A DNA stretch of 64,000 nt from an uncultured Dehalococcoidales bacterium (lineage in GTDB: Bacteria; Chloroflexota; Dehalococcoidia; Dehalococcoidales; UBA5627), in the NCBI GenBank assembly GCA_964399425.1, contig CAYNQR010000005.1, positions 5,883 through 69,882 of the forward strand, in the 5' to 3' direction. Under the pieces are notes generated by a model that saw only the letters and a list, made by a program, of their open reading frames with translations, ran no database searches and was not told where the DNA came from. Shown here one piece after another: positions 1 through 64,000 of this stretch (positions are counted from its first letter, which is position 1; every line of letters begins with the position of its first letter). The position numbers were made by a program, and so were the translations under genes.

Positions 1-423
1 CTCTCCGACGATAGCGCCGGCTTGAAGGTTATTAAGCTGCTTGGAGATAGGTTATCCAATCCTGATATATCGTTATATGAAACCAGTTTGGCCGGTATCA
101 ATTTGCTTGATTATTTGGTGGGTATCGATAAAGCTATAATTGTGGATGCCATTAAAACACCCGATGGTAAGCCTGGGAGTATTTACCGGTTGACTCCGGA
201 GGAATTCGACACCAGTTGCCATACCACTTCCAGTCATGATATCGGGATTATTTCTGCCATAGAATTGGGTAAAAGGCTGGAATTATCCATGCCGCAGGTA
301 ATAGAAATTATCGGCATTGAGGCAGGAGATGTTGTGACGCTGAGCGAGAAATGCACTCCTGAAGTTGAAGAGGCAATTCCGGTAGCAGCAGATATGATAA
401 TGGAAGAAGTCAATGAAAACTAG
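1..423 (+). CDS. [NiFe]-hydrogenase maturation endopeptidase (HybD/HoxW/HycI family), 5' end outside window
   Basis: The frame stays open to base 1 (LSDDSAGLKV precedes tracked ORF 22..423). Family-like stretches DAIKTPDGKPG and TSSHDIG are present. A NiFe large subunit with a C-terminal extension after DPCxxCxxH lies in the same locus. Confidence 0.75.
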   Translation, partial: LSDDSAGLKVIKLLGDRLSNPDISLYETSLAGINLLDYLVGIDKAIIVDAIKTPDGKPGSIYRLTPEEFDTSCHTTSSHDIGIISAIELGKRLELSMPQVIEIIGIEAGDVVTLSEKCTPEVEEAIPVAADMIMEEVNEN

Positions 424-457
424 AGAACCATTATATCTGCTTGAATTGTTCAAATAT

Positions 458-486
458 TAGACAATGTAATGTTATGATAGTATAAT
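458..486 (+). promoter_or_regulatory. sigma-70-type promoter candidate (TAGACA-N17-TATAAT) for the sigma-54 gene
   Basis: TAGACA at 458-463, a 17-nt spacer and TATAAT at 481-486. The ATG at 496 is only 9 nt past the -10 box and has no Shine-Dalgarno, which suggests a leaderless or near-leaderless mRNA. Confidence 0.45.
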
Positions 487-495
487 AGTTATACA

Positions 496-1572
496 ATGTC
501 TGCTTTGTCACAAATCAATTCTCTTCAGATCAGCCAGAATGCAGGGCATTATCTCAGGATTGAACAGGCAAACCTGATACAGATGTCTTATGGTGATCTT
601 AACTCGTTAATCCTCGAAATCGAAAATAACGAAATATTTAACCGATTATTCAGGGAAGAAAAAATAATTCGATATAGGCGATTCGATAAGTCCGATTTGT
701 CTCGTAAGTATTTTACAATTGATGAATCGATGCTCATGGATAAGCGTTCACCTGAAATAGAGTCATTGCTGTTAAGCAAAAGACCAATTATCGAATATAT
801 TCGTAAAATCGGTATGGATAAATTCAGAAAATATTTCCTGTTGCCGGAAGATGGTTTATCCGAAAGCGAAATTGCTAATAACTGCACAATTACGATATCA
901 GTAGTCAGAGATATCAATAATCTGGTAAACGATGTGGCGGTAATGGATGAGTTTTATGCGTCATCCTCGCTTAATGCAAACGGCGTTAATTACACTAAAA
1001 TCGCCTCGATAGACAGAGATAAAAATGGTTTTAGCGTGAGTTATTTTTCAAATTCCCTGGCAAGAGGAAGATATATTATAGACTATGAAAAGTTCGAAAA
1101 CTCAGCGTTTACACAGAGTATTAATAAAAAAGAAATCAAAGCCGTCAGAGCGCTTTTAAAGAAGCTGGAAATGATCAATATTTACAAAGAGACACTGCAT
1201 CTGATTATCAGTAATGTAATCGCAAGACAGGCAACATATGTCGAATCGGGTAACGTCGGTGAATTATTGCCGCTGAGTCAGAAAGAACTGGCTCAGCAGA
1301 TGGGCATCAATGCCAGTACTTTAAGCCGTGCCATTAAATTCAGGACGATAGAGATTCCCTGTGGCAGAGAAGTTGCTTTAAAAAGCCTGTTCCCCAATCC
1401 TCGTAAGTTTAAGACACTTGTGCTAAAGAAAGTTGTGGAATCGGAAAAGGGAATAAATTCGGATGCCGGAATACAGGCTAAACTGGCAGAAAAATATGGA
1501 ATAAATATTTCAAGGCGTAGCGTGGCAAATATGAGAAAAGAACTGAAGATACCCGCCGGGAGAGCAAGGTAA
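496..1572 (+). CDS. rpoN: RNA polymerase sigma-54 factor, compact form (358 aa)
   Basis: The C terminus has an RpoN-box-like ISRRSVANMRKELKIP preceded by an HTH-like PLSQKELAQQMGINASTLSRAI. The N-terminal Leu/Gln-patterned region I (LQISQNAGHYLRIEQANLIQMS) is present. The protein is shorter than typical RpoN. Confidence 0.8.
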   Translation: MSALSQINSLQISQNAGHYLRIEQANLIQMSYGDLNSLILEIENNEIFNRLFREEKIIRYRRFDKSDLSRKYFTIDESMLMDKRSPEIESLLLSKRPIIEYIRKIGMDKFRKYFLLPEDGLSESEIANNCTITISVVRDINNLVNDVAVMDEFYASSSLNANGVNYTKIASIDRDKNGFSVSYFSNSLARGRYIIDYEKFENSAFTQSINKKEIKAVRALLKKLEMINIYKETLHLIISNVIARQATYVESGNVGELLPLSQKELAQQMGINASTLSRAIKFRTIEIPCGREVALKSLFPNPRKFKTLVLKKVVESEKGINSDAGIQAKLAEKYGINISRRSVANMRKELKIPAGRAR

Positions 1573-3522
1573 ATGAGTATTATATATACGGAAAAAGACA
1601 AATGTAAGAGTTGCTATGCCTGTATACGCAGTTGCCCGGTTAAAGCTATTAAAGTCGAGGAACGCTTGGCACAGGTGATCAGGGAACGTTGTATTGTATG
1701 CGGTAACTGCCTTGAGGTATGCGTTACGGGAGCAAAAAAAGCGGAAAGCGATACCAGTCTGGTGTGGCAGCTGCTGAGCCAGAGCGATAATTACCTGATA
1801 GCAGTAGTCTCCTCGTCTTTTCCTGCCGCTATACCTGAAGTTGCGCCGGGCAGCTTTGTTTCGGCATTGAAGAAACTAGGTTTTAATGAGGTTATGGAGG
1901 ATTCTTTCGGCGCAGAACTTATTGCCAGGGAATATGCGCGTCTCCTGAGCAATCAGGTTAGTAAACCTGTATTGTCATCGAATTGTCCTGCGGTTGTTAA
2001 CTATATAGAAAAATATTACCCGAAATTAATCGGATATATGGCTCATATCGTATCGCCGACTATTGCAACCGGGAGGCTGATTAAAAAGCATTATAATACT
2101 AAAGCAAAAGTGGTTTTTGTCGGACCTTGTGTAGCGAAAAAAGATGAGGCGCGAAATATAAGTAACCGTGGTGTCGTAGATGCGGTTTTAACATTTGCCG
2201 AAGTCAAAGAGATGTTTATGGCGAAAAATATAGTTCCCGATAAGGAACCCCAATCTGACTTTAACGGGCCGACTCCCGATATGGGAAGACTGATGTCGAT
2301 TTCAGGCGGATTGGCTAAAATTGCCGGTTTGTCGGATGATATTTTGAAAAACGAGGTTATCAGCGCCAACGGCAGGGAAGCAGTATCGAAAATATTAAAG
2401 GAATTTGCCCGCGGCGAGATTAATGCCAAATTGATTAACCTTTATTTTTGCAACGGGTGTGTCGGCGGCCCGGTTATCGATAATGAACTGAGCAGTTACA
2501 GGCGTGAAGAACTCGTTGCCCGCTATGCAATAAGAACGTCCAATCCTGAAAAAACAGAGCGTGACCTGAATAAATACAGTGATGTCGACCTGCGGAGACA
2601 GTTCACCACGCAGAATGTGGTTTTTGCATCACCGTCTGAAGAAGAAATAGAAGAAGTTATGCAAAAAATAAACAGAAGGAATCCGGAGGAGCAATTTAAT
2701 TGCGGTGCCTGCGGTTATAGTTCCTGCCGCGAACTGGCAATTGCGGTTTGCGAGGGGTTGGCAGAAATCGAAATGTGCTGGCCTTATTTACATAAACACA
2801 TGAAAGAGACGCAGGAAGGTTTGATACAGGCTGAAAAAATGACTTCTCTCGGGCAATTGGCAGCTTCCGTCGCTCACGAGATTAATAACCCGTTATCGGG
2901 TGTTCTTATCTATACACAGCTTATGGCTAAGAAATTAAAGAGTGACAATTTTGCTCCGGATGTTGCTCTTGATTACCTGTCTAAAATGGAAACGGAACTC
3001 AATCGAAGTACCAAACTGGTCAGAAGCCTGCTTGATTTTTCAAGGCAGTCGGTTCCCGAGTTTTGGGAAGTCGATGTCAATGAAATAGTCGACAGGAGTT
3101 TCGACCTGGGAATACATTCCGCTGAAATGCAAAATGTTAAGGTATTTAAAGAACTGTCTTCCGAATTACCGAAAATAACAGCTGATTTCGGACAGATTCA
3201 ACAGGTCTGCACCAATCTTATAATGAATGCCATACAGGCGATGCCCGGCGGCGGGGTTTTAAAGATCCATACTTTAATGGAAGCAAATGAGGTTCTAATC
3301 GAAGTAAGCGATACCGGCTCAGGTATATCGGCAGAGAATATGAAAAAAATATTCACCCCGTTTTTCACCACCAAAAGGGATAAAAAAGGGGTCGGATTGG
3401 GACTGGCGATATCCTATGGTATCGTACAGCGTCACCATGGAAGAATCGAAATACAGACAAAAGAAGGGGAAGGCACTACTTTCAAAGTTTACCTGCCTGT
3501 AAAGCATGAAGAAGAAGGTTAA
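1573..3522 (+). CDS. sensor histidine kinase with N-terminal ferredoxin plus [FeFe]-hydrogenase H-cluster-like domain
   Basis: Two 4Fe-4S motifs (CKSCYACIRSCP, CIVCGNCLEVC). H-cluster-like motifs SSNCP, GPCVAKKDE and FCNGCVGGP. A CGACGYSSCRELA Fe-S motif. Then H-box AHEINNPL, N-box NLIMNAIQAM, and G-boxes DTGSGI and GVGLGL. No TM segment is evident. The ATG directly follows the rpoN stop (TAAATG). Confidence 0.8.
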   Translation: MSIIYTEKDKCKSCYACIRSCPVKAIKVEERLAQVIRERCIVCGNCLEVCVTGAKKAESDTSLVWQLLSQSDNYLIAVVSSSFPAAIPEVAPGSFVSALKKLGFNEVMEDSFGAELIAREYARLLSNQVSKPVLSSNCPAVVNYIEKYYPKLIGYMAHIVSPTIATGRLIKKHYNTKAKVVFVGPCVAKKDEARNISNRGVVDAVLTFAEVKEMFMAKNIVPDKEPQSDFNGPTPDMGRLMSISGGLAKIAGLSDDILKNEVISANGREAVSKILKEFARGEINAKLINLYFCNGCVGGPVIDNELSSYRREELVARYAIRTSNPEKTERDLNKYSDVDLRRQFTTQNVVFASPSEEEIEEVMQKINRRNPEEQFNCGACGYSSCRELAIAVCEGLAEIEMCWPYLHKHMKETQEGLIQAEKMTSLGQLAASVAHEINNPLSGVLIYTQLMAKKLKSDNFAPDVALDYLSKMETELNRSTKLVRSLLDFSRQSVPEFWEVDVNEIVDRSFDLGIHSAEMQNVKVFKELSSELPKITADFGQIQQVCTNLIMNAIQAMPGGGVLKIHTLMEANEVLIEVSDTGSGISAENMKKIFTPFFTTKRDKKGVGLGLAISYGIVQRHHGRIEIQTKEGEGTTFKVYLPVKHEEEG

Positions 3523-4864
3523 AATTCTGGTAGTCGATGACGAAGGCGTAATCCGTGATTCGTTTTGCGAATGGCTGAGCGAACTCGGTTATGATGTTTT
3601 AATGGCCGAGAACGGGAACAAAGCTTTACAAATGATTAAGGAGAAGAAACCGGAGATTGCTTTTATCGACCTTGTCATGCCGGGTATGGACGGGATAGAA
3701 GTATTAAAGAGGGCCAGGGGAATATCGACTGATACCGGCTGCGTTGTCATGACGGCATATGGCAGCGTATCGACAGCTATAACCTCGATGAAAGAAGGGG
3801 CTTTCGACTATATAGAGAAACCCTTTTGTCCGGGGAAAGTCGAACTGTTAATTGAAAAACTGATTGAACATCAGAATATAAAAAAAGAGAATCTGCTATT
3901 GCAGCATAAGCTTGATGAACGTTACAGCTTCGAGAATATTATTTATAAAAGCGCCAAAATGCATGGGGTAATAGAATTGGTGAAAGCTGTCGCCAAGAGC
4001 AATGCCACTGTACTTATAACAGGAGAAAGCGGTACCGGTAAAGAACTTGTTGCGAAGGCAATACATAACTACAGCTATCGGCATAATAAACCGTTCGTGG
4101 CTATAAGCTGCGCCGCTCTGCCTGAGAATATACTTGAAAGTGAATTGTTCGGGCATGAAAAGGGTTCGTTTACCGGTGCGCACGTTCAAAGGAAAGGGAA
4201 ATTCGAATTTGCCGATAGCGGTACCCTTTTTATGGATGAAATCGGCGAAATGAGCGCCAATATACAGGTACATTTACTTAGAGTTTTAGAGGAAAAGGAA
4301 TTTATGCGCGTAGGAGGCAATGAACTTGTTAAGGTAGATGTCCGTTTAATATCTGCTACAAATAAGGATATGAAGCAGGAAGTCAAGCAGGGAAAATTCA
4401 GGGAAGACCTGTATTACAGGCTGAATGTGGTAAATATCGAACTCCCTTCATTACGCGATAGAAAAGAAGATATTCCGCTGCTTGCCGGGCATTTTTTGAA
4501 ACAGTTTGCTTTGGAAAACCAAAAAGAGATTGGCGGTTTCAAATCCGATGCAATGGATATTTTATTGAAATACGATTGGCCCGGTAATGTCAGAGAATTG
4601 GAAAATGCAGTAGAACGGGCGGTAATACTTTCAAAAAACGGCTTTATAGATAAAACAGACCTGTTAATGGAAGAAACGGGCGCTCTCCGGGGAGAAAAAT
4701 CCTTAGACAGCATAACGGAAATCGAAAAGAAACACATTGAAAATGTTTTAGATAAATGCGGCGGGAATTACAGCAAAACCGCCTGTATATTGGGGATTTC
4801 ACGGATGACTCTTTATAATAAAATTAAAGCTTACGGCATAGAAATGCACAAGATTAAAAAATAG
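3506..4864 (+). CDS. sigma-54-dependent response regulator (NtrC family: REC + AAA+ + Fis-type HTH)
   Basis: Receiver (VVDDEG, FIDLVMPGMDG, KPF), Walker A GESGTGKE, GAFTGA-type loop GSFTGA, and C-terminal HTH TACILGISRMTLYNKIK. Overlaps the kinase gene by 17 nt. Confidence 0.9.
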   Translation: MKKKVKILVVDDEGVIRDSFCEWLSELGYDVLMAENGNKALQMIKEKKPEIAFIDLVMPGMDGIEVLKRARGISTDTGCVVMTAYGSVSTAITSMKEGAFDYIEKPFCPGKVELLIEKLIEHQNIKKENLLLQHKLDERYSFENIIYKSAKMHGVIELVKAVAKSNATVLITGESGTGKELVAKAIHNYSYRHNKPFVAISCAALPENILESELFGHEKGSFTGAHVQRKGKFEFADSGTLFMDEIGEMSANIQVHLLRVLEEKEFMRVGGNELVKVDVRLISATNKDMKQEVKQGKFREDLYYRLNVVNIELPSLRDRKEDIPLLAGHFLKQFALENQKEIGGFKSDAMDILLKYDWPGNVRELENAVERAVILSKNGFIDKTDLLMEETGALRGEKSLDSITEIEKKHIENVLDKCGGNYSKTACILGISRMTLYNKIKAYGIEMHKIKK

Positions 4865-4884
4865 TTTTACTGTATTTGGTTGAT

Positions 4885-4900
4885 TGGCAAGAAAATTGCA
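4885..4900 (+). promoter_or_regulatory. sigma-54 (-24/-12) promoter
   Basis: TGGCAAGAAAATTGCA matches the consensus TGGCACG-N4-TTGCW at every fixed position except one, with correct GG-to-GC spacing. It lies 45 nt upstream of the ATG at 4945 and just downstream of the activator gene. Confidence 0.7.
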
Positions 4901-4944
4901 CTGATATTAAAATAGGGAATAATTTATAATTTTGGGAGGGAATT

Positions 4945-5355
4945 ATGAAATCAGGTGAACTTATAGCTATTAATCCAAAGGATGTGCCTGAGCATTTTAA
5001 AATCGGGCAGGATAATTATAATAATGCCAAGTATAACGACGCAATAATAGAGTTCAGTTCCATATTAAATGTGGTTCCTGATAATATCGAAGCCAGGATA
5101 TGGCTCAGGAAAGCGCAGGAATCCTTGGAAAAAGAGAAAGGTGTAACTGCTCAGAAGATTGCGAATCCAAAGATTAAGGAATTAAAGGAACGCCCCGGCG
5201 CGCAAAGGTACTGCCTGTATTGTGTAAAAGGGAATGTTTCTAACAGAGTGTGCAGCCGCCTCTTTCAGTGCAAGACCTGTGAATTCGGACAGGGGATGCA
5301 GGATATTCAAAAGGAGAAATTGTCGGCTAAAAGTAATGAATCGTTGAAGAAATAA
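4945..5355 (+). CDS. hypothetical protein, TPR-like N-terminus and Cys-rich (zinc-ribbon-like) C-terminus
   Basis: ORF with SD GGGAGGG 7 nt upstream. Cys pattern YCLYC...C...CKTC. It is the first cistron downstream of the sigma-54 promoter. Confidence 0.5.
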   Translation: MKSGELIAINPKDVPEHFKIGQDNYNNAKYNDAIIEFSSILNVVPDNIEARIWLRKAQESLEKEKGVTAQKIANPKIKELKERPGAQRYCLYCVKGNVSNRVCSRLFQCKTCEFGQGMQDIQKEKLSAKSNESLKK

Positions 5356-5432
5356 TTATCAGTTAATAATATTTAATTTGTTATTTGATATTTAACCGAA
5401 TATCGCAAATAAATAAAAAGGGGATGTGCAAT

Positions 5433-7766
5433 ATGAACGAGAGCTCAGTCCTTATCGTAGAAAGCGACCCCATTGTCAGGGATTCCCTCTGCGACTGGTT
5501 GAAGGACACCGGATTTGATGTCATTTCCGTTGAAAGCGGAGAAGAAATTATCCAGGTTGTCAGGAACCATGATTTTAACATCGTTATTATGGATGTCAGG
5601 CAGCAAGGGGAAAAACAACTGGCAACACTCAGAGAAATGAAAGCCGCAAATCCCTGGGTTAAATCAATCATTATTACCGCTTACCCGCAGGAAGAAACAG
5701 TTCTGGAAGCCAAAAAAATCGGTGTTGTAGATTATATGGTAAAGCCCCTGGATATGGACGACCTGCAAAGGATTATTCGCGGAACGGTTGAATCTATTTA
5801 CAAGGATAGTATGAATTCGGGAGAAATGGATTCAAATAGGGAATCGTATGCTGATAATATGGTATTGGAGATAAAAAAATCCTTTTCGATATCCAGGGAA
5901 AATCTCGCTTTAATGGTGGAGAACCTTATTAAAGAAATCGAAGTGGTAGGGGTAAAAGCCAGACAGGGCAAATATGTATTCGATAGAATAAACAGTTTCT
6001 ATGAACTGAGTCTCGACTATGATGTTACGGTATCTCCTCCGACCAGATATTTTTTCCCGGAAAGGGAAACACTTTTAAAATTTAAAACAGGCAGCAATCC
6101 ACAGGTTGAATCGGTTATTAATTATACTGCAAGAGTAATAATCGGGGTACATCCTTACGATATCAAGGCTATCGAGTTACTGGATGAAGTGTTTATAGTT
6201 CATAATCCCGACCCGAATTACATCGCAAAAAGAGAAAATACGGTAATAATAGGTATAGATTGCCTTCACCCGTCGCGAAAAAGTTTTGCCCCCAGCATGG
6301 GAACGAACTGGACTGAAACCGGCTTTGACCTGTTGTTAACGGATATCGGCAGCAGCTATATTGTCAAAATCGGCTCGGAAAAGGGCGTCGATATATTGAA
6401 GAAACATGCAAAATACAGAATACCCACCGGTGATGAAATCGTCAGGCAGAAAAAGGTAAGGGGTGAGGCACTGGGAAGATATAAAATTGCTCTCGACCTC
6501 CCCAAAGACCGTATCCCCAAAATCCTGGAAGAAAGTTATGACGACCCTTACTGGGAAACGAGAAGCTCTACCTGTTTAAGTTGCGGTTCCTGTGTTATGG
6601 TTTGTCCGACATGCTACTGTTTCGATGTCAGGGATGATATAGATTTGAATCTGAAAGAAGGCGAACGTTTCAGACGCTGGGACGGGTGTATGCTTGTTGA
6701 TTTTGCCAAAGTTGCTTCCGGAGAGAACTTCCGCCGCGATAAAGCCAGCCGCTTTCGTCACAGAATATTCAGAAAAGGTAAATATATACTGGAAAGATAT
6801 GGCAAGGCAGGTTGTGTCGGTTGCGGACGTTGTTCCAGCGCTTGTTTAGCAAGCATCGCAAGTCCGCTGGAAGCCTTTAATTCCATTGCGGAAAATATAC
6901 GGATGAAAGAAGCCGCTACCAGTCTGGTACAGCCTGCCAGGCAGGGGAAAGAGCTTTATGCCCCCGAGATGGCTGAAATCGTATCTGTCAGGCAGTTAAC
7001 CGAAAAGGAGAAGGTTTTCGAGTTAAGGTTGAAGAGCGGGAAAAAACTGGGTCATTCTCCCGGTCAGTTCATTACTCTATCGATACTCGGTGTAGGAGAG
7101 GCTCCCTTATCTATATCCTCGTCTCCCTTAAGAGGAAAGACCTTTCAGCTGGCAGTAAGAAATATGGGCGATTTGACTTCTGCTCTGCATTCTTTGCAGG
7201 CGGGAGCAATCGTCGGTATACGCGGACCGTTCGGACACGGTTTCCCGCTGGAGACACTGGAGGGTAAAGATTTATTGCTGATAGCGGGAGGTATCGGGAT
7301 TTTCCCGTTGCGTTCGTTAATACAATATGTCATGGATAGAAGATACGACTATGGTAAAGTCAGCTTGCTGTACGGTTGCCGCACACCTGCCGAAAGGGTA
7401 TTTACGGATGAACTCGATTACTGGCAGAATAGCGATGAAATAGATTTCCATGAAACGGTTGATAAAAAGGATGATACGTGGACCGGAAATGTAGGTGTGA
7501 TTACCAATCTAATCGATAAAGTTGAAATAGACCCCAAGAAAACAATGGTGGCAGTTGTCGGACCGCCGATAATGTATAAATTCGTCATTGAAAAATTGAA
7601 AAAAAGAGACCTTCCGGATGACCATGTCTACCTTTCTCTGGAAAGAAAGATGAAATGCGGAGTCGGGAAATGCGGTCATTGCCAGATAAATGGAGTTTAT
7701 ACCTGTCAGGAAGGGCCTGTATTTTCGTTAACTCAATTAAGAAGTCTTAGAGAGGCGGTGCTGTAA
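5433..7766 (+). CDS. receiver domain fused to sulfhydrogenase-type beta (4Fe-4S) and gamma (FAD/NAD(P), 2Fe-2S) subunits
   Basis: REC: LIVESD, IVIMDV, IITAY, VKPL. Beta-like part: CLSCGSCVMVCPTCYC and CVGCGRCSSAC. Gamma-like part: GQFITLS, IAGGIGIFPLRS and CGVGKCGHCQI..C. The tracked ORF starts at 5385, but the ATG at 5433 has the better SD (AAGGGGA). Confidence 0.8.
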   Translation: MNESSVLIVESDPIVRDSLCDWLKDTGFDVISVESGEEIIQVVRNHDFNIVIMDVRQQGEKQLATLREMKAANPWVKSIIITAYPQEETVLEAKKIGVVDYMVKPLDMDDLQRIIRGTVESIYKDSMNSGEMDSNRESYADNMVLEIKKSFSISRENLALMVENLIKEIEVVGVKARQGKYVFDRINSFYELSLDYDVTVSPPTRYFFPERETLLKFKTGSNPQVESVINYTARVIIGVHPYDIKAIELLDEVFIVHNPDPNYIAKRENTVIIGIDCLHPSRKSFAPSMGTNWTETGFDLLLTDIGSSYIVKIGSEKGVDILKKHAKYRIPTGDEIVRQKKVRGEALGRYKIALDLPKDRIPKILEESYDDPYWETRSSTCLSCGSCVMVCPTCYCFDVRDDIDLNLKEGERFRRWDGCMLVDFAKVASGENFRRDKASRFRHRIFRKGKYILERYGKAGCVGCGRCSSACLASIASPLEAFNSIAENIRMKEAATSLVQPARQGKELYAPEMAEIVSVRQLTEKEKVFELRLKSGKKLGHSPGQFITLSILGVGEAPLSISSSPLRGKTFQLAVRNMGDLTSALHSLQAGAIVGIRGPFGHGFPLETLEGKDLLLIAGGIGIFPLRSLIQYVMDRRYDYGKVSLLYGCRTPAERVFTDELDYWQNSDEIDFHETVDKKDDTWTGNVGVITNLIDKVEIDPKKTMVAVVGPPIMYKFVIEKLKKRDLPDDHVYLSLERKMKCGVGKCGHCQINGVYTCQEGPVFSLTQLRSLREAVL

Positions 7767-8506
7767 TGAAACCAAAAGTTGCCTTCTTCGATTTTACAGG
7801 ATGCGAGGGTTGCCAACTGGATGCATTAAATTTGGATGCCCAAGATTTAATCGACCTGCTGAGCGGTATTGATATCGTCAATTTCAGGGAAGTTATGACG
7901 GAAAGGGATGATAATTACGATATCGCTTTTGTCGAGGGCAGTATCACTACCGAGGGAGAAATAGCCCGAATTCAGAAAATCAGGGAACAGGCCAAGATAG
8001 TTGTTGCGCTGGGCGCCTGCGCCTGTATCGGTGGAATTAATTGCCTGAAAAACCATGTTCCAATGGAAGAAGCTCTCAGAATCGTGTACGGCAAGGATGC
8101 TGGATATTATAATACCATACCTGCCAGACCTGCCGATGCGGTTATAAAAGTCGATTACTATGTCAGGGGCTGCCCTCCGGTAACATCCGAACTGGTTAAA
8201 GTGATTAAAGCTTTGTTATTGAATAAAAAGCCCGACATTCCCAGCTATCCCGTATGCGTGGAATGCAAGATGGCTGGTAATATCTGTGTCTACGAAAAGG
8301 GACAGACATGTCTGGGTCCGGTTACCAGGGCAGGGTGCAGCGCTATATGCATTAACAGCGGTAGATACTGCTGGGGATGTCGCGGATTGGTTGATGAACC
8401 GAATATAGAATCACAAAAAGATATTTTGACAAAATACGGGCTCACAGCCGAACAGGTAATAGAAAAATTTAAAATATATGATACATGCAGTGAGGTGTTA
8501 AAATGA
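7766..8506 (+). CDS. hydD: [NiFe] hydrogenase small (delta) subunit, group 3 type
   Basis: Cys motifs FTGCEGCQ, GACACIGG and RGCPP, plus a C-terminal Cys cluster. The start overlaps the upstream stop (ATGA). The beta-gamma-delta-alpha gene order matches the Pyrococcus sulfhydrogenase operon. Confidence 0.8.
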   Translation: MKPKVAFFDFTGCEGCQLDALNLDAQDLIDLLSGIDIVNFREVMTERDDNYDIAFVEGSITTEGEIARIQKIREQAKIVVALGACACIGGINCLKNHVPMEEALRIVYGKDAGYYNTIPARPADAVIKVDYYVRGCPPVTSELVKVIKALLLNKKPDIPSYPVCVECKMAGNICVYEKGQTCLGPVTRAGCSAICINSGRYCWGCRGLVDEPNIESQKDILTKYGLTAEQVIEKFKIYDTCSEVLK

Positions 8507-9789
8507 CACAGGTTAACATAAATGTTCATCAATTAACCCGTGTCGAAGGACATGGCAACATCGTTCTCAATGTAAAAGATGGGAAAATAGAAGAACTTAA
8601 ATGGATTGTTACCGAATCCCCCCGTTTCTTTGAAGTGATGATGCGGGACAGATACTACGAAGACGTTAATCACATCGCATCGAGAATATGCGGTATCTGT
8701 TCGATATCCCATTCTACCGTATCCTTACAGGCTACTGAAAAAGCATTCGGAGTGAGACCATCCGAACAGACCATACTCTTAAGAAAACTGTTATTTAACG
8801 CCGAATTATTAGAAAGCCATATTTTACACGTGATGTTCCTGGCGGCTCCTGATTTCCTGGGAGTAGGCAGCGTTTTCCCCTTGGTCGATACTCACAAAGA
8901 TGTGGTTATCATGGCATTAAGGTTGAAACGGCTTTCTTATAATCTGGCCGAGGCACTTGCCGGCAGAAAAACGCATCCTCTTTCATGCATCGTGGGCGGA
9001 TTTGCCAAGCTGCCGCAATACAGCGAACTTGAAGCCTTGCGCAAAAGACTGGAAGATGCGCTGGTCGATCTTGCTGCAATAGTCGATATTTTTAAAACGT
9101 TGAAGATTCCCGATTTTACCAGGGAAACTGAGTATATTGCGTTAAAAGACGATAATGAATACGCCTTTATCAGCGGACAGATTGCATCTTCCGATGCCGG
9201 GCTTACTCCCGTTGAAAACTATTTAAAGGTTACCAACGAGTTTTGTGTTCCGCACTCTACGGCTAAATATACTAAAAACGCCAGGGATTCGTATATGGTA
9301 GGGGCGCTGGCGCGTTTTAATATCAACCATGACAAACTGCTGCCGAAAGCTAAAAACGCCGCGGCAGAGCTTGGGCTGTCAGCTCCCAACTTCAATCCGT
9401 TTATGATAACCGTGGCACAGCTGGTAGAAGTAGTTCATGCCGTTGAACACAGCATCCAGATAATCGACCGTCTGTTTGAAAAAGGACTCAAGGAAGAACC
9501 CAACCTGGTCACCCCGAAGAGGGGTAGGGGTATTTCAGCGGTTGAAGCTCCCAGGGGTATCCTTTTCCATGACTATTCCTATGGAGAAAGCGGCATCTTG
9601 AAAGAAGCCAACTGTGTAATACCGACAAATCAGAATCATAATAACATTCAAAAAGACTTTGAAGCGCTGGTTCCTTTAATCCTTTGTCAACCGGAAGATG
9701 AAATACGGCATACTATGGAGATGTTGGTAAGGGCATACGACCCTTGTATATCTTGTTCCACACACATGTTGAGAATTAATTTTAAGTAA
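8503..9789 (+). CDS. hydA: [NiFe] hydrogenase large (alpha) subunit, group 3b-like
   Basis: N-terminal RICGICSISH (RxCGxC) and C-terminal DPCISCSTH followed by the 7-residue tail MLRINFK, a protease substrate. At 428 aa, the size is typical of sulfhydrogenase alpha. Confidence 0.85.
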   Translation: MTQVNINVHQLTRVEGHGNIVLNVKDGKIEELKWIVTESPRFFEVMMRDRYYEDVNHIASRICGICSISHSTVSLQATEKAFGVRPSEQTILLRKLLFNAELLESHILHVMFLAAPDFLGVGSVFPLVDTHKDVVIMALRLKRLSYNLAEALAGRKTHPLSCIVGGFAKLPQYSELEALRKRLEDALVDLAAIVDIFKTLKIPDFTRETEYIALKDDNEYAFISGQIASSDAGLTPVENYLKVTNEFCVPHSTAKYTKNARDSYMVGALARFNINHDKLLPKAKNAAAELGLSAPNFNPFMITVAQLVEVVHAVEHSIQIIDRLFEKGLKEEPNLVTPKRGRGISAVEAPRGILFHDYSYGESGILKEANCVIPTNQNHNNIQKDFEALVPLILCQPEDEIRHTMEMLVRAYDPCISCSTHMLRINFK

Positions 9790-9803
9790 TCAATCAAAAA
9801 CAG

Positions 9804-9855
9804 ACGGATGCAGTTGCAGGTTAATGTCTGAGAGTGACTGCATCCGTTTATTATT
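9804..9855 (+). terminator. intrinsic terminator after the hydrogenase operon
   Basis: ACGGATGCAGT (9804-9814) pairs with ACTGCATCCGT (9837-9847) and is followed by TTATTATTT. The loop is rather large (22 nt). Confidence 0.55.
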
Positions 9856-9975
9856 TACTATAACTGTCATATTATTATATCTGATAGCTTCACTTGATAT
9901 GTTCCGATGATTTGTCATTCCGGTCTAGATATATTGTGCCTTGATTATTTCAAACGATTGATTATGTCAATGTTC

Positions 9976-10004
9976 TTGACACAATTATTTGTGCCATTTA
10001 AAAT
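9976..10004 (+). promoter_or_regulatory. sigma-70-type promoter candidate (TTGACA-N17-TAAAAT)
   Basis: TTGACA at 9976-9981, a 17-nt spacer and TAAAAT at 9999-10004, about 19 nt upstream of the ATG at 10023. Confidence 0.5.
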
Positions 10005-10022
10005 GAATAACGAGGTAGAACT

Positions 10023-10436
10023 ATGATTTGTCCTGTTTGCAAAATGGATATGATTGATGTAGAGCATGACCAAATAGAATTGGACTATTGCGTTAAGTGC
10101 AAGGGTGTATGGTTCGATTCCAACGAACTCGAATTGTTGTTTGAAAAAATGAACTTTAAAAATTGTAGTCTATCAATTTTAGACTTAATAAATAAAATCG
10201 ATGATGAGATTTCCGAGAAAAAACACAAATGTCCTATGTGTAAAAAGACAATGGGAAAAGTGAAAATCGGAGATTCTTCGCAGACGGTTATAGATATATG
10301 TCTTAACGGCGATGGTTTATGGTTCGATGGGGGAGAAGTTATTCAGTTAATAAAAAATACTTCACATAATAATCGGCCGCAAGCCTGTGCCGAACAACAG
10401 GTAATAAACTTCCTCGGAGAGGTTTTCCATATATAG
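10023..10436 (+). CDS. double zinc-ribbon protein (TFIIB-type zf domain x2)
   Basis: Two copies of CPxC...C(V/L)xC.G(V/L)WFD (CPVCKMD..CVKCKGVWFDSNELE and CPMCKKT...GDGLWFDGGE). Confidence 0.6.
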   Translation: MICPVCKMDMIDVEHDQIELDYCVKCKGVWFDSNELELLFEKMNFKNCSLSILDLINKIDDEISEKKHKCPMCKKTMGKVKIGDSSQTVIDICLNGDGLWFDGGEVIQLIKNTSHNNRPQACAEQQVINFLGEVFHI

Positions 10437-10485
10437 GGAAGTTTAATAGCACCCCGGAAAAGGGGGCTATATCAGGAGGTGTTTT

Positions 10486-11052
10486 TTGGAAATCGTACTT
10501 TGGGTTTTACTGGGTGTTGTAGTATTGTTGCTGCTTTTTTATGTCTTCACCTACAATGGATTGGTCCGCTTACGCAACCAGGTTAAGAACGCCTGGGCTC
10601 AGATAGATGTACAGTTAAAGAGAAGATATGACCTTATACCCAACCTTATGGAAACGGTTAAGGGTTATATGAAACATGAAAGAGAAACTTTGGAAGCCGT
10701 AACCAATGCCAGAAATCTGGCTCAGAAAATATCCGACGGCGGCGCTGCAGCCCGTTCCAAAGCTGAGGGCGAGTTGAGTACCGCATTGGGAAGATTACTG
10801 GCTGTTGCGGAAAATTATCCCGATTTAAAGGCTAACCAGAACTTCCTTGCTTTGCAGGAAGAACTGGCTTCAACTGAAAATAAAATCAGCTTTTCACGCC
10901 AGTTTTATAATGATTCCGTTTTAAATTATAACAATAAAATACAGATGTTCCCGTCGAATATCGTTGCCGGGATGAGCGGATTTAAGATCGGTGAATTCTT
11001 TGAAGTTACAGCCGCAAACGAGAGAGAGGCTCCCAAAGTCAGTTTCAATTAA
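10486..11052 (+). CDS. lemA: LemA family membrane protein
   Basis: N-terminal TM, then [38 protein letters not shown] and FYND, all characteristic of LemA. TTG start with GGAGG SD. Confidence 0.85.
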
Positions 11053-11068
11053 AGGAAAGTAACGCAAT

Positions 11069-12268
11069 ATGTGGGAACAGATAAGATCCAACCAGATAAG
11101 GTCGGCGATTCTGGTCATTGGCATGGGTGCTTTGCTATTCGTAATCGGCTATTTCCTGGGCTTGTACTTCTTCGATAGCGGAATAGGCGGGCTGGTAATT
11201 GCAATAGCATTATGGCTTATAATGACGCTAATCGGCTATTTTCAGGGCGATAGCATCCTTTTAGCTTCTGCCGGCGCCAAAAAAATCAGCCATGACGACC
11301 ATCCGCGCCTCTATAATATTGTAGAAGAGATGCGTATCGCTTCCGGATTGCCGAAGACACCCGATATCTACATAATCGATGACCCTTCGCTGAATGCCTT
11401 TGCCACGGGGCGTGACCCGAATAAGGCTGCTGTAGCCATTACTTCCGGTTTACTGCAACAGTTGAACCGCGATGAGTTACAGGGTGTTATGGCGCATGAA
11501 ATATCCCACATAAAAAACAGGGATGTTTTACTGATGGCTATGACCAGCGTCCTATTGGGCACAATAGTGATGTTGTCATGGTACGGGTCGCGCATTATGA
11601 TTTTCGGGGGCGGCGGTTCGAGGCGCGATTCATCGTCCGGAGGCGGGGCACAGGCGATCATAATGATTATTGCCCTGGTATTAATGATATTGGCGCCGAT
11701 ATTCGCACAGTTAATATATTTTGCCATATCGAGGAAACGTGAATATTTAGCCGATGCCTCAGCAGCTATGTACACCAGGTATCCGGAAGGATTGGCTTCG
11801 GCACTGGAAAAACTGGGGGCATCGACCGGTCAATTGAAGTCCGCTAACCAGGCAACCGCTCCGATGTATATTGTTAATCCGTTTCGTAAAAAGGGGAGAG
11901 CGGCGACCGATTTGAGCAGTACCCATCCGCCGATATCGGAAAGGATTCGTATACTGCGTTCGATGGGCGGCGGAGCCAACTATATCGATTATGAAAAAGC
12001 CTATAAAGAGGTGCATAAGGGCAGGGGTAGTGTTATACCGGCTTCTGCGATGTCGCTGGCCGGCGCTTCGTCCCGAGCGGTATCCCCCGCTTCGGCAAGC
12101 GATGACCCCGGCAGGCTTGAAAGAACGCGCGAGACTTCGGATGTAATGTGGAAGTTAAGTAATTACAAGACTATAGATTGCCCTTGCGGAACTAAATTAA
12201 GAATTCCTCCGCACTTTAGTGAAAAGAGAATACAGTGTCCGCACTGCGGGAGAAACCATACAGTATAA
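11069..12268 (+). CDS. htpX: M48-family zinc metalloprotease (HtpX-like) with C-terminal zinc ribbon
   Basis: HEISH zinc motif, multiple TM segments, a Gly/Ser-rich loop, and a C-terminal CPCG...CPHCG. It pairs with LemA, a common arrangement. Confidence 0.8.
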   Translation: MWEQIRSNQIRSAILVIGMGALLFVIGYFLGLYFFDSGIGGLVIAIALWLIMTLIGYFQGDSILLASAGAKKISHDDHPRLYNIVEEMRIASGLPKTPDIYIIDDPSLNAFATGRDPNKAAVAITSGLLQQLNRDELQGVMAHEISHIKNRDVLLMAMTSVLLGTIVMLSWYGSRIMIFGGGGSRRDSSSGGGAQAIIMIIALVLMILAPIFAQLIYFAISRKREYLADASAAMYTRYPEGLASALEKLGASTGQLKSANQATAPMYIVNPFRKKGRAATDLSSTHPPISERIRILRSMGGGANYIDYEKAYKEVHKGRGSVIPASAMSLAGASSRAVSPASASDDPGRLERTRETSDVMWKLSNYKTIDCPCGTKLRIPPHFSEKRIQCPHCGRNHTV

Positions 12269-12296
12269 TAGATATATAACATCAGGCAGATAATTA

Positions 12297-12331
12297 ACAG
12301 GGGAGATATATGTTTGTCTCCCCTGTTTGTT
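12297..12331 (+). terminator. intrinsic terminator after htpX
   Basis: ACAGGGGAGA (12297-12306) pairs with TCTCCCCTGT (12317-12326) and is followed by TTGTT. Confidence 0.6.
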
Positions 12332-12453
12332 ACAGAAACAATAGCGGAAAAATGAGTTAGTCCGAAGTCTGCCTTGAGCTATCGTTTATACAATGATAAA
12401 ATGCTTTAGGATAATAATACTCAATTTAAAGAGCGTGTAACATCGATGTCTCC

Positions 12454-12538
12454 GGGGGAGTGTCGGAACTGGCAGACGAGCAAGACTTAGGATCTTGTGC
12501 CGCAAGGCGTGGGGGTTCAAATCCCCCCTTCCCCACCA
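12454..12538 (+). tRNA. tRNA-Leu (anticodon TAG), CCA encoded
   Basis: Hand-folded cloverleaf. Acceptor GGGGGAG/CTTCCCC (one G-U pair), anticodon stem CAAGA/TCTTG with loop CTTAGGA, long variable arm TGCCGCAAGGCGT, T arm GGGGG-TTCAAAT-CCCCC, then A-CCA. Confidence 0.85.
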
Positions 12539-12756
12539 ATAATAGCCCCGGTGGGAGAGCTAACCTCCCCTTTTTGTGTAAAAATTCCGGATATCAGGCA
12601 TAAAATATATTGACTTTGCCAGTTTTTCAGTGTAATCTGATTGTCAGAGGTATTTTAAATACCATAATATGTTGTGTCAGCCTTTGAAGATGACTAACTC
12701 CTTTATTACGAGGAGTGTTATAAATATATGTTGTTTTATAGTTAAAGGAGGCACGC

Positions 12757-14514
12757 ATGCAAGGTGATGAACTAAAAAATAAAGCAAATCCACCCCAGGA
12801 ACTTCCCCCACCCCCCAAAATTCTTACAAAACCGCTTCCTGCTATTCTGGATGATATGGAAGCCAATATCAGGGCTGCCGTTGAAGCTGCCAAGAGAGCT
12901 GAAGACGCTTCGAAGAAAGCCAATGAGGCTGCAGTATTGGCTACACAAGCATCAGGAGAAGCGGAAAAAAGAGCGGAAGATGCCCGTAAGGCAGGGGAGA
13001 CCGCTGCACAGAAAGCTACTGCGGCAGCCGCTGAGGCGGCGGCTAAAGCTGAACGGATAGCTCAAATTGCCATTGCCGATGCCGAGAAAGCAGAGAAGAA
13101 AGCGAAAGAGGCAGCGGATGCCGCCAGCAGAGCGGCAGAAGAAGCGGCAAACAGAGCGGAAGAAGCAGCTCTTCGTGCTGAAGAAATAGCCCGGGCAGCT
13201 CAATATGCTGCCGAGGAAGCTACCGCAAAATCCAACGAAGTTGCACAGGCGGCTAAGGAAGTGGCTGCCGCTGCATTGAAAGCGGCAGAGGAAGCAGCTA
13301 TAAGGGCTGAAGATGCGGCAATTCTTGCCAGAGAAGCTGTAGAACGCTCTATCGAGGCGGCAAATGCGGCAGCGAAGCAGGCGGAAAATTCGGCAAAACT
13401 AGCGAAGTCGGCAACGGCAGAGGCGAACAAAAATCTGAATGCCGAGTCTGCCAAGAAAGCTGACGAAGCCGGTAGAGACTCCAAAAAAGCGGCAGCTGTT
13501 GCCTTCCGTTTGGCCGATGAAACTGCCAGAAAAGGCGAATTGGCTGACATTGCCGGAGACGCGGCTATACTGGCGGCTAGCAGAATATCCGGAATGCTGG
13601 CTGAAAGAATTGATGAATCGGGCAAGGATGCCAAAGAAGCTGCTTCGAAAGCATCCCGTATTGTAGATGAGACTGCCAGGAAAGCAGAATTAGCAGATGC
13701 CGCCGGTGATGAAGCGATGGCGGCAGCTATAAATGCCCTTGCCGAACAGGCTGCAAAGAGAGCACGGGAAGCAGCTATCGCAGCTAAAGAATCAGCTTTA
13801 AGTTCGATAGAAGCTGCAAAAGCGGCATCAAAGATATCCGATGAAAAACTGGAATTGGCTAAAGCGGCAGCGGCAGAAGCAGCGGCAAAGAGTACTGTAG
13901 AATCCGCCGGAAAGGCTGATGAGGCAGGCAGAGAAGCCAAGAAGGCTGCATTGGCTGCAACGCGCTTAGCTCAGGAAGTAGCCAGGAAAGGGGAACTGGC
14001 GGGAATTGCAGGCAGAGAAGCAACGGAAGCTGCGACAAAAGTATCCGGTGAATCTGCTATAAGTACTGCGCAGGCAGGCAAAGAAGCCAGTGAAGCATCG
14101 ATTGCGGCTGCAAAACTGGCTGAAGAGGTAGCGAAAAAAGCAGAGCAGGCAGATATAGCGGCAGATAAGGCTCTGGCAGCGGCTATTTCGTCAGCCGTAG
14201 CTCAGGCATTTGCCAAAGCGGAAGAAGCTCAAAGGGCTTCGCAGACAGCCAGCGCCAGAGCTGCCGATATTGCAAGAATGAGGGCTGAGGAAACCGATAA
14301 AGCAGCGAGGGAAGCGGTTGCCCGTGCTGAGGAAATAGCCAGGGCAGCGCAGAAAGCCGCTGACGAAGCCTTGGCAAAAGCGGAAGAAGCGCTTGTCAAG
14401 AAGATAGTCAGAAAACTCACGCAATCGGAGTGGGTGATATACATGATAATTATCATTCTGGCGATTGTTATGGGTTCCGTTTTCCTGGCTGTTGCTTTGA
14501 CTACCGGATTATAA
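12757..14514 (+). CDS. alanine/glutamate/lysine-rich coiled-coil protein, C-terminal transmembrane anchor
   Basis: 585-aa ORF with SD AAAGGAGG. A Pro-rich N-terminus (PPQELPPPPK) and about 520 aa of A/E/K-rich sequence with four recurring units of the type AG(R/K)(D/E)(A/S)K.AA...RL..E.A(R/K)K.ELA.(I/A)AG. One terminal TM (WVIYMIIIILAIVMGSVFLAVALT). No signal peptide. Confidence 0.7.
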   Translation: MQGDELKNKANPPQELPPPPKILTKPLPAILDDMEANIRAAVEAAKRAEDASKKANEAAVLATQASGEAEKRAEDARKAGETAAQKATAAAAEAAAKAERIAQIAIADAEKAEKKAKEAADAASRAAEEAANRAEEAALRAEEIARAAQYAAEEATAKSNEVAQAAKEVAAAALKAAEEAAIRAEDAAILAREAVERSIEAANAAAKQAENSAKLAKSATAEANKNLNAESAKKADEAGRDSKKAAAVAFRLADETARKGELADIAGDAAILAASRISGMLAERIDESGKDAKEAASKASRIVDETARKAELADAAGDEAMAAAINALAEQAAKRAREAAIAAKESALSSIEAAKAASKISDEKLELAKAAAAEAAAKSTVESAGKADEAGREAKKAALAATRLAQEVARKGELAGIAGREATEAATKVSGESAISTAQAGKEASEASIAAAKLAEEVAKKAEQADIAADKALAAAISSAVAQAFAKAEEAQRASQTASARAADIARMRAEETDKAAREAVARAEEIARAAQKAADEALAKAEEALVKKIVRKLTQSEWVIYMIIIILAIVMGSVFLAVALTTGL

Positions 14515-14575
14515 ACGAATAATTTAATAGTAAACAAATACAATGTTATACCGGCCATCGGCAATCGGGAAATAA

Positions 14576-14604
14576 TTGATTTTATAGCTGATGGCTGGTA
14601 TAAT
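14576..14604 (+). promoter_or_regulatory. sigma-70-type promoter candidate (TTGATT-N17-TATAAT) upstream of thrS
   Basis: TTGATT at 14576-14581, a 17-nt spacer and TATAAT at 14599-14604. Confidence 0.5.
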
Positions 14605-14629
14605 AAGTTTTCATGGGTGAATATAAAAA

Positions 14630-14665
14630 CCTCTCTACTTCAATTTGAGTGAGGGGTTTTTATTT
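14630..14665 (+). terminator. intrinsic terminator / possible thrS leader attenuator
   Basis: CCTCTCTACT (14630-14639) pairs with AGTGAGGGG (14648-14656) with one bulge and is followed by TTTTTATTT. It lies between the candidate promoter and the thrS start. Confidence 0.6.
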
Positions 14666-14694
14666 AATGAATTGTTTTGTACGGATATTCAATT

Positions 14695-16464
14695 ATGAAT
14701 GATGAAATCAATATAGAGCCAAGCGAACAAAACCTCGAAATGGAAAAAATGCGCCATTCAGCGGCGCATGTTATGGCTGAGGCCGTTTTAGCGTTATTTC
14801 CCGATGCGAAATTCGCTATAGGGCCGAGTATCGCAAACGGTTTTTATTACGATTTCGATTTACCGAGACCTTTAACGCCGGATGATTTATCCGTGATAAC
14901 CGACAAGATGAATTGTATTATTTCACAAAACATGCCTTTTCAGCATGACGAAATAACAAAGGATCAAGCACGCAGCCTTTTCGCTGCTCAACCTTATAAA
15001 ATCGAGCTCATTAACGATATCGAGGATGAGAAAGTCAGTATTTACCGGCAGGGAAATTTTACCGATTTGTGCCGTGGCCCTCATGTGGATTCCACCGGTA
15101 AAATCAAGGCATTTAAACTGGTGAACATTGCCGGCGCCTACTGGCGCGGTGACGAGAAGAATCCGATGCTTCAACGCATTTATGGAATGGCTTTCAATAC
15201 ACAAAAGGAATTGGATGAGCATCTCTTGCAATTGGAAGAGGCTAAAAAACGTGATCATCGCAAGCTTGGTAAAGAATTGGAAATCTTTACCTTTGATGAT
15301 GAAATTGGACAGGGATTACCTCTTTGGCTGCCCAACGGCGCAGTAATGATAGAGGAAATCGAAAAACTGGCGATAGAAACAGAATTTCGTCATGGTTATG
15401 TGCGTGTGAGGACTCCTCACATATCGAAAGAAGACCTTTTCAAGCATAGCGGGCATTTACCCTATTATGCAGAATCAATGTATCCGCCGATGGAACTCGA
15501 GGGTGTACGCTATTACGTGAAACCGATGAATTGCCCGATGCATCATAAAATCTTTGCCAGCAAACCACGCAGCTATCGCGATTTACCTCTACGTCTGGCG
15601 GAATATGGCACCTGCTATCGCTATGAAAAATCCGGTGAGTTGTTTGGATTAATGCGCGTGCGTTCAATGCAAATGAACGATGCTCATATATATTGTTCGG
15701 AGAGTCAGTTTGAGCAGGAATTCACCGATGTAATAGAAATGTATCTGGAATATTTTAAATTGTTCAATATAACGGAATATACAATGCGTTTAAGCACGCA
15801 TGATGTCAGCGGTCTTGGTAAAAAATATGTCAACAATCCCGTGCTTTGGCTGAAAACCGAGGATATGGTTCGTAAAGCGATGGAGCATAATAATATTCCA
15901 TACTATGAAGTTGCAAACGAAGCTGCCTTCTACGGCCCTAAGATAGATGTACAGGTTAAAAGTGTTATCGGCAAAGAATTTACATTGGCAACTAATCAGG
16001 TTGATTTTGCTCAATCCGAGCGTTTTGATCTGGAATTTACAAACGAAAAAGGGGAGAAGGAACGTCCTTTAATAATTCATCGTGCTCCTTTATCCACTCA
16101 TGAACGTCTTATCGGTTTTTTGCTGGAGCAGTATGCCGGGGCATTTCCTGTTTGGCTATCGCCGCTTCAAGTAGCGATATTACCGATTGCAGACCGTCAT
16201 CAGGATTATGCCAAAAAACTGGAATGCGAATTAAAAGGCAAAAATGTGAGGGCGGAAACCGATTATCAGCAGGGTACCGTTAACAATAAAATCAGGCAGG
16301 CGCAAACCAAAAAAATACCTTATATGCTTATTATCGGAGATAAGGAAGTCGATAACGGTACTGTTTCGGTGCGTTTCAGAAACGGCGAACAAAGGAACGG
16401 TATTCCTTTCAATGATTTTATGAATATAGCTCTTAAAGCGGTAACGGAAAAAACTGAAAATTAA
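14695..16464 (+). CDS. thrS: threonine--tRNA ligase (short form without N-terminal TGS domain)
   Basis: HSAAH editing-domain motif near the N-terminus and class II core motifs (RVRSMQMNDAHIY, HRAPLSTHERLIG). The tracked ORF starts at TTG 14677, so the ATG at 14695 is an alternative start. Conserved thrS-infC-rpmI-rplT order. Confidence 0.9.
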   Translation: MNDEINIEPSEQNLEMEKMRHSAAHVMAEAVLALFPDAKFAIGPSIANGFYYDFDLPRPLTPDDLSVITDKMNCIISQNMPFQHDEITKDQARSLFAAQPYKIELINDIEDEKVSIYRQGNFTDLCRGPHVDSTGKIKAFKLVNIAGAYWRGDEKNPMLQRIYGMAFNTQKELDEHLLQLEEAKKRDHRKLGKELEIFTFDDEIGQGLPLWLPNGAVMIEEIEKLAIETEFRHGYVRVRTPHISKEDLFKHSGHLPYYAESMYPPMELEGVRYYVKPMNCPMHHKIFASKPRSYRDLPLRLAEYGTCYRYEKSGELFGLMRVRSMQMNDAHIYCSESQFEQEFTDVIEMYLEYFKLFNITEYTMRLSTHDVSGLGKKYVNNPVLWLKTEDMVRKAMEHNNIPYYEVANEAAFYGPKIDVQVKSVIGKEFTLATNQVDFAQSERFDLEFTNEKGEKERPLIIHRAPLSTHERLIGFLLEQYAGAFPVWLSPLQVAILPIADRHQDYAKKLECELKGKNVRAETDYQQGTVNNKIRQAQTKKIPYMLIIGDKEVDNGTVSVRFRNGEQRNGIPFNDFMNIALKAVTEKTEN

Positions 16465-16544
16465 AAATACTTGATAAGAATAGCTTTACTATGCTATAGT
16501 CCTTTTATGAAAGTCAGAGAATAGGGGAGGGATATAAAGACATA

Positions 16545-17108
16545 ATTAAAGAGTTACGTGTAAACGAAAAAATTAAGTGCAAAGAAGTACGTCTCGTCGG
16601 CGAAAAGGGTGAGCAGTTAGGTATAATGCCTTTGTATCAGGCACGCGAACTCGCTAAGAAACAGGGTTTCGATCTCGTAGAAGTTGCACCGATGGCTGTT
16701 CCGCCTGTTTGCCGTCTTATGGATTATGGGAAATTTAAGTATCAACAGACAAGAAAAGAACGAGAGACAAAAAAGACACAGAGACTTTCGTTACTAAGAG
16801 AAGTAAGGCTTCGTCCCAAAATTGGCGACCACGATTTCGATGCCAAGGCCAGGGCAGCGAAAAGGCTTTTGGAGGGTGGAGATAAAGTTAAATTAACCAT
16901 AATGTTTCGCGGACGTGAAAATGCTCATCCTGAATTGGGTTTACGCTTACTGGAAAAAATGTCTGATTCCCTGAAAGAAATCGCTTCTGTTGAAAAGCAA
17001 CCGATTAAAGAAGGAGCGAGATTACATATCATATTAGTGCCGCAACAATCGGCTTTGAAAACTAAAGTAAAGGAAGAAGTAAAACAGGAAGAAGATGCCA
17101 AAACTTAA
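16545..17108 (+). CDS. infC: translation initiation factor IF-3, non-AUG start
   Basis: IF-3 homology (IKELRVNEKIKCKEVRLVGEKGEQLG) extends upstream of the tracked ATG at 16626. In-frame ATA 16542 / ATT 16545 follow GGGGAGG (16524-16530). An AUU start is the known autoregulatory feature of infC. Confidence 0.85.
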   Translation: MKELRVNEKIKCKEVRLVGEKGEQLGIMPLYQARELAKKQGFDLVEVAPMAVPPVCRLMDYGKFKYQQTRKERETKKTQRLSLLREVRLRPKIGDHDFDAKARAAKRLLEGGDKVKLTIMFRGRENAHPELGLRLLEKMSDSLKEIASVEKQPIKEGARLHIILVPQQSALKTKVKEEVKQEEDAKT

Positions 17109-17295
17109 AACACACAAAGGTGCAAAAACCAGATTCCATATCACCGGCAGCGGGAAGATTTTGCGTACCAAGGGTATGAAAAGTCATTTACGCCGCAATA
17201 AATCCCGCCGGGTGAAGATGCAGTTCGATGAAACTATCCCGCTGCATTCGGCTGACGAAAAAAGAATAAAAAGGCTTATCCCGAACGGGGTATAG
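17095..17295 (+). CDS. rpmI: 50S ribosomal protein L35
   Basis: MPKLKTHKGAKTRF...KSHLRR, typical of L35. Overlaps the infC 3' end. Confidence 0.9.
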   Translation: MPKLKTHKGAKTRFHITGSGKILRTKGMKSHLRRNKSRRVKMQFDETIPLHSADEKRIKRLIPNGV

Positions 17296-17313
17296 TTAGG
17301 TAGGAGTAATAAT

Positions 17314-17664
17314 TTGCCAAGAGTAAAAAAGGGTGTAACCGCACATAGACGACATAAAAAAGTGCTCGCAATTACCAAGGGGCACAGGGCAAGCAATCAT
17401 TCGCTTTATAAGCGTGCACATGAATCTATGATGCATTCGTTAAGATATGCATATATTCATCGCAGAGACCGCAAGGGGGATATGAGAAAGCTCTGGATTA
17501 CCCGTATCAATGCGGCAAGCAGAGCATATGGTGTAACTTACAGCCAGTTGATGAACGGGTTAAAAGCTTCGGGAATTGATATTAACCGCAAGATGCTGGC
17601 TGATATGGCTGTTAACGAACCGGATTCGTTTGCCAAACTGGTAAAACTGGGACAGGCATCTTAA
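17314..17664 (+). CDS. rplT: 50S ribosomal protein L20
   Basis: [18 protein letters not shown]...YIHRRDRKG, typical of L20. TTG start. Confidence 0.9.
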
Positions 17665-17687
17665 AACAGCATCGCTTACATTGCAAT

Positions 17688-17726
17688 AAAAAAACCCACG
17701 CTATTCAGCGAGGGTTTTTCGTTTTT
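17688..17726. terminator. bidirectional intrinsic terminator between convergent rplT and the Pat-like gene
   Basis: A-run, then CCCACGC / GCGAGGG stem (one internal mismatch), then a T-run. It sits between two convergent stop codons. Confidence 0.55.
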
Positions 17727-17747
17727 CTGTCTTTTTAACGGATTGGA

Positions 17748-20432
17748 TTATAAATCCATCACCGCTTTCAATTCGTTATCGGATACATTTTCCAGGCGGA
17801 AACCAAGGTTGCGGACAAGATTTATCATCTTGATATTATCCTTGAGGATAATTCCGTATAAACCTTTAAGATTCTTTTCCCTTGCAATGCCGATCAGCAT
17901 ATCCGTCAATTTATGCCCCAGCCAGATATCCTGAAACTCATCGGCGATAACGGTGGCAAATTCCCCGAATTCCTTTCCGGATTCTATAATCAAGCGGCTC
18001 ACGCCTACCAGCCGCTTCTTGCCGGTTCCGTTATATTCAGCTACGATTGCTATCTCTCTATCGTAATCTATATTGCAAAAACGGCTCAGCATATCATGAG
18101 TAAATTCATTTATCGGATGGAAAAACCTGAAACTCTTGGATTGCGGAGATAATGAATCCAAAAGCGCATGTTCCAGCGGTTCGTCTTCCGGGCGAATAGG
18201 ACGCAGCAATACCTGTTTCCCGTCGTGACATGTCCATGTTTGGATATAGCGGGTCGGATAGGGAGAAATAATCAGGTGGGAAGATTCTGCCACTCCCTTC
18301 TTGATAACGTCCAAATCCAACACGATACGGGCATCCAGAGCTATTACCTTCCCTTCACTGATAACGAGCGGATTAATATCCAGTTCAGCAATTTCAGGGA
18401 AATCGACAATCATATTCGACACCCTTATCAGCGTTTCATCTATTAGGTGAAGGTCGACAGGCGGTTTGCTTCTGAAACCCTTGGATAATGCCGAGTATAT
18501 TTTGGTTCCCTCGACCAATCTTCTTGCCAGCACCTGGTTCAGGGGAGGCAGCCCGATTGAAATGTCTTTGTGATATTCCGCCTCGATGCCGCCCTGCCCG
18601 AATATTATTACCGGACCCAACGTCACATCTTTTTTACTGCCGATAATAAGCTCATAGTCATATTTACCGACCATTTTCTGTATAGTAACGCCGTCAATCT
18701 TAGCTTTAGGTGCGTTTTGTTTAACAGTTTCCATCATATTTGCATATGCCTGTTGAAGCTGCTGCGGGTTTTTAATATTTAAGGCAACGCCGCCGACATC
18801 GGATTTATGAGAAATGTCCGGGGATTGTATTTTCATAACTATCGGATAACCGACGGAATCCGCAGTGGCAATCGCCAGGTCGACATCCTTGGCAAAAAAC
18901 GGATAGCTCACCCCGATACGGTATGTATTGAGGAATTTCTTCGAATCCTCTTCGTTTAATAATGTTTCCCCTTTGTTTACGGCGTTATTTATAATCGTCT
19001 TCAAATGGTTTTTGGCAATACCGACGTCGAATGGAATGTCTTCAGGTATCTGATACAGACTTTCCAGGTTCTTAGCATATTTATACATATAAAGATAGGC
19101 TTCCATTGCTTCTTCGGGGAATTCATATGTCGGCACTTTATTGGCATAGAAAAGTTGTCTTGCTCCGGCGACGTCCTTGCTTCCCATCATTGTGGTAAGA
19201 ATAGGCTTGGTACTCTTTTTGGATATCTTTACAATACCTTTTGCCACGTCGGTAGCATTTGCTGCACCCTGCGGAGTATAAATAACGACGATACCGTTGA
19301 TACCCGGGTCCTTAAGTGCGACTTCTATGGCTTTGGTATAACGTTCGGCATCGGCATCCCCGAGTATATCTATCGGATTTGCCTTGCTCCAGAAAGGCGG
19401 TAAAACTTCATTCAGGGCATTAATTGTTTCCGGTGATAAAACGCTGAGTTTTCCGTCTTTAGCGATCAGGGCATCCGTTGCAAGAACGGAAGGCCCTCCT
19501 GCGTTGGTAATAATGGCAACATTTTGCTCTTTGGGAAGATGCGTGGAATCGAGTATCGACGCACAATTGAAAAGGTCGGCAACTTCATCTACGCGTACGA
19601 CGCCGGCACGATTGAAGACAGCATCGTAATATGCGTCGTCACCGACAAGTGCGCCGGTGTGGGATTTTGCCGCCTGAATACTCTCCTGGAATTTACCCGG
19701 TTTGATAACGATAATCGGTTTACTGCGGGCAAAACCGCGCGCAGCGCTCATAAAATTCTTGACGCTTGCCAAAGTATTGCCTATTGTTTCCATGTAAATA
19801 ATGATGCTCTTGGTTTCCGGGTCATCTCCGAAATAGTCTATAAGGTCTCCGAAATCGACGTCCATCATGCTTCCTATGGAAACGAAGGCGCTGAAACCGA
19901 TATCCCTGTTGATTGCCCAGTCGAGAACTGCAGCGCCCAGAGCTCCGCTCTGAGAAAGGAATGCTATATTCCCTGACTTTGTAATCTTGCGGGCAAAAGA
20001 ACCGCTGAAATCGGCACAGGGGCGCATAGAACCCAGACAGTTCGGCCCCATGAGGCGGATATTGTTTTTGCGACATATTTCCATTACCTTTTCAAGGCGT
20101 TCATTTCCAGCTTTTCCGGCTTCTTTAAATCCGGCGGAAATAATGGTAATCGCTTTGGTTCCGATTTCAGCGCAGCTTTCGACTATAGCAGGCACATTTT
20201 CCGCGGCAATGGTAATAATTACGAGTTCGGGGACTTCGGGGAGGCTGGCAAGGTTTGGATAACACTTTAAATCGAGCAGGGTTTCATATTTGGGATTGAT
20301 TGGATATACCTTGCGTTTGTCTTTGCCGATGATAAGGTTTTCCAACACAATATTTCCGATTGCTCCCGGCCGATTGGAAGCTCCTACCAGTGCAACGCTC
20401 TGCGGGTCGAAAAATGAATTGATTTTGTTCAT
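17748..20432 (-). CDS. NDP-forming acyl-CoA synthetase (fused alpha/beta) with C-terminal GNAT acetyltransferase domain (Pat-like architecture)
   Basis: N-terminal CoA-binding region PQSVALVGASNRPG, a SHTGAL His loop, an ATP-grasp region, and a C-terminal roughly 190-aa GNAT-like domain (IAIVAEY...GHKLTDMLIGIAREKNLKG). At 894 aa it is similar in size to Pat/YfiQ-type proteins. Confidence 0.75.
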   Translation of the reverse strand: MNKINSFFDPQSVALVGASNRPGAIGNIVLENLIIGKDKRKVYPINPKYETLLDLKCYPNLASLPEVPELVIITIAAENVPAIVESCAEIGTKAITIISAGFKEAGKAGNERLEKVMEICRKNNIRLMGPNCLGSMRPCADFSGSFARKITKSGNIAFLSQSGALGAAVLDWAINRDIGFSAFVSIGSMMDVDFGDLIDYFGDDPETKSIIIYMETIGNTLASVKNFMSAARGFARSKPIIVIKPGKFQESIQAAKSHTGALVGDDAYYDAVFNRAGVVRVDEVADLFNCASILDSTHLPKEQNVAIITNAGGPSVLATDALIAKDGKLSVLSPETINALNEVLPPFWSKANPIDILGDADAERYTKAIEVALKDPGINGIVVIYTPQGAANATDVAKGIVKISKKSTKPILTTMMGSKDVAGARQLFYANKVPTYEFPEEAMEAYLYMYKYAKNLESLYQIPEDIPFDVGIAKNHLKTIINNAVNKGETLLNEEDSKKFLNTYRIGVSYPFFAKDVDLAIATADSVGYPIVMKIQSPDISHKSDVGGVALNIKNPQQLQQAYANMMETVKQNAPKAKIDGVTIQKMVGKYDYELIIGSKKDVTLGPVIIFGQGGIEAEYHKDISIGLPPLNQVLARRLVEGTKIYSALSKGFRSKPPVDLHLIDETLIRVSNMIVDFPEIAELDINPLVISEGKVIALDARIVLDLDVIKKGVAESSHLIISPYPTRYIQTWTCHDGKQVLLRPIRPEDEPLEHALLDSLSPQSKSFRFFHPINEFTHDMLSRFCNIDYDREIAIVAEYNGTGKKRLVGVSRLIIESGKEFGEFATVIADEFQDIWLGHKLTDMLIGIAREKNLKGLYGIILKDNIKMINLVRNLGFRLENVSDNELKAVMDL

Positions 20433-20838
20433 AATTGCTGCCGTTGTTCTCCCCCTTTTTAATGATTTTAATCAATCTTTCAAAAAATATAGGTATATTT
20501 TTAAAGAAAAACCCCTATTGTCTAATATAATAATATAAATAGTAAAATTCTTCAATTTAAAGAATTAACAAATCTTTAAATTTTTTACATTAAACGGGAA
20601 ATATTCCCGTTAACAAAGCGACTTTTAAAAAAACATATAGAACAGCCTGGGAAGGGGGAGTGCAATATTTATATATTGAATAATATACATTACATAATGT
20701 TTTATTATATTAATCGGTGATTGTTATAGCAGCAGGAAAATTAATTCAACTATATCTATCTACTAAAATAGATGTCATAAATAGTCTATAATATTAATGA
20801 ATATGATTCTTTATATATAGGATTGAATTGAATGGAGG

Positions 20839-21654
20839 TTGGAATTGCCGAAGGCCGATATTAACGGAATCAATATAGATTATAAAATTGAGGGCAGCGG
20901 AGAACCTCTTGTTATGATAATGGGAGTAGCTTCAACTAGAAAAGCCTGGTTATTTCAAACGTCAGCTTTTAAAAAACACTTTCAGGTAGTTACTTTCGAT
21001 AACCGAGGATGCGGAGAATCCGACAAACCATCCGAACCTTATTCTATAAGGGATATGGCAGACGATACGGCAGGTTTGATGAACCATCTGGAGATTGATA
21101 GAGCGCATGTGCTCGGGGTATCTATGGGCGGGATGATAGCTCAGGAACTGGCGATTAAATATCCGGAAAAAATAAACAAACTGATACTGGGCTGCACTTT
21201 TGCCAAAAAAGCTGAACCCGGCGGTATTTCTACTGAACTGGCAAAAAAACTGGGTTATGAAGGCGATTACTCTTACAGCGATTTATTAAGCTTACCTGTC
21301 AAAGATATTATACTGGCGCTGGCGGAACTGGCTTTCAACAGAAAAATCAACAGGTTTTTTCTGTTACCGGTAATGAAATTCTGGATAAATAAAATGGATA
21401 TTTCAGGGATATCGAATCAGATAGAGGCAATATGGCAGCACGATACGCTGGAAAGATTGAAATTTATTAAATCTCATGTGCTTGTGATAACCGGCAGCGA
21501 TGACAGGGTAATCAATCCGCTATCTTCAGAAGTTATAGCCGAACAGATACCGGCTTCCAGGTTGGTGAAATACGCTGGAGGTTCACATGCATTCTTTGTT
21601 GAAATGAGGAAACGTTTTAACAAAGAAGTAATCGCTTTTTTTAAAAACGAATAG
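20839..21654 (+). CDS. alpha/beta-fold hydrolase
   Basis: GVSMGG nucleophile elbow and a typical N-terminal strand pattern (PLVMIMG, FDNRGCGES). The true start may be TTG 20845, which is better spaced from GGAGG. Confidence 0.75.
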   Translation: MELPKADINGINIDYKIEGSGEPLVMIMGVASTRKAWLFQTSAFKKHFQVVTFDNRGCGESDKPSEPYSIRDMADDTAGLMNHLEIDRAHVLGVSMGGMIAQELAIKYPEKINKLILGCTFAKKAEPGGISTELAKKLGYEGDYSYSDLLSLPVKDIILALAELAFNRKINRFFLLPVMKFWINKMDISGISNQIEAIWQHDTLERLKFIKSHVLVITGSDDRVINPLSSEVIAEQIPASRLVKYAGGSHAFFVEMRKRFNKEVIAFFKNE

Positions 21655-21690
21655 CGAAATAGAACAGGTGTTACCGTTTACCGGGTTTTA

Positions 21691-22272
21691 CTATTTCAGT
21701 AAAGGACATTTACACCTGATACAATAATCTTCTTTAATATCATTAAAGTGTCTACAGGCTACGCATAAAATCTCAGAATCCCGGCTTTTATCGTATTTTT
21801 CATAATAAAACAAACCTTTGTGATGCCGCACACGGTCGCCAATTTCGTAATAATTAAATATATGCGGGTAGTCCGTCCATTTGATGGTTTTTATAATTCC
21901 CGAATCCTTTTCTATTTTCATAACATACTGCGTCCGGTATTCATTACCGGAATGTTTGTTATAGAAATGTTTATCGATTACTACTCCATCCCAGGTTTTA
22001 TCCATTTTTCTTTTTATGGTTTGCAGTGCTGCAATTGTAATAAACATGCCACCTATTCCCATGCCGTAAAAAAGAGACTCAGGCCAATCCAGTTCGCCTG
22101 TAGAATGACCGTAAATCGGAAAGCTGATAACGGCTATAATGAACAGAATAAAAGAAAAAAGGAATGACCAGGCTATGGAATCCTTTTTGTATTTGGAATA
22201 GGAGGAGTCGGATATCTTTCGTGAAAAACTCATAAATTTAACCTTAGTTAACCGGTGGAGTAATTCTACCAT
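21691..22272 (-). CDS. hypothetical membrane protein with C-terminal zinc ribbon
   Basis: Two hydrophobic segments followed by a soluble domain ending in CVACRHF...CIRCKC. No family recognised. Confidence 0.5.
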   Translation of the reverse strand: MVELLHRLTKVKFMSFSRKISDSSYSKYKKDSIAWSFLFSFILFIIAVISFPIYGHSTGELDWPESLFYGMGIGGMFITIAALQTIKRKMDKTWDGVVIDKHFYNKHSGNEYRTQYVMKIEKDSGIIKTIKWTDYPHIFNYYEIGDRVRHHKGLFYYEKYDKSRDSEILCVACRHFNDIKEDYCIRCKCPLLK

Positions 22273-22720
22273 ATAAATGCGATTATAAAAATGGAACTGC
22301 TACCAAATACCTATTTTGTAGCAGTTCTGCGGAAAGGGGCTGAATCAGGTTATTGCTTTATGGATAACCTGTTTATGATGGGAGTTCAGCAAAGCCGGTA
22401 GATTGCGATTGATGATTTCGTCAGCATATTTTATGAAGAGCTCTAGGCTATTCTGGTCAGAAGTATTCACTTACAGCCTCTCCTAACCATTTCATTACTT
22501 TGGCGTCTTCCTTTTCAGCCGTTGCCGACCTTCAATTTATCAGAATCAGATTTATAGTCGCGTAGTATACTAAAAATCCGAAGGGCAGAGTTTAACAAAC
22601 CGAGCCCGTTGATTAATAAATAGCAGTAATATGGTACGGCATGGATATGAAAACGTGATTGTCCGGATCTGGAGTCTGTCGAATTGAGAAAGACATACAG
22701 GTTGAGCATATACACCTGTT

Positions 22721-22736
22721 GATGGGATATCCCATC
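22721..22736. promoter_or_regulatory. perfect 16-bp palindrome (operator-like)
   Basis: GATGGGATATCCCATC is its own reverse complement. It lies in a gene-poor stretch. Confidence 0.2.
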
Positions 22737-22967
22737 CCAAACAGGGCAGTAGGTGATATAAAATATGAAAGGGTGATAAAGCGGTACATTACGAGTAAGA
22801 CAAGAGAAAGGTTTATTGGAAAGAGGCAGCGCATTGTTTATCGGCTTTGCTTATTGTTATCGATGCAAGTTTTCTTTTTAAGAAAAAAATTAGTTGCAGT
22901 TAATGACACATAAGGTTTATTAAGAACAAATAAGAGGCATTAATTTTCCACTAATGAATATTAATAA

Positions 22968-23037
22968 CCGATAAGGGCTTTTTAGATGCCGATAAGAAAT
23001 TTTATGAAACATCAATTGGCGGCTAAGTACAGATAAG
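22968..23037 (+). repeat. phased GATAAG direct repeats upstream of a small RHH-like ORF
   Basis: CCGATAAG at 22968-22975 and 22989-22996 (21-nt spacing). A third GATAAG at 23032-23037 is about 41 nt further on. The repeats end about 40-50 nt before the ORF at 23076. Confidence 0.3.
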
Positions 23038-23075
23038 CGACATACCAAAGCTATTCCACAACTGTCCACAAGTTT

Positions 23076-23375
23076 TTGAGGGAAATTATGAGCATATTAA
23101 ACCGGTTATTTAGGCGGTTCAATAAAAAATCATCCCCGTCTGCCCCAGAAGGGATGTATAAACACTTCCGAAGGCCTAGAGGCTCAGTAAAAAGGAACCA
23201 TTATTTCAAGGGTTCAAAAGAAATACATACTGCCTTAAAAAAATTCGCTGAGAATCGAAGAATGTCTATCTCTGATGCTACCGAATATCTAATAAGGCTG
23301 GAAACGAAATGTCATTACAAAAATCATCAAGCATTGTTAAAAAAATACAACAATATTCGGAGAATTAAATTCTAA
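23076..23375 (+). CDS. small basic protein, possible ribbon-helix-helix DNA-binding protein
   Basis: The C-terminal half has a strand-helix-helix pattern (RNHYFKGSKEIHTALKKFAENRRMSISDATEYLIRL). Coding status is uncertain. The start could be the ATG at 23088. Confidence 0.3.
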   Translation: MREIMSILNRLFRRFNKKSSPSAPEGMYKHFRRPRGSVKRNHYFKGSKEIHTALKKFAENRRMSISDATEYLIRLETKCHYKNHQALLKKYNNIRRIKF

Positions 23376-23656
23376 TACAGTTATTTACCGTTTAAATAGT
23401 CTTGGCAGCAACTATAAAGCTTTCAAACATTAAGCTGAAGTGCAACGGGATAACATTCTGACGGAAAGTGCAAAACACTGAGAATTGATGCCCATAATAT
23501 AAAGTGTAGTTCACGACACGCCGTTTAGTATCTCCGATATCGAGCAATATTATCGGGTATATCCCTGAGTTGTATAAGATGATATCCCTTCTTCCATGTA
23601 TAATACAACTGTTCGCCTAAGGCATGGAGTTTATAGCTAAAATATTGTTTAACCTG

Positions 23657-24355
23657 CTAACATTCAACAACCCCCCCTATCACAACACTGCAGCTTGCAA
23701 CTTTATCATCGTGATGTGGTTTGAATTTAAATTGATATGTTCTGATAGATTGGGGATCAATTCCCTCTATCAAAGCTACATTAGTACCGATTATTTCTTT
23801 TCTATAATCGTAAAATGTAGCTACAATTGCCGTATCTGTCTTGATATCGCTTATATTTTTAACAGATCCGGTTACTTCCTCTTCTCCGAACTCGTTAGTT
23901 TTCGTGAAGTTTCTTCTGAATTGAACCCTTTCAATGTCCGCCGTAATTACCCGTAATACTTTAATTGCGTAACTTTTTACCATATCGTGTAAACTTGCAT
24001 TTGAAGCACGTATAACAACACCACGGCTTACACCCGGTTTTAACTCAACTTCTATATGTTCAACTTTATCCAGAATGTTGCCTTCCTCGTCATAAAATGT
24101 AGCCTCAAGTAATACAGTGGCAATTGTTGAATCCGTAATATTTCTTATAGCAGTATCAATACTAGGTGGTTTCCCCGAATCTTTCGCTAACGGAGAGAAT
24201 TCAATAAGACTGTGTTTTAGAATAATAACCTGATCAGAATCAGTGATACACGGAACATTAGTTTCCATTCCAACAATCCCACCGGCATCCCCCGGTTTTT
24301 CTTCCAACTCGCTCTTATTTACATTTAGCAGCTTTTTATCTTCTTTTGTGGACAA
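23657..24355 (-). CDS. hypothetical protein with two tandem FxLYD-like beta-sandwich repeats
   Basis: Two internal repeats: IRNITDSTIATVLLEATFYDEEGNIL... and VKNISDIKTDTAIVATFYDYRKEIIG... No signal peptide or TM. Confidence 0.55.
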   Translation of the reverse strand: MSTKEDKKLLNVNKSELEEKPGDAGGIVGMETNVPCITDSDQVIILKHSLIEFSPLAKDSGKPPSIDTAIRNITDSTIATVLLEATFYDEEGNILDKVEHIEVELKPGVSRGVVIRASNASLHDMVKSYAIKVLRVITADIERVQFRRNFTKTNEFGEEEVTGSVKNISDIKTDTAIVATFYDYRKEIIGTNVALIEGIDPQSIRTYQFKFKPHHDDKVASCSVVIGGVVEC

Positions 24356-24457
24356 TTAAATTACCTCCTGTTTATTTTTAATATTGCCTGGTAAAAGTTG
24401 GCCGTTCCGAACAAATGTTAATTGATGACTGAAACGGTTTTCGGTTTTTGCTACTTT

Positions 24458-25096
24458 TTATCCTTGCCTTCCCGATTTTCGAACTTCTCTGGGCTGACTT
24501 TTACCCAGGGTCATATTTACGATCCAGCGCCAGTGCTGGATAACATGTATTATAATTATTGCCAGCATTAATATAGCTACCCAGGCATGAATGTCCAGCC
24601 ACTCGTTCCTCTGCAACCCCCAGAAAGTGCGGCCGATTCCGGATACCATATTATTGTAGTCCAACATCCCCCTCGGTAAAACAAGCCAGATAACACAGCC
24701 TGACAACACCTGAAAAGCAGTCATGATGAACAATACAAAGTTAGTAATATAGCGTTCCAGTATTGCTTTTTGACGTGTTGCAAAGTAGTCTTTAACCTTT
24801 ATAGCAGTCTCAACAATCCACCGCCAGTTAGTTGCCATATGCAAGAAAACAATAAATATAGCCGCAACTGATAACCATGAGTGAATATCAACCCACATAT
24901 ATCGTGGTAATTGAAATATCCTCAAGTAGTTACCTGCCTGTCCTAAACCCAATTGTAGACAATGATAACCTCCATGTTCGCCAACACCCCTTGGTATAAC
25001 AAACCAAAGTATATAACTTGATATGATGACAGCTATAAATATGCATATCAGAAGCAAGACAATTGCATAATTACCATAATTTCTATACTTCACCAT
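24458..25096 (-). CDS. DUF4405-like integral membrane protein (internally duplicated, conserved His pairs)
   Basis: Two homologous halves, each with (V/L)(I/L)PRG, W(V/L)DIH(S/A)W and H..(T/Q)(N/H)WRWIV. Four or more TM segments. The start lies 3 nt after the stop of the upstream radical SAM gene. Confidence 0.65.
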   Translation of the reverse strand: MVKYRNYGNYAIVLLLICIFIAVIISSYILWFVIPRGVGEHGGYHCLQLGLGQAGNYLRIFQLPRYMWVDIHSWLSVAAIFIVFLHMATNWRWIVETAIKVKDYFATRQKAILERYITNFVLFIMTAFQVLSGCVIWLVLPRGMLDYNNMVSGIGRTFWGLQRNEWLDIHAWVAILMLAIIIIHVIQHWRWIVNMTLGKSQPREVRKSGRQG

Positions 25097-25099
25097 TCA

Positions 25100-26788
25100 T
25101 CAACCGAATGCCAGCTTCTGTCTTATGTTTTTATAATATCCATATTCATCAAAACATTCTTCAGAAGATTGCATTAGAGATTCAATGGCTGTGATCAGAG
25201 ACGACAATCTGGCATTCCTTTCAGTTTCATCAGCTATATCCATGATATTATCCACTTCATCAGCAGCTATCCTTTCAAGCTTGGTTTGAATCCGGTCAGC
25301 GATTGCCAGGCTATCATGATAATATATCCTGTATTTCTCTGATTCATTGATAGAATAATGCAAAGATTCAAATATAAGCTCTATCAGCCCCTTTTTATCA
25401 AGCAAATCCGTTTCATGGTTGAGCCACTGATGCCATGATGGTTTGGACAAGGCATTTATATACTCCTCAAGATCCCTGAAGAGAAGTTTATAACCATGCT
25501 TTTCAGGTTGATCAAAAGCCAAGGATCCGGGGTCTATAATTATCGGGCCGACAATTGGAGTAGGGACATAGTGCTCAATATACTTGAAACTCTTTTTTTG
25601 AATAGCAACATGGTCAAGCATACAAAGCTCATCCCAGAGTTCCCATGTTTTTTTAATAGTAGTTGAGTCTTCACCAGCCAACCCTACTGAAAAGAAAACT
25701 GTTACCGGAATATGGTATTTATGACAAAGTTTGACTGTATCCAGCAGTTCTTCGGTTGTATAATTTCTTCCTTGCCTTTTTCGTACAGAACAAGAACCTG
25801 AATCCGGACAGATATATAGAAGCACCTTTCGGCCAATAGCCGCTACTTCTTTGATAAAGCTCTCGCCGGCGGGTGCAAGGAGATCAATTGACAATTGAAC
25901 ATCCTCTGGTATTTCCCGGTGAAGTATGGCCATTAATTCCCTCCAGTAACTTTCACCGCCCATGCGCGGGTCTTGGTAAAGCCCAATAAATTTAATGCCC
26001 TGTTGACGGAGTTGCCGTATGTCATCAGCAATTTTAACAGGGCTTCTAAAAGAAGGCCTGAGCATCCCCATGTATTTTTTGTAACTGTAGGACGATGCTC
26101 CACAGGTAGTACAGTTATAAATACAACCTCGACAGACAACCAGACTTCCATGCGGCTCCTTATCCTCAGTAAATATGGAGGTTTTAGGTTCTAATAAATC
26201 GAAACGGGTGAAGTTAAACTCATCGAGATCGCAAGATGTTTCCATAAGAGGAGTTACCTTTATTTCTCCACTCTGCAAACGATAAGTTAGATTAGGAGTA
26301 TTTCCAATCCTGTTGTTTCTTTTTAAATCTTTAATGAAATGCAGTAGCGGTTTTTCCGCTTCTCCTCTGATCACTGCATCCACAAAGTTATATTTAGCTA
26401 TTATTTCCTGGTGGAAATAGGTAGCCGTAAGCCCTCCTAATATAATCAGTGAATCAGGATGCAACTCTTTACATAGTCTCGCAACTTCAATAGCACCCTG
26501 AGCATGGTGATGCCAATGCAGATCAATACCAAATATCTTGGCCGAGAGATTTTTCAGATGTTTTTTGACGTCAAATTCGGCATCGGCAGTCATCCGGTCG
26601 GCCAGATTATCGATTATGACCTTGTAACCAAAAGAATCGAGATAATTAGCAATGCTAATCATACCTATCGGAACTTTAACAAACTGGATACGTTCCACTG
26701 TAGAACCGAGAGGACCCGGAAACAGAGGTTTTTTGCGAAAATCAAAGATTGCCGGAGGATGAATTAGTATAATATCGTAATCTGTCAT
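25100..26788 (-). CDS. B12-binding-domain radical SAM protein (class B type), paralogue 2
   Basis: N-terminal Rossmann-like YDIILIHPPA...PIGMISIANYL, a radical SAM motif C-IYN-C-TT-C with an extra upstream Cys, and a long C-terminal domain. Aligns over most of its length with the ORF at 26930..28489. Confidence 0.75.
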   Translation of the reverse strand: MTDYDIILIHPPAIFDFRKKPLFPGPLGSTVERIQFVKVPIGMISIANYLDSFGYKVIIDNLADRMTADAEFDVKKHLKNLSAKIFGIDLHWHHHAQGAIEVARLCKELHPDSLIILGGLTATYFHQEIIAKYNFVDAVIRGEAEKPLLHFIKDLKRNNRIGNTPNLTYRLQSGEIKVTPLMETSCDLDEFNFTRFDLLEPKTSIFTEDKEPHGSLVVCRGCIYNCTTCGASSYSYKKYMGMLRPSFRSPVKIADDIRQLRQQGIKFIGLYQDPRMGGESYWRELMAILHREIPEDVQLSIDLLAPAGESFIKEVAAIGRKVLLYICPDSGSCSVRKRQGRNYTTEELLDTVKLCHKYHIPVTVFFSVGLAGEDSTTIKKTWELWDELCMLDHVAIQKKSFKYIEHYVPTPIVGPIIIDPGSLAFDQPEKHGYKLLFRDLEEYINALSKPSWHQWLNHETDLLDKKGLIELIFESLHYSINESEKYRIYYHDSLAIADRIQTKLERIAADEVDNIMDIADETERNARLSSLITAIESLMQSSEECFDEYGYYKNIRQKLAFG

Positions 26789-26929
26789 GGTCGGGTTTCA
26801 GTCTCTCTTCACATTTAAATTTATTAAGATGAAATTGCTGTATCAGTCATATACAGCTTCATTCTATGCCTGTAATAAGTGAGTATTTATCATGTGCAGA
26901 ATGATGAAGATGGAGAAACCTTAATTTTA

Positions 26930-28489
26930 TCACCTTTTATCAGGATCAACCTCACTCATTACACGTTTAACCACATCTATTGCTTCCCTGTTGCCCTTTA
27001 TGTACCGGTTGAGAGCATCATCAACTTCGGCTCTGGTGTATATACCATATTTACCCCTCAGATTAATAGAAAATTCTATTGAGTCGATAAATAGCTCGGC
27101 ATTCGAATATTTGTCTAAAAAACGCGTTTCATACGATATCCATTGAGGCCACACCAATTGCGACATGCCATGGACATAGTCTTCAAGGTTTTTAAATATC
27201 AAACGATATCCGTGTTTATCTGGAAAATCAAATGAGGGTGAACCCGGGTCAAGCAGTATCATTGGCCCGAAAGCATAACTAAAAGGCGCTTTATTATCAC
27301 TCCTGGAATTTGTTAGGCAAATAAGCTCCCAGAATTTCCAGGTTTTTTTAATAGTATCAGGGGTATCATTTGCCAGTGAAATCATTGTATGAATTCCTAA
27401 AGGAATATCATATTTCTTGCACAGCTTCGCAAAGTTTAAGATCTCATCATTTGTATAATCACGCCCATGGATTTTTCTTATGCTGTCTACTCCTGACTCA
27501 GGCGAGATGGTAATAACGATTGGTAAACCGCTTTTGGATAGTTTTTTCAAAAAATCTTCGCCTGCAGGGCGAAAAACTTCAATTGTTATTTCTTCCGGCT
27601 TAACTTTCAGGTTTTTTAAAGCAGTAATAAGCTTGCTTACATATTCATTGCCTCCCATATTGGGGTCTTGCGCAAGAAATACCATTCCGACTCCTTGACT
27701 GACAAGTTTTTCTATATCTTCAGCTATTTTAGCCGGACTTCGAAAAGCAGGTTTGTGCCTGCCCAGGTATTTCTTATAGCTGTAGGCTGACCCACCACAT
27801 GAGACGCAATTATGCAAACACCCACGGCAAACAGGTATAGTCCAATGAGGCGCCCAACCCGGTCCGAAGATGGCTCCTTTAGGTTCGATCAAATCAAAAC
27901 GTGTATATTCGAATTCGTCTAAATCTTTGACCGGTTCCATCAAAGGATTAATATTTGTTTTACCTGTAGTATGGCGAAAAGTAAGATTAGGGACATCTTC
28001 CAGGGTTTGATTGCCTTCGAGTGTTTTCATCAATTTTAAAAAAGGTTTTTCAGCTTCTCCGCGAATCACAATATCTACAAACTCACTTTTATGTATAATT
28101 TCCTCGTGGAAAACGGTAGCAGTCAATCCTCCCATAATAACAATGGCTTCCGGATGCAACTTCTTACATAGCCGCGCCAACTCAATAGCTCCCTGGCAAT
28201 GCACACACCAATTAAGACCAATGGCAAATATTTTGGCTGAGAGCCTGCTAATGTGTGCTTCAACATCAAAATCCAAGTCCTTTATCATCCGCTCGCCTAT
28301 ATTGTCGACAATAACTCTGTATCCGTTTTTGTCAAGATAATCGGCAATACTGAGCATACCAATCGGTGGGATTATAAATTGTTCGGTGCTTTCACATACC
28401 GTATGACCTATCGGACCGGGAAAAATCGGCTTCTTACGGAAATCATAAATTGCCGGCGGGTGTATTAATATAACATCATAATTATTCAT
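26930..28489 (-). CDS. B12-binding-domain radical SAM protein (class B type), paralogue 1
   Basis: YDVILIHPPA...PIGMLSIADYL and a radical SAM motif C-LHN-C-VS-C. Same architecture as the neighbouring paralogue. Confidence 0.75.
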   Translation of the reverse strand: MNNYDVILIHPPAIYDFRKKPIFPGPIGHTVCESTEQFIIPPIGMLSIADYLDKNGYRVIVDNIGERMIKDLDFDVEAHISRLSAKIFAIGLNWCVHCQGAIELARLCKKLHPEAIVIMGGLTATVFHEEIIHKSEFVDIVIRGEAEKPFLKLMKTLEGNQTLEDVPNLTFRHTTGKTNINPLMEPVKDLDEFEYTRFDLIEPKGAIFGPGWAPHWTIPVCRGCLHNCVSCGGSAYSYKKYLGRHKPAFRSPAKIAEDIEKLVSQGVGMVFLAQDPNMGGNEYVSKLITALKNLKVKPEEITIEVFRPAGEDFLKKLSKSGLPIVITISPESGVDSIRKIHGRDYTNDEILNFAKLCKKYDIPLGIHTMISLANDTPDTIKKTWKFWELICLTNSRSDNKAPFSYAFGPMILLDPGSPSFDFPDKHGYRLIFKNLEDYVHGMSQLVWPQWISYETRFLDKYSNAELFIDSIEFSINLRGKYGIYTRAEVDDALNRYIKGNREAIDVVKRVMSEVDPDKR

Positions 28490-28620
28490 AATTTTATTAC
28501 TCAGCTTTAATAGATACTTAAATAATTTATATAATAATATTAATACCAGCCTTAAGCAACACGAATAAGCTGAATTCAGCCAAATTATGGATTTGTACGC
28601 CTGTTCACTTCAAGAGTTTC

Positions 28621-28662
28621 AATGAGCCTCCGTCACCATTAGAACGGTGACGGAGGCTCATT
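28621..28662 (-). terminator. 17-bp perfect GC-rich hairpin downstream of the Mo-enzyme operon (no U-tract)
   Basis: AATGAGCCTCCGTCACC (28621-28637) pairs with GGTGACGGAGGCTCATT (28646-28662). It lies 18 nt past the stop of the 28680..29276 gene. No clear T-run follows on either strand. Confidence 0.4.
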
Positions 28663-28679
28663 TAGACAATTTCGTTTCT

Positions 28680-29276
28680 TTAGCGATCCTTGCCCACAAT
28701 CAAATTGCGAACTAAAGCAAGAACCAGAAGCAAAGCCCCAGCTGCACAAGCCAACCAGTATCCTATTAAAATATCCGATTGGCCACCGCTGGCCATTCCG
28801 CCTCCCAGATCAAGATAGAAGAAGCCCCGGAAAGGAGTATCAAAAAGTGCTGCCGTTTTTGTCGATATCATATATACAGCTGCCAGAGCAACGACAATAT
28901 ATGAAAAGCCTACAATTCCTATAATTAAATTAGGTACTCCGATTCTAAGCTTTCCTATTGTAAACCCTTTACTTTTAATAAACAGTCCAACTAGAATTGC
29001 CGCAACAGCTATTCCAAAATATACCCACATCACTGAAGTAAACCAAGCCGGCATATTCTGGGCTTCAACCTGGTTCGTAAAAATACCTATGGCTGCCGGA
29101 TCGTACCAAAGTCCATAGGGATAGACCTCAGCCACTACTTTCCTGAGCTCATAAATCTCGGTAAACCACCAGGGTTGAAGAAAACTGTACACCATTAAGC
29201 CCCCGGCCAGCAAAACCAGTACACGAAATATCCAGGATCTTACACCTCCTCCCAGGGAAAACCAATTACCTATCAT
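28680..29276 (-). CDS. integral membrane protein, putative anchor subunit of the Mo enzyme (no His residues)
   Basis: About 5 hydrophobic segments. No histidine in 198 aa, so heme b ligation is unlikely. It follows the FeS subunit gene after a 27-nt gap on the same strand. Confidence 0.55.
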   Translation of the reverse strand: MIGNWFSLGGGVRSWIFRVLVLLAGGLMVYSFLQPWWFTEIYELRKVVAEVYPYGLWYDPAAIGIFTNQVEAQNMPAWFTSVMWVYFGIAVAAILVGLFIKSKGFTIGKLRIGVPNLIIGIVGFSYIVVALAAVYMISTKTAALFDTPFRGFFYLDLGGGMASGGQSDILIGYWLACAAGALLLVLALVRNLIVGKDR

Positions 29277-29303
29277 ATATCACTCCTTTTCCAGAAAACA
29301 TAA

Positions 29304-30113
29304 CTAAGATAATGCTATCTCCCCGAGCCCGATATCCTTTTCAACCGTGCTTACTGACATCGTCTTGGTTTTGCCGTCTTTGCTGATTGTCAATGTGAAT
29401 TCAGCAGCCGGTAGATCATGGAACCAGAAATCACCGAAGTTATCGGTAGTGGCATTATAAGTGCTGCCTCCACCGGTAAGAGTGCAATTGGCCCCTATGA
29501 CAACTTCTTTTGCTCCGGGATCATAGACCAATCCGGCAACGAATCTTTTAGGTAAGCCCATGTAGTACACACGGGTATTGGGGGTGTCGCCGAAATCAGG
29601 CTTTAACCTTTCTGCGCTGGAAATAAGCCCACTGAGTTCAGACTGCTCACCAAATTTAATATTTTCGTGCGGACAGAAATCAGCACACCTCGGCTCTTTC
29701 CATTTATTATCCAGCAGATGTGCGCAGCCGGTGCATTTCTGCGCCAGGTGAAGAGCTGCGTTGTAGTAAATACTACCATAGGGACAGGTATTCAAACAGT
29801 TCTGGCATCCGGTGCATTTTGCCGGATCTATTATGACCAAGCCGTCACTTCGCTCATATATGGCACCATCTACTGGGCAAGCTGCTTTACAAGGAGCATT
29901 TTCGCAATGCTGGCAGGGCACAAACACATGGGATATCCTGACTTGAGGGATTTGCCCCCTCTCATAATAATTCAGTTTACCCCAAAACTGTCCTGTGTCC
30001 GGCTGCGGTTTAGCATAGGGCGACCAGTCATTGCCGCAATGCTCATCTTTGCAGGATATTTGGCAACCATAGCAACCACTACAGTGTGCGACATCTATAA
30101 CAAAAGCTTTCAT
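29304..30113 (-). CDS. 4Fe-4S ferredoxin-type beta subunit with C-terminal Ig/carboxypeptidase-regulatory-like domain
   Basis: Cys groups CSGCYGCQISC, CQHCENAPCKAACP, CTGCQNCLNTCP and CTGC...CADFCP. The C-terminal beta-rich domain (VVIGANCTLTGGGSTYNATTDNFGDFWFHDLPAAEFTLTISKDG) has the architecture known for the pyrogallol transhydroxylase small subunit. Confidence 0.75.
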   Translation of the reverse strand: MKAFVIDVAHCSGCYGCQISCKDEHCGNDWSPYAKPQPDTGQFWGKLNYYERGQIPQVRISHVFVPCQHCENAPCKAACPVDGAIYERSDGLVIIDPAKCTGCQNCLNTCPYGSIYYNAALHLAQKCTGCAHLLDNKWKEPRCADFCPHENIKFGEQSELSGLISSAERLKPDFGDTPNTRVYYMGLPKRFVAGLVYDPGAKEVVIGANCTLTGGGSTYNATTDNFGDFWFHDLPAAEFTLTISKDGKTKTMSVSTVEKDIGLGEIALS

Positions 30114-30117
30114 TTAA

Positions 30118-33072
30118 CTACTTACCTCCTTCAAGCCAGGCTTCCACAGTAAGACCGGCACCAGAATCATAACTCCTAGAGAACTCTTCGGGATATTTGC
30201 GTCGCATTTCCTCATATTCGTTTCCGCTCAGTTTTTCGACCGCAACCAAAAAACCGCTTGAGACCATACCGGTGCAATTCTTGGATAATCCGTTCTCCGG
30301 ACAAATAACGTTATTATCTCCTCCACGGTTTACCCATTTATGTTCTCTTTCCGCAAAATCATCATCATCGAATCCCAACATATCCAATCTTGCGCCATGA
30401 TCCTGATACACGGAACCTGGAATTATCCTCTCGGTCACATGTGCAGCGCCCCAGGTCGTTCCTCTTTCGTTGTGCATCTTGCAGATGTCCCCTGCCTGTA
30501 TTCCTCTTGCAGCAGCATCCGATGGATGTAGCCAGATCGGTTCATATAAATACCCGTCAGGACCTTTAACTTTGCAGGTCGGTATTTCTCTGAACCAGGT
30601 CACATCATCATACTGGTTGTGTACACGCCATCTGGGATGGTTAGATACTATTACCAATGGATACTTCCCGGCTCTTTCACTGACCTTGTAGTTCTCGTTA
30701 TGCCACCAACCTTCTTCAGGGGGACCACCCACAACATGATGCGGGAAGGGAGCTCTTTCACGATCATCCGGGAAGTGCTCAGCAAGCCTGGCTGAATAGA
30801 ACTCCAGCTTGCCGGAAGGTGTTTGCAGTGGATTCTTGCCGGGATCTTCATAGAACGGGCGCATCATGCGTGCTCTGGCAGGCCAGTCCTGGTTAATAGG
30901 AGCAGGTACATATTTCTTCTGCTTCAGATTATTAAAGCTGATATAATCACCGGCTCCAGACCTTTCAAAGCCGAACTCGAGCCATTCATCTACTGTTTTG
31001 CCTCCGGTAACGGCTTCTACCGAACCGGCATATCTTCCGCCATGTTCCTCCAGCTTCTTGGCAATCTCGATAGCTGCCTCATAATCACTCTTTGATTCAC
31101 CTATTGGTTCACAGCATTTATCCCACATAACTAACCCGGGTATTTCCGCACCTGCAGTAAGAATATCCGGTGTTTCTGCGGCAGTAGTAATCGGTAAAAG
31201 AATGTCAGCACAGGTTGCTTCATTCTCCATCCAGATTGCTTGTATGGCATAGCATTCGATCTTAGGATCTCTGATGGCATGCAGGAACTTGTAGCCATCA
31301 TTCCAACAAACACACATGCAGGCATAGTCTTGATAAATCATGTGGAATTGTCCGCCACCCTGCTCCGCAGGCCAGGGATACTCATATTTTACAAATTGTT
31401 CTGCAGTTGGACGTGCACGGGATGTAGAGCCCCACTGTTCGGTCTTCCCTTCCAGTATGGCTTTATGGATTAGCATCTTAGAAAAAAGCTGGAACGGCTT
31501 GTCTGCCATACCGTATCCGCCGCCTCTTTGTGCAGCCCCGGGAGAGAAACCTGGTCTTGCCGGAGGTCCTCCTGGAGTATCCATTTGTTGCCGGCCCGGT
31601 GCTCCCAGTCCCTGCATTCCCATAACAACACACATCCACCTTGACCATTCATGGGTATACGGTCCCCTGATAGCGGGGCCACCATTCCCAAGCGCCCAGC
31701 TGGTTCTCTTGGAAGCCCATTCCCTCGCCAATGCCTTAATCGTCCATTCCGATATTCCACACCATTCAGAAGCCCAGGCCGGACTCTTTACGACTCCGTC
31801 TGTTTCTCCCATTACGTATGGCTTGATATAGTCATCAAAACCTATTGAATGAGAGGCAATATAATCCTTATCGTATGAATCTTCTGTTATCCAGGTATGA
31901 ATGATGGCCATTGCCAGTGTCTCATCCTGGCAAGACATAATAGGAATCCATTTATCCGGATGTGCAGCATTCTGATAGTTCAAATCCGGTGCTATATGTA
32001 CGAATTTGATTCCAATATCCTGAAGCCACCGGCAATACTTGGTCGAAAAGTTTCCATTGGACTGCGATGTAGTTAACCAGTCTCCACCGGTTATTACCAG
32101 CATCTCGCAGTGCTCCGCTATTTCGATTTCTTTGTTTGAGTTGGGTTGGATTTTACCGTCCCCGGCATCGGAACCCCAGACATGTTTTGCACCCCAGTAG
32201 TGGCCTTCCCAGCTATCTGCATTTCTCTGTGAGATGGTATAACCTATCCTGTCCATGAACGGCGTGTGCATACCGCCGCCCCAGTTCTTGTGAATAGTTC
32301 CCATCTCCCGGTGAGCCGAATCTGATTTATTCAGTATTGCCATATCGCCATATTTTTCCCAGATTCTTACCATCTCGCCGGCAATTATATCTGTGGCTTC
32401 ATCCCAGGAAATCCTTTTGTACTTACTTATGCCGCGATTCTGAGGATTGATTTTTGCAGAGTCACCACCGGGTTCCCAGTCTACCCGTTTCATCGGATAG
32501 CGAACCCTGTTGGGAGAATAGATGCGTTTCTTGTAACCGAGTTGAAAGTAACTCTGCAAGGTTTTTTTGGGACACTCCAGTGTTTTGCCATGTGCTTCAT
32601 ACTTCCACTGGCTCACAGCCAGATCGGCTTCGGAATATTGTTCGGTATAGTGATATGGTCTGATCCTGACAATTTTACCGTTTTTACTGTCTACTGCAGT
32701 TATATATCGGTGATTCCCGGCAAGCGGTAATACATTGGTAGTAACCGGTTCCTGCCATGGCTCGACTCCACCACTGCCTGGCTGTGTCACTGTTTTAGTT
32801 TCGGTTACTGTAGCTCCACTGCCACCAACCGTCGTAGTCTCGGTAATGGTAACGGCTCCACTGCCGCCAACCGTAGTTGTAACCGTCTTTTCAACCGTCT
32901 TGGTAGTCGTAACAGTCTTAGTTTCGCCGCCGCTACAACTGGAAAGCAATCCTGCACCGACAGCTCCGCCGACAACTACTGTACCCGCACCGACAAGGAA
33001 ATCACGTCTGGATACGTCGCCAGATTGCTTTCCCTCTTCCGTTAAAGTTAATTTCTCTTTTTCTTTTTTCAA
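30118..33072 (-). CDS. molybdopterin oxidoreductase (DMSO reductase family), Tat-lipoprotein, pyrogallol transhydroxylase/resorcinol hydroxylase-like large subunit
   Basis: Twin-arginine SRRDFLVGAG followed by lipobox LLSSC, then a Thr-rich linker. No N-terminal CxxCxxxC FS0 motif. Blocks such as YPMKRVDWEPGG, RISWDEATDII, NADSWEGHYWG and TWITEDSYDKDYI recall transhydroxylase-type large subunits. The likely start is TTG 33072 (SD AGGAGA); the tracked ORF extends to 33114. Confidence 0.75.
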   Translation of the reverse strand: MKKEKEKLTLTEEGKQSGDVSRRDFLVGAGTVVVGGAVGAGLLSSCSGGETKTVTTTKTVEKTVTTTVGGSGAVTITETTTVGGSGATVTETKTVTQPGSGGVEPWQEPVTTNVLPLAGNHRYITAVDSKNGKIVRIRPYHYTEQYSEADLAVSQWKYEAHGKTLECPKKTLQSYFQLGYKKRIYSPNRVRYPMKRVDWEPGGDSAKINPQNRGISKYKRISWDEATDIIAGEMVRIWEKYGDMAILNKSDSAHREMGTIHKNWGGGMHTPFMDRIGYTISQRNADSWEGHYWGAKHVWGSDAGDGKIQPNSNKEIEIAEHCEMLVITGGDWLTTSQSNGNFSTKYCRWLQDIGIKFVHIAPDLNYQNAAHPDKWIPIMSCQDETLAMAIIHTWITEDSYDKDYIASHSIGFDDYIKPYVMGETDGVVKSPAWASEWCGISEWTIKALAREWASKRTSWALGNGGPAIRGPYTHEWSRWMCVVMGMQGLGAPGRQQMDTPGGPPARPGFSPGAAQRGGGYGMADKPFQLFSKMLIHKAILEGKTEQWGSTSRARPTAEQFVKYEYPWPAEQGGGQFHMIYQDYACMCVCWNDGYKFLHAIRDPKIECYAIQAIWMENEATCADILLPITTAAETPDILTAGAEIPGLVMWDKCCEPIGESKSDYEAAIEIAKKLEEHGGRYAGSVEAVTGGKTVDEWLEFGFERSGAGDYISFNNLKQKKYVPAPINQDWPARARMMRPFYEDPGKNPLQTPSGKLEFYSARLAEHFPDDRERAPFPHHVVGGPPEEGWWHNENYKVSERAGKYPLVIVSNHPRWRVHNQYDDVTWFREIPTCKVKGPDGYLYEPIWLHPSDAAARGIQAGDICKMHNERGTTWGAAHVTERIIPGSVYQDHGARLDMLGFDDDDFAEREHKWVNRGGDNNVICPENGLSKNCTGMVSSGFLVAVEKLSGNEYEEMRRKYPEEFSRSYDSGAGLTVEAWLEGGK

Positions 33073-33189
33073 TTTTTTATTTCTCCTTTCATAGATTCTA
33101 ATTAAATAACACAAGTTGTTTAATAGGCATCCCCTCCTTTTTGACTGCTGACATTGATATAAATATAATTTAACGATTAACCTCAGAAT

Positions 33190-33576
33190 TTAGTCATTAT
33201 TCGATTGGCTTTCCCATTTACTTCGTCTTATAATTGCCCTTAATCTTGCTGCAAATATATTTTTATTGAAAGGTTTTATAATAAAACTATTTGCGCCGGA
33301 ATCCAGAGCTCTTTCGAGTAACTGGATATCTCTGTCATGGGAAACAAATATTATTGGAATGTCGTTATCCTCCCTAATTTGCTTAACCAATTCACAACCT
33401 GACATATCAGATAATTTTAAGCCTATAATTATTGCTTCATGCACTTCATTACTTCTTATATCATTAAGACATTTTTTACCTGAAGAATAAATTTCTACTT
33501 TACAATCGTATTGAAATATTTCAATAGCCTGTTTTATATCATCGATAGCATTGGCGTCGGTATCCGCAATTATCAT
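33190..33576 (-). CDS. single-domain response regulator (CheY-like receiver)
   Basis: Receiver hallmarks: LSDMSG (phospho-Asp), FVSHD and IIKPF. No output domain. Confidence 0.75.
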   Translation of the reverse strand: MIIADTDANAIDDIKQAIEIFQYDCKVEIYSSGKKCLNDIRSNEVHEAIIIGLKLSDMSGCELVKQIREDNDIPIIFVSHDRDIQLLERALDSGANSFIIKPFNKNIFAARLRAIIRRSKWESQSNND

Positions 33577-33905
33577 AACAATCTATCCTTAAATTCATTT
33601 GCGTAATCTATCTATTTTTATATATAAACCTGATATATTCATCGTAATATAAATAAGATTTTTAAAAGCCGCAGATGTCTCTTTCAGGAAGGTTGAGAAG
33701 ACTAATTAATTGCTTGCTATACTATAATTCAATATAACAAATGTATATTAATAAACCTGTAAATATAGCCAGTTATTAATAACAATATAGAAATATATAT
33801 TAATATAATTGAAATAATTTGCAGGGAAATTTGAGATTCAAGCTGAATGGGAGAGGAATTGTTACAATGACTTATTTTATATTCTGAAATTAGTATTTTA
33901 AATTA

Positions 33906-34592
33906 TCAACTTTGTCCATTGGTATTAAAGTAATAACCGATACCGGATTTAGTAATAATCACGTTTTTGTTACCTGTGCGAGATTCTATTTTATTACGAA
34001 TACGTTGAATGTGCACCCTAAGTGCATTTTCCTCCCCGGGGTAATAGTTGCCCCAAATGTTGTTATATAGATTATTATAGGCGACCACATTCCCCTTGTT
34101 AATTAAAAGTAGATAAAGAATTTGGGATTCAATATTTGTCAGATATATTATTTTCTCTTCATATATTAATTGTCTCTTGGATAAACTGAAATTATATAGC
34201 CCGATTTTTAGATATTCCTGTTCATACAGGTTTGTTTTCTTCATAACATTGTTAACACGGGCGAGAAACTCAAGATGGCGGAATGGTTTGGAAATATAAT
34301 CATTTGCTCCTAATTCAAGTGCTTTAACAATATCACGTTCTTCTCCTCTAACTGTCAATACAATAACTGGTACATTAGAAAATAAACGCAACCTTCTTAA
34401 GACTTCAAATCCATCGATATCAGGTAATCCCAAATCAAGAATAACGAGGTCCGGATTTTCTTTTTCAGCAGTATCTAGCCCCTCTTCACCAAATTTAGAT
34501 GATAATAATAATATGTCTGGTCGGCTGACCTTAAATATCAAAGTAACAATCTCAATGGATCCGAGATCATCTTCAATTATTAAGACTTTCAT
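33906..34592 (-). CDS. OmpR/PhoB-family response regulator (pair 1)
   Basis: REC (IIEDD, ILDLGLPDIDG, SKPF) plus a winged-helix C-terminus (ALRVHIQRIRNKIE). Adjacent to the kinase gene, with a 1-nt gap. Confidence 0.85.
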   Translation of the reverse strand: MKVLIIEDDLGSIEIVTLIFKVSRPDILLLSSKFGEEGLDTAEKENPDLVILDLGLPDIDGFEVLRRLRLFSNVPVIVLTVRGEERDIVKALELGANDYISKPFRHLEFLARVNNVMKKTNLYEQEYLKIGLYNFSLSKRQLIYEEKIIYLTNIESQILYLLLINKGNVVAYNNLYNNIWGNYYPGEENALRVHIQRIRNKIESRTGNKNVIITKSGIGYYFNTNGQS

Positions 34593-34593
34593 T

Positions 34594-37500
34594 TTACTGC
34601 TCCTGTGTTCTATCTAAAACGTCCGGACGCTTTATAGGTATGTAAAAACTAAAAACACTGCCCTTGCCCTTTTGGCTTTTAAACCATATTCTACCTTTAT
34701 GAAGTTCTATTGTCTGTTTAACTAGTGATAGACCGATTCCCAATCCACTGAGTCTGCTTCTTTCACTGTTCAATCGACTATATGGTTTAAATATATACTT
34801 TTTCTCATCATCGTCTATGCCACAACCGGTATCAATTACACTAATAATAATATTTTGAGTTTTTTTAGCTTTAATTACAACAGTTCCATTTCTGGGAGTA
34901 TATTTAAAAGCATTATTTAAAAGATTTAATATCGCTTGTTTTATACGTTCTTCGTCACATTGAATAACAGGCAAATCCGGGTCAATTTCCAGTAACAAAT
35001 TTAACTCGTTTTTCTCAGCCTCGATTTTGGTATTTTTATATATTTCCAATAACAAACCTTGAATATCTACGGAACTATATTCCAATTGTAGAATGCCGAC
35101 TTCCATGCGAGCAATGTCCAGAAGTATATCAATCTTATCTGAGAGATTTATAGCGCTGGTGTTAATACTTCTAGCAAAACTTAATAATGGCTCCTCTCGG
35201 ATACTTGAAACCAGATAATCGCTTGCAGCCACCAAAGGGTTGAGAGGGGTTTTCAATTCATGAACTAACGCTCTGGTATATTTTATTCGGTTATCTATCT
35301 CATCTGCCAGTTTCTGTTCTGTTTTTTCAAGTAAGTGAATCTCTTTTTGTAATTCTAATGTTTTATTATCTAGTTCGGCAGTACGTTGGGAGACCTGCAT
35401 TTCGAGTATTTGTGCATGCCTAAATAAAGACCTTGTTCTGAACTTAATAAACGCTGCTACTGTTAGTAATGCTACAGCGATTAAGAAAAGTATAAACCAC
35501 CACTCCTGCCAAAACGGGGGTGTAATTATTATGATGAGCGATGCTCCTTCTTCATTCCAAATACCGTCCTTGTTACTAGCTATAACTCTAAAAATATATT
35601 CTCCACCAGGTATATTAGTATATTTAGCGATACGCTGATTTGCCCCGCTATATTGCCAATCCGAATCAAAACCATCCAATTTATAAGCATACATATTGTT
35701 ATACTGAGAGGAATAGTCCAAAGCGATAAAATTAATTATAAAAGAGTTATCAGAATAAGCTAAAGTAACCTCTTTTACTTCTTCGATAGGTTTGTCCAAT
35801 GACACCGGATTACCGTCAACAAGGTGAAAATCCTTTATATAGACTGGGGGGATATAAGTATCGATTTCAATTTTATCGGGGTAAAATGAAAATATTCCAT
35901 TAGTAGTACCGATAAAAATAGCTCCCTCTTCATTTTTGGCTATGGAGTTACGATAATTGATATACCCTCTAAGTCCATGGTCAAATCTATAGCTATTAAT
36001 GACATTAGAATCTGGAGAAATGCTATTAATTGTATTTTTTGTAGTTACCCATATTTTACCAGAATTATCTTCAATGATTCCTAAAATATGATTATCCGAA
36101 AGACCCTCTCTAATTGTATATGATGTGAAATTCCCCTCTTCTCTATTATATTTAAATAATCCGTCAATAGTACCTATCCATAAATTGTTGCTGCTATCTT
36201 CATATATGCTTTCTACCTGGCAACCAATAAACTCCACAAAACTTTGTGGTTCTTTAAAATAATGAATAAATTCTCCGTTTTCTGTATCATATCTATCCAA
36301 TCCATTGTTGGTACCCAACCACAGTTCATTATTACTGGTACCATATATTATATTAATTATATCGCCGATTATACTTGTTGAATCATCAGGGTTATGATTA
36401 TATCGAGTGAAAATATTGTTTTCATAGTCAAAATTGCAAAGCCCATCGTTTGTACCTATCCATAACAGATCAGTAACAGGGCATTGATACATTGTTCGAA
36501 CAGTACCATTTGAAATACTGTTGGGATTAAGTGGTTCATAATTATATATTGAATAATCAAATGTCTCCATGTCTATTCTTAGTAAACCTAATTGGCTTGT
36601 TCCTACCCACAAAAACCCTCTTTTGTCCATGTAAATACAATAAACTATAGCTGCGTCGATTTCTCCTGTTAACGATTTAAAGTCAATTAACTCTTCTATA
36701 GCTCTTCCATTACAGGCGAAATTCATAATGCTATTTAATCCGCCTAATAGCAATGTATTCTCAAAATTGTATATTGATCTAATCTCGTTATTTTTGATAG
36801 GGATATCATAGCGATAGTTGAAATGCTGCTTATCTGGATCGATGAAATACACCCCTTCCCTTGTCCCAATCCATAGTATGCCTTGTTCGTCTTCATAAAT
36901 AGCAAGTATACTGTTATTACCGATACTGCTGAGATTATCAGAGTCATAAAAATAACTGGTAAATACTCCGGTTTCCCGATCAAACGAGTTAAATCCATTT
37001 TCTGTACCAATCCATAATTTCCCGAATCTGTCTTCATATATCGCAGTAATATAGTTATCACTGATACTACCGGGATCATCGGGGTCATGAAAATAACCGG
37101 TAAATACTCCGGTTTCCCGATCAAACGAGTTAAGTCCATTTTCTGTTCCAAGCCACAATATTCCCCGACTGTCTACATAAACGCTTCGAATCCTATTATT
37201 ACTAATACTATCGGGATTATCCGGATTAAAAAAATAACTGGTAAATACTCCGGTTTCCCGATCAAACGAGTTAAGTCCATTTGCAGTTCCCAACCATAAT
37301 ATTCCCTGCCTATCTTCACAAATGCTTCTAATTCTATTATTACTAATACTATCGGGGTTATCCGGATCAAAATAATATCCGGTAAAAATACCGGTTTCTC
37401 GGTCAAACAAGTTTAGTCCATTTGAAGTACCAACCCATAGATTTTGATAGCTATCCTGATAAATAGACCTTATATGGTTGTCACTTACAGTTGTCAAATC

Positions 37501-37941
37501 GAAATACTCATTGAATAATCCCTTAAAGCCTTTAGATTTATCATCATAATAAAATAAACCATTCATGGTTCCAATCCAAAGAGTCTTATAACTATCCATG
37601 TAAATAGACCAAACATTGTTAAAAACATGATTATCCAAAGTACTTATTTCTTCAACATCACTACTATCATATTTAAATAAATAGCCATTTCCTCCGAACC
37701 ACAAATAACCGTAATGATCTTGTTCTATAGAATAAACAGGATTATCTGATAATACTTTATCTTTATCAAGTTTACTGAATACAACATTATTCTCAGACAA
37801 TATGGAATTAGCTTCTAATGAAATAATAGGGAAAGCACATAATGAAGCTAATAAACAAAATAGTGAAAATATAAATACAATTGTCACTGATTTTATTTTT
37901 ATCTTTCTTGAATTAATATTCATCTGTATAACACAAGACAT
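34594..37941 (-). CDS. sensor histidine kinase with extracytoplasmic double beta-propeller (Reg_prop repeats) and Y_Y_Y domain (pair 1)
   Basis: N-terminal TM, many roughly 47-aa repeats (LW(I/L)GT.NGL..FD...G.F), a YYY-type domain (YAYKLDGFDSDWQY...GEYIFRVIASNKDG), a second TM, H-box VHELKTPL and HATPase G-boxes. Confidence 0.85.
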   Translation of the reverse strand: MSCVIQMNINSRKIKIKSVTIVFIFSLFCLLASLCAFPIISLEANSILSENNVVFSKLDKDKVLSDNPVYSIEQDHYGYLWFGGNGYLFKYDSSDVEEISTLDNHVFNNVWSIYMDSYKTLWIGTMNGLFYYDDKSKGFKGLFNEYFDLTTVSDNHIRSIYQDSYQNLWVGTSNGLNLFDRETGIFTGYYFDPDNPDSISNNRIRSICEDRQGILWLGTANGLNSFDRETGVFTSYFFNPDNPDSISNNRIRSVYVDSRGILWLGTENGLNSFDRETGVFTGYFHDPDDPGSISDNYITAIYEDRFGKLWIGTENGFNSFDRETGVFTSYFYDSDNLSSIGNNSILAIYEDEQGILWIGTREGVYFIDPDKQHFNYRYDIPIKNNEIRSIYNFENTLLLGGLNSIMNFACNGRAIEELIDFKSLTGEIDAAIVYCIYMDKRGFLWVGTSQLGLLRIDMETFDYSIYNYEPLNPNSISNGTVRTMYQCPVTDLLWIGTNDGLCNFDYENNIFTRYNHNPDDSTSIIGDIINIIYGTSNNELWLGTNNGLDRYDTENGEFIHYFKEPQSFVEFIGCQVESIYEDSSNNLWIGTIDGLFKYNREEGNFTSYTIREGLSDNHILGIIEDNSGKIWVTTKNTINSISPDSNVINSYRFDHGLRGYINYRNSIAKNEEGAIFIGTTNGIFSFYPDKIEIDTYIPPVYIKDFHLVDGNPVSLDKPIEEVKEVTLAYSDNSFIINFIALDYSSQYNNMYAYKLDGFDSDWQYSGANQRIAKYTNIPGGEYIFRVIASNKDGIWNEEGASLIIIITPPFWQEWWFILFLIAVALLTVAAFIKFRTRSLFRHAQILEMQVSQRTAELDNKTLELQKEIHLLEKTEQKLADEIDNRIKYTRALVHELKTPLNPLVAASDYLVSSIREEPLLSFARSINTSAINLSDKIDILLDIARMEVGILQLEYSSVDIQGLLLEIYKNTKIEAEKNELNLLLEIDPDLPVIQCDEERIKQAILNLLNNAFKYTPRNGTVVIKAKKTQNIIISVIDTGCGIDDDEKKYIFKPYSRLNSERSRLSGLGIGLSLVKQTIELHKGRIWFKSQKGKGSVFSFYIPIKRPDVLDRTQEQ
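36859..37422. repeat. four tandem 141-bp units (47-aa propeller blades) inside the kinase gene
   Basis: The 42-nt block GGTAAATACTCCGGTTTCCCGATCAAACGAGTTAAGTCCATT is identical at 37099-37140 and 37240-37281. A copy at 36958-36999 has one mismatch, and a diverged copy sits at 37381-37422. Spacing is exactly 141 nt. Confidence 0.85.
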
Positions 37942-38358
37942 AATCCAGTATTCGCCCCGAAATAGTAGTTGCTATTATGAGTTTTTTATTTTCTAGAAAT
38001 GATCATACAGTAACAGAAATGATTGTGAAATGGCTATGAAATTTAAGGTAATGGTATACTAATTTTAAACAGAGGTCAATAGCAGATTCCTGAACTTTTG
38101 CATTGTACATTCTTCTCTTTAATTGTTCAATGAATCCATTAATCCATATTTATGAGATGATTACTTATAAGACATTTTTAGACATAACTATAAAATTTAT
38201 ACGGGATTTTCTCTTCATCCAGAATGTCCTGAAATTCACTAAAAGCTGACTGATGTTTATAATATCTTAGTTTAGGGATACCAATGGTTCCATTTTCTCA
38301 AATAAAGGTTGAGTGATGTCAGATTAAGTCAAGACTACTACATCTATATATTTATATA

Positions 38359-39042
38359 TCATGACGGTATAGATAATATATATCCTTGAGAAACCATAGT
38401 AAAGATATATTTAGGATTGGCAGGGTCTTCTTCTATTTTATTGCGAAGTCGTTTCATATATACTCTTATGGCTTCTTCGGAACCGGGATATTCCCTACCC
38501 CACAGAGCTTGAGCAAGTCTGTAATAAGTTACAACGGAATTGGCATTATTCATTAATTCGGCAAAGATTACGCATTCACTTCTTGTAAGAGAAATGTGTT
38601 TTTCGTTATATAATAATTCATGTTTGTAGGCATTTAACTGAAATTTTCCCTTTGTAAGAGAGGCTTTTTCAGCTAATATATCCAGTTTGTGTGTATTAGC
38701 TTTTATTCTGGCAATCAATTCCATCTGTCTAAAGGGTTTTACGATATAATCATTTGCTCCCAATCCTAATCCGGTAACTACATCCGCTTCTTCGCCACGG
38801 ATTGTTAAAATAATTACCGGCACATTTGAATATTGTCGTATTTGTTTTAGCACATCGAATCCATTAATATCAGGTAATCCAAGGTCAAGGATAACAATAT
38901 CCGGAGAAACTTCGTCCACCAATTGAATTCCTTCTTCTCCTAAACGTGTGGGTATAAACTCCGCCTCAGGCCAACATAACTTGAAGGTCATGGCTAATGA
39001 TTCCAGAATACGTTTGTCGTCATCAACAACAAGTATTTTCAT
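38359..39042 (-). CDS. OmpR/PhoB-family response regulator (pair 2)
   Basis: Paralogue of 33906..34592 (VVDDD, ILDLGLPDING, VKPF, AIRVYMKRLRNKIE). Confidence 0.85.
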   Translation of the reverse strand: MKILVVDDDKRILESLAMTFKLCWPEAEFIPTRLGEEGIQLVDEVSPDIVILDLGLPDINGFDVLKQIRQYSNVPVIILTIRGEEADVVTGLGLGANDYIVKPFRQMELIARIKANTHKLDILAEKASLTKGKFQLNAYKHELLYNEKHISLTRSECVIFAELMNNANSVVTYYRLAQALWGREYPGSEEAIRVYMKRLRNKIEEDPANPKYIFTMVSQGYILSIPS

Positions 39043-39083
39043 TTTAATATCTCCTCCTGTTGACTACTGAGATATAAATGTTC

Positions 39084-42000
39084 TCAGTTATTTACGGGAA
39101 TGGAAAAACCGAATGTACTTCCTTTATCTAGTTCGCTATCAACCCAGATATGTCCTCCATGCAATTCAACCAGTAATTTTGATAATGACAATCCCAATCC
39201 AAATCCGCCGAGATGTTTATCTCCTTCTGTTTGATGGTGAGAATCTTCAAATATATTATGTATTTTTTCCTTGCTTATACCACTTCCGTTATCTGCTACT
39301 TGAACTATCAGATTGTTATTAATTACATCTACTAAAATAACGATGCTTCCATTTCTAAAAGTATGTTTCAATGCATTATCGACAAGGTTATAAATAACCT
39401 GTACAATACGTTCTTTATCCATAATGACCAAAGGTAATTCTTCCGGAATAGAAAATTCCAAGGTTTTGCCTTCCGCCTCTATCAATAGGATTAAATCTTT
39501 CTTTAATAATGCAAAGAACTTGTTCAGGTGTACTTCCCGCCTTTTTAATTTCAGCAGTCCGATTTCACCTCTTGAAATATCAAGTAATTCTTCAATCCTA
39601 TGACTTAAACTGATAATGTCTTTATTAATACCCTCAGCAAGATCGATAAATGGATGAGATCGAGCTTGTGCCATCAGCATATCGTTAGTTAATTGAAGTG
39701 AAGTCAAAGGAGTTTTTAATTCGTGAACTAAAAATCTGCTGAATTCAGCTCGTTTATTCAGCTCTTTTTCAAGTTGGTCGGATTTACCTTTTAATAAATT
39801 CGTTCTTTTTTCGACCTGGTATTCAAGTTCCAGTGCCCGTCTGTGTAAAGTATGAGTTCTATACTTGATAACTAAATAAATCAGCCCAAATCCGATAATT
39901 ACCAAAGTTAATATAAACCACCATTGCTTCCAAAACGGTGTCTGAATAATGATTTTTAAAGAAATGCCTTCCTCGTTCCAGATCCCGTCATTATTAGAAG
40001 CGATAACCTTGAAAGTATACTCCCCATTTGGAATATTTGTATATGTTGCAAAACTCCTATCCGCATCGCAATAATGCCAATCATTATCGAATCCTTCCAA
40101 CATATAGGCATACTTATTATCCAGCGTCGAAGCATAATCCAAAGCGGCAAAATCAATTATGAATGTGTTATTGCTATAGGATAAAGTGATTTCGTCTGTA
40201 TCTTCAATCGGTTTACTTGTACTTAATCTATCTCCATTTACCCAAAAATCTGTAATTACAATAATCGGAATATTGGTATTTGTTTCGATTTCTGACGGGT
40301 TGAATGAAGTCAGACCGCTTAATCCGCCGAAAAACATCTTACCATCTTCGTTTTTATAACATGACCCCTGATTAAATTCATCTCCCTGAATGCCGTCATT
40401 TTTACTGTAATTTATAAATAATTCCGTATCAGGATTGAATTTCGATAATCCTCCATACGTGCCTAACCATAAATTTCCATCGTCGTCCTCGAGTATTCCG
40501 TTAATACGGTTATTTCTCAGCCCGTTTTTTATCGTATAATGGATGAAGTTGTTCGTATTTCTATCATATTTGTTAAGTCCGTATGTTGTACCTACCCAGA
40601 GGTTTTGCATGCTGTCTTCATATAAATATGTTATAGCATTACTGCTGATACTGTTGGAATTATTGTTATCAAAAAAGTAATGTGTAAATATTCCGGTTGC
40701 TTGATCATATTTGTTTAACCCATTGTTAGTACCGACCCATAAAACACCATAGCTGTCCTCTAAAATTGTCTCAATTACACTGCTGCTAATGCCGTACTTA
40801 TTATTCGGATCATAGAAAAAGTTTATAAATGTCTCGGTAAGAGGGTCAAATTTATCCAACCCGTAATCCGTTCCCAGCCATAGGTAACCGTAGCTATCTT
40901 GATAAATGAATCTAACCAGGTTGTCGCTGAGGCTATTTGAATCATTTGCATCATGCAAATAGAGAACAGATGAACCAGTATATAAATTATATTTCACAAG
41001 ACCATGTGAAGTTCCTATCCATAGACTCTCGTTACAATCCTCACATAGCGAAAATACAACACTAACTCTGACAAGAGTGTATTCCCGGGTTTCATAATCG
41101 TATTTATTCAACCCGTTATCTGTACCTATCCATAAATTGCCGAGGCTGTCCTCTAAAACAGACAATACCATATTATTAGACAGGCTATTGGTATTATATA
41201 ATTGTCTTTGATAATGTATAAAGGCATCACTGCGATGGTTGTATTTGTTTACGCCTCCGCTTAGAGTACCAAACCAGAGATTGTTTCCGTCATCTTGACA
41301 AATTGACCATATGGAGCGGTCACTGATGCTGTTAGAGATATCAGGATTGTCTATATAGCTATCGAATGTTCCGGTTTCGCTGTTGAATCTGTTCAGCCCA
41401 TTGTTAGTACCAATCCATAAGTAACGTTCTGTATCTTCCAACAATGTGTATATAATATTACTGCTGATACTCGCAGGGTTATTGGGGTCATAAGAATAAA
41501 GAGTAAATACCCCTGTTTGGTAATCAAATTTATTTAGACCGCTCGTCGTTCCAATCCAGAGTATTCCATTACTATCCTCGCAAATCGCCCTGATATTGTT
41601 ACTGCTAAGGCTGTCTGTATTGCCTGTTTGATTAAAATAGTGTCCGAAGGTCTCCGTTTCTCTATCGAATACATTCAGACCATTATTGGTGCCTATCCAC
41701 AGTTTATTATGGCTGTCTTCATATATTGCCCTGATATTATTATTGCTGATGCTGCCCGAATCATCTTTCCGATTCAGATAACAACTGAATATCCCCGTTT
41801 CTCTATCTAAAATATTTAAACCTTTATCGGTACCAATCCATAGAGTGTGGTTGCTGTCTTCATAGATGGAGAGAACTGTGTTGCTGCTAAGGCTACTTGA
41901 ATTATCAGGATTGTTTAAATAGCGGGTAAAAGTATCTGTTGTTCTATTATATCTGTTCAGCCCATTGATAGTTCCGACCCATAGAACACCGTCGCTGTCC

Positions 42001-42341
42001 TCATATAATGTTTTTATGTAACTGTCGGATAGCGATGTTTCATCATATGGATTATATCTGTAAATAGTGAATTTGGTGCCATCATACTTATTCAAACCGT
42101 CTTTCGTGCCGAACCACATATATCCGTATTTATCCTGTACGATTGCATAAACGGAATTTTGAGAAAGCCCGTTGTCGGTTGTGATGCTTTCGAACTTCAA
42201 CGGATAGCCGGAGGTTGCAGATATTCCCATTTCAGGAGTGAGAATAAATATACTTAAAATCAATATGGCTACAAAAATATAAATATATTTATTACCTAAC
42301 TTCACAGTATTCTCATTCCTCCCTTCCAAATAATATACCAC
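39084..42341 (-). CDS. sensor histidine kinase with double beta-propeller and Y_Y_Y domain (pair 2)
   Basis: Same architecture as 34594..37941: propeller repeats, YAYMLEGFDNDWHY...GEYTFKVIASNNDG, a TM, H-box VHELKTPL and HATPase motifs. Confidence 0.85.
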   Translation of the reverse strand: MVYYLEGRNENTVKLGNKYIYIFVAILILSIFILTPEMGISATSGYPLKFESITTDNGLSQNSVYAIVQDKYGYMWFGTKDGLNKYDGTKFTIYRYNPYDETSLSDSYIKTLYEDSDGVLWVGTINGLNRYNRTTDTFTRYLNNPDNSSSLSSNTVLSIYEDSNHTLWIGTDKGLNILDRETGIFSCYLNRKDDSGSISNNNIRAIYEDSHNKLWIGTNNGLNVFDRETETFGHYFNQTGNTDSLSSNNIRAICEDSNGILWIGTTSGLNKFDYQTGVFTLYSYDPNNPASISSNIIYTLLEDTERYLWIGTNNGLNRFNSETGTFDSYIDNPDISNSISDRSIWSICQDDGNNLWFGTLSGGVNKYNHRSDAFIHYQRQLYNTNSLSNNMVLSVLEDSLGNLWIGTDNGLNKYDYETREYTLVRVSVVFSLCEDCNESLWIGTSHGLVKYNLYTGSSVLYLHDANDSNSLSDNLVRFIYQDSYGYLWLGTDYGLDKFDPLTETFINFFYDPNNKYGISSSVIETILEDSYGVLWVGTNNGLNKYDQATGIFTHYFFDNNNSNSISSNAITYLYEDSMQNLWVGTTYGLNKYDRNTNNFIHYTIKNGLRNNRINGILEDDDGNLWLGTYGGLSKFNPDTELFINYSKNDGIQGDEFNQGSCYKNEDGKMFFGGLSGLTSFNPSEIETNTNIPIIVITDFWVNGDRLSTSKPIEDTDEITLSYSNNTFIIDFAALDYASTLDNKYAYMLEGFDNDWHYCDADRSFATYTNIPNGEYTFKVIASNNDGIWNEEGISLKIIIQTPFWKQWWFILTLVIIGFGLIYLVIKYRTHTLHRRALELEYQVEKRTNLLKGKSDQLEKELNKRAEFSRFLVHELKTPLTSLQLTNDMLMAQARSHPFIDLAEGINKDIISLSHRIEELLDISRGEIGLLKLKRREVHLNKFFALLKKDLILLIEAEGKTLEFSIPEELPLVIMDKERIVQVIYNLVDNALKHTFRNGSIVILVDVINNNLIVQVADNGSGISKEKIHNIFEDSHHQTEGDKHLGGFGLGLSLSKLLVELHGGHIWVDSELDKGSTFGFSIPVNN

Positions 42342-42723
42342 TCTTTTGAAGCTATTTTAATAGATATTACTACTTTGTAACACGCAAATATCGATTGTTA
42401 TGGCTATGTTATAGCTCAAATATTACCATATAAGTTGTTTAAAAATTCTATAGAGAAATTTTTTGAGGACGATAGAAGCTGGTATTTTCATTATTCTCGT
42501 AATATGTCTGTTGCCGGAACAAATATTAAAAATATATTAATCAGAATAATCTGAAATACGGTTGTTGAAGACAAGTTAATTGATTTGATAACTCACATAT
42601 ATTTATTATTTGTTTTCTTCTTTCATTCTATAACATATAGCAAATAAATTAACAAATGGAGGTGATGCCTATTCAGCATCTTTTTTAAAAATATCTGTAA
42701 TTTTTTAATAAGGAGTAAATAGC

Positions 42724-44505
42724 TTGAAAGAAAACAAGAATAAAACAACTGAAAAAGTTGAAAAAAAGCCAACTGAGGAAGTATCCAGACGGAACTTCCT
42801 GTTGGGTGCGGGGACTGTAGTTGCCGGCGGAATTATCGGCGGTGGCTTACTCGCGAGTTGTAAAGGTGAAACCACAGTTACAAAAACCGTTGAAATTCCT
42901 ACCACCAAAACGATTTCTACTACCGTACAGGTTCCGACAACTGTTATTTCGACAGTACAAGGTTCAGCATCTACGATAACTTCAACTAAGACAACTACTA
43001 TAACTGCCGAAGCTGATAAATTTTGGTTGCCTGCAAAGTGGGATTATGAGTATGACATTGTATGCATCGGTGGTGGCGGCGCAAGCGCGTCATGTGCAAT
43101 AACTGCTACTGATTTGGGTGCTAAATGTTTGATGTTGGAAAAGGCTCCCGAAATCTACCAGGGTGGAAATACCAGCGTATCCGGTGGTGAGGTGTATTCT
43201 CACCAGAATGTCGAGGATTTTGTAAAATATCTGACAGGTCTCAATGGCGCATATGTAATGGATCCGGCTTACGTCAGAAAAATGGCAGAGATGATGGCAG
43301 ACAACGGCAACTATATGAACACCACCCTCGATTGTTTGAATCTGACAGGTCTCGAAGTAACCTGGCGTCCATGGGAGGAATTTCCCGAATTAGAGGGCGT
43401 TGAGAATTCCGGTTGCTGGATTGTCGGCCCTAAAGGTGCAGACAGCGGTTACGGTAAACAGTTATGGGATCTCTATAAAGCTAACTTAGACAAAAGAAAT
43501 ATCGAAATATGGTTCGAATCACCGGCAAAGCACCTGATTCAAAATCCGCAAACAAAAGAAATCATTGGGGTAATTGCGGAGAAACAGGGAACCATTGTCT
43601 ATATTAAAGCCAAGAAGGCTGTGTTACTGGCCTGCGGAGGTTTTAATAATAATCAGGATATGCACAAGGATTTTCTGCACAGGATATCCGGTTATCCTAA
43701 GGGAACTCCGTATTCGACAGGCGACGGTATCAAAATGGGGCTTGAGGTTGGCGCAGACCTTTGGCATTGCGGCAACTCTGCCGGTCCCCTTCTTGAGTTT
43801 GTAGATACGGAAACCGGTATCAGGATGGCAGGCAGCCCCGGTTCAAATACAAATTGTATTCATGTCGGTGCCGACGGAACCAGATTTGTAAACGAGGCAG
43901 AAAGTCAGAGACATGGAAAAGTTATGCGCCACGGACAATGGGAAGCATATCCGACTCCATTACCTATCCATGCGATTTTTGACCATACGGCATTTAGTGC
44001 CAGAGCGTTTGGAGATACCACACAAAGGACATCCGGATTGGGGTGGAATCCTATTAAGGGTGTTTATCAGTGGAGTGCCGATAACAGTGCCGAAGTAGCA
44101 AAAGGCTGGATTAAGAAGGCCAATACAATCAGAGAGCTGGCAGTTCTTATCGGTAAAGACCCGGATATCCTTGAAGCAACAGTGAATAAATGGAATCAAT
44201 CCTGCGCGAACGGTGTCGATGAAGAATTCGGCAGGCCCGCAAACAGGTTGTTCCCCGTAGAAACCGCGCCGTATTATGCAATGGAATTATTCCCGACTTA
44301 CTACAATACACAGGGCGGACCTCGACGCAATGTAAAAACTGAGATTCTGGATCCGTTTGGAAATCCGATACCCAGATTATATGGTGGCGGCGAATGTGGT
44401 TCCCCATTCGCGCACCAATATAACGGCGGTATGAACAATGGCGATGCTATGGCTTTTGGACGTATTACAGCTCAGGAAGCCGTTGCATTGCAACCCTGGG
44501 GTTAA
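42724..44505 (+). CDS. FAD-dependent oxidoreductase, fumarate reductase/flavocytochrome-c flavoprotein-like (FAD_binding_2 type), Tat-lipoprotein
   Basis: SRRNFLLGAG followed by lipobox LLASC and a Thr-rich linker. Dinucleotide fold YDIVCIGGGGASASCA..E and a C-terminal NTQGGPRRN...IPRLYGGGECG. TTG start with AAGGAG SD. Confidence 0.8.
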   Translation: MKENKNKTTEKVEKKPTEEVSRRNFLLGAGTVVAGGIIGGGLLASCKGETTVTKTVEIPTTKTISTTVQVPTTVISTVQGSASTITSTKTTTITAEADKFWLPAKWDYEYDIVCIGGGGASASCAITATDLGAKCLMLEKAPEIYQGGNTSVSGGEVYSHQNVEDFVKYLTGLNGAYVMDPAYVRKMAEMMADNGNYMNTTLDCLNLTGLEVTWRPWEEFPELEGVENSGCWIVGPKGADSGYGKQLWDLYKANLDKRNIEIWFESPAKHLIQNPQTKEIIGVIAEKQGTIVYIKAKKAVLLACGGFNNNQDMHKDFLHRISGYPKGTPYSTGDGIKMGLEVGADLWHCGNSAGPLLEFVDTETGIRMAGSPGSNTNCIHVGADGTRFVNEAESQRHGKVMRHGQWEAYPTPLPIHAIFDHTAFSARAFGDTTQRTSGLGWNPIKGVYQWSADNSAEVAKGWIKKANTIRELAVLIGKDPDILEATVNKWNQSCANGVDEEFGRPANRLFPVETAPYYAMELFPTYYNTQGGPRRNVKTEILDPFGNPIPRLYGGGECGSPFAHQYNGGMNNGDAMAFGRITAQEAVALQPWG

Positions 44506-44594
44506 AACCTCTTAAAAAATCTATAAATTTATAGGGTTGAAAACTGCTGGTGAGGGTCTGAAATTTCAGATTCTCACCAGTATATATCTTGTAG

Positions 44595-45242
44595 ATGGGA
44601 AGGAAGGTGTTTATTATTTTGAAATTTCAAAAACAGAAAATAATATCTGCATCACTATCCGGTTTAATACTAATAGTCCTCGTCCTGTATGCTTTCTTGG
44701 TTGGTGGCGCTTCGATGAAAAAAGCGTCTGCAGGGGAGGAAGAAACTTTTACTTATGATATCGACAATTTAATGTCTTTTTATGTCGATTCACGTAATGA
44801 CGACGGCACATTATTATACGGTCATTATAGTACAAATGAAGGAAATTCAGAGGATATAACCTGTATTAGTTGTCATGATCTGGACACATTACGTAAATTG
44901 TATTTACTTTGCGATTCCGATGCACTGGAGCAGGCAAATGTAGAGATGTCTTCCTCAAACGAATTCTGTCTTGTATGCCATGGGTCATACGAAGAGTTGT
45001 CTGAGTTGACAGCCGATTACAGGGAGTTCATTGATTTAGAAAATAATATTGCAAATCCGCATGAATTCGGTGGGGGATTGACTGCAGAACATAAAGTTTC
45101 GTTATGCAGTTCTTGTCATACTTCGATACATCGCACTTCAAATGCTCTTTCCTCTGCTTATATTTTTTGCTGGGATTGCCACCATGCTGGGGTTTTTGAA
45201 TGTTACACTTGTCATGAGTTGGAAGAACATCAGTTGAAATAA
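44595..45242 (+). CDS. membrane-anchored pentaheme c-type cytochrome
   Basis: Five CxxCH motifs (CISCH, CLVCH, CSSCH, CWDCH, CYTCH) after one N-terminal TM. The start may be TTG 44619, which is better spaced from the SD. Confidence 0.8.
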   Translation: MGRKVFIILKFQKQKIISASLSGLILIVLVLYAFLVGGASMKKASAGEEETFTYDIDNLMSFYVDSRNDDGTLLYGHYSTNEGNSEDITCISCHDLDTLRKLYLLCDSDALEQANVEMSSSNEFCLVCHGSYEELSELTADYREFIDLENNIANPHEFGGGLTAEHKVSLCSSCHTSIHRTSNALSSAYIFCWDCHHAGVFECYTCHELEEHQLK

Positions 45243-45477
45243 GCCAGAATTTAACGTTTTATGGTAATTTAGCCGCGTTTTCTAAGAAAAAATAGCTGAA
45301 TTTAAACCATATTTAATTTTAGTTATGAATAATGTTAGCAGAAAATATAATGGTTGTTAAGATATATTTGATCTCTAAGCTAGAGGACAACAGGCAAGTA
45401 TATCCACAATTTTGTTGATAAGTTATAAGCAAGTTAATTGAGTAAAATCGATTATAACAAAGGGTAAATAATTAGAT

Positions 45478-46485
45478 ATGTTTTGGAAAGCTATCAAACA
45501 AATATATCGAATACTAGTCTCCATGAAATTTGCGCTGGTAATACTGGTAGTGCTGGCAATATTCATGATAGCGGGGTCGTTTTTATCGAGCGACCTGTTT
45601 ACGAGTTCATATCTGTTTGCTGTTTTATGCATACTGCTTCTGTTATCGTTGTTTTCGTGCTGCATAAAGCGAATAATCGGTGTCTTTCACATTATAAAAA
45701 ATACCGATAAGAAGAGTATCCGTGCATGGGTAAGCTATTGCGGCTCGCCTGTGATGCACATAGGGATACTGCTGATAATTGTCGGGATGTTTATGAGTCC
45801 GTTCACCGGTTTTAGCGATACGGCAAAACTGACTGCCGGACAAACGTATGTAGAAGACAATGCCGGGTTCGAAGTAAGGCTTGCCTCCTTTGAAATTGTC
45901 TATGGTGAAAACCATCAAATCAGCGACTATATCAGTACTGTAATAGTAACAAATGATGGAAAAGAGGTATTAACCAGGGAAATAACGGTAAACAGTCCTC
46001 TTATATACAAAGGGGTGAAGTTTTATCAATCGACATATGGCTGGGCGGCAAAAGTAAAGATAGCAGAAACGGAATCTTCGGAAGTGCTTCTGGACAGTGT
46101 ACTGAAGATGCCGGTGTTCTCCAGCGGCATCGGGGATGTTTCATATTCGATATACGACAAGGAAACCGGAACAACCATTACCCAGCGTTTTATGGTAATT
46201 CCCGACCAGGTGTCGAAAGGCACGGTGAACAATCTGAGTCCTTTGCCGAACAATCCGGCGCTCTTTTTCATACTGTACTCTGATTCAGAGATAGCGATTA
46301 TAAAAGATGTAGCTCTGGGAGAAAGCGAAGATGTCGGCGGGCTGATCGTCTCGTTCGAAGGTCTGGAATATTATACCGGGCTGGAGGTCGGCAGCAAACC
46401 TGAACTGCCGGTAGTTTTTGCGGGGTCACTAATATTCATTGTCGGTTTGATAATAGTGTTTTATGTACGTAAATCGACCTGGTAA
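45478..46485 (+). CDS. ccsB: cytochrome c biogenesis protein CcsB/ResB (System II)
   Basis: ResB-like N-terminus (FWKAIKQIYRILVSMKFALVILVVLA), a large extracytoplasmic loop and a C-terminal TM. Adjacent to ccsA. Confidence 0.7.
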   Translation: MFWKAIKQIYRILVSMKFALVILVVLAIFMIAGSFLSSDLFTSSYLFAVLCILLLLSLFSCCIKRIIGVFHIIKNTDKKSIRAWVSYCGSPVMHIGILLIIVGMFMSPFTGFSDTAKLTAGQTYVEDNAGFEVRLASFEIVYGENHQISDYISTVIVTNDGKEVLTREITVNSPLIYKGVKFYQSTYGWAAKVKIAETESSEVLLDSVLKMPVFSSGIGDVSYSIYDKETGTTITQRFMVIPDQVSKGTVNNLSPLPNNPALFFILYSDSEIAIIKDVALGESEDVGGLIVSFEGLEYYTGLEVGSKPELPVVFAGSLIFIVGLIIVFYVRKSTW

Positions 46486-46503
46486 TATTTTGGAGGTTAC
46501 AGA

Positions 46504-47316
46504 TTGAGTGTTGAGTTTATCTTGTTTTTTATAGCGCTGGCGCTATACCTGTTGAGTTTGGTTGCCTTTGTGAGCGCATTCATTTTCACAAAGAGCAAAG
46601 GTACAAAGGCGGGAGTCTGGTTAACTCTTGGAGCGGTGCTGATAAACGGAACGTCCCTGGTTTGCCGCTGGATAACTTCGGGATATCCGCCGCTAAGCGG
46701 TACCTATACGACATTATCGCTTTTCTCGTTCTTCATGGGGTTGTTATTGTTATTCTTTATTGTTAAACGCTGGGGAAAGACAGAGATACTGGGCACCGGT
46801 ATTATATCGGTGATTTTGATAGCAATGCTGGTTGCTTTTATCAATTACAGTGAAGCGGGCTCTCTCCCGGTAGCACTCAGGAGTTACTGGTTATTCATTC
46901 ATGTCCCGACCGCTATATTCTCATATGCTCTATTTGGAGTAGCGGCGGTATGCGGGGCGCTTTATCTGCTGAAAAGCAAAAAACAGGGTGAGGAATCGAG
47001 CGAGGAAAAGGCTCGCGATCTCGATGTTGTAGATAATATGGTATACCGCTCTGCAGCCGGCGGGTTTATTCTGCTTACGATCGCGATTGTGACCGGTGCG
47101 GTATGGGCGGAGAGCGCCTGGGGAAGCTACTGGAGTTGGGATCCGAAAGAGACATGGAGCCTGATTACATGGTTTGTATACGCCATATTCCTGCATACCA
47201 GGTTGGTAAAGGGATGGAGGGGTAGGAAGGCAGCCATAGTAGCGATAATAGGATTTGTAGCCGTGATATTCACCTATTTTGGAGTCAACCTGATAGGCGG
47301 ACTGCATTCATATTAA
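46504..47316 (+). CDS. ccsA: cytochrome c biogenesis protein CcsA/ResC (System II heme handling)
   Basis: Trp-rich heme-handling motif WGSYWSWDPKETWS and a polytopic membrane protein. TTG start with GGAGG SD. Confidence 0.85.
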   Translation: MSVEFILFFIALALYLLSLVAFVSAFIFTKSKGTKAGVWLTLGAVLINGTSLVCRWITSGYPPLSGTYTTLSLFSFFMGLLLLFFIVKRWGKTEILGTGIISVILIAMLVAFINYSEAGSLPVALRSYWLFIHVPTAIFSYALFGVAAVCGALYLLKSKKQGEESSEEKARDLDVVDNMVYRSAAGGFILLTIAIVTGAVWAESAWGSYWSWDPKETWSLITWFVYAIFLHTRLVKGWRGRKAAIVAIIGFVAVIFTYFGVNLIGGLHSY

Positions 47317-47331
47317 TAATGGAGAGGGAAA

Positions 47332-47922
47332 ATGCAAATTGAGGAAGAATTGTCGCAGGTATTGCCGCAGAAAGAAACGCTGTTGACGATAGGCACGTTC
47401 GATGGAGTTCACATAGGGCACAAGTACCTGATAGCTCAACTGAGAGCACATGCCGGGAGTCAAAACCTGCAAAGCGTAGTGATAACCTTCCGTCAGCCTC
47501 CGCGAACGGTATTGTCATCTCATGCCAATCTGACGATATTGACCGCTATCGATAAAAAGATAGAACTCATAAAGAAAGAAGGAGTAGATATAGTAATACC
47601 ATTGTCATTTACTCCTGAGGTAGCAGAAATGAGCGCGCGGGAATTTGTCGGTTTGCTGAAAAGGCATCTAAGGATGAGAGGACTGGTAGTCGGATATGAC
47701 TTTGCTCTTGGAAGGAACAAGGAAGGCGATTATGAAGAGCTTTGTAAAATAGGCAAAGAGCTTGATTTTAACGTAATCGAAGCTTATTGCAGAAGGATAC
47801 GCGGAGAAATTGTAAGCAGTACGGCTATCAGGAAAGCGTTGACCAGCGGGGACAAAGAAAGAGCTTTCGACATGTTAGGCTGGGGACGGGAACTGGAAAT
47901 ATCACGGAGTTGTACTTGTTGA
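47332..47922 (+). CDS. FMN adenylyltransferase (FAD synthetase) domain only; RibF homologue lacking the riboflavin kinase domain
   Basis: IGTFDGVHIGHKYLI nucleotidyltransferase motif and ISSTAIRKAL. The ORF ends at 196 aa, where the riboflavin kinase domain of bifunctional RibF would begin. The 63-nt downstream spacer has no kinase coding. Confidence 0.7.
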   Translation: MQIEEELSQVLPQKETLLTIGTFDGVHIGHKYLIAQLRAHAGSQNLQSVVITFRQPPRTVLSSHANLTILTAIDKKIELIKKEGVDIVIPLSFTPEVAEMSAREFVGLLKRHLRMRGLVVGYDFALGRNKEGDYEELCKIGKELDFNVIEAYCRRIRGEIVSSTAIRKALTSGDKERAFDMLGWGRELEISRSCTC

Positions 47923-47985
47923 GAGAGCAATAATCGACATGAAATAAACATGTCAAGAATTAAGAAATGTTTTATTGGAGGTTAA

Positions 47986-48897
47986 ATGAACATAGTACTA
48001 CAAACTAACTGGGGCTGGGAAATAGCGGTTTACCTGTTTTTAGGAGGTTTATCGGCCGGGATTCTCTGTGTCTCAGCTATAATTAACCTTGTTACTAAAG
48101 ACAAATTTAAAGATACGATAAGATTTGGGTCGTGGGCTGGGGTAGTTCTTTTAACTATAGGTGTCTTTTTGTTATTACTGGATGTAGGGCTGCCAATGCG
48201 TGCCATCATATTATGGCAAAGTTTCATACATCTGGACTCATGGATGGCTTTTGGAGCCTGGTTCTTGTTTGTCGGCATAATCATTTACGGCATTTATGCT
48301 CTTTCTAATACAACGTTGGTAACAAGTAGATTTAAATTTTTGTTGAAATTTAGAACGGCATTGGCTGTAATAATAATACCGTTATCGTTAGGCATAGCTA
48401 TCTATACAGGATTGTTATTAGGTGTTTTATATCCTCATCCGTTATGGAATACATGGTGGTTACCGGTACTATTTACGGTATCAGCGCTCGATACGGGTGT
48501 GGTATTTGTTATCGGTTATGCGGTTTTAGGCGAACCAAGCATGAAGGACGGATTAATCCGCCTGAAAAGAGTATTGGAAGTATCAACGGTTGTGTTGATA
48601 CTTTTAGAAGGGGTAATACTGACGCTCTATCTGACAACGGTAGCATCATCGGGAGGAGTAGCTGCTGCATCGGTCGAGATATTGACGTCAGGTATACTCA
48701 GCCAACTGTTTTGGATTCTCCTGATTGGATGCGGTTTAGCTTTACCACTAATAATCAGCGTTCTTTTACTTATACGCCATGATTTAGCCGAAAAGACATG
48801 GTATTTTCTACCGATGCTGGGAGTATCGTTGTGCCTGGTCGGAGGTTTTACTTTAAGGTATATAGTACTCATGGCGGGGCTGCCGATACATGTATAA
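47986..48897 (+). CDS. NrfD/PsrC-like polytopic membrane subunit (putative quinol-interacting)
   Basis: About 8 TM segments over 303 aa, immediately upstream of and overlapping a Tat-targeted 4x[4Fe-4S] protein. The assignment rests on context and topology rather than on a recognised motif. Confidence 0.6.
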   Translation: MNIVLQTNWGWEIAVYLFLGGLSAGILCVSAIINLVTKDKFKDTIRFGSWAGVVLLTIGVFLLLLDVGLPMRAIILWQSFIHLDSWMAFGAWFLFVGIIIYGIYALSNTTLVTSRFKFLLKFRTALAVIIIPLSLGIAIYTGLLLGVLYPHPLWNTWWLPVLFTVSALDTGVVFVIGYAVLGEPSMKDGLIRLKRVLEVSTVVLILLEGVILTLYLTTVASSGGVAAASVEILTSGILSQLFWILLIGCGLALPLIISVLLLIRHDLAEKTWYFLPMLGVSLCLVGGFTLRYIVLMAGLPIHV

Positions 48898-48913
48898 TGG
48901 AGGAATGAATAAC

Positions 48914-49930
48914 ATGAAAGAAAAAGATATTTCCAAGGAAAATTCACAAGCAGTGATGACCCGCAGGGAATTCGTAGGGGCGGTTGGAGCTGGAATCGGC
49001 GCCATATGTATACTGGGAGCGCCGGGTATTGTGGCTGCTGCAAAAGAATCCGATACTCGTATAAGATCCATTTTGTACGATTCGACAAAGTGTATCGGGT
49101 GTCATACCTGCGAGAAAGCCTGTAAAATAGTTAACAATCTGCCGGGAAGTGTCGGAACTGTTAATAATACAACCGGTACGACAGTTGAAACAACTTCCAC
49201 AACAACATCACAAACAACAACTGATACTATTGTTGTCGCTGAGTCAACTCCGGCTCCGACAGTGACTGTTGGCGGGGGACTTGATGCAGATACATGGTTG
49301 AAAGTGACTGTTGAAGAGAAAACACTGTCAGGCGAGGGGCAAGGTTATTTATGTGCCCGTCTTGCCTGTATGCACTGCGGTTCATGCGCCCAGGTGTGTC
49401 CATCAAAGGCTTTGGTGCAGAGGGAAGACGGAATAGTAACAATGGACCCCGCGAAATGTATCGGATGTCGCTATTGTTACGGGGCATGTCCCTTTGATAT
49501 TCCCAGGTACAGCGAAGACGGATCTATGAGGAAATGCATTATGTGCTATGGGCTGGTAGATGAAGGCAAAAAGCCTGCTTGTGTGGAAGCCTGTCCGACC
49601 AATGCATTAACGTTTAGGTATAGAGACGAGCTTGTAAGGGATGGGAAGGAACGTGTTTCCGAACTTGTAGAGGAGGGTTATAGCGATGCCTATTTATATG
49701 GAGAGAAGGAGCTTGGCGGAACTCCCTTGATGTATGTTCTGCCGCACTCATACGGCCTATACGGTTTGCCGAAGCTGCCGTTGGAAGCGCAGAAACCGGT
49801 AACATGGAAGGATTTTACAATACCTGTTGGTATAGTTGCCGGTTTGGCTGCCCTGGCTTTTGGAGGAATCACTTATATCAAGAACAGGGGAGAAAAGGTA
49901 GTTAAAGAGGGAACTTCAAAAGACAAATAA
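48914..49930 (+). CDS. Tat-exported 4x[4Fe-4S] ferredoxin-type subunit (NrfC/HybA/DmsB-like) with Thr-rich insertion and C-terminal TM anchor
   Basis: TRREFVGAVGAG Tat motif with an AAA cleavage-like site. Cys groups CIGCHTCEKAC, CMHCGSCAQVCP, CIGCRYCYGACP and CIMC...CVEACP. C-terminal TM IPVGIVAGLAALAFGGITYI. The tracked ORF starts at 48890, but the ATG at 48914 is better spaced from GGAGG. Confidence 0.8.
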   Translation: MKEKDISKENSQAVMTRREFVGAVGAGIGAICILGAPGIVAAAKESDTRIRSILYDSTKCIGCHTCEKACKIVNNLPGSVGTVNNTTGTTVETTSTTTSQTTTDTIVVAESTPAPTVTVGGGLDADTWLKVTVEEKTLSGEGQGYLCARLACMHCGSCAQVCPSKALVQREDGIVTMDPAKCIGCRYCYGACPFDIPRYSEDGSMRKCIMCYGLVDEGKKPACVEACPTNALTFRYRDELVRDGKERVSELVEEGYSDAYLYGEKELGGTPLMYVLPHSYGLYGLPKLPLEAQKPVTWKDFTIPVGIVAGLAALAFGGITYIKNRGEKVVKEGTSKDK

Positions 49931-49964
49931 ACGACGCAGTATAATCAATCGTATATCAATAGAT

Positions 49965-49995
49965 AAAAAGGGAAATGCAAGATATTTCCCTTTTT
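49965..49995 (+). terminator. intrinsic terminator after the flavin/cytochrome operon
   Basis: AAAAAGGGAAAT...ATTTCCCTTTTT: a 7-bp GC core extended by an A/T run, located 35 nt after the stop. Confidence 0.7.
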
Positions 49996-50026
49996 AGTTA
50001 ATATTGAGTCATAAAAAGAGGTAAAG

Positions 50027-51223
50027 ATGGTCTTATCGAGTATAGAAGAAGCAATCAAGGATATAAAAGAGGGCAAGTTCGTTATCATAGTCGATGACGA
50101 AGACCGCGAAAACGAGGGCGACCTGGCGATAGCCGCTGAAAAGGTATCCACCGAAGCTGTCAACTTCATGGTGAAGCACGCTCGCGGATTGGTATGTTTA
50201 CCCATAAAAGGTGAACGGCTGGATGAACTGGCAATCCCGATGATGGTATCGCATAACACATCGAAGTTTACCACTGCATTCACGGTATCGATAGAAGCCA
50301 AGCATGGAGTCACCACTGGTATATCGGCGAAGGACAGGGCAGAGACGATAAAGGCGGTCATAAATCCGGAAACCAAACCGTCTGACATAGCTCGTCCCGG
50401 GCATATATTTCCGTTAAGAGCCAGGGAGGGCGGGGTACTTGTCAGGGCAGGGCATACCGAAGCGGTAGTGGATTTGGCGAAGATGGCGGGGTTGTATCCG
50501 GCCGGCGTCATTTGTGAAATCATGAGTGAAGACGGCTCGATGGCAAAGCTGCCGGAACTGAAAGAAATCGCCGACAAATTCGGTATAAAAATAGTCAGCA
50601 TAGCCGACCTGATAACCTACAGGCGCCGGCATGAAAAGCTGGTAAAGCGTGTAGCTGAAGCGAAGTTGCCGACCCGCTACGGTGAATTCAGGATAATCGC
50701 TTATAAGAGCGACATGGATGCCGACCGGCATGTGGCGCTGGTGATGGGTGATATAGAAAACGATGAGCCTGTGCTGGTGAGGGTGCACAGCGAATGTCTT
50801 ACGGGAGATGTCTTCGGCAGTATGCGCTGCGACTGCGGGGAGCAAATAGACATAGCTTTACAGATGATAGCCAGGGAGAAACGAGGGGTGCTTTTATATA
50901 TGCGTCAGGAGGGGAGAGGTATCGGTCTTCATAACAAGATATGCGCATATGAATTGCAGGATAACGGACTGGATACAGTTGAAGCCAACCTCTCGCTGGG
51001 GTTTCCGCCGGATTTAAGGGATTACGGCATCGGGGCGCAGATACTTAACGATTTGAAGCTGAATAAAATAAGAATGCTTACCAATAACCCGAAGAAGGTC
51101 ATCGGGCTTGAGGGGTACGGACTGGAAGTGGTTGAAACGGTACCGATAATCATCAAGCCTAATCAATACAACAAGCGGTATCTGGAAACGAAGAAAGAAA
51201 AGATGGGGCATATACTGGAATAG
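50027..51223 (+). CDS. ribBA: bifunctional 3,4-dihydroxy-2-butanone-4-phosphate synthase / GTP cyclohydrolase II
   Basis: DHBP synthase N-half ([18 protein letters not shown]) and GCH II C-half ([27 protein letters not shown]). Confidence 0.9.
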
Positions 51224-51253
51224 CAAATAACACTATCTATAGCGGAGGGAATC

Positions 51254-51316
51254 ATGAACAAGAGTATTGAAGGAATGCTGGTCGGAAAAGGATTAAAGTT
51301 TGGTACTATTCGTTAA
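51254..51316 (+). pseudogene. ribH: ribH (lumazine synthase) 5' remnant, 20 codons then stop
   Basis: MNKSIEGMLVGKGLKFG matches the conserved RibH N-terminus (compare Bacillus MNIIQGNLVGTGLKIGIV). The similarity ends at about 51305 and a stop follows at 51314. An IS110-type element lies immediately downstream. Confidence 0.7.
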
Positions 51317-52749
<1,433 letters not shown>

Positions 52750-52862
52750 AGGCTCGATACAACTTTGTGCTACATTCCGTAAAAAAACACCAGAAAACGG
52801 TAAAGCAGTGGGTGTCCGGGGTGGTTTCGGGGTAGGGGAGTGGGGCGTTTTGTGGCTAAAAG

Positions 52863-52936
<74 letters not shown>

Positions 52937-52999
52937 AAGCAGAAATAACATCAATATTTTATAATAATTGGCAACAAGAGTAAAATATTTGCGCTGACT

Positions 53000-53596
53000 T
53001 CAATTATTTTGTTTTTTATTGCCGGTTTTATGAAATCCGTATATAACTAATCCTAAAAGGGCAATACCCGCGATAATAGCGCCAATCCAGCCGAGCAGCG
53101 TCAAACAAGTTACTATGATGCCTGCAATAATCACTCCGGCAAAAATGGAAAAGAAAGCCTGTTTGAATCCGATTCCAAGAAATACCGCTACCAGCGAACC
53201 GGTCCATGCTCCGGTAACCGGTAACGGAATGGCAACCAATAATATTAATCCTAAACTTTTATATTTATGTATCAAACCGCTTCTATTTCTGGCTCTCTCG
53301 AACAACCAGTCGAAAAACCTTTTCATTACAGCAATACGGCTTAACAATTTAGCAGCCGATTCTAAGAATAATAAAATGAATGGAACGGGGAGCATGTTTC
53401 CGATTATGGCTAAAAGGAAAGCGTAAGGCCAAGGAAGTTCCAGAATTTGAATAGCTACAGGAATCGATGCCCTTAACTCAAATATAGGTAAGGCTGAAAT
53501 TAAAATGACTATTAATTCTTTGGCAAGATTTAAATCGAGAATAGAATCTAACAAAAAATTATCCTGTAATATATTAAAACTAAAGCAGTCTAACAA
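53000..53596 (-). CDS. small multidrug-export-like membrane protein (COG2426-type)
   Basis: ALPIFELRASIPVAI...GNMLPVPFILLFLE and four or more TM segments. The assignment is from recalled family features. Confidence 0.5.
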   Translation of the reverse strand: MLDCFSFNILQDNFLLDSILDLNLAKELIVILISALPIFELRASIPVAIQILELPWPYAFLLAIIGNMLPVPFILLFLESAAKLLSRIAVMKRFFDWLFERARNRSGLIHKYKSLGLILLVAIPLPVTGAWTGSLVAVFLGIGFKQAFFSIFAGVIIAGIIVTCLTLLGWIGAIIAGIALLGLVIYGFHKTGNKKQNN

Positions 53597-53719
53597 ACTG
53601 TACGTTAAAAGGTCAAGTCAGTTGTAGGAATTGCTTGACAACCTTTTAACTTCATTGCTAGTATAAGAGTTGTCTTCTATTTATATATATTTTGTATTTG
53701 CGGATTAATGTTTTATTGA

Positions 53720-55606
53720 GTGTTTAAAATGTCAGAATTATTAGATTACATAAATTGCCCCGCGGACTTGAAAAACCTTACAATCAAGCAACTCGAGCAA
53801 CTGGCCGACGAAATAAGGCAGGAACTCGTGTCTGTCGTGACGGTTAACGGCGGACACCTGGCATCCAGCTTGGGAGTCGTTGAACTGACAATTGCTTTGC
53901 ACAGGGTATTTAACAGCCCGGAAGACAAAATAATTTGGGATGTCGGTCACCAGTCTTATACTCATAAGCTGCTGACCGGAAGAAAAGACAAATTCAATAC
54001 GTTGCGTCAATACGGCGGGTTATCGGGATTTACATCGCGCGATGAAAGCCCGCATGACCCTTTCGGAACCGGACATGCCAGCACGTCTGTTTCTGCTGCT
54101 ATGGGGATGGCTAAAGCAAGAGATCTCGCTGGAAAAGACTATCATGTAATCGCCGTAATAGGCGACGGTGCGGCGACCGGAGGCATGGCGCTGGAAGCTT
54201 TTAACAATCTTCCTTATCTCGGTTCGAAATTGATCGTTATTCTCAACGATAATGGTATGTCGATATCTCCGACAGTGGGGGCGTTATCGAAAATTTTCAG
54301 CAAGATACGCTTCGACAAGCGTTATTATCGTGCCAGTGAAAGAAGTAAAAGAATCCTCGATTTTTTACCTCTCGGGAAAAAGTTGTGGGAATTCGGTGAT
54401 AAAATTAAAAGCAGTATCAAGGGCTTTGTTATGCCTACAACGATTTGGGAAGAGTTCGGAATGGCATATATGGGGCCGATCGACGGGCATAATCTGAAAG
54501 ACCTTGAAACAGCCCTGATACAGGCGAGGGATTACAGCCATAAGCCGACATTAATTCATGTATCGACAATAAAAGGTAAAGGGTATACACCTGCCGAAGG
54601 GAATGCGGTTTATTTCCATGGGGTTTCCCCAAAATGCAAGCCCCAGGCGAAAACGGTTCCGACGTACAGCGAGGTATTTGCCCAGACGGTATTGGAGCTT
54701 GCCAGACAGGAACCGAAACTGGTGGTTATTACGCCGGCGATGCCGGAAGGCAATTGTCTAAGCATGGTCCAGAGTGAATTTCCCGATAGAGTTTTCGATG
54801 TCGGTATATGCGAGCAGCATGCCGTAACTTTTGCAGCCGGATTAGCTACGCAGGGTTACATTCCTGTGGTTGCCATATATTCTACTTTCCTGCAGCGTTC
54901 TTTCGACCAGATTATCCACGATGTCTGCCTGCAGGATTTACAGGTCATTTTCGCTATCGACCGCGGCGGGATTGTCGGCGATGACGGTAAGACACACCAG
55001 GGTATTTTCGACTTATCTTATCTATCGCTGATACCGAATTTAATCATATCAGCCCCTAAGGACGAAAATGAGTTGCAGCATTTACTTTATACCGCGACTC
55101 AAACCAAACATCCGATGGCTATCAGGTATCCCCGCAGCGCCGGAACCGGTGCAGTTATGGACAATTCTTTTAAGATAATTCCAATCGGTACGTCGGAGAT
55201 ATTGAAATACGGCAATGATGTTGCCATAATGGCTGCCGGTGCATCAGTGCCTTATGCAGTGCAGGCAGCCGGGGAGTTGTCGTTGAAAGGGATAGAAGCG
55301 ACGGTTATAAACAGCCGTTTTATAAAACCGCTTGATGCCGGTATTATACTGGATACGGCCAGACGGATAAAGCAGATTGTAACCGTAGAGGAAAATGTGC
55401 TTAGCGGCGGTTTCGGCAGCAATGTATTGTCGTTGTTACAGGAAGCCGGCTTATCCGGTATAAGAGTTAAAACGATAGCTATTCCCGACAAGTATGTGGA
55501 ACACGGTACACCATCGATATTGAGGCAAAAGTATGGATTGGATTCCGACGGAATAGCCAGGGAAACAATTGCGCTGTTACCCGAAGTGAAACGGATTCAC
55601 TGTTAA
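53720..55606 (+). CDS. dxs: 1-deoxy-D-xylulose-5-phosphate synthase
   Basis: GGHLASSLGVVELT, WDVGHQSY.HK and GDGA.TGGMA.EA TPP-binding motifs. The likely start is the ATG at 53729. Confidence 0.9.
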   Translation: MFKMSELLDYINCPADLKNLTIKQLEQLADEIRQELVSVVTVNGGHLASSLGVVELTIALHRVFNSPEDKIIWDVGHQSYTHKLLTGRKDKFNTLRQYGGLSGFTSRDESPHDPFGTGHASTSVSAAMGMAKARDLAGKDYHVIAVIGDGAATGGMALEAFNNLPYLGSKLIVILNDNGMSISPTVGALSKIFSKIRFDKRYYRASERSKRILDFLPLGKKLWEFGDKIKSSIKGFVMPTTIWEEFGMAYMGPIDGHNLKDLETALIQARDYSHKPTLIHVSTIKGKGYTPAEGNAVYFHGVSPKCKPQAKTVPTYSEVFAQTVLELARQEPKLVVITPAMPEGNCLSMVQSEFPDRVFDVGICEQHAVTFAAGLATQGYIPVVAIYSTFLQRSFDQIIHDVCLQDLQVIFAIDRGGIVGDDGKTHQGIFDLSYLSLIPNLIISAPKDENELQHLLYTATQTKHPMAIRYPRSAGTGAVMDNSFKIIPIGTSEILKYGNDVAIMAAGASVPYAVQAAGELSLKGIEATVINSRFIKPLDAGIILDTARRIKQIVTVEENVLSGGFGSNVLSLLQEAGLSGIRVKTIAIPDKYVEHGTPSILRQKYGLDSDGIARETIALLPEVKRIHC

Positions 55607-55694
55607 GAGATAATGATATATAATTATACCCGTAACCGTAATATCAGGTATCATAGTTACCTGATTTATTTATTCTTATAATAAAAGGGCGCAG

Positions 55695-56894
55695 ATGAAT
55701 AAATTAACAATCAGAGATATCGATGTCAGCGGTAAAAAGGTGCTTGTAAGGGTAGACTTTAATGTCCCGTTGAATTACAAAACAGGAGCGATTACCGATG
55801 ACAGCCGCATCAGGGCTTCACTACCTACTATAGATTATCTAATTGAACAAGGGGCAAAAATCATTCTGTGTTCGCATCTCGGACGCCCTGCAGGAAAACC
55901 GTCTGCCGAGTTCAGTCTGTCTATCGTTGCTCAACATCTTTCACAGATTTTACGACAACCCGTAGATTTTGTTAACGATTGTATAGGTTCTGAAGTAGAT
56001 AACGCTATTTCAGGTATGAAAAACGGCGATATTCTGCTGCTGGAAAACCTGAGGTTTTATGAAGAGGAAGAAAAAGGCGATGATTCTTTTGCGCGGGCTC
56101 TTTCAAAACACGGCGATATTTTTGTAAACGATGCTTTCGGTACGGCACACAGGAAACACGCATCGATTGTGGGTGTTACCAAATATATGCCTGCCGTGGC
56201 AGGCATGTTGCTGGAAAAAGAAATCAATGCGCTGGGCAAGGTATTGACGGAACCGCCGCATCCTTTCGGAGTGCTGCTGGGCGGCGCCAAGGTGAGCGAC
56301 AAGGTATCCATGTTGAATAATATTATGGGTAAAGTCGATACTATAGTTATCGGCGGGGGAATGGCGGCCACTTTTTTGAAAGCTCAATCATATGAAGTAG
56401 GGGCTTCCTTAATTGATGATTCCTTCGATACCGCAGCTGAGATAATAGAAAAAACGAAATTAAACGGGGTTAAACTGGTTCTCCCTGATGACATGCTGGT
56501 GGCAGATGTGGTTAATGATAAAGCCGTAACCGAAAATGTCGATATTGCGCATATACCGGCGGATAAACATATTGTGGATATCGGAACATTAACGATTAGC
56601 AAATTTACGAAAGCCCTTGAAAAATGCCGCACTGTATTCTGGAACGGGCCGATGGGGATATATGAAATACCCCAGTTCAGTGAGGGCACGAAAATCATGG
56701 CTAGAATTATTGCCAGCCTGCACGGTACTACCATTATCGGCGGCGGTTCGACATCTGAAATAGTAACAGAAATGAAACTGGGTGATAAAATGACTTTTGT
56801 ATCCACCGGCGGCGGTGCATCTTTAAAATTCTTAAGCGGGGAAACGCTTCCCGGAGTTGAAGCGTTGCTTGATAAAGGTACGAAATCGAATTGA
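55695..56894 (+). CDS. pgk: phosphoglycerate kinase
   Basis: VLVRVDFNVP, SHLGRP, FGTAHR and STGGGAS motifs. Confidence 0.9.
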   Translation: MNKLTIRDIDVSGKKVLVRVDFNVPLNYKTGAITDDSRIRASLPTIDYLIEQGAKIILCSHLGRPAGKPSAEFSLSIVAQHLSQILRQPVDFVNDCIGSEVDNAISGMKNGDILLLENLRFYEEEEKGDDSFARALSKHGDIFVNDAFGTAHRKHASIVGVTKYMPAVAGMLLEKEINALGKVLTEPPHPFGVLLGGAKVSDKVSMLNNIMGKVDTIVIGGGMAATFLKAQSYEVGASLIDDSFDTAAEIIEKTKLNGVKLVLPDDMLVADVVNDKAVTENVDIAHIPADKHIVDIGTLTISKFTKALEKCRTVFWNGPMGIYEIPQFSEGTKIMARIIASLHGTTIIGGGSTSEIVTEMKLGDKMTFVSTGGGASLKFLSGETLPGVEALLDKGTKSN

Positions 56895-56915
56895 CCGATA
56901 ATGGAGTGAGATATT

Positions 56916-58127
56916 TTGGGTAATATTAATCTCGAATTTATTAAGGAAATATCAAAAACGTCACCGTCAAAAATTGTATTACTGGTTATCGATGGCATAG
57001 GCGGGCTTCCTGACTGCCAAAGCGGTAAAACAGAGCTTGAGACGGCTTTTACTCCCAACCTGGATTCCCTTGCCGCTAAAAGCATCTGCGGATTATCCGA
57101 CCCGGTAAGTCCCGGAATAACTTCAGGCAGCGCTCCGGGGCATCTGGCATTATTCGGTTATGACCCCGTTACCTATCGTATCGGGCGCGGAGCTCTGGAA
57201 GCTATGGGAATAGATTATCCGTTGGAGCCGGGAGATATAGCAGCTCGCGGTAATTTTTGTACCCTTGATAATGAAGGCCTGATTACCGACAGGCGCGCCG
57301 GACGGGTTTCTACCGAACAAAGCAGCAGATTATGCCAGCTTCTGAATAACATGACAATTGACGGTGTCAGTCTCTTGGCACTGCCGGTCAAAGACCATCG
57401 TATGGCGCTGGTGCTGCGAGGTGATGGTCTCAATCCAGATATATCCGATTCCGACCCGCAGCAAACCGGGATGGCTCCGTTAAAGGTCAAGGCTAACAGC
57501 GCTGTGGCACAGAGAACAGCGGATATTGTAAATGAATTTCTCGATAAATCGAAAGATATTCTTGCCGGGTACAGTCCGGCTAATATGCTGCTGTTACGCG
57601 GATTCGATGAAAAACCGCAGTTTCCTTCCATGCCTGAAATATATAAACTTAAACCGGCGGCAATTGCCAGTTATCCGATGTACCGGGGTTTAGCCAGGGC
57701 GGTCGGAATGGAGATATTAAAAACCGGCCCTGCCATGGAAGATGAAATGGAAACCCTTAAGCAGAACTATAATGATTACGACTATTTCTTTATTCATATA
57801 AAAGAAACCGATGCGCGTGGTGAAGACGGCGACTTTGCAGCAAAGGTAAGAGCATTGGAGCACGTCGATAAGATTATACCGGAGATTACCGGCTTAAAGC
57901 CCGATGTAATCGTTATTGCCGGCGACCATTCTACTCCGGCCATGATTAAAGGGCACAGCTGGCATGCGGTGCCGGTATTGATTCATTCTGAATGGTGCCG
58001 TCCCGATAATGTTAAACAATTCTCGGAATCAGCCTGCATCTGCGGCGGATTGGGAAGAATCCCGGCGACGGATATCATGCCGCTGGCGATGGCAAATGCC
58101 TTGAAACTCAATAAATACGGAGCTTAA
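56916..58127 (+). CDS. apgM: 2,3-bisphosphoglycerate-independent phosphoglycerate mutase, archaeal type
   Basis: VIDGIGG, HIKETDARGEDGDF and AGDHSTP motifs of the ApgM family. TTG start. Located between pgk and tpiA. Confidence 0.8.
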   Translation: MGNINLEFIKEISKTSPSKIVLLVIDGIGGLPDCQSGKTELETAFTPNLDSLAAKSICGLSDPVSPGITSGSAPGHLALFGYDPVTYRIGRGALEAMGIDYPLEPGDIAARGNFCTLDNEGLITDRRAGRVSTEQSSRLCQLLNNMTIDGVSLLALPVKDHRMALVLRGDGLNPDISDSDPQQTGMAPLKVKANSAVAQRTADIVNEFLDKSKDILAGYSPANMLLLRGFDEKPQFPSMPEIYKLKPAAIASYPMYRGLARAVGMEILKTGPAMEDEMETLKQNYNDYDYFFIHIKETDARGEDGDFAAKVRALEHVDKIIPEITGLKPDVIVIAGDHSTPAMIKGHSWHAVPVLIHSEWCRPDNVKQFSESACICGGLGRIPATDIMPLAMANALKLNKYGA

Positions 58128-58137
58128 ATAAAAGGAT

Positions 58138-58905
58138 ATGAGAACTCCCCTGATTGCCGGCAACTGGAAAATGAATACCACAGTTGAAGAAGCGGTAGCG
58201 CTTGTCAGCAATATGCTGACAGCGTTGGATGCAATCGGCAACGTTGAAAAACTGGTCTGCCCGCCGTTTGTTTCTCTGAAGGCGGTTTCTGAATTACTCG
58301 CAAAGAGCTCCATAGAAATCGGAGCGCAGAATATGCATTATGAGGATAAGGGAGCTTATACAGGTGAAGTATCGCCTTTGATGATAAAAGATATTTGCCA
58401 CTATGTGATTATCGGGCATTCGGAGCGCAGGCAATATTTCAACGACGACCTTTATATCAATAACAAGGTTAAAGCTGCTATTAAATACGGAATTACTCCG
58501 CTTCTGTGTATCGGAGAGAAACTGGAAGAAAATCAGTCCGGTTTGACAATCGATGTTCTTGAAAGACAGTTGGAGCAGGCTTTAGCAGGTATCGAGGATA
58601 TCGGCAGACTTGTAATTGCTTATGAACCGATTTGGGCAATCGGCACAGGTAAGTCTGCCAGCGGTGAACAGGCGAATAAGACTATCGGGGCAATCAGGCA
58701 AAAGGTGGCTTCTCTATACGATAAAGATATTGCATCCACTATTCGCATCCTTTACGGAGGAAGCGCCAATGCGGAAAACATCGCTGAATTTGCCGCACAA
58801 CCTGAGATAGACGGCGCCCTGGTTGGCGGAGCCAGCCTTAAACCGGAGCAATTCGTAAGCATGGTTAAACAGACCTCTGCAATATATAATGATTCTAAAA
58901 AGTAG
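58138..58905 (+). CDS. tpiA: triose-phosphate isomerase
   Basis: IAGNWKMN, GHSERR, YEPIWAIGTG and YGGS motifs. Confidence 0.9.
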   Translation: MRTPLIAGNWKMNTTVEEAVALVSNMLTALDAIGNVEKLVCPPFVSLKAVSELLAKSSIEIGAQNMHYEDKGAYTGEVSPLMIKDICHYVIIGHSERRQYFNDDLYINNKVKAAIKYGITPLLCIGEKLEENQSGLTIDVLERQLEQALAGIEDIGRLVIAYEPIWAIGTGKSASGEQANKTIGAIRQKVASLYDKDIASTIRILYGGSANAENIAEFAAQPEIDGALVGGASLKPEQFVSMVKQTSAIYNDSKK

Positions 58906-58979
58906 GGGATAGTTTACATAACAATATAGCCATTCTTTCCCTTATTTACATTCCAAGTAATTAGTTACCTGTACCGCAT

Positions 58980-59894
58980 ATGAAAAAAATAATTGCTATT
59001 GTAGGCCCCACCGGTATCGGAAAAAGTAATCTGGCTGTCGGCATTTGTCAAAAAATTGATGCTGAGATAGTCAGCGCCGACAGCCGGCAGGTTTACAGGT
59101 TTATGGATATCGGGACGGCAAAACCCGGTAAAAATGAACAGTCTATGGTTCGACATCATTTAATTGACATAATTAATCCCGATGAGGCTTTCAGCCTGGC
59201 AGAGTACCAGTCTCATTGTAAGGATGCAATCGATGATATCTATAGCAGAAAAAAGCTGTCGTTGCTGGCCGGTGGCAGCGGGCAGTATGTATGGGCTGTC
59301 GCAGAAGGTTGGGATATTCCAAAGGTAATGCCGGATTTGGAATACCGGGAGATGCTTGAGAAAAAAGCTGCCGAAAACGGGGCAGAAGAATTGTATCGCG
59401 AACTGCAATCTGTTGACACGGAAGCTGCCGCCAGAATAGATGCATCGAATGTCCGCCGCGTAATCAGGGCATTGGAAATAGCAAACGCTAATGATAATAA
59501 ATTGCGGCAAAGGAATAAAAAACCCGTATACGATGCGCTTATCATCGGATTGACGACTTGCCGTGATGAGTTGTATCGCAGAATAGATGCCAGAGTGGAT
59601 TCGATGGTCGAAAAAGGTTTGGTCGATGAAGTGCAGGGGCTGTTCGATAAAGGCTATAATCCGGATTTACCGTCGATGTCGGGTATCGGCTACAAGCAAG
59701 TCGGTATGTTTTTAAATGGCGAAATATCTCTTGAATCGGCTATCCAGCAGATAAAGTACGAGACGCATCGCTATGTCCGCAGTCAGTATAACTGGTTTAA
59801 GCTGAAAGATGATAGAATAAAGTGGTTCGATGTACAAAACGATATTGAATCTGACATAATGAAAGCCATCGATAGTTTTATCTATCAGGATTAG
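58980..59894 (+). CDS. miaA: tRNA dimethylallyltransferase
   Basis: P-loop GPTGIGKS, SADSRQVYR.MDIGTAKP and HHLID. Confidence 0.9.
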   Translation: MKKIIAIVGPTGIGKSNLAVGICQKIDAEIVSADSRQVYRFMDIGTAKPGKNEQSMVRHHLIDIINPDEAFSLAEYQSHCKDAIDDIYSRKKLSLLAGGSGQYVWAVAEGWDIPKVMPDLEYREMLEKKAAENGAEELYRELQSVDTEAAARIDASNVRRVIRALEIANANDNKLRQRNKKPVYDALIIGLTTCRDELYRRIDARVDSMVEKGLVDEVQGLFDKGYNPDLPSMSGIGYKQVGMFLNGEISLESAIQQIKYETHRYVRSQYNWFKLKDDRIKWFDVQNDIESDIMKAIDSFIYQD

Positions 59895-59902
59895 GAGAGA
59901 AT

Positions 59903-60763
59903 ATGTTTTTTACCAAGCTGCAAAGCGTCGGCAATGATTTCGTACTAATAGAAACTGCTGATTTAACCTATGATTGGAACGGCTTATCGAAAGCTATGTG
60001 CGACCGTAAATTCGGTATCGGCGCCGATGGCTTGCTGCTGCTGGTTCCTTCGTTGAAAGCCGACTTCGCTATGCGCATGTTCAATCCGGACGGCTCTGAG
60101 GCTGAGGCCTGCGGTAACGGATTGAGGTGCCTTATCAAGTACTGTGCCGATGTAAAATTAGCCGACAGCAATGTGGATAAATTGACTATCGATACCATAG
60201 CAGGCTTGAGAAAAGCTACATTTGTGCGCAAAAACGCTAAAGCCGATAGAATTCAAGCCGGTATGGGTTCTCCTGAGTTCAGTACTGACAAGATTCCCGT
60301 ATCGGCAGATAAAAATAAAGGCAGGTTAGTCGCGTCTAAACTGACGGCAGAGTATCCTTTAACGATAGGTCATACGGATTTGTTATTAAACTTCGTATCG
60401 ATGGGGAATCCGCATGCCGTTTATTTCCAGGCTGAACCGGTAAATGAGTTTCCTTTAATACAGGTGGGTGTCGATGTCGAAAAGCATATTATATTCCCGA
60501 AACGCGTCAATTTCGAGGTTGCCAGGGTAATAAATCGGCGGCAGATAGACGTTCGTGTTTGGGAGAGAGGCGCCGGTGAAACACTGGGATGCGGTACCGG
60601 TGCCTGCGCTGTAGCTGTAGCCGCAATTCTTCTCGGTTATACGGATAATACTGTCGATATCAAATTACCCGGCGGCACACTACAGGTTGAATGGGATGGA
60701 GAGGGCGAAGTGCTGCTGAGCGGTGTCGCCGAAACGCTTTTTACCGGTGATTGGAAAAAATAA
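59903..60763 (+). CDS. dapF: diaminopimelate epimerase
   Basis: GNDF near the N-terminus, MRMFNPDGSEAEACGNG and ERGAGETLGCGTGACA, with the two catalytic Cys. Confidence 0.9.
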   Translation: MFFTKLQSVGNDFVLIETADLTYDWNGLSKAMCDRKFGIGADGLLLLVPSLKADFAMRMFNPDGSEAEACGNGLRCLIKYCADVKLADSNVDKLTIDTIAGLRKATFVRKNAKADRIQAGMGSPEFSTDKIPVSADKNKGRLVASKLTAEYPLTIGHTDLLLNFVSMGNPHAVYFQAEPVNEFPLIQVGVDVEKHIIFPKRVNFEVARVINRRQIDVRVWERGAGETLGCGTGACAVAVAAILLGYTDNTVDIKLPGGTLQVEWDGEGEVLLSGVAETLFTGDWKK

Positions 60764-60781
60764 ATTTCTATATTTGAGGTT

Positions 60782-61984
60782 ATGAATTATATGAAAACTT
60801 CGCGACGGATGGACAATTTAGCGCCGTATCTTTTTGTAGAGATAAACAAGAAAATTGCGGCAAAAAAAGCCCTCGGAGAAGATGTTATAAATTTCAGCAT
60901 CGGCGACCCGGATATACCTACGCCGGACAATGTTATAAGTAAAATTTGCCAGACAGCCGCTGATGCGGTTAATCACCGCTATCCGGAAACATTCGGACTG
61001 CCCGAATTAAGACAGGCAATAGCAGATTGGTATAAAAAGCGTTTTAATGTAATCCTTGACCCGGCCAGTGAAATATTGCCATTGCAGGGTTCCAAGGAAG
61101 GCATTGCGCATATGGCATTATGCTACATAGACCCCGGTGATATTGCACTGGTTCCCGACCCCAGCTATCCGGTTTATACCGGTGGAACGGTTCTGGCGGG
61201 CGGGGATGTCTACTATATGCCGCTGTTGCAGAAAAACAGGTTTTTGCCTGATTTGGGGGCTATTCCTGAAGATATCTTAAAGAAAGCAAAAATACTGTGG
61301 ATTAATTATCCCAATAATCCGACCGGCGCCATTGCCGAAATCGATTTTTTTAACCGTGTGGTCGATTTTACTAAAAAATATGATCTTCTGGTTTGCCATG
61401 ACGGGCCTTATTCCGAAGTGGCTTTCGATGGTTATAAACCGGTTAGTTTTTTACAGGCCGAAGGGGCTAAAGATGTCGGAGTTGAGTTTCATTCGCTTTC
61501 CAAGAGCTACAATATGACCGGTTGGCGTGTGGGGATGGTTGTCGGAAACGCAAAAGCGGTACAGGCGTTGAATACGGTAAAATCAAACCTGGATTCGGGT
61601 ATTCCGCAGGCGATTCAATATGCCGCTATCGAAGCGTTGAATAATTCGCAGGATGCGATTGATAAGCATAATGCGATTTACCAGAGACGGCGGGATTTGG
61701 TTATAGAAGTATTGAATGATATCGGTGTGGAAGCGAAGCCTCCCAAGGCCGGTTTATATATATGGGCTAAGGTTCCGGAAGGGTATACTTCTATCGAATT
61801 TACCAATGACCTGCTCGATAACCTGGGAATTGTCGTCACGCCGGGAACAGGGTATGGCGCTCATGGCGAAGGATATGTACGACTGTCGCTCACCATTCCG
61901 GATGCCAACCTGGTAAAAGGATTATCACGATTATCGGCATGGAAAAATAACAAGGACAAGTTTAAAGCTAAAATCAGGAAATAA
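60782..61984 (+). CDS. dapL: class I aminotransferase, LL-diaminopimelate aminotransferase (DapL)-like
   Basis: PYLF.EI, GDPD.PTP and the PLP-lysine block [12 protein letters not shown]. Adjacency to dapF supports the DapL call, but substrate specificity cannot be read from the sequence. Confidence 0.65.
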
Positions 61985-62046
61985 CTTTACATAATAGGTG
62001 CAATATTAATAAATCTATAAACACTTCGTCCAATAAAGAAAGAGCC

Positions 62047-63192
62047 TTGCTGGTGGCAGTGGCTGTCGATAACATTAAAGATAACTGGTCGCTGGAACAA
62101 TCTCTAGATGAGTTGTCTCAATTGGCAAATACCGCCGGGGCTGTTGTAATAGGGAAACTTACGCAAAAACTGCATCAGCCGTCGAAAAACCTGTATATCG
62201 GCAAAGGCAAACTGGACGAACTGATTGAACTGAAGGACACCTTAGAAGCTGATGTAATCATCTTCGACGATGAATTATCTCCGTTGCAGCAGAGAAATCT
62301 GGAAGAGGCTTTAAAAGTAAAAATTATAGACCGCGTTGCCTTGATACTGGATATCTTTGCCCGTCATGCCCAAACGCATGAAGGTAAATTGCAGGTCGAA
62401 CTGGCGCAGCATGAATACCTGTTGCCGCGTTTGGCAGGACAATGGAGCCATCTTGAGAGGCTTGGCGGTGGCATCGGAACCAGGGGGCCGGGCGAATCAC
62501 AGCTTGAAACCGACCGCAGGTTGATCAATAAAAAAATACAACGATTAAAAAAACAACTCGATGACGTTAAAAAGCATCGCATGCTTTACCGGCAGCAGCG
62601 CCGCAAAAGCGGTATTCCGATTGTTGCCCTGGTCGGATATACCAACTCAGGAAAGAGTACTTTACTGAATGCTCTAAGTAAAGCCGGTGTGCTGGCTGAA
62701 GACAAGCTCTTTGCCACGCTGGACCCGACGACAAGAAGAATCAACCTCCCGGACAAAACGGCAGTGCTTTTGAGCGATACCGTCGGTTTTATCAGGAAGC
62801 TGCCTCCGTCGGTGGTATCGGCTTTCAGGGCAACCCTTGAGGAATTGACGGAAGCCACAGTACTTTTACATGTCGTTGATTTTTCTTCTGGTACTGCTGC
62901 CGAACAGTGCGAGGTTGTAGAAGGTGTTTTAAAAGACCTGGATATTTCTGATAAACCGGTTATTACCGTTTTAAATAAAATGGATGCATTACTGGACTCC
63001 GGGAAAAAATGGACGGAAGGAGAAGCCCTGGCTTTTTTTGAAAATCAGGAAATAAAAAACCAGGAAAATGCGGTACTTATTTCAGCGGTAAAAGGCTGGG
63101 GGCTAAAAAATCTCCTGGAAAAGATAAATAACGTCGTAAAAGTTGTAAGACCGGTTGTAAACGATTTTAAGTCAAAAAATGACGCCCTGTAA
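62047..63192 (+). CDS. hflX: GTPase HflX
   Basis: HflX N-domain ([40 protein letters not shown]) and G-domain motifs [14 protein letters not shown] and NKMD. The frame is open back to 61972, so the true start may lie upstream of TTG 62047, though only non-canonical codons are available there. Confidence 0.85.
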
Positions 63193-63850
63193 TCAAAATC
63201 TAGCCATTTAATGGCCTTGGTTAATATAAATCCTTGTATAATTAGACGATAAGGATTCTGTGCGGTGCTCAATCGTGAGAAATTCCGTAAAATCCCTTTA
63301 AAGAAGTAAAGATGATAAAAAACGGGTAATTTCCACGGTTTTTTATAAATATAATGCGACTTTATTGTTTTGCCAAGGTTTTTTAGTTTTCTTATATTTT
63401 TATTTTGGGAAAATAGTTAACATAAAACTCTTAATTATTTTTACTAAGTGAAAGTCCGGTGGCAGTCCAATAATAAAAGAGGGATTATAAAAATCAATTC
63501 CTCCCATTAATGCTTTTATCTATTTTTCTCATACAATATTATTAACAGATATCATGTCATTGTAGAGGTATATAAGCGACAATGGTTTGGGTTAACCGGT
63601 TTTTATTATACGGGCAATATTGAAATATTCTGTATTATTAATTGTAATTGCTTTCTGAGAGGTCTTCTATTTCGAGATTGTTGCCATATATTATGTAAAC
63701 ATAGCATATTATACGTGCCAATAATATTTCGCACTATATATGTTATGTAATATCTATACTAAAAACACAAATAAACAAAAACCGGACATAAGTAATATAG
63801 TCAGCAATACAAACCCGCCCGGTAAGTAAAATTATATACAGGAAAAACTT

Positions 63851-64000
63851 TTATAAATAATTATTTACTTTAGTAATCATCGTCGACAGGGATTCGGCGA
63901 AAACTCTTCTGAGAGTTTCGATGGCGAATATATCAGGTGTCATATCCCTGTTCATATAGAGTTTTTGATTTGTTTCCTGCAGGATGGCAGGAACGCGTGC
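63851..64000 (-). CDS. 3' end of an unidentified gene running off the window
   Basis: The reverse-strand frame is open from base 64000 to the stop at 63851-63853 (...QKLYMNRDMTPDIFAIETLRRVFAESLSTMITKVNNYL). Only 49 codons are visible and no family was recognised. Confidence 0.3.
   Translation of the reverse strand, partial: ARVPAILQETNQKLYMNRDMTPDIFAIETLRRVFAESLSTMITKVNNYL

Follow-up and report, generated by a model that had tools for sequence, protein, structure and literature searches.

Sensing of H2 in Cupriavidus necator (Ralstonia eutropha) governs the expression of energy-conserving [NiFe] hydrogenases via sigma-54 promoters. In the HoxBC-HoxJ-HoxA system of this organism and in HupUV-HupT-HupR of Rhodobacter, a hydrogenase-type sensor signals to a histidine kinase and then to an NtrC-family regulator that sets the expression of a [NiFe] hydrogenase; sensors of the HupUV/HoxBC type belong to [NiFe] group 2b, 'histidine kinase-linked' in HydDB (PMC5037454). 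Putative sensory enzymes are also found among the [FeFe] hydrogenases, namely TmHydS (group C, M2f), TamHydS (group D, M2e) and RaHydS. Their hallmarks are a C-terminal Cx2Cx4Cx16C motif and a missing C299 (PMC8163306, PMC10055695), and none of the characterised HydS enzymes has a defined output. HydDB [FeFe] group C1 is classed only as 'putative, histidine kinase-linked' (PMC5037454). Members with a fused HATPase_c domain have been reported in Hydrogenedentota, and in another phylum a published survey could detect hardly any H-cluster motifs among proteins of group C1 (PMC11406978).

The window (the whole 64-kb stretch of DNA analysed here) holds a real and, judged by its sequence, apparently self-contained sigma-54 cassette, composed of a sigma-54-like factor, a hydrogenase-like kinase, an NtrC-type activator and a promoter of its own, and following the same logic as the Hox and Hup systems (Table 1). 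In those systems the sensor is a separate [NiFe] heterodimer that docks onto a PAS-containing kinase, whereas in the cassette an [FeFe]-type sensor forms part of the kinase polypeptide itself. The cassette also differs from them in that its operon encodes a private compact sigma-54 paralogue and in that the target hydrogenase itself has a receiver domain. The three genes of the regulatory operon (496-4864, + strand) are as tightly packed as the earlier note had described, the ORF coordinates giving a TAAATG junction between the sigma-54-like and kinase genes and 17 nt (3506-3522) shared by the kinase and activator genes. Since dozens of species-level genomes repeat this set and order of genes, the arrangement is not due to chance, and the comparison supports the three genes being a conserved unit. 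Upstream, the HycI-type protease gene is, in close relatives, the final gene of an Hdr/MvhD/[NiFe] (group-3c-like) operon (present as a whole in loci L005, L006 and L011).

Table 1. Features of the cassette and its surroundings (positions in the window; residues are those of the encoded protein)
Feature	Position (nt)	Strand	Remarks
HycI-type hydrogenase maturation protease gene, 3' part	1-423	+	Pfam HycI, E 6e-15; ORF open at left window end
Sigma-70-type promoter of regulatory operon, TAGACA-17-TATAAT	458-486	+	Best scan site, 11/12 matches
Compact sigma-54-family protein	496-1572	+	358 aa
Region I-like N-terminus	505-645	+	Residues 4-50
Family-specific middle domain		+	Residues ~57-205
ELH-HTH and RpoN box	1123-1569	+	Residues 210-358
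HydS-type [FeFe]-hydrogenase-like sensor histidine kinase	1573-3522	+	649 aa; soluble
Two ferredoxin-type [4Fe-4S] motifs, 8 Cys	1582-1734	+	Residues 4-54; Fer4 family matches
H-domain	1795-2472	+	Residues 75-300; Fe_hyd_lg_C, E 2e-52
C-terminal Cx2Cx4Cx16C Fe-S motif	2692-2781	+	Residues 374-403; PF04060, E 7e-10
Kinase core	2848-3504	+	HisKA 426-491 (H-box SVAHEINNPL), HATPase_c 541-644; AtoS/ZraS-like
NtrC-type (AtoC/ZraR-like) sigma-54-dependent response regulator	3506-4864	+	452 aa; REC, AAA+ with GSFTGA loop, HTH_8
Predicted sigma-54-type -24/-12 promoter, TTGGCAAGAAAATTGCA (TGGCAAGAAAATTGCA)	4885-4900	+	Near-consensus
First target gene	4945-5355	+	136 aa; one TPR-like repeat, Cys-rich motif
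REC + fused HydB+HydG (beta+gamma), group-3b-like NAD(P)-linked [NiFe] hydrogenase	5385-7766	+	
[NiFe] hydrogenase small (delta, HydD-like) subunit	7766-8506	+	
[NiFe] hydrogenase large (alpha, HydA/ShyA-like) subunit	8503-9789	+	Motifs RICGICSISH, DPCISCSTH

The composition of the kinase proposed in the earlier note, two ferredoxin-type clusters and a four-cysteine H-cluster-like domain followed by an Fe-S motif fused straight to HisKA and HATPase_c, was borne out by HMM searches. Aligned with HydA of T. maritima, the kinase has SSNCP in place of TSCCP, GPCVAKKDE in place of MPCTAKKFE and FCNGCVGGP in place of ACNYGCVGGGGQP, so that Asn137 stands at the position of the proton-relay Cys, as had been claimed. 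The cluster cysteines of the H-domain are C138, C186, C293 and C296, with K189 and E192 conserved, while those of the C-terminal motif are C377, C380, C385 and C402, some 30 residues ahead of the phospho-acceptor His435. In total, the kinase has 8 ferredoxin-type, 4 H-cluster and 5 C-terminal cysteines and 1 more. Conservation was counted over 54 species: the H-cluster Cys are kept in 54, 54, 52 and 54 of them, position by position, the equivalents of CpI-K358 and CpI-E361 in 52 and 51, the ferredoxin-type Cys in 51-54, the C-terminal cluster Cys in 53-54 and His435 in all. The position of M353 is G or S and that of M497 Y/F. At the C299 position the kinase family has Asn or Thr (N, T, S or A across the 54 species, never Cys), whereas Ala is most common in group C.

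These traits are those described for the studied sensory enzymes TmHydS and TamHydS (PMC8163306, PMC10055695). The kinase has in common with the HydS enzymes the two N-terminal [4Fe-4S] clusters, the C-terminal cluster, and an H-domain which is without the C299 relay and the group A proton pathway and has M353 and M497 substituted. Unlike them, it has no Ser/Thr phosphatase or kinase partner and no PAS domain, its C-terminal cluster leading directly into HisKA/HATPase; as previously noted, the domain search found no PAS and hydropathy no TM segment (top 19-residue Kyte-Doolittle mean 1.28). These comparisons support the view that the whole input of the kinase is a HydS-type module of [FeFe] hydrogenase (group C-like) that bears every hallmark listed in the earlier note. 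The protein most plausibly falls in HydDB group C1. The literature agrees with the earlier note on the hallmarks of group C and on the merely putative status of its kinase-linked members (PMC5037454, PMC8163306, PMC10055695), and in the literature searched group C1 is not described as linked to a sigma-54 of its own, an NtrC-type activator, a defined promoter and a [NiFe] hydrogenase target.

The signal read by this module may be H2. It is possible, although we rather doubt it, that the domain carries [4Fe-4S] clusters only and is a Nar1/NARFL-like redox sensor that reads ferredoxin or another donor, the cascade being otherwise unchanged. The four cysteines and the PCxxKK motif also occur in Nar1-like proteins, a point in favour of such a sensor. 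Since no hydE, hydF or hydG gene was found within the window or among the conserved neighbours of 80 loci, the [2Fe] subcluster is putative only. Furthermore, alignment to solved hydrogenases shows a diverged pocket (SSSFP for APAVR, G for M353, Y/F for M497, N/T for C299) and a shorter segment between motifs L2 and L3, and the H-cluster motifs of group C1 have been doubted in print (PMC11406978). However, the same substitutions are present in TmHydS and TamHydS, whose H-cluster is functional and which do turn over H2 (PMC8163306, PMC10055695). The conservation of the four Cys, the Lys and the Glu across the 54 species also argues for an H2 sensor, as does the location of the cassette between two [NiFe] hydrogenase operons, one of them under its putative control.

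The designation of the first gene product as a sigma-54 factor stands only in part, in that the protein has a canonical DNA-binding half and a weakly detectable Region I, but a core-binding domain was recognised by no method. Pfam finds Sigma54_DBD at residues 210-358 (E 9e-18) but neither AID nor CBD, and with the NCBIfam rpoN model the protein reaches 72.6 bits where the cutoff is 277. The protein belongs to a family of short sigma-54 proteins (~350 clusters, nearly all from Dehalococcoidia MAGs) in which the arginines R340/R341 of the RpoN box and the Ser-Arg of the HTH never vary and whose Region I aligns with E. coli residues 7-49 (hhalign probability 89%). Among solved structures, the family profile matches those of sigma-54 (Aquifex 5ui5, E 2e-20), and with the AF2 model (pLDDT 80) the best 26 Foldseek PDB matches are all sigma-54 chains. 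Since the middle region is conserved as strongly as the DNA-binding half, with G106, F110, F114 and L115 invariant, it fits a protein-protein interface; in our reading the protein would bind core RNA polymerase. A core-binding domain was found neither by Pfam among 72 family members nor by hhalign against 9 canonical RpoN (probability 1.5%). An N-terminal profile run against 1.84 billion proteins matched 353, of which the 150 among the matches listed were all family-sized, and Foldseek gave no sigma-54 match with the N-terminal model (pLDDT only 64).

The compact protein resembles canonical RpoN in its ELH-HTH and RpoN-box half, its Region I-like N-terminus and its GG-N10-GC promoter geometry, and genetic linkage suggests the same dependence on an AAA+ activator. 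Like the short RpoN of Aquifex aeolicus it lacks Region II. It differs from canonical RpoN in size (358 against 400-500 aa), in the family-specific domain of ~100-150 aa that replaces a recognisable core-binding domain, in apparently serving a single promoter, and in its gene lying beside its own activator and kinase genes, where E. coli rpoN lies in an lptB-rpoN-hpf-ptsN context. It is unlikely, in our view, that the protein is instead a sigma-54-derived promoter-bound regulator, for example a placeholder or repressor that sits on the -24/-12 site and is removed by NtrC, with transcription left to a canonical RpoN encoded elsewhere. The undetected core-binding domain, the sub-cutoff rpoN score and the NCBI names of family members ('hypothetical protein' or 'winged helix-turn-helix regulator') would suit such a regulator. 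Against it stand the retained Region I-like segment, which is the activator-contacting part, the conserved middle region, strict co-inheritance with an activator bearing a GAFTGA-type loop, and Foldseek alignments that extend over 250-410 columns and thus past the DNA-binding half. In addition, cultured Dehalococcoides, a different lineage, have zeros in the apparent sigma-54 and activator columns of a supplementary table of Francke et al.; if this tentative reading of the columns is right, a canonical partner would not be expected in the class, a weak argument.

The activator has Response_reg, Sigma54_activat (E 6e-74) and HTH_8 domains, with a Walker A motif in addition to its loop; no enhancer site was found. 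AtoS/AtoC and ZraS/ZraR are the best NCBIfam matches of the pair (kinase core, AtoS 227 and ZraS 178 bits; regulator, AtoC 509 and ZraR 442), but every score is under the equivalog cutoff and the input domain of the cassette is wholly different. The predicted -24/-12 promoter (PWM consensus ATTTTGGCAAGAAAATTGCA) begins 20 nt past the ntrC stop, with the next ATG 45 nt downstream, and an identical 17-mer occurs across loci whose sigma-54-like proteins are merely 40-66% identical. A PWM scan of 1.07 Mb located the promoter in 62/66 loci; all matches of at least 18.8 bits fall in a cassette's promoter region and on the + strand, and four weak ones (14-15 bits) lie elsewhere in the loci.

In most other species the target of this promoter is a REC-TPR-Cys protein, and the 136-aa product of the first target gene is a homologue of the C-terminal part of such proteins. 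The hydrogenase genes that follow provide all four subunit types of the group 3b [NiFe] sulfhydrogenase (Pyrococcus HydBGDA/ShyBCDA) in beta-gamma-delta-alpha order, but beta and gamma are fused, an N-terminal receiver is added and the scores are under the equivalog cutoffs. The real start of the REC-beta/gamma gene is probably ATG 5424 or 5433. The position of the predicted promoter ahead of a [NiFe] hydrogenase operon fits an H2-related output. The receiver of the beta/gamma subunit has an alpha-1 helix signature in common with that of NtrC and is probably a second phospho-acceptor of the cassette kinase. The -24/-12 promoter, its target operon and the second receiver domain are new here; the earlier note does not mention them.

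Linkage was counted over 66 species-level loci with enough sequence to be informative. The activator gene adjoins the sigma-54-like gene in every one, and no second activator was seen in any locus examined; together with the conserved promoter, this adjacency makes the self-contained circuit suggested earlier look right. The kinase is of the HydS type in 50/66 and is replaced by a membrane kinase in 12/66, and Hdr/Mvh/[NiFe] genes are the most frequent neighbours. Since the cassettes of 12-16 species contain a membrane kinase, specificity for H2 is not a property of the cassette itself, and the sigma-54/activator pair is not tied to the hydrogenase-like sensor; the H2/redox cascade proposed in the earlier note is supported in part. 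Gene anatomy, motif conservation, the invariable linkage of sigma-54-like and activator genes, and the conserved predicted promoter with its target can be read directly from the sequences and their comparison. The low H2 turnover kept by TmHydS and TamHydS might suggest a working metabolic hydrogenase merely fused to a kinase, but this, like the three genes being neighbours without a functional link, is very improbable given the absence of the proton-relay Cys in all 54 species, the in-frame fusion to a complete kinase core whose His is invariant, and the retention of gene order, overlaps and downstream promoter in at least 50 species.

We propose with moderate confidence that the hydrogenase-like kinase acts through NtrC and the compact sigma-54 on the [NiFe] hydrogenase promoter, sensing H2 or redox poise. 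Either H2 reacting with the H-cluster or the redox poise of the pool of electron donors would determine how far the Fe-S chain and the C-terminal cluster next to the dimerisation helix are reduced, and this would shift the kinase/phosphatase balance. Depending on its phosphorylation state, the AAA+ ring of NtrC would or would not remodel the closed complex of the compact sigma-54 at its single promoter, allowing the TPR/Cys-rich protein gene and the group-3b-like hydrogenase operon to be transcribed. Phosphorylation of the beta/gamma receiver may add direct post-translational control of the hydrogenase. We infer the sign of this regulation, as well as phosphotransfer from the kinase to both receivers. 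The cassette is a simple system in which to ask whether "sensory hydrogenases" truly sense hydrogen.

The regulatory operon itself would be driven by the sigma-70-type promoter, which is kept as TAGACA-N17-TAGTATAAT-N9-ATG in 8 related loci. Since the ATG of the sigma-54-like gene follows only 10 nt past the -10 element and has no Shine-Dalgarno sequence, the mRNA is probably leaderless.

The regulatory operon for which an earlier note, made from the sequence alone, had proposed an H2- or redox-sensing cascade comprises a sigma-54-like gene (gene 1), a hydrogenase-like or HydS-kinase gene (gene 2) and ntrC (gene 3). The tight packing described there holds, with genes 1 and 2 meeting at TAAATG and genes 2 and 3 overlapping by 17 nt. 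The left edge of the window falls within a gene for a HycI-type hydrogenase maturation protease (Pfam), which in the neighbourhoods of close relatives is the last gene of an operon with HdrCBA-like, MvhD and [NiFe] small- and large-subunit genes. The 72-nt gap 5' of gene 1 contains the top sigma-70-type site of the region, and the ATG of gene 1 is found 10 nt past its -10 element with no Shine-Dalgarno sequence. TAGACA-N17-TAGTATAAT and the spacing to the ATG are kept base for base in eight related loci, and the regulatory operon is probably transcribed from this sigma-70 promoter as a leaderless mRNA.

Coordinates of the cassette, its promoters and its target genes, with equivalent features in related loci (L-numbers are loci of relatives carrying the sigma-54-like gene; positions without an L-number are those of the window)
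Feature	Position	Strand	Remarks
Sigma-70-type site	458-486		TAGACA-17-TATAAT
Leaderless arrangement	458-498		equivalents in L005, L011, L013, L014, L017, L019, L020
Gene 1, sigma-54-like	496-1572	+	358 aa; six-frame ORF listing
Gene 2, hydrogenase-like histidine kinase	1573-3522	+	649 aa; six-frame ORF listing
Gene 3, NtrC-type activator	3506-4864	+	452 aa; six-frame ORF listing
Sigma-54-type promoter	4885-4900		TGGCAAGAAAATTGCA
136-aa ORF	4945-5355		first gene past promoter
Receiver domain + fused HydB and HydG (beta+gamma)	5385-7766
HydD	7766-8506
HydA	8503-9789
Tandem promoters	L045 9182/9240; L048 10760/10818; L076 11156/11211; L058 5202/5256; L021 11472/11595
REC-TPR-Cys / TPR-Cys module	window 4945-5355; L007 14469-15506; L009 14575-15603
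Alternative-kinase loci	L004 5283-6539		also L022, L024, L025, L032, L048, L051, L053, L056, L059, L064, L067, L091

Scanning one genome for each GTDB species gave 96 relatives, from which 80 loci were kept, nearly all in Dehalococcoidia MAGs; in relatives on long contigs the order sigma-54-like gene, HydS-kinase, NtrC is unchanged. The composition of the cassette was counted by tblastn with the proteins of the window in the 66 loci having at least 2.6 kb downstream. The NtrC-type activator adjoins the sigma-54-like gene in all of them (66/66), and it still does so in a few divergent loci that carry an Elusimicrobia, Clostridia or Actinomycetota label. The hydrogenase-like kinase is present in 50/66 loci, a different kinase in 12/66, and in 4/66 the kinase is degraded or missing. 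The alternative kinase, which clustering assigned to 16 loci, is 411-424 aa long with a multi-TM N-terminus and no Fe-S motif. Cassettes carrying it retain the sigma-54-like gene and NtrC and, except in L004, L022 and L059, also the REC-TPR-Cys gene found past the promoter in most species. In these 12-16 species the output side of the cassette is constant and its input module has been exchanged. The commonest further neighbours of the cassette are HdrA-like (24 loci), HdrCB, MvhD, [NiFe] subunit and HycI genes, and it sits among H2- and ferredoxin-linked redox genes.

The protein of gene 3 is an NtrC-type bacterial enhancer-binding protein, comprising a REC domain, an AAA+ domain with a GAFTGA-type loop and a Fis-type HTH. 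Its Pfam domains are Response_reg, Sigma54_activat (E 6e-74), AAA_lid_14 and HTH_8, with the loop present as GSFTGA at residue 220 and the Walker A motif as GESGTGK. Kinase and regulator are AtoS/AtoC-like. No second activator was found in any locus examined, and the rest of the 64-kb window contains no other sigma-54 activator. Two-component genes of another kind are found at 33906-42341 (-), where two tandem pairs each encode a beta-propeller (Reg_prop/Y_Y_Y) histidine kinase of ~1100 aa and an OmpR-type regulator, in the lowest-GC stretch of the window (0.33-0.35).

The sigma-54-type promoter lies 20 nt 3' of the ntrC stop codon and has one mismatch to TGGCAC-N5-TTGCW with the correct GG-N10-GC spacing. 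The strict pattern TGGCA-N6-TTGC[AT] was found 3' of ntrC in 47-48 loci (47 in the first count, 48 in the rescan), and a PWM derived from the strict sites, with the consensus ATTTTGGCAAGAAAATTGCA, adds one-mismatch versions in 14 loci to give a total of 62/66. When both strands of 1.07 Mb were scanned with this PWM, all matches of at least 18.8 bits were on the + strand in the cassette promoter region, and only four weak matches (14-15 bits) occurred elsewhere. In most species the promoter is directly 3' of the terminator hairpin closing the regulatory operon, and tandem copies are present in five loci, at a spacing of 54-58 bp in four of them and of 123 bp in the fifth. The count of sigma-54-type sites over the whole window is no higher than in shuffled sequences, and the sites at 1362 and 56197 were treated as chance since they are intragenic and unconserved in relatives. 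Inverted-repeat searches for an NtrC enhancer (UAS) around the promoter in five loci yielded nothing conserved, the only candidates being the terminator hairpin that closes the operon and some AT-rich palindromes. With the activator always adjacent and the promoter nearly always present, the circuit looks self-contained, as the earlier note had supposed.

Among 5.8 billion proteins searched, 96 relatives of gene 1 were found. Nearly all have 330-400 aa, the exceptions being two truncated proteins (250 and 272 aa) and two that slightly exceed this range, and those that are named come from MAGs of Dehalococcoidales, Dehalococcoidia or Chloroflexi. Pfam recognised Sigma54_DBD and generic HTH models in these relatives, and no further sigma-54 domain. 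In gene 1 Sigma54_DBD is the sole Pfam domain (residues 210-358, E 9e-18); it is present in 72/72 aligned family members (best E 3e-29), none of which matched Sigma54_AID or Sigma54_CBD. The DNA-binding half, consisting of the ELH-HTH and RpoN box, gave hhalign probabilities of 97.8-99.4% against canonical RpoN, and among PDB chains the family profile matched solved structures of sigma-54 over the stretch from residue ~160 to the C-terminus (E 2e-20 for Aquifex 5ui5). The AlphaFold model of the whole protein (pLDDT 80) had sigma-54 chains as all of its top 26 Foldseek matches in the PDB, with alignments of 250-410 columns. The NCBIfam rpoN model (TIGR02395) scored 72.6 bits against a cutoff of 277, with model positions 239-433 alone matched. 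Conservation in the 72-sequence alignment extends over the entire length, the invariant residues being F48, G106, F110, F114, L115, Y166, A170 and G191 in the N-terminal half and R278, R340, R341 and R347 in the HTH and RpoN box, where R340/R341 are the RpoN-box arginines.

Because E. coli RpoN as the lone comparison profile detected the C-terminal half alone, a canonical RpoN profile was built from nine proteins, assembled from plasmid and chromosome records, for the Region I and core-binding comparisons. Residues 4-50 aligned to E. coli 7-49 in Region I with an hhalign probability of 89% in a single comparison (E 2e-6, 5-residue insertion), and the segment of gene 1 in the place of the core-binding domain gave a probability of 1.5% against the nine-protein profile. 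A profile of residues 1-205 matched 353 of 1.84 billion representative proteins, and the 150 among the matches listed were all family-sized. Since canonical sigma-54 proteins would be expected to contribute tens of thousands of clusters, they are not generally matched by this profile. Foldseek likewise found no sigma-54 fold with the low-confidence model of the N-terminal half (pLDDT 64). The gene 1 protein thus appears to begin with a Region I-like segment, to lack Region II and to join a family-specific domain of ~100-150 aa to a canonical DNA-binding half, and by all genomic signs the family would act at a GG-N10-GC promoter together with an AAA+ enhancer-binding protein.

A sigma-54-like family lacking a recognisable core-binding domain and Region II raises the questions of what constitutes a minimal sigma-54 and how it docks to RNA polymerase. 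No second rpoN is present within the 64-kb window. In a supplementary table of Francke et al., cultured Dehalococcoides score zero in the columns that seem to count sigma-54 and activators, so that the family is found in a class whose cultured Dehalococcoides are apparently listed without sigma-54, and a canonical partner in the class would be less expected; this argument is weak because the organism of the window belongs to a different lineage. The literature searched contained no paper linking Dehalococcoidia with sigma-54 and none on a compact sigma-54.

The kinase encoded by gene 2 has, as had been read from the sequence, no PAS domain (Pfam) and no hydrophobic segment, its input consisting of two ferredoxin-type 4Fe-4S motifs and Fe_hyd_lg_C (75-300, E 2e-52), followed by PF04060 (374-403) and fused in frame to HisKA and HATPase_c. 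In a residue alignment to solved [FeFe] hydrogenases, SSNCP, GPCVAKKDE and FCNGCVGGP align with TSCCP, MPCTAKKFE and ACNYGCVGGGGQP of T. maritima HydA, respectively. This means that the four H-cluster cysteines are present and that Asn137 stands in place of the proton-relay cysteine, in agreement with the earlier assignment. The additional C-terminal Fe-S motif that had been pointed out was also found, since C377-x2-C380-x4-C385-x16-C402 is an exact fit to the Cx2Cx4Cx16C motif described for M2e/M2f 'sensory' enzymes (PMC8163306). Across 54 species the H-cluster cysteines of motifs L1, L2 and L3 are conserved 54/54/52/54, the eight ferredoxin cysteines in 51-54/54, the C-terminal cluster cysteines in 53-54/54, and the equivalents of K358 and E361 (CpI numbering) in 52/54 and 51/54. 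The C299 position is occupied by Asn (28), Thr (21), Ser (2) or Ala (2) and never by Cys, the M353 position by Gly (49) or Ser (5), and the M497 position by Y, F, C or H; loss of C299 together with substitution of M353/M497 was taken as the mark of the sensory group from PMC8163306 and PMC10055695.

The best 120 homologues listed share the hydrogenase-kinase architecture, ~109 of them being 644-660 aa long, and the shorter entries include three without HATPase_c. Among the NCBIfam hydrogenase models FeFe_hydrog_B1 fits gene 2 best, with 196 bits where the cutoff is 450. HydDB describes group C1 as 'histidine kinase-linked (putative)' only (PMC5037454), and in Hydrogenedentota group C1 members with a fused HATPase domain have been noted, with doubt cast on their H-cluster motifs (PMC11406978). 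The gene 2 sensor most plausibly belongs to this group. Its kinase-linked members had been said to be biochemically uncharacterised, and the literature searched indeed contained no biochemical work on a kinase-fused member; the sensor is a probable new addition to a class that so far rests on classification alone.

A serious rival to H2 sensing is that gene 2 responds to redox state only. No hydE, hydF or hydG was found in the 64-kb window or among the conserved neighbours of the cassette, and this absence of maturase genes counts against H2 sensing, as do the pocket motif, which is SSSFP at the APAVR position, and the shortening of the L2-L3 segment relative to CpI. Radical SAM genes at 25100-28489 were rejected as HydE/G, being B12-binding class B enzymes, and nothing on Dehalococcoidia group C hydrogenases or their maturases was found in the literature searched. 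On the side of H2, the substitution pattern of the gene 2 family matches that reported for TmHydS and TamHydS, studied examples of the putative sensory type. Both bind the H-cluster and turn over H2 slowly, and TmHydS has Ala at C299, Gly at M353 and Ser at M497 (PMC8163306, PMC10055695).

In gene 2 the sensor and a histidine kinase form one polypeptide, and every later element of the chain can be recognised: the partner regulator, the sigma factor, the promoter and the target operon. To our knowledge, such [FeFe] hydrogenases have been called 'sensory' for a decade by inference only, and none has a defined signalling output. Since the chain can be followed from kinase to target, H2-dependent signalling becomes directly testable, and the experimental value is clear because the question of hydrogenases as sensors becomes a kinase assay.

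The genes from HydB/HydG to HydA past the promoter encode a group-3b-like NAD(P)-linked [NiFe] hydrogenase. Its four subunit types, including the NAD(P)/FAD and Fe-S modules, are present (Pfam, NCBIfam), and the best NCBIfam matches are sulfhydrogenase subunits for alpha, delta, beta and gamma, all under the equivalog cutoffs. In most species (46 loci) the gene past the promoter encodes a protein of ~360 aa with a receiver, one TPR repeat and two Cys-rich motifs. In the clade of the window this gene is split, such that its C-terminal part has a homologue in the 136-aa ORF and the counterpart of its receiver (45% identical) is found on the HydB/HydG fusion; the joining of a receiver to HydB/HydG is also present in L005/L006, L011, L014, L017, L030 and L079. 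The Cys-rich motif, approximately C-x2-C-x10-12-C-x6-C-x2-CEF-x-Q, occurs once in the 136-aa ORF and twice in the REC-TPR-Cys proteins, and for this Cys-rich target protein Pfam, NCBIfam and the PDB gave just one TPR repeat and the REC domain.

We know of no described case of a hydrogenase subunit bearing a receiver. The fused receiver keeps in its sequence the acidic pocket, Asp, Thr and Lys of an active domain, and in the alpha-1 helix it is similar to NtrC (VRDSLCDWLKDTGFDV in the fused receiver, IRDSFCEWLSELGYDV in NtrC). Since alpha-1 is the receiver helix with most contacts to the kinase, it is reasonable to propose that the HydS-kinase feeds both receivers, that of NtrC and that of the hydrogenase. 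A receiver on the diaphorase subunit would be a new mode of control of hydrogenase activity.

From the anatomy, conservation and linkage of the cassette, its promoter and its target, we infer a signal, phosphotransfer, core binding and activation as follows. The three regulators would be expressed constitutively, and either H2 at the H-cluster or the donor pool would determine how reduced the Fe-S chain is. This reduction state would be read at the C-terminal cluster of the kinase, ~30 residues from His435, shifting the kinase/phosphatase balance. NtrC would then remodel the closed complex formed by the compact sigma-54 at the single promoter, switching on the target operon, and the receiver of the hydrogenase itself would provide a second, faster output. 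The closest system functionally is the [NiFe] regulatory hydrogenase/HoxJ/HoxA/sigma-54 circuit, and the closest to the gene 2 sensor structurally are the group C/D HydS enzymes. In the C. necator [NiFe] analogue the regulator is unphosphorylated and active under H2.

The literature searched contained no description of the compact sigma-54 family, of the strict way in which it is coupled to one promoter, an activator and a kinase, or of the receiver-bearing hydrogenase. It is a tentative and on balance rather doubtful reading that all of the following hold jointly: that the 358-aa protein is a true minimal sigma-54 docking non-canonically to RNA polymerase through a domain with no sequence relationship to the canonical core-binding domain, that the cassette is orthogonal, one-promoter and portable with its own kinase and activator, that an H2-sensing [FeFe]-hydrogenase input is placed in most Dehalococcoidia, and that the kinase also phosphorylates the [NiFe]-hydrogenase receiver. 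If true, a single H2 sensor would govern hydrogenase synthesis and activity alike. A small self-contained cassette of this kind could act as an orthogonal gas-responsive expression switch.

Other features of the window include a gene cluster at 24458-33114 (-). It codes for a molybdopterin oxidoreductase of 998 aa, a Fer4_11 subunit that also contains a CarboxypepD_reg domain, a DUF4405 membrane protein and two radical SAM proteins of the B12-binding type. The 894-aa protein encoded at 17748-20432 (-) has ADP-forming acyl-CoA synthetase-like domains and, at its C-terminus, a GNAT domain, which is the architecture of a Pat-type protein acetyltransferase. An IS110-family transposase gene (51497-52444) adjoins tRNA-Arg(TCT) (52862-52936), and the sole further RNA gene found in the window is tRNA-Leu (12454-12538). 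The gene at 12757-14514 encodes a 585-aa Ala/Glu/Lys-rich, probably coiled-coil protein of no Pfam family with a C-terminal membrane anchor, and coincides with a local peak in both GC (0.49) and AT skew (0.23).

Follow-up and report, generated by a model that had tools for sequence, protein, structure and literature searches.

A receiver domain fused to the beta and gamma subunits of a group-3b-type [NiFe]-hydrogenase, encoded beside a [FeFe]-hydrogenase-like sensor kinase in Dehalococcoidales

Hydrogenases are regulated by transcription, by maturation and by redox or O2 inactivation, and we know of no hydrogenase that is regulated by two-component phosphorylation of a subunit. In the HoxBC-HoxJ-HoxA system of Cupriavidus necator (group 2b), a hydrogenase-type sensor, a kinase and an NtrC-family activator control the expression of energy-converting [NiFe]-hydrogenase; to our knowledge, no catalytic hydrogenase subunit of this system carries a receiver. 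The Hyh hydrogenase of Mycobacterium smegmatis (Hyd3, group 3b) is placed under DosS/T-DosR and responds to redox state or hypoxia, and its control is purely transcriptional, with no receiver on any Hyh subunit. Response regulators with enzymatic outputs are represented by the methylesterase CheB, the diguanylate cyclases PleD and WspR, and RpfG.

The window (the whole stretch of 64,000 nucleotides that was analysed; Table 1) was found to share the hydrogenase-type sensor, the histidine kinase and the NtrC-family activator with the Hox system, whereas its sensor resembles a [FeFe]-hydrogenase and is covalently part of the kinase, and the putative target enzyme bears a receiver. As in the case of Hyh, a two-component system would govern a group 3b hydrogenase. 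The arrangement of CheB, PleD, WspR and RpfG was also recognised, with an N-terminal receiver, a flexible linker, an enzyme domain and a putative cognate kinase encoded nearby, but the output domain in this case is a redox subunit with several cofactors that belongs to a hetero-oligomeric metalloenzyme. The same four modules in the same gene order are present in Pyrococcus furiosus SHI/sulfhydrogenase HydBGDA (9nez, 9nf0) and in the Thermococcus kodakarensis enzyme (5yxy); in contrast to these, beta and gamma are fused, an N-terminal receiver and linker are added, the host is bacterial (Dehalococcoidales) and the genes of a two-component system flank the operon. The putative sensory [FeFe]-hydrogenases HydS (groups C and D; T. 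maritima, T. mathranii) contain a C-terminal Cx2Cx4Cx16C cluster motif (PMC8163306). The kinase of the window (motifs SSNCP, GPCVAKKDE, FCNGCVGG and Cx2Cx4Cx16C) resembles them in the N-terminal ferredoxin-like clusters, in an H-domain without the proton-relay Cys (SSNCP) and in the Cx2Cx4Cx16C motif. It differs from HydS in the absence of a PAS domain, in a C-terminal cluster motif that runs straight into HisKA and HATPase_c, and in having identifiable putative downstream targets, namely NtrC and the receiver-bearing [NiFe]-hydrogenase.

Table 1. Features of the window around the receiver-hydrogenase fusion gene, with the parts of the encoded protein
Feature	Positions	Strand	Basis or remarks
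Short sigma-54-like protein	496..1572	+	PF04552 at residues 210-358; syntenic in L002, L008, L024
Sensor histidine kinase with HydS-type [FeFe]-hydrogenase-like input	1573..3522	+	Fe_hyd_lg_C, FeS, HisKA, HATPase_c
NtrC-type sigma-54 activator, REC-AAA+-HTH_8	3506..4864	+	Pfam, NCBIfam
Sigma-54-type promoter-like element TGGCAAGAAAATTGCA	4885..4900	+	upstream of orf136 and hydrogenase genes
orf136, conserved 136-aa ORF, first gene after the promoter	4945..5355	+	65-82% identity, L001-L008, L024
REC-beta-gamma fusion gene	5433..7766	+	777 aa plus stop; Pfam and NCBIfam domain order
Receiver domain, residues 1-125	5433..5807	+	PF00072 E 4.8e-20; D54 codon 5592-5594
Flexible linker, residues 126-152	5808..5888	+	pLDDT <50 at residues 126-143
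Beta-like part (HydB/ShyB/AsrA-like), residues 153-476	5889..6860	+	NF040829 E 1e-64; Fer4_22; 9nez_B E 2e-51
Beta-gamma connector, residues 477-506	6861..6950	+	reading frame shared with beta in L001-L026
Gamma-like part (FAD, NAD(P), [2Fe-2S]), residues 507-777	6951..7763	+	NF006220 E 8e-82
Hydrogenase small subunit (delta)	7766..8506	+	PF01058 (Oxidored_q6); HydD-like E 2e-57
[NiFe] large subunit (alpha), group-3b type	8503..9789	+	best PDB matches 5yxy_A, 9nez_D

The fusion gene lies in an open reading frame at 5385..7766 (+ strand) that contains no internal stop. Its start is likely the ATG at 5433, because an AAAGGGG ribosome-binding site is present 8 nt upstream and the close homologues all start with MN(E/G)S. 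The Pfam domains of the protein were found in the order Response_reg (residues 6-115, E 4.8e-20), Fer4_22 (380-475), FAD_binding_6 (515-602), NAD_binding_1 (616-718) and DHODB_Fe-S_bind (737-769), and the NCBIfam models matched a ShyB/HydB-like region at residues 153-476 followed by a HydG/ShyC-like region at residues 507-773. The PDB sequence search returned the gamma (9nez_C, E 4e-60) and beta (9nez_B, E 2e-51) subunits of P. furiosus SHI, which are separate chains, and the gamma-like part was found to match 9nf0_C/9nez_C with a target-normalised TM of 0.84-0.88 (Foldseek). The beta-like part contained two CxxCxxCxxxC [4Fe-4S] motifs, and the Fe-S regions were of low confidence in the AlphaFold2 model, as expected without cofactors. 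The linker was the least conserved stretch (dN/dS 0.22, pairwise identity about 50%).

Full-length homologues with the same in-frame architecture were found in >120 independent protein clusters (59-94% identity), and the architecture was uninterrupted in about 20 Dehalococcoidales species genomes; the fusion was in frame in loci L001-L019, L022, L024 and L025. The aligned genes of the window's clade were free of stops (9/9), and purifying selection was found to span the receiver/beta junction in their alignment. The preliminary description had claimed a single uninterrupted reading frame that joins a receiver to beta and gamma in one polypeptide, and both points stand, with 777 amino acids from ATG 5433 and with Pfam, NCBIfam and PDB matches in one frame; its doubt about an artefact is settled in favour of a real fusion, and the REC-HydB-HydG architecture that it proposed to look for in related genomes recurs in the clusters and species counted above. 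The REC-beta-gamma protein is no one-off and belongs to a large family, automatically annotated and apparently undescribed. Members of the Dehalococcoidales were also seen in digester and sediment metagenomes.

The start of the delta gene shares 1 nt with the stop codon of the fusion gene, and the delta and alpha genes have 4 nt in common; both are translationally coupled to the fusion gene. The alpha subunit contained both Ni-Fe ligand motifs, RICGICSISH (RxCGxCxxxH) at the N-terminus and DPCISCSTH (DPCxxCxxH) at the C-terminus. Its best PDB matches were with group 3b (5yxy_A E 1e-68, 9nez_D E 1e-67), whereas the matches with Mvh (group 3c, 6e-50), the NAD-reducing hydrogenase (group 3d, 1e-33) and Frh (group 3a, at best 2e-37) were weaker. 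The ShyA and HydA models of NCBIfam scored highest for alpha, yet under their equivalog cut-offs, as did all the hydrogenase parts with their models, and the group 3b class rests on these best PDB and NCBIfam matches of alpha. The earlier group-3b-type assignment agrees with them, since the best matches are the cytosolic hydrogenases of T. kodakarensis and P. furiosus. The beta-gamma-delta-alpha order reported before also holds, with beta and gamma as separate polypeptides in Pyrococcus and in L027-L042.

Among the characters of group 3b, an AsrA-like beta with two [4Fe-4S] clusters and an AsrB/PyrK-like gamma with FAD, NAD(P) and [2Fe-2S] were found, but the four subunits are not separate, as beta and gamma form one polypeptide with an extra receiver. 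The enzyme is not placed among the H2-sensing regulatory hydrogenases of group 2b, which are HoxBC-type dimers without diaphorase that associate with a HoxJ kinase, because its large subunit is closest to group 3b and it contains a complete FAD/NAD(P) module. By its domain content, the fusion gene encodes the putative electron-input/output ('diaphorase') module of a cytoplasmic, NAD(P)-linked [NiFe]-hydrogenase of the group-3b type in which beta and gamma are fused, and the fusion protein should form a complete enzyme with delta and alpha. Electrons would pass between NAD(P)(H) and the FAD and [2Fe-2S] cluster of gamma, then through the two [4Fe-4S] clusters of beta and the [4Fe-4S] of delta to the Ni-Fe site.

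The receiver scored 72.2 bits against PF00072 (cut-off 30.2), and its AlphaFold2 model (pLDDT 75-87) showed the (beta-alpha)5 fold, in which five strands and five helices alternate. The phospho-acceptor D54 aligned with CheY D57 at the end of beta3 and was conserved in 119/119 family members, together with T82 (119/119), Y101 (117/119) and K104 (117/119), and the beta4 Thr/Ser, the aromatic switch and the beta5 Lys-Pro were accordingly represented by T82, Y101 and K104-P105. An acidic DD pair was present in 112/119 family members (D-D-E). The window's clade lacked the Mg2+-binding acidic pair after beta1 (CheY D12/D13) and contained E10-S11(-D12) instead, with E-S-D in 7/7 members; in the CheY alignment E10 corresponds to D12 and S11 to D13, and the second, metal-binding Asp is replaced by Ser. 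The LPG loop after the Asp was also gone in this clade, where DVRQQGEKQ replaces DIRLPGxTG. D54, Y101 and K104-P105 were invariant in the clade and T82 was present in nearly all members, the receiver of L008 containing T82A. A similar H-E-S pocket was found in the receiver of P0134. Of the complete receiver of the preliminary description, D54, T82 and K104-P105 remain, whereas the acidic ESD is non-canonical and the LPG loop is replaced.

The receiver of the window's clade evolves at about double the rate of beta and gamma, and its dN/dS of 0.08 indicates purifying selection. The receiver identity within the DDE clade was 77.9%, against 74.9% and 79.2% for the catalytic parts, while between the ESD and DDE clades the receiver was 49% identical and beta and gamma were 68-70% identical. 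The receiver is atypical in the window's own clade, yet under purifying selection.

The NtrC-type activator contained RDSFCEWL in alpha1 of its receiver, a motif common to the fused receiver. Among the five receivers of the window, the motif RDS[LF]C[DE]WL was found only in these two, which are 25% identical overall; it was also found in other receivers of the lineage (L012) and may therefore reflect common descent and not a shared kinase. The promoter-like element was kept in 8/10 relatives and was missing in L003 and L007, both of which lack NtrC. The promoter pattern was no commoner across the window than expected by chance (22 found, 26.6 expected), so that the site at 4885 rests on its position and conservation. 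Inspection of 5356-5432, directly upstream of the fusion gene, revealed no second sigma-54 promoter. orf136 contained a TPR-like N-terminus and a Cys-rich C-terminus and matched no family in Pfam or NCBIfam. It was rejected as a degenerate stand-alone receiver, such as occupies this position in a sister clade, since BLASTP gave no alignment and no family was matched; the ORFs of 47-48 aa that precede REC-beta in L047 and L051 were likewise considered as homologues of orf136 and were found to be unrelated. Only the C-terminal DNA-binding domain was recognisable in the short sigma-54-like protein.

A kinase whose core is homologous to that of the window's kinase was found within 7 kb in 15/16 informative REC-bearing loci, against 1/9 loci without the receiver (Fisher p = 7e-5, uncorrected for the shared ancestry of the loci). 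The single REC-bearing locus without a kinase nearby was L019, whose receiver contained D54N; its retention of an Asp-less receiver indicates that a phosphorylation-independent role exists. L003 and L007 have kept the kinase despite the loss of NtrC and of the -24 promoter element. In the sister clade, the locus contained nothing besides the kinase, the hydrogenase and a stand-alone receiver with 66-80% identity to the fused one; a transcription-factor regulator was absent, and the enzyme is therefore the sole effector domain there. The DHp regions of the kinases were orthologous between clades, and in this comparison co-variation with receiver alpha1 was not separable from drift. The earlier idea that one kinase serves both NtrC and the fused receiver thus gains comparative support from the linkage of the loci and from the shared alpha1 motif.

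The fusion and the adjacent kinase suggest that the hydrogenase may be under direct control by phosphorylation, and we infer phospho-control of enzyme activity as the best-supported reading. With a probability just short of even, the enzyme itself may be the response regulator of the adjacent [FeFe]-hydrogenase-type kinase, besides the NtrC branch. The kinase would read H2 or the redox state and pass phosphoryl groups down two branches. Through the first, the NtrC-type activator would act on the sigma-54 promoter at 4885-4900 and on the expression of orf136 and the hydrogenase genes; through the second, the kinase would phosphorylate the receiver, which a flexible linker some 25 residues long tethers to the hydrogenase. 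In the most speculative step, phosphorylation would alter the alpha4-beta5-alpha5 face of the receiver, so that receivers dimerise and shift the oligomeric state of the complex, or that the receiver docks on or leaves the beta/gamma surface; either effect would tune the electron flow between H2 and NAD(P) faster than transcription. The Ser in place of the metal-binding Asp, the lost LPG loop, T82A in L008 and the fast evolution of the receiver are counted against phospho-control, as are the predicted disorder of the linker, the Asp-less receiver of L019 and the kinase- and HTH-bearing variants of beta; the pLDDT and secondary structure from AlphaFold2 likewise offer no sign of a contact between receiver and enzyme. 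The altered acidic pocket means that the receiver branch may be weakened in the window's clade, or may partly be phosphorylation-independent docking of the kinase.

An unlikely alternative is that the signal flows out of the enzyme, the hydrogenase reporting the H2/NAD(P)H redox state and the receiver acting as a redox-dependent sink or competitor for phosphate, by which the status of the enzyme would feed back on NtrC-driven transcription ('trigger enzyme' logic). Homologues of beta bear a hybrid kinase or HTH_17 at the same N-terminal position, and in these fusions the Fe-S module is the only plausible input; the near-identical lone receiver of the sister clade beside the fused one is also as found in sink or competition circuits. 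A receiver by itself, however, cannot transmit, and the full diaphorase modules and the HycI and Hyp maturation genes carried by related loci are typical of catalytic hydrogenases. The sister clade, moreover, is without a DNA-binding response regulator, and there is therefore nothing to feed back on.

It is about equally improbable that the receiver of the window's clade is a phosphorylation-independent pseudo-receiver, kept for dimerisation or docking, such as might keep the enzyme close to the kinase or set its quaternary structure, regulation having moved to NtrC and sigma-54. The E-S-D pocket of all seven clade members, the lost LPG loop, T82A in L008 and the low inter-clade identity of the receiver relative to beta and gamma would fit such a role, as would the pocket of P0134, the Asp-less receiver of L019 and the fact that NtrC and the sigma-54 promoter belong to this same clade. 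Against it stand the invariant D54, Y101 and K104-P105, the nearly invariant T82 and the low dN/dS of the receiver; D12, next after the Ser, might substitute in metal binding, and the kinase kept in L003 and L007 after the loss of NtrC would have no partner.

It is very improbable that the beta-gamma part is that of an anaerobic sulfite reductase of the AsrAB type, or of some other AsrA/AsrB-like oxidoreductase, and not of a hydrogenase. The AsrB (TIGR02911, 207.9 bits) and AsrA (TIGR02910, 139.3 bits) models match the protein and many homologues are called 'sulfite reductase subunit B' by JGI, but these scores lie below the cut-offs of 288.6 and 323 and below those of the hydrogenase beta and gamma models; AsrC is absent, and coupled [NiFe] small and large subunits are found instead in every complete locus, by which the sulfite reductase is ruled out. 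An assembly, frameshift or gene-calling artefact, with the receiver really a gene of its own, is practically excluded by the continuous frame in the >120 clusters from independent assemblies (ENA, JGI, NCBI, Logan) and in the 20 or so genomes, and by the stop-free clade genes with their selected junction, although the sister clade has a separate receiver gene directly upstream, besides the fused one.

The full-text literature search returned no description of a receiver-bearing hydrogenase subunit or of a response regulator with a hydrogenase or AsrAB-like output, and its sole co-mention of CheY-like and sulfhydrogenase was unrelated. Should activity or assembly be under the control of the receiver, anaerobes would have a fast control layer for their H2/NAD(P)H balance, and a metalloenzyme with several cofactors would join the known outputs of response regulators. 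What the putative sensory HydS-type [FeFe]-hydrogenases signal to can also be tested tractably at this locus, because the sensor here is part of a kinase for which two putative targets can be identified.

In other lineages, fusions of REC to beta were found as the first genes of complete beta-gamma-delta-alpha operons that are accompanied by kinases, and REC-HisKA-HATPase-beta (about 25 clusters; e.g. L050, L055) and HTH_17-beta (about 10 clusters; e.g. L053) likewise head complete hydrogenase operons there. The latter two suggest that the beta module can act as a signalling input or sensor. That REC-, REC-HK- and HTH-beta fusions recur in different lineages points to a general principle of design and not to a curiosity. 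A broader proposal, which we hold only tentatively and regard as somewhat doubtful, is that there is an as yet undescribed class of group-3b-type [NiFe]-hydrogenases wired into signalling by N-terminal modules of beta (receiver, receiver with kinase, or HTH), and that the hydrogenase of the window is controlled on two time scales by the [FeFe]-hydrogenase-derived H2/redox sensor kinase. NtrC and a dedicated sigma-54 cassette would mediate the control of transcription, and aspartyl phosphorylation of the diaphorase subunit that of enzyme activity or assembly. If true, this would be the first phospho-regulated hydrogenase, and a 'sensory' [FeFe]-hydrogenase would for the first time have a defined output. 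Beta-gamma fusions without a receiver were also found, in about 10 clusters at 50% identity.

The fusion gene was found to lie in a plus-strand open reading frame without internal stops (5385..7766), and its ATG at 5433 was preceded by an AAAGGGG ribosome-binding site; the same start was shared by all close homologues, which begin with MN(E/G)S. The 777-aa product was found to contain receiver, beta and gamma parts in that order. No NCBIfam score reached its equivalog cut-off, which makes the protein a relative and not an orthologue. The best solved relatives in the PDB sequence search were the separate SHI chains of P. furiosus, gamma (9nez_C, E 4e-60) and beta (9nez_B, E 2e-51), and Foldseek with an AlphaFold2 model built from 64 family sequences again returned the SHI gamma and beta chains (gamma TM 0.84-0.88, target-normalised). 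The architecture given in the preliminary description, receiver, beta and gamma in one frame followed by separate delta (small-subunit) and alpha (large-subunit) genes, was borne out by the frame and by the Pfam, NCBIfam and PDB matches.

That description had asked for a check against an assembly or frameshift artefact and for the same architecture in related genomes, and both came out in its favour. Among 5.8 billion proteins, over 120 clusters with a length of about 775 aa were found (59-94% identity, 100% coverage), nearly all with PF00072, beta and gamma domains together. They stem from independent ENA, JGI, NCBI and Logan assemblies, and the named ones are Dehalococcoidales or Chloroflexota MAGs. 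The fusion is real, and an artefact was ruled out for practical purposes. One genome was scanned per GTDB species, and the window proteins were mapped onto the 42 related loci that emerged; these fell into three groups: receiver, beta and gamma in one frame (L001-L019, L022, L024, L025), a receiver-less beta-gamma fusion (L020, L021, L023), and separate beta and gamma genes (L027-L042; Chloroflexota, Thermodesulfobacteriota, Myxococcota and others). Protein P0001 of locus L001 was the nearest match (94% identical), which places the window in an uncultured Dehalococcoidales bacterium.

The large subunit was found to contain both Ni-Fe ligand motifs, RICGICSISH and DPCISCSTH. Its best matches were of group 3b (5yxy_A, 1e-68; 9nez_D, 1e-67), followed by weaker matches to Mvh (3c, 6e-50), the NAD-reducing hydrogenase (3d, 1e-33) and Frh (3a, 2e-37 or weaker), which upheld the earlier group-3b-type assignment. 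The likeness to the Pyrococcus/Thermococcus group 3b hydrogenases would, judging from sequence, be one of relatedness and mode of working, although those enzymes have four separate subunits, which the window enzyme does not, and it scores below the equivalog thresholds. A reading of the fusion protein as AsrAB was ruled out for practical purposes.

Features of the hydrogenase locus, of related loci and of the rest of the window (positions without a locus handle are window positions)
Feature	Position	Strand	Remark
Short sigma-54-like protein, 358 aa	496..1572	+	only C-terminal DNA-binding domain recognisable
Histidine kinase, sensory-type [FeFe]-hydrogenase input module	1573..3522	+	two ferredoxin-like clusters, HisKA, HATPase_c
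NtrC-type activator	3506..4864	+	REC-AAA+-HTH_8
Sigma-54 -24/-12 element TGGCAAGAAAATTGCA	4885-4900	+	one mismatch
orf136, 136 aa, conserved	4945..5355	+	first gene after promoter, then hydrogenase genes
Response_reg	residues 6-115		Pfam, E 4.8e-20
ShyB/HydB-like region	residues 153-476		NCBIfam
Fer4_22	residues 380-475		Pfam
HydG/ShyC-like region	residues 507-773		NCBIfam
FAD_binding_6	residues 515-602		Pfam
NAD_binding_1	residues 616-718		Pfam
DHODB_Fe-S_bind	residues 737-769		Pfam
Small subunit (delta)	7766..8506	+	1-base overlap with fusion gene's stop codon
Large subunit (alpha)	8503..9789	+	four-base overlap with small-subunit gene
REC-beta-gamma homologue	L019:3626-5947		
Second [NiFe] pair	L002:109-2447; L003:2070-4408; L008:136-2474; L031:21-2388		
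HTH_17-beta	L053:7001-8284		HycI and Hyp maturation genes in locus
REC-HisKA-HATPase-beta	L050:5557-7779		Rex-like gene upstream
REC-HisKA-HATPase-beta	L055:8001-10241		HycI-REC fusion in locus
HycI-receiver fusion	L055:13215-14102		
Other receiver-enzyme fusions	L012:5871-7622; L051:5182-7828		
Ala/Glu/Lys-rich protein, 585 aa	12757-14514	+	
B12-binding radical-SAM genes	25100-28489		two paralogues
Molybdopterin oxidoreductase, AhtL-like	30118-33114	-	in region 30118-42341
Reg_prop/Y_Y_Y histidine kinases	34594-37941; 39084-42341	-	in region 30118-42341

Among 119 full-length homologues, D54, T82 and P105 of the receiver were invariant, and K104 and the aromatic switch Y101 were each present in 117; T82A was found in one member of the window's clade, L008. 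The receiver was modelled by AlphaFold2 as a confident (beta-alpha)5 domain (pLDDT 75-87), and residues 126-149 were disordered (pLDDT <50 for 126-143) and the least conserved of the protein, so that the receiver is predicted to be a folded domain held by a flexible tether. Two clades were found in the family. The larger (n=112) contained a D-D-E acidic pocket and a DIRLPGxTG loop after the acceptor Asp, and its receiver was conserved like the catalytic parts (mean pairwise identity 77.9% for the receiver, 74.9% for beta, 79.2% for gamma). An E-S-D pocket and a DVRQQGEKQ loop were found in the window and six relatives, with S11 at the Mg-binding D13 position of the CheY alignment. Identity within this clade was lower in the receiver (75%) than in beta (87%) and gamma (90%), as it was between the clades (49% against 68-70%). 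In the window's clade the receiver is still under purifying selection: its dN/dS was 0.08, while beta and gamma gave 0.04 and the linker 0.22. The window receiver had been described as complete; this holds for most of the family (D-D-E), but the window gene contains four of the five CheY-like signature residues, and with its S11 and faster receiver divergence the claim is only partly right for it.

The sigma-54-like, kinase and NtrC genes upstream of the fusion gene overlap or abut one another. Residues 1-173 of the sigma-54-like protein gave no match; its gene has kept its place immediately before the kinase gene in L002, L008 and L024, and the product may serve this cassette as a dedicated sigma factor. 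A second, distant [NiFe] small/large pair, which shares 25-29% identity with delta and alpha, was found just upstream of this gene in relatives; the corresponding position lies beyond the left end of the window. The kinase was found to contain SSNCP (for TSCCP, the proton-relay Cys being lost), GPCVAKKDE and FCNGCVGG motifs; a PAS domain was absent, and a Cx2Cx4Cx16C motif, a cluster feature of HydS (PMC8163306), was followed at once by HisKA and HATPase_c. The sigma-54 element (pattern TGGCA-N6-TTGCA) was found in the gap of 80 nt behind the NtrC gene, and the frequency of this pattern across the whole window was not above chance. The element was kept in 8/10 relatives amid otherwise variable sequence, and was absent in L003 and L007, exactly the two loci in which the NtrC gene was deleted and the kinase and REC-hydrogenase genes were retained. 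The product of orf136, for which no recognisable family match was found, is TPR-like in its N-terminal half and rich in Cys in its C-terminal part (CLYC...C...CKTC), and was confined to the window's clade.

Besides the window's arrangement (context A) and that of L003 and L007, with NtrC lost and the kinase kept (context B), a third arrangement was found in the D-D-E clade (context C). Here NtrC was absent, and immediately upstream lay a stand-alone receiver that shares 66-80% identity with the fused one. The kinase was downstream and convergent, with a DHp-CA core 48-59% identical to that of the window kinase and a sensor that was HydS-like, as in the window, in L012 and a membrane domain in L013 and others; the sensor module has thus been swapped. 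In context C the locus contains no effector domain other than the hydrogenase, which gives the strongest argument for the enzyme as the regulated output. A kinase with the homologous core was found within 7 kb in 15/16 informative receiver-bearing loci against 1/9 receiver-less ones (Fisher p 7e-5, uncorrected for shared ancestry; HisKA_3-type kinases, such as one upstream in L023, were left out of the count). Alpha1 is the main kinase-docking helix of receivers, and among the five receiver ORFs of the window the alpha1 stretch RDS[LF]C[DE]WL was common only to the NtrC and fused receivers (25% identity overall). As other receivers of the lineage carry the motif too, it is only suggestive of a common kinase link.

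We favour, tentatively and at somewhat less than even confidence, a scheme in which the kinase would pass phosphoryl groups both to NtrC, so that orf136 and the hydrogenase genes would be transcribed, and to the receiver on the hydrogenase. The phosphorylated receiver would then alter activity or assembly, through receiver dimerisation or through docking on or release from the beta/gamma surface. It is unlikely, in our judgement, that the receiver of the window's clade is now independent of phosphorylation, with NtrC and sigma-54 having taken over regulation; in favour of this reading are the Ser pocket, the faster divergence of the receiver and the receiver of L019, which contains Asn instead of the phospho-acceptor Asp. 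L019 was the sole informative receiver-bearing locus without a nearby kinase, and no two-component gene was found over 3.6 kb upstream and 6 kb downstream of its fusion gene. SelA and a SelD-like gene were found upstream of that gene.

An exhaustive HMMER search over 1.84 billion cluster representatives returned one REC-beta-gamma, about 10 receiver-less beta-gamma and six REC-beta proteins (460-505 aa, 32-43% identity), the last with a canonical acidic pocket in all except P0134. On the REC-beta contigs (L047-L049, L051 and one further) the gamma, delta and alpha genes come after REC-beta, and Cache-type kinases, NtrC-type activators and extra receivers were found nearby. A second homologue search added about 25 REC-beta clusters (named ones from Dehalococcoidia and Planctomycetota), about 25 REC-HisKA-HATPase-beta clusters (~745 aa) and about 10 HTH_17-beta clusters (~422 aa), each type at the head of a full gamma-delta-alpha operon. 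The receiver-beta design has recurred independently, and with signalling fusions in several beta architectures it appears that signalling modules have repeatedly been attached at the N-terminus of the group-3b beta subunit. The HTH_17- and REC-kinase-bearing subunits may be 'trigger enzyme' hydrogenases. They also lend some weight to the improbable reading of the enzyme as the sensor and the fused receiver as a redox-tuned phosphate sink. Pyr_redox_2-REC, REC-Pyr_redox_2 and REC-GcvH-like fusions were found in related hydrogenase loci, as was a receiver fused to the HycI maturation protease; in these organisms, receivers seem to be attached to several proteins of redox metabolism and maturation.

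The regulatory logic of the favoured scheme resembles that of Cupriavidus HoxBC-HoxJ-HoxA and of DosR control of mycobacterial Hyd3; to our knowledge, neither has a receiver on any catalytic subunit. No description of a receiver-bearing hydrogenase subunit was found in a full-text literature search, where absence is not proof that none exists, and database labels of the homologues were generic ('response regulator', '4Fe-4S dicluster domain-containing protein', 'sulfite reductase subunit B'). Such a hydrogenase, with its function predicted from sequence, would be quite surprising for hydrogenase or two-component specialists.

Elsewhere in the window, the Ala/Glu/Lys-rich 585-aa protein is probably a coiled coil; it gave no Pfam match, has a transmembrane anchor at its C-terminus, and explains why GC (0.50-0.54) and AT skew (up to 0.37) are raised locally. 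The two Reg_prop/Y_Y_Y histidine kinases are paralogous, with a response-regulator ORF after each, and are adjoined by the AhtL-like oxidoreductase; the two B12-binding radical-SAM genes are likewise paralogous.

Follow-up and report, generated by a model that had tools for sequence, protein, structure and literature searches.

The closest described relative of the enzyme system reported here is the pyrogallol-phloroglucinol transhydroxylase of Pelobacter acidigallici (AthL/BthL, PDB entry 4v4c), which is the best sequence and fold match of both subunits. The two enzymes have in common an alpha subunit without an Fe-S cluster and a beta subunit with a C-terminal beta-sandwich. Catechol dehydroxylases of Eggerthella and Gordonibacter, such as Dadh and Cldh, are members of the DMSO-reductase family too and also act on phenolic hydroxyls; their likeness to our system is architectural and ecological. 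A review describes them as alpha-beta(-gamma) complexes with many substrate-specific paralogues and dedicated regulators, working as respiratory reductases (PMC11574389), and the paralogue expansion and sensor linkage described below are analogous to this. The part of that review (PMC11574389) that describes them mentions no radical SAM partner, and the two papers that name both catechol dehydroxylases and radical SAM enzymes do not join them as one system.

Cobalamin-type (class B) radical SAM enzymes that serve one large metalloenzyme are found in another setting. Genes of Mmp10 and of MgmA/QCMT often lie near those of their target. Both are class B enzymes that place methyl groups on active-site Arg and Gln residues of methyl-coenzyme M reductase, as described in two publications (PMC8828468, PMC13469106). 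The analogy with our locus would be that two modifiers are dedicated to one target; there is no sequence relation beyond the superfamily, and modification of a molybdenum enzyme is putative here. In design, our locus is also analogous to reductive dehalogenase operons (rdhA/B/C/T), where a cofactor enzyme, exported through Tat to the membrane's outer face, is combined with a small membrane anchor. These operons also include a trigger-factor-like chaperone and two-component regulators, and occur as many paralogues per genome in Dehalococcoidia. PceC is an FMN-binding accessory in them according to one source (PMC5928378). The catalytic subunits are unrelated, however, and rdh operons have no radical SAM gene.

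We analysed a stretch of 64,000 nucleotides (the window) from an uncultured Dehalococcoidales bacterium (contig CAYNQR010000005.1 of assembly GCA_964399425.1). It holds a ten-gene system, entirely on the minus strand from position 37941 to 23657, which comprises a sensor kinase, two response regulators, a catalytic molybdopterin subunit (MoA), an Fe-S subunit (FeSB), a presumed anchor, two radical SAM enzymes (rSAM-A and rSAM-B), a DUF4405 protein and an FxLYD protein. The initial annotation had described the last four as same-strand genes, and their open reading frames are exactly as it gave them; they make up the accessory half of a larger operon that serves a secreted molybdenum enzyme. A regulatory module lies upstream of the genes for this enzyme and begins with a sensor histidine kinase (34594..37941), in which Pfam recognises a Reg_prop / Y_Y_Y beta-propeller, HisKA and HATPase_c. 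It continues with an OmpR-type response regulator (33906..34592; Response_reg and Trans_reg_C) and a single-domain receiver protein found by a Pfam match (33190..33576). Sensor kinase, OmpR-type regulator and receiver are also upstream of the Mo enzyme in three other loci (L002, L003 and L071), where the receiver again directly precedes the Mo subunit.

MoA (30118..33114) matches the Pfam families Molybdopterin, Molydop_binding and AhtL-like_1st; its start in the public annotation is 14 codons later, giving a protein of 984 aa (P0415). FeSB (29304..30113) matches Fer4_11 and CarboxypepD_reg, the latter corresponding to the C-terminal beta-sandwich. Their best PDB sequence matches, both over the full length, are the large and small subunits of pyrogallol hydroxytransferase, 4v4c_A (E = 1.9e-101) and 4v4c_B (E = 1.2e-50), at about 31-35% identity, and the AF2 model of MoA (pLDDT 88) has a TM score of 0.84 to 4v4c_A. 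MoA and FeSB have the alpha and beta subunit folds of AthL/BthL, and MoA keeps the transhydroxylase residues His144 and Asp174-Ser175-Trp176, of which Ser175 is the Mo ligand. Two substrate residues differ, MoA having Gly in place of Arg153 and Ala in place of Tyr404; the Arg153 position is Pro in Geobacter sp. AOG1. Judged from sequence, MoA and FeSB are a distinct subfamily of the pyrogallol-transhydroxylase lineage with a different substrate pocket.

Unlike AthL/BthL, the window enzyme has a Tat signal, a lipobox, a linker and a membrane protein, while a C-terminal tail and a radical SAM partner set it apart from true AthL/BthL orthologues; MoA lies outside the group of those cytoplasmic and tail-less orthologues, having both a Tat motif and a tail. 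The signal region (32935..33012), read from the translation and matched by NCBIfam TAT_signal_seq, contains the twin-arginine motif SRRDFL at residues 35-40 and the lipobox L-S-S-C with Cys60, after which comes a linker of about 55 residues rich in Thr. Tat signal and lipobox together predict that a lipid anchor holds MoA at the membrane's outer face. This architecture is found in most Chloroflexota loci that also encode a membrane protein of about 190 aa, represented in the window by a 198-aa polytopic protein recognised by its hydropathy (memG, 28680..29276), which contains no His, has no match in Pfam or NCBIfam and is presumed to be the anchor of the exported enzyme. Once exported and anchored with FeSB, the enzyme would probably hydroxylate phenolic compounds or strip hydroxyl groups from them, controlled by its dedicated sensor. 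Like the gut catechol dehydroxylases it could be a reductase in respiration; alternatively it could be a hydroxylase.

The intercistronic spacer between the Mo-enzyme genes and rSAM-A contains, as had been noted earlier, a hairpin without a U-tract (28621..28662, minus strand). It is a perfect 19-bp hairpin (-40.8 kcal/mol, z = -7.1), unique within the window, and matches no family in Rfam. The radical SAM genes that follow, rSAM-A (26930..28489, 519 aa, paralogue clade A) and rSAM-B (25100..26788, 562 aa, clade B), had been called paralogues, and we find them to be 49% identical over their full length, with the cysteine motifs C-LHN-C-VS-C and C-IYN-C-TT-C. Both score above the gathering thresholds of PF02310 (B12-binding) and PF04055 (Radical_SAM), and both have the class B architecture of an N-terminal B12-binding Rossmann domain, a radical SAM barrel and CxxxCxxC. 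Clade B is also represented in Geobacter, SAR324 and Desulfobacterales. The AlphaFold model of rSAM-A (pLDDT 90) matches the folds of TsrM, OxsB, CysS, AprD4, MgmA and TokK; AprD4 has this fold yet binds no cobalamin. The invariant W94-x2-H97-x-Q99-G100 and G120-G121 resemble a DxHxxG...GG motif, a resemblance that is only suggestive of cobalamin binding.

The nearest named family is TIGR04190 (B12_SAM_Ta0216), to which both enzymes align over the full length at 30-36% identity, with the same class B architecture. They score 374.9 bits (rSAM-A) and 376.4 bits (rSAM-B), far above the next best model (76 bits) and below the cut-off of 500. Ten other members of the Mo-linked clade also fall below it, at 348-446 bits, whereas the ten next-nearest cluster representatives reach 590-670 bits. 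The Mo-linked enzymes are a sister clade of TIGR04190, whose true members are archaeal and have a lipid context, one of them adjoining a geranylgeranyl reductase (L074). We take TIGR04190 to contain the GDGT ring synthases GrsA and GrsB. One could imagine that rSAM-A and rSAM-B are Grs-like enzymes that introduce rings, methyl groups or desaturations into membrane lipids or quinones and are co-regulated with the respiratory complex, and some distant relatives are indeed fused to UbiE-type quinone methyltransferases. This is improbable, as every clade member tested is below the cut-off and neither of the two TIGR04190 members checked is linked to a Mo enzyme. Furthermore, the clade spans bacteria and archaea with very different lipids while its enzyme partner is always the same, and its one-to-one expansion with the enzyme paralogues makes no sense for a lipid function. 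The C-terminal helices of the two enzymes, read from the translation, are charged and not hydrophobic. An assignment to GrsA/GrsB themselves, for which a lipid-biosynthesis context is expected, finds no support in the context, the neighbour being a Mo enzyme in 48 of 53 informative loci and the hosts including Chloroflexota and Geobacter. GrsA homologues (E < 1e-30, at least 30% identity) were described as 'noticeably missing' from Chloroflexota among Black Sea metagenome-assembled genomes (PMC11868695).

The gene neighbourhood of the radical SAM enzymes is dominated by the Mo enzyme. An rSAM gene adjoins AthL/BthL-like MoA and FeSB in 48 of 53 informative loci from bacteria and archaea (Chloroflexota, Geobacter, SAR324, Desulfobacterales, Spirochaetota, Clostridia, Nitrososphaeria, Conexivisphaerales and Bathyarchaeota), and its position directly downstream of the molybdoenzyme is a conserved arrangement. 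This bears out the earlier idea of a link between the rSAM genes and the Mo enzyme upstream: the subfamily is almost always encoded beside a B12-type radical SAM enzyme. We found no description of this pairing in the literature. In three distinct loci of true transhydroxylase orthologues, which are 62-96% identical to 4v4c_A, there is no rSAM gene within 8 kb. Pairwise distances between rSAM and MoA correlate (r = 0.66-0.71) about as those between MoA and its own Fe-S subunit do (0.67-0.74), and one Dehalococcoidales metagenome-assembled genome has at least 10 such loci with an rSAM of its own in each. The rSAM gene is present with both Tat-exported MoA, as in the window, and signal-less cytoplasmic MoA, so that its role is independent of the enzyme's final location. 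The 190-aa membrane protein, encoded in 32 of the 48 Mo-linked loci, was not found in any locus whose MoA has no Tat signal.

The other accessory genes are much less constant. A second rSAM gene is present in nine of the 48 Mo-linked loci, an FxLYD gene in 14 and a DUF4405 gene in seven, and the co-conservation on which the initial annotation had staked its four-gene unit is absent. The DUF4405 protein (24458..25096, 212 aa) matches PF14358 in two stretches (76.9 bits, cut-off 26.7). Its His72, His86, His170 and His184, spaced 14 residues apart on two helices, are invariant in nine homologues and would form the pairs His72/His170 and His86/His184. Members of the family had been regarded as uncharacterised, which is out of date, as haem b binding was shown experimentally for one of them (PMC11334425). 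Together with the four invariant His, this supports the earlier idea of a haem b protein, and we predict a dihaem b-type transmembrane cytochrome. The flavinylation-associated DUF4405 cytochromes of that study share with it the Pfam family and the four His, and haem b and a part in electron transfer outside the cytosol would be common to both. They have six described transmembrane helices compared with four predicted from hydropathy for the window protein, which has a Mo enzyme as its partner. In the window ORFs scanned, we found no apbE gene.

It had been proposed that the radical SAM enzymes form an autonomous membrane-associated system, with DUF4405 giving or taking their electrons and FxLYD as a fourth component. 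The stop of rSAM-B and the start of the DUF4405 gene are indeed 3 nt apart, as claimed, and in L004, L020, L021 and L057 an rSAM gene likewise adjoins a DUF4405 gene. In addition, net-oxidative radical SAM reactions need an electron acceptor. However, the membrane redox module varies among loci (DUF4405, an FMN_bind lipoprotein, NrfD with Fe-S proteins, or cytochrome b), and the FMN_bind lipoprotein is extracytoplasmic and cannot contact a cytoplasmic rSAM. DUF4405 was not found in loci with signal-less MoA, where rSAM is kept, and the potential of haem b lies far above what reduction of a radical SAM cluster would require. The self-contained system is largely refuted by these neighbourhoods, and there is only a slim chance that it is correct. 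In sister loci DUF4405 alternates with the FMN_bind lipoprotein. Since DUF4405 is interchangeable with this lipoprotein or with NrfD modules, it more probably conducts electrons for the exported Mo enzyme than for the radical SAM enzymes. As one of several such modules, it may move electrons across the membrane between the redox pool of the cell and the Fe-S subunit.

The FxLYD protein (23657..24355, 232 aa, TTG start) matches NCBIfam NF038353 (FxLYD_dom) in two stretches (40.2 bits, cut-off 23) and has no hydrophobic segment, in agreement with its earlier description as a two-repeat cytoplasmic protein. Homologues in the 14 loci have two to three domains and neither a signal peptide nor a transmembrane segment. 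The protein may be a cytoplasmic accessory, possibly a chaperone.

Many class B radical SAM enzymes are methyltransferases of ribosomally synthesized peptides, and rSAM-A and rSAM-B have weak NCBIfam matches to ApyD and rSAM_ocin_1, so a small precursor peptide encoded nearby could be their target. The 141-nt spacer between the paralogues, in which no obvious precursor had been seen earlier, contains only a 24-aa ORF with a GTG start. This ORF is not conserved, and other loci have abutting or overlapping rSAM genes or an FMN_bind gene at this place. We saw no protease, transporter or recognition-element genes, and no conserved small ORF was found near the rSAM genes of the loci compared. A peptide-modifying system, which would have a conserved precursor gene beside rSAM, was rejected as a candidate and is very improbable.

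A feature that could tie the radical SAM enzymes to the Mo subunit itself is the C-terminal extension of MoA (30121..30219, residues ~966-998, EEMRRKYPEEFSRSYDSGAGLTVEAWLEGGK). This tail of about 32 residues is a hallmark of the rSAM-linked clade: in alignments it is present in 34 of 35 rSAM-linked MoA and missing in all 13 transhydroxylase orthologues. A regular expression for the tail matches 110 of the 120 closest MoA homologues (about 118 by eye), while neither the tail motif nor the Tat motif occurs in any of 120 transhydroxylase homologues. We propose that rSAM-A and rSAM-B serve as maturases dedicated to the Mo subunit, which they would modify in the cytoplasm, and we put the probability of this at roughly 0.45. 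Specific to this subfamily, they may introduce C-methyl groups or C-C/C-X cross-links into MoA residues, or possibly tailor its cofactor, before Tat export, in the manner of Mmp10 and MgmA on methyl-coenzyme M reductase; the tail could be their docking or target element. The proposal draws on the linkage in 48 of 53 loci, the matched distances, the tail correlation and maturation-type neighbours, namely trigger factor (L002, L071), a NarJ-like chaperone (L027) and TatA (L004). It also draws on the precedents of Mmp10 and QCMT, B12-dependent radical SAM enzymes acting on active-site residues of a large metalloenzyme, and the modelled fold match to the protein methylase MgmA is in its favour.

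Several observations count against maturation of MoA. We know of no radical SAM enzyme that modifies a member of the DMSO-reductase family. Inside a single genome, the paralogues do not co-diversify significantly (r = 0.10 and 0.46, n = 5-6). Two Bathyarchaeota loci (L033, L062) have rSAM and no tail, and a Moorellaceae locus (L070) has the tail and no rSAM within 8 kb. The AF2 model predicts the tail to be ordered (pLDDT 83-92) and packed, unlike a flexible recognition peptide. Most characterised class B enzymes act on lipids or small molecules and not on proteins, and so would the nearest relatives in TIGR04190.

The last point leads to the main rival, in which the radical SAM enzymes are catalytic pathway partners. 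Working in the cytoplasm, they would take the Mo enzyme's small aromatic substrate or its product and alter it, for instance through C-methylation, chemistry on the ring or on C-C bonds, or a radical dehydration like that of AprD4; where the system is exported, the 190-aa protein would bring the compound into the cell. That protein could be such an importer serving a cytoplasmic rSAM step, which would suit this rival equally well. The folds of AprD4, OxsB, CysS and TokK and the lipid context of the sister family are in line with small-molecule chemistry, tight linkage and co-diversification suit a pathway partner as well as a maturase, and the cytoplasmic-type loci have catabolic-looking neighbours (TRAP transporter, SDR, cupin, IclR and sigma-54 regulators). 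Yet export of MoA puts the active enzyme in another compartment than rSAM, and the loci share no gene recognisable as a transporter. Stoichiometric use of SAM would make each turnover very expensive for an anaerobic catabolism or respiration of low yield. A pathway partner also leaves the clade-specific tail on the protein unexplained, as well as the location of rSAM behind a strong hairpin and among chaperone-type genes. Overall we consider this alternative unlikely, although it is a serious one.

Maturation of the Mo subunit may have a wider meaning for the family. The transhydroxylase-like subfamily, widespread and abundant in anoxic sediment and peat Chloroflexota and found also in Geobacter, SAR324 and TACK archaea, might as a whole need dedicated B12-dependent radical SAM maturases that install a C-methyl group or a cross-link in the catalytic subunit before Tat export. 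We put this forward tentatively, with the odds somewhat against it. If true, this would be the first case of a molybdenum enzyme modified post-translationally in a radical-SAM-dependent way, and it would define an unrecognised class of polyphenol-transforming respiratory enzymes.

Four genes follow the molybdoenzyme genes on the minus strand, at exactly the positions given in the initial annotation. The first two encode paralogous B12-type (class B) radical SAM proteins, rSAM-A (28489..26930, 519 aa) and rSAM-B (26788..25100, 562 aa), which share 49% identity along their whole length, exceed the Pfam gathering scores for B12-binding and Radical_SAM, and contain the CxxxCxxC motifs originally quoted for them. 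An AlphaFold model of rSAM-A (pLDDT 90) superposes with the cobalamin-dependent radical SAM structures TsrM, OxsB, CysS, AprD4, MgmA and TokK; a plain sequence search found no solved relative. Residues 94-101 and 120-121 of rSAM-A (window ~28127-28210, minus strand), W-x2-H-x-Q-G-A and G-G, are invariant across the clade, and paralogue B reads H-W-H-H-H-A-Q-G at the site of residues 94-101. These invariant residues resemble the classical cobalamin motif DxHxxG...GG, and the conserved histidine motif could reflect His-on cobalamin binding, which would be unusual among class B radical SAM enzymes. The 141-nt spacer between the paralogues, where no obvious precursor-peptide ORF had been seen, contains only an unconserved 24-aa ORF, and a RiPP precursor was rejected on this basis.

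The third gene (25096..24458, minus strand) encodes a 212-aa protein with four hydrophobic segments that matches Pfam DUF4405 in two stretches (76.9 bits). Nine homologues all keep its residues His72, His86, His170 and His184; helices 2 and 4 hold two histidines each, 14 residues apart, a spacing typical of two stacked b haems. The initial description of DUF4405 proteins as uncharacterised is out of date, as haem b binding has been demonstrated for a purified member and the family is regarded as a flavinylation-associated transmembrane electron carrier (PMC11334425). The last protein (24355..23657, minus strand, 232 aa) has two FxLYD-type domains according to NCBIfam and neither a signal peptide nor a transmembrane segment, in agreement with the cytoplasmic double-FxLYD protein first proposed. 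A hairpin without a U-tract had also been described ahead of rSAM-A, and we find a perfect 19-bp stem at 28621-28662 (minus strand; -40.8 kcal/mol, z = -7) that is unique in the window. Neither hairpin nor spacer matched any Rfam family, riboswitch or known RNA, the sole Rfam matches in the window being tRNA genes at 12454-12535 (+) and 52863-52936 (-). Lying between structural and accessory genes, the hairpin may set the transcript ratio or stabilise the upstream mRNA. Scans for sigma-70 promoters and terminators gave counts near those of shuffled controls and were uninformative.

TIGRFAM assignment of the pair succeeds only in part: the nearest model is TIGR04190, but both proteins score ~375 bits, under its cut-off of 500, and the next best model, BchE, gives 76 bits. 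Ten further members of the clade, from bacteria and archaea and both with and without Mo linkage, reach 348-446 bits on TIGR04190. A search of 1.84 billion cluster representatives returned a compact clade of ~15 clusters at 36-50% identity, beyond which scores drop to proteins at 30-36% identity. Ten of these more distant proteins reach 590-670 bits on TIGR04190, the named ones coming from Nitrososphaeria, Aigarchaeota and Bathyarchaeota. Since true members score in this range and the Mo-linked clade falls below the cut-off, the latter is the sister of TIGR04190 and not a member. Neither of two TIGR04190 members checked for context was Mo-linked, and the gene of an archaeal member lies directly upstream of a geranylgeranyl reductase gene. 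TIGR04190 presumably includes the GDGT ring synthases GrsA/B. These synthases are B12-dependent radical SAM enzymes (PMC13459092). The archaeal lipid enzymes Ted, Gmm and Cgm, also of this type, are described as Gmm relatives with no molybdenum link (bioRxiv 10.1101/2025.10.20.683597) and were set aside on their description only.

In a neighbour-joining tree, the proteins of the Mo-linked clade form two old paralogue groups, one with rSAM-A and an archaeal branch, the other with rSAM-B and proteins of Geobacter, SAR324 and Desulfobacterales; individual loci contain either group or both. Some distant relatives are fusion proteins. P0153 (33% identity; L072:117-2561) is joined in frame to a complete TatC domain; found on one 3-kb contig only, this could be an assembly artefact, and if real it would link the wider family to Tat export. 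In three others (P0175, P0211 and P0148; 30-35% identity) the fusion partner is a UbiE/COQ5-type methyltransferase or PGA_cap domain, a hint that other parts of the superfamily have quinone- or lipid-type roles.

Metagenomes contain many close homologues of rSAM-A; those with names come from Anaerolineales, Chloroflexota and Dehalococcoidia. The gene order regulators, MoA (AthL-like molybdopterin catalytic subunit), FeSB (BthL-like Fe-S subunit), 190-aa membrane protein and rSAM recurs on three long contigs, which carry two rSAM genes with an FMN_bind gene between them (L002), a single rSAM with FMN_bind (L003), or a single rSAM with DUF4405 and TatA (L004). A scan of one genome per GTDB species yielded 61 loci, whose ORFs were searched with the window proteins; rSAM adjoins MoA and FeSB in 48 of the 53 informative ones. 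The suggestion that the radical SAM genes share a pathway with the upstream molybdoenzyme is thus upheld, and they belong genetically to a distinct subfamily of AthL-like molybdoenzymes. Bacterial loci of this kind include Anaerolineae, Dehalococcoidales, Spirochaetota, Clostridiales, Geobacter sp. AOG1, Geomobilimonas luticola, SAR324 and Desulfobacterales; archaeal ones belong to Nitrososphaeria, Conexivisphaerales and Bathyarchaeota. The same system was reached from the MoA side in a Eubacteriales MAG. Many loci are incomplete, so that counts among the 48 Mo-linked loci are lower bounds: the 190-aa membrane protein occurs in at least 32, FxLYD in 14, FMN_bind in 10, a second rSAM in 9 and DUF4405 in 7. 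DUF4405 and FMN_bind occur together in none of the 48. Comparison of these neighbourhoods shows that the two radical SAM, DUF4405 and FxLYD genes are not conserved as a set, and that the core shared between loci consists of MoA, FeSB and rSAM.

Pairwise distances of rSAM and MoA correlate (r = 0.66-0.71) as closely as those of MoA and its own Fe-S subunit (0.67-0.74). The Dehalococcoidales MAG R103_7 contains at least ten separate MoA-FeSB-rSAM loci (L009, L011, L013, L017, L023, L029, L037, L039, L042 and L047), an expansion reminiscent of reductive dehalogenases or gut catechol dehydroxylases; within this genome rSAM/MoA co-diversification gave r = 0.10 and 0.46, from too small a sample. Directly 3' of the accessory genes, two unrelated loci have a trigger-factor gene (L002:14714-16021, L071:15339-16625), recalling the PceT chaperone of Tat-exported reductive dehalogenases. 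A conserved protein of ~405-411 aa without a Pfam family is found among the accessory genes at L003:11598-12833 and L071:11675-12892 and is absent from the window.

The window MoA (30118..33114, minus strand, 998 aa) and FeSB (29304..30113, minus strand, 269 aa) have as best solved relatives, over their full length, the two subunits of the pyrogallol-phloroglucinol transhydroxylase of Pelobacter acidigallici (4v4c_A, E = 1.9e-101; 4v4c_B, E = 1.2e-50). The mature MoA model (pLDDT 88) has a TM score of 0.84 to 4v4c_A. The transhydroxylase Mo-ligand Ser175 is kept, together with Asp174, Trp176 and His144, whereas the substrate-binding residues Arg153 and Tyr404 are replaced. In contrast to the transhydroxylase, the window MoA has an N-terminal twin-arginine motif (SRRDFL) and lipobox (LSSC) and, after these, a Thr-rich linker of ~55 residues, so that it is predicted to be tethered by lipid to the outer membrane face. 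The 198-aa protein 3' of FeSB (28680..29276, minus strand), the window counterpart of the 190-aa membrane protein, is polytopic, contains no histidine and had no family match. A Y_Y_Y-type sensor kinase, an OmpR-type regulator and a single-domain receiver are encoded upstream of the enzyme. From its transhydroxylase lineage we infer that the substrate class is phenolic hydroxyl chemistry, as is also suggested by analogy with gut catechol dehydroxylases, which are paralogue-rich and coupled to regulators (PMC11574389).

The transhydroxylase sequence was rebuilt from a printed alignment and orthologues were retrieved at 62-96% identity; at three distinct orthologue loci, gene calls and tblastn found no rSAM within 8 kb. 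An alignment of 35 rSAM-linked MoA with 13 transhydroxylase orthologues revealed 61 positions conserved in the former only. The rSAM-linked MoA also have a C-terminal tail of ~32 residues, (E)EW(R/K)xxYPxAFxRxYDPxxG(L/P)xFxxW(V/I)EGG, predicted to be ordered by AlphaFold (pLDDT 83-92) and entirely missing from the transhydroxylase clade. It is present in nearly every MoA directly preceding an rSAM, and transhydroxylase-like second copies in SAR324 are without it. As a regular expression the tail matched 110 of the 120 closest homologues of the window MoA (~118 by eye) versus 0 of 120 transhydroxylase homologues. Exceptions are two Bathyarchaeota loci with rSAM and no tail (L033, L062) and, most clearly, a signal-less MoA-FeSB pair of Moorellaceae bacterium AZ2 (L070), which has the tail but lacks an rSAM within 8 kb; FeSB is followed there by 1.2 kb without called genes. 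Two MoA homologues (P0481, P0510) continue for ~100 residues after the tail with an FxLYD-resembling 'EVQFLDDAGKVLY' motif; the similarity is 8-10 bits and NCBIfam does not detect it, and we did not use this possible Rosetta-stone fusion as evidence.

Most loci with the 190-aa membrane protein have a MoA with a Tat signal. Signal-less MoA occur in Geobacter, SAR324, Desulfobacterales, some Anaerolineales, one Dehalococcoidales and one Nitrososphaeria locus; all of these keep rSAM, and the 190-aa membrane protein is absent. Their surroundings include NrfD, Fe-S proteins and an IclR regulator in Geobacter, NrfD, a Psr-like molybdoenzyme, a TRAP transporter, SDR, cupin and a sigma-54 regulator in SAR324, and cytochrome b with a NarJ-like chaperone in the archaeal locus. 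In other loci the FMN_bind protein carries a lipoprotein signal as well as a GATTSS flavinylation-type motif, and is therefore extracytoplasmic. The radical SAM proteins are cytoplasmic and accompany the molybdoenzyme whether or not it is exported, with a variable membrane redox partner. Because redox and context genes differ in signal-less loci, DUF4405 is one of several interchangeable electron modules for the molybdoenzyme, which argues against its being the electron entry point of the radical SAM proteins. Very probably the transmembrane electron transfer by DUF4405 serves the exported enzyme and not the radical SAM proteins. The autonomous membrane-associated radical SAM system fed by a haem-b DUF4405 protein, as envisaged in the initial annotation, is not supported, since DUF4405 is swapped out elsewhere and was not found in the signal-less loci that keep rSAM.

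More tentatively, we propose, with a probability of roughly 45%, that the radical SAM proteins are maturases whose target would be the Mo subunit or its cofactor prior to export. In the exported form rSAM and active enzyme are in different compartments, and no transporter is conserved. The main rival explanation, in which the radical SAM proteins catalyze a cytoplasmic step on an aromatic compound, would cast the 190-aa membrane protein as importer; we regard it as less likely. Stoichiometric SAM consumption is a prohibitive cost in low-yield catabolism, which again favors maturation. A maturase role is further suggested by the one-to-one pairing kept through paralogue expansions, by the tail that marks the rSAM-linked clade (exceptions L033, L062 and L070), and by the setting of the rSAM genes, which follow a strong hairpin and stand among genes of chaperone type (trigger factor at L002 and L071, NarJ-like at L027, TatA at L004). 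Precedent exists in Mmp10 and MgmA/QCMT, B12-dependent radical SAM enzymes that reportedly methylate active-site residues of methyl-coenzyme M reductase.

Elsewhere in the window, a second respiratory or cofactor island (42724-51223, plus strand) encodes a 593-aa FAD_binding_2 flavoprotein, a cytochrome c3-like protein, ResB/CcsA-type cytochrome c biogenesis proteins, FAD synthetase, NrfD, a 4Fe-4S protein and RibBA. A second kinase-regulator pair (38359-42341, minus strand; 1085-aa Y_Y_Y/Reg_prop sensor kinase and OmpR-type regulator) directly adjoins the first on its upstream side, faces the flavoprotein gene and may control that gene instead. In L003, a similar FAD_binding_2 gene comes after a Y_Y_Y kinase and regulator pair. 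An 894-aa protein (17748-20432, minus strand) combines ADP-forming acyl-CoA synthetase domains with a C-terminal GNAT acetyltransferase, the architecture of Pat-like protein acetyltransferases.

AthL-like genes of sediment Chloroflexota have been interpreted as pyrogallol transhydroxylases and taken as evidence for plant-polymer fermentation (PMC3971608, PMC4959651), with no mention of the rSAM partner in either paper. Our literature search found no description of transhydroxylase-like or catechol dehydroxylase molybdoenzymes paired with radical SAM or B12 proteins, and the coupling of class B radical SAM proteins to the tail-bearing subfamily is widespread and, it appears, not described before. 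Most of these sediment genes belong to a subfamily different from the true transhydroxylase, one with its own substrate pocket, often secreted and sensor-controlled, and with an almost obligatory B12 radical SAM partner. Together, tail-bearing MoA and its rSAM clade provide a clean genomic marker, and the clade gains a functional context apart from the archaeal lipid family with which it is otherwise lumped. If the partner is a maturase, metalloenzyme maturation would gain a new type, and producing such enzymes in a foreign host should require the partner; if it is a pathway enzyme, it would point to novel radical chemistry on phenolics.
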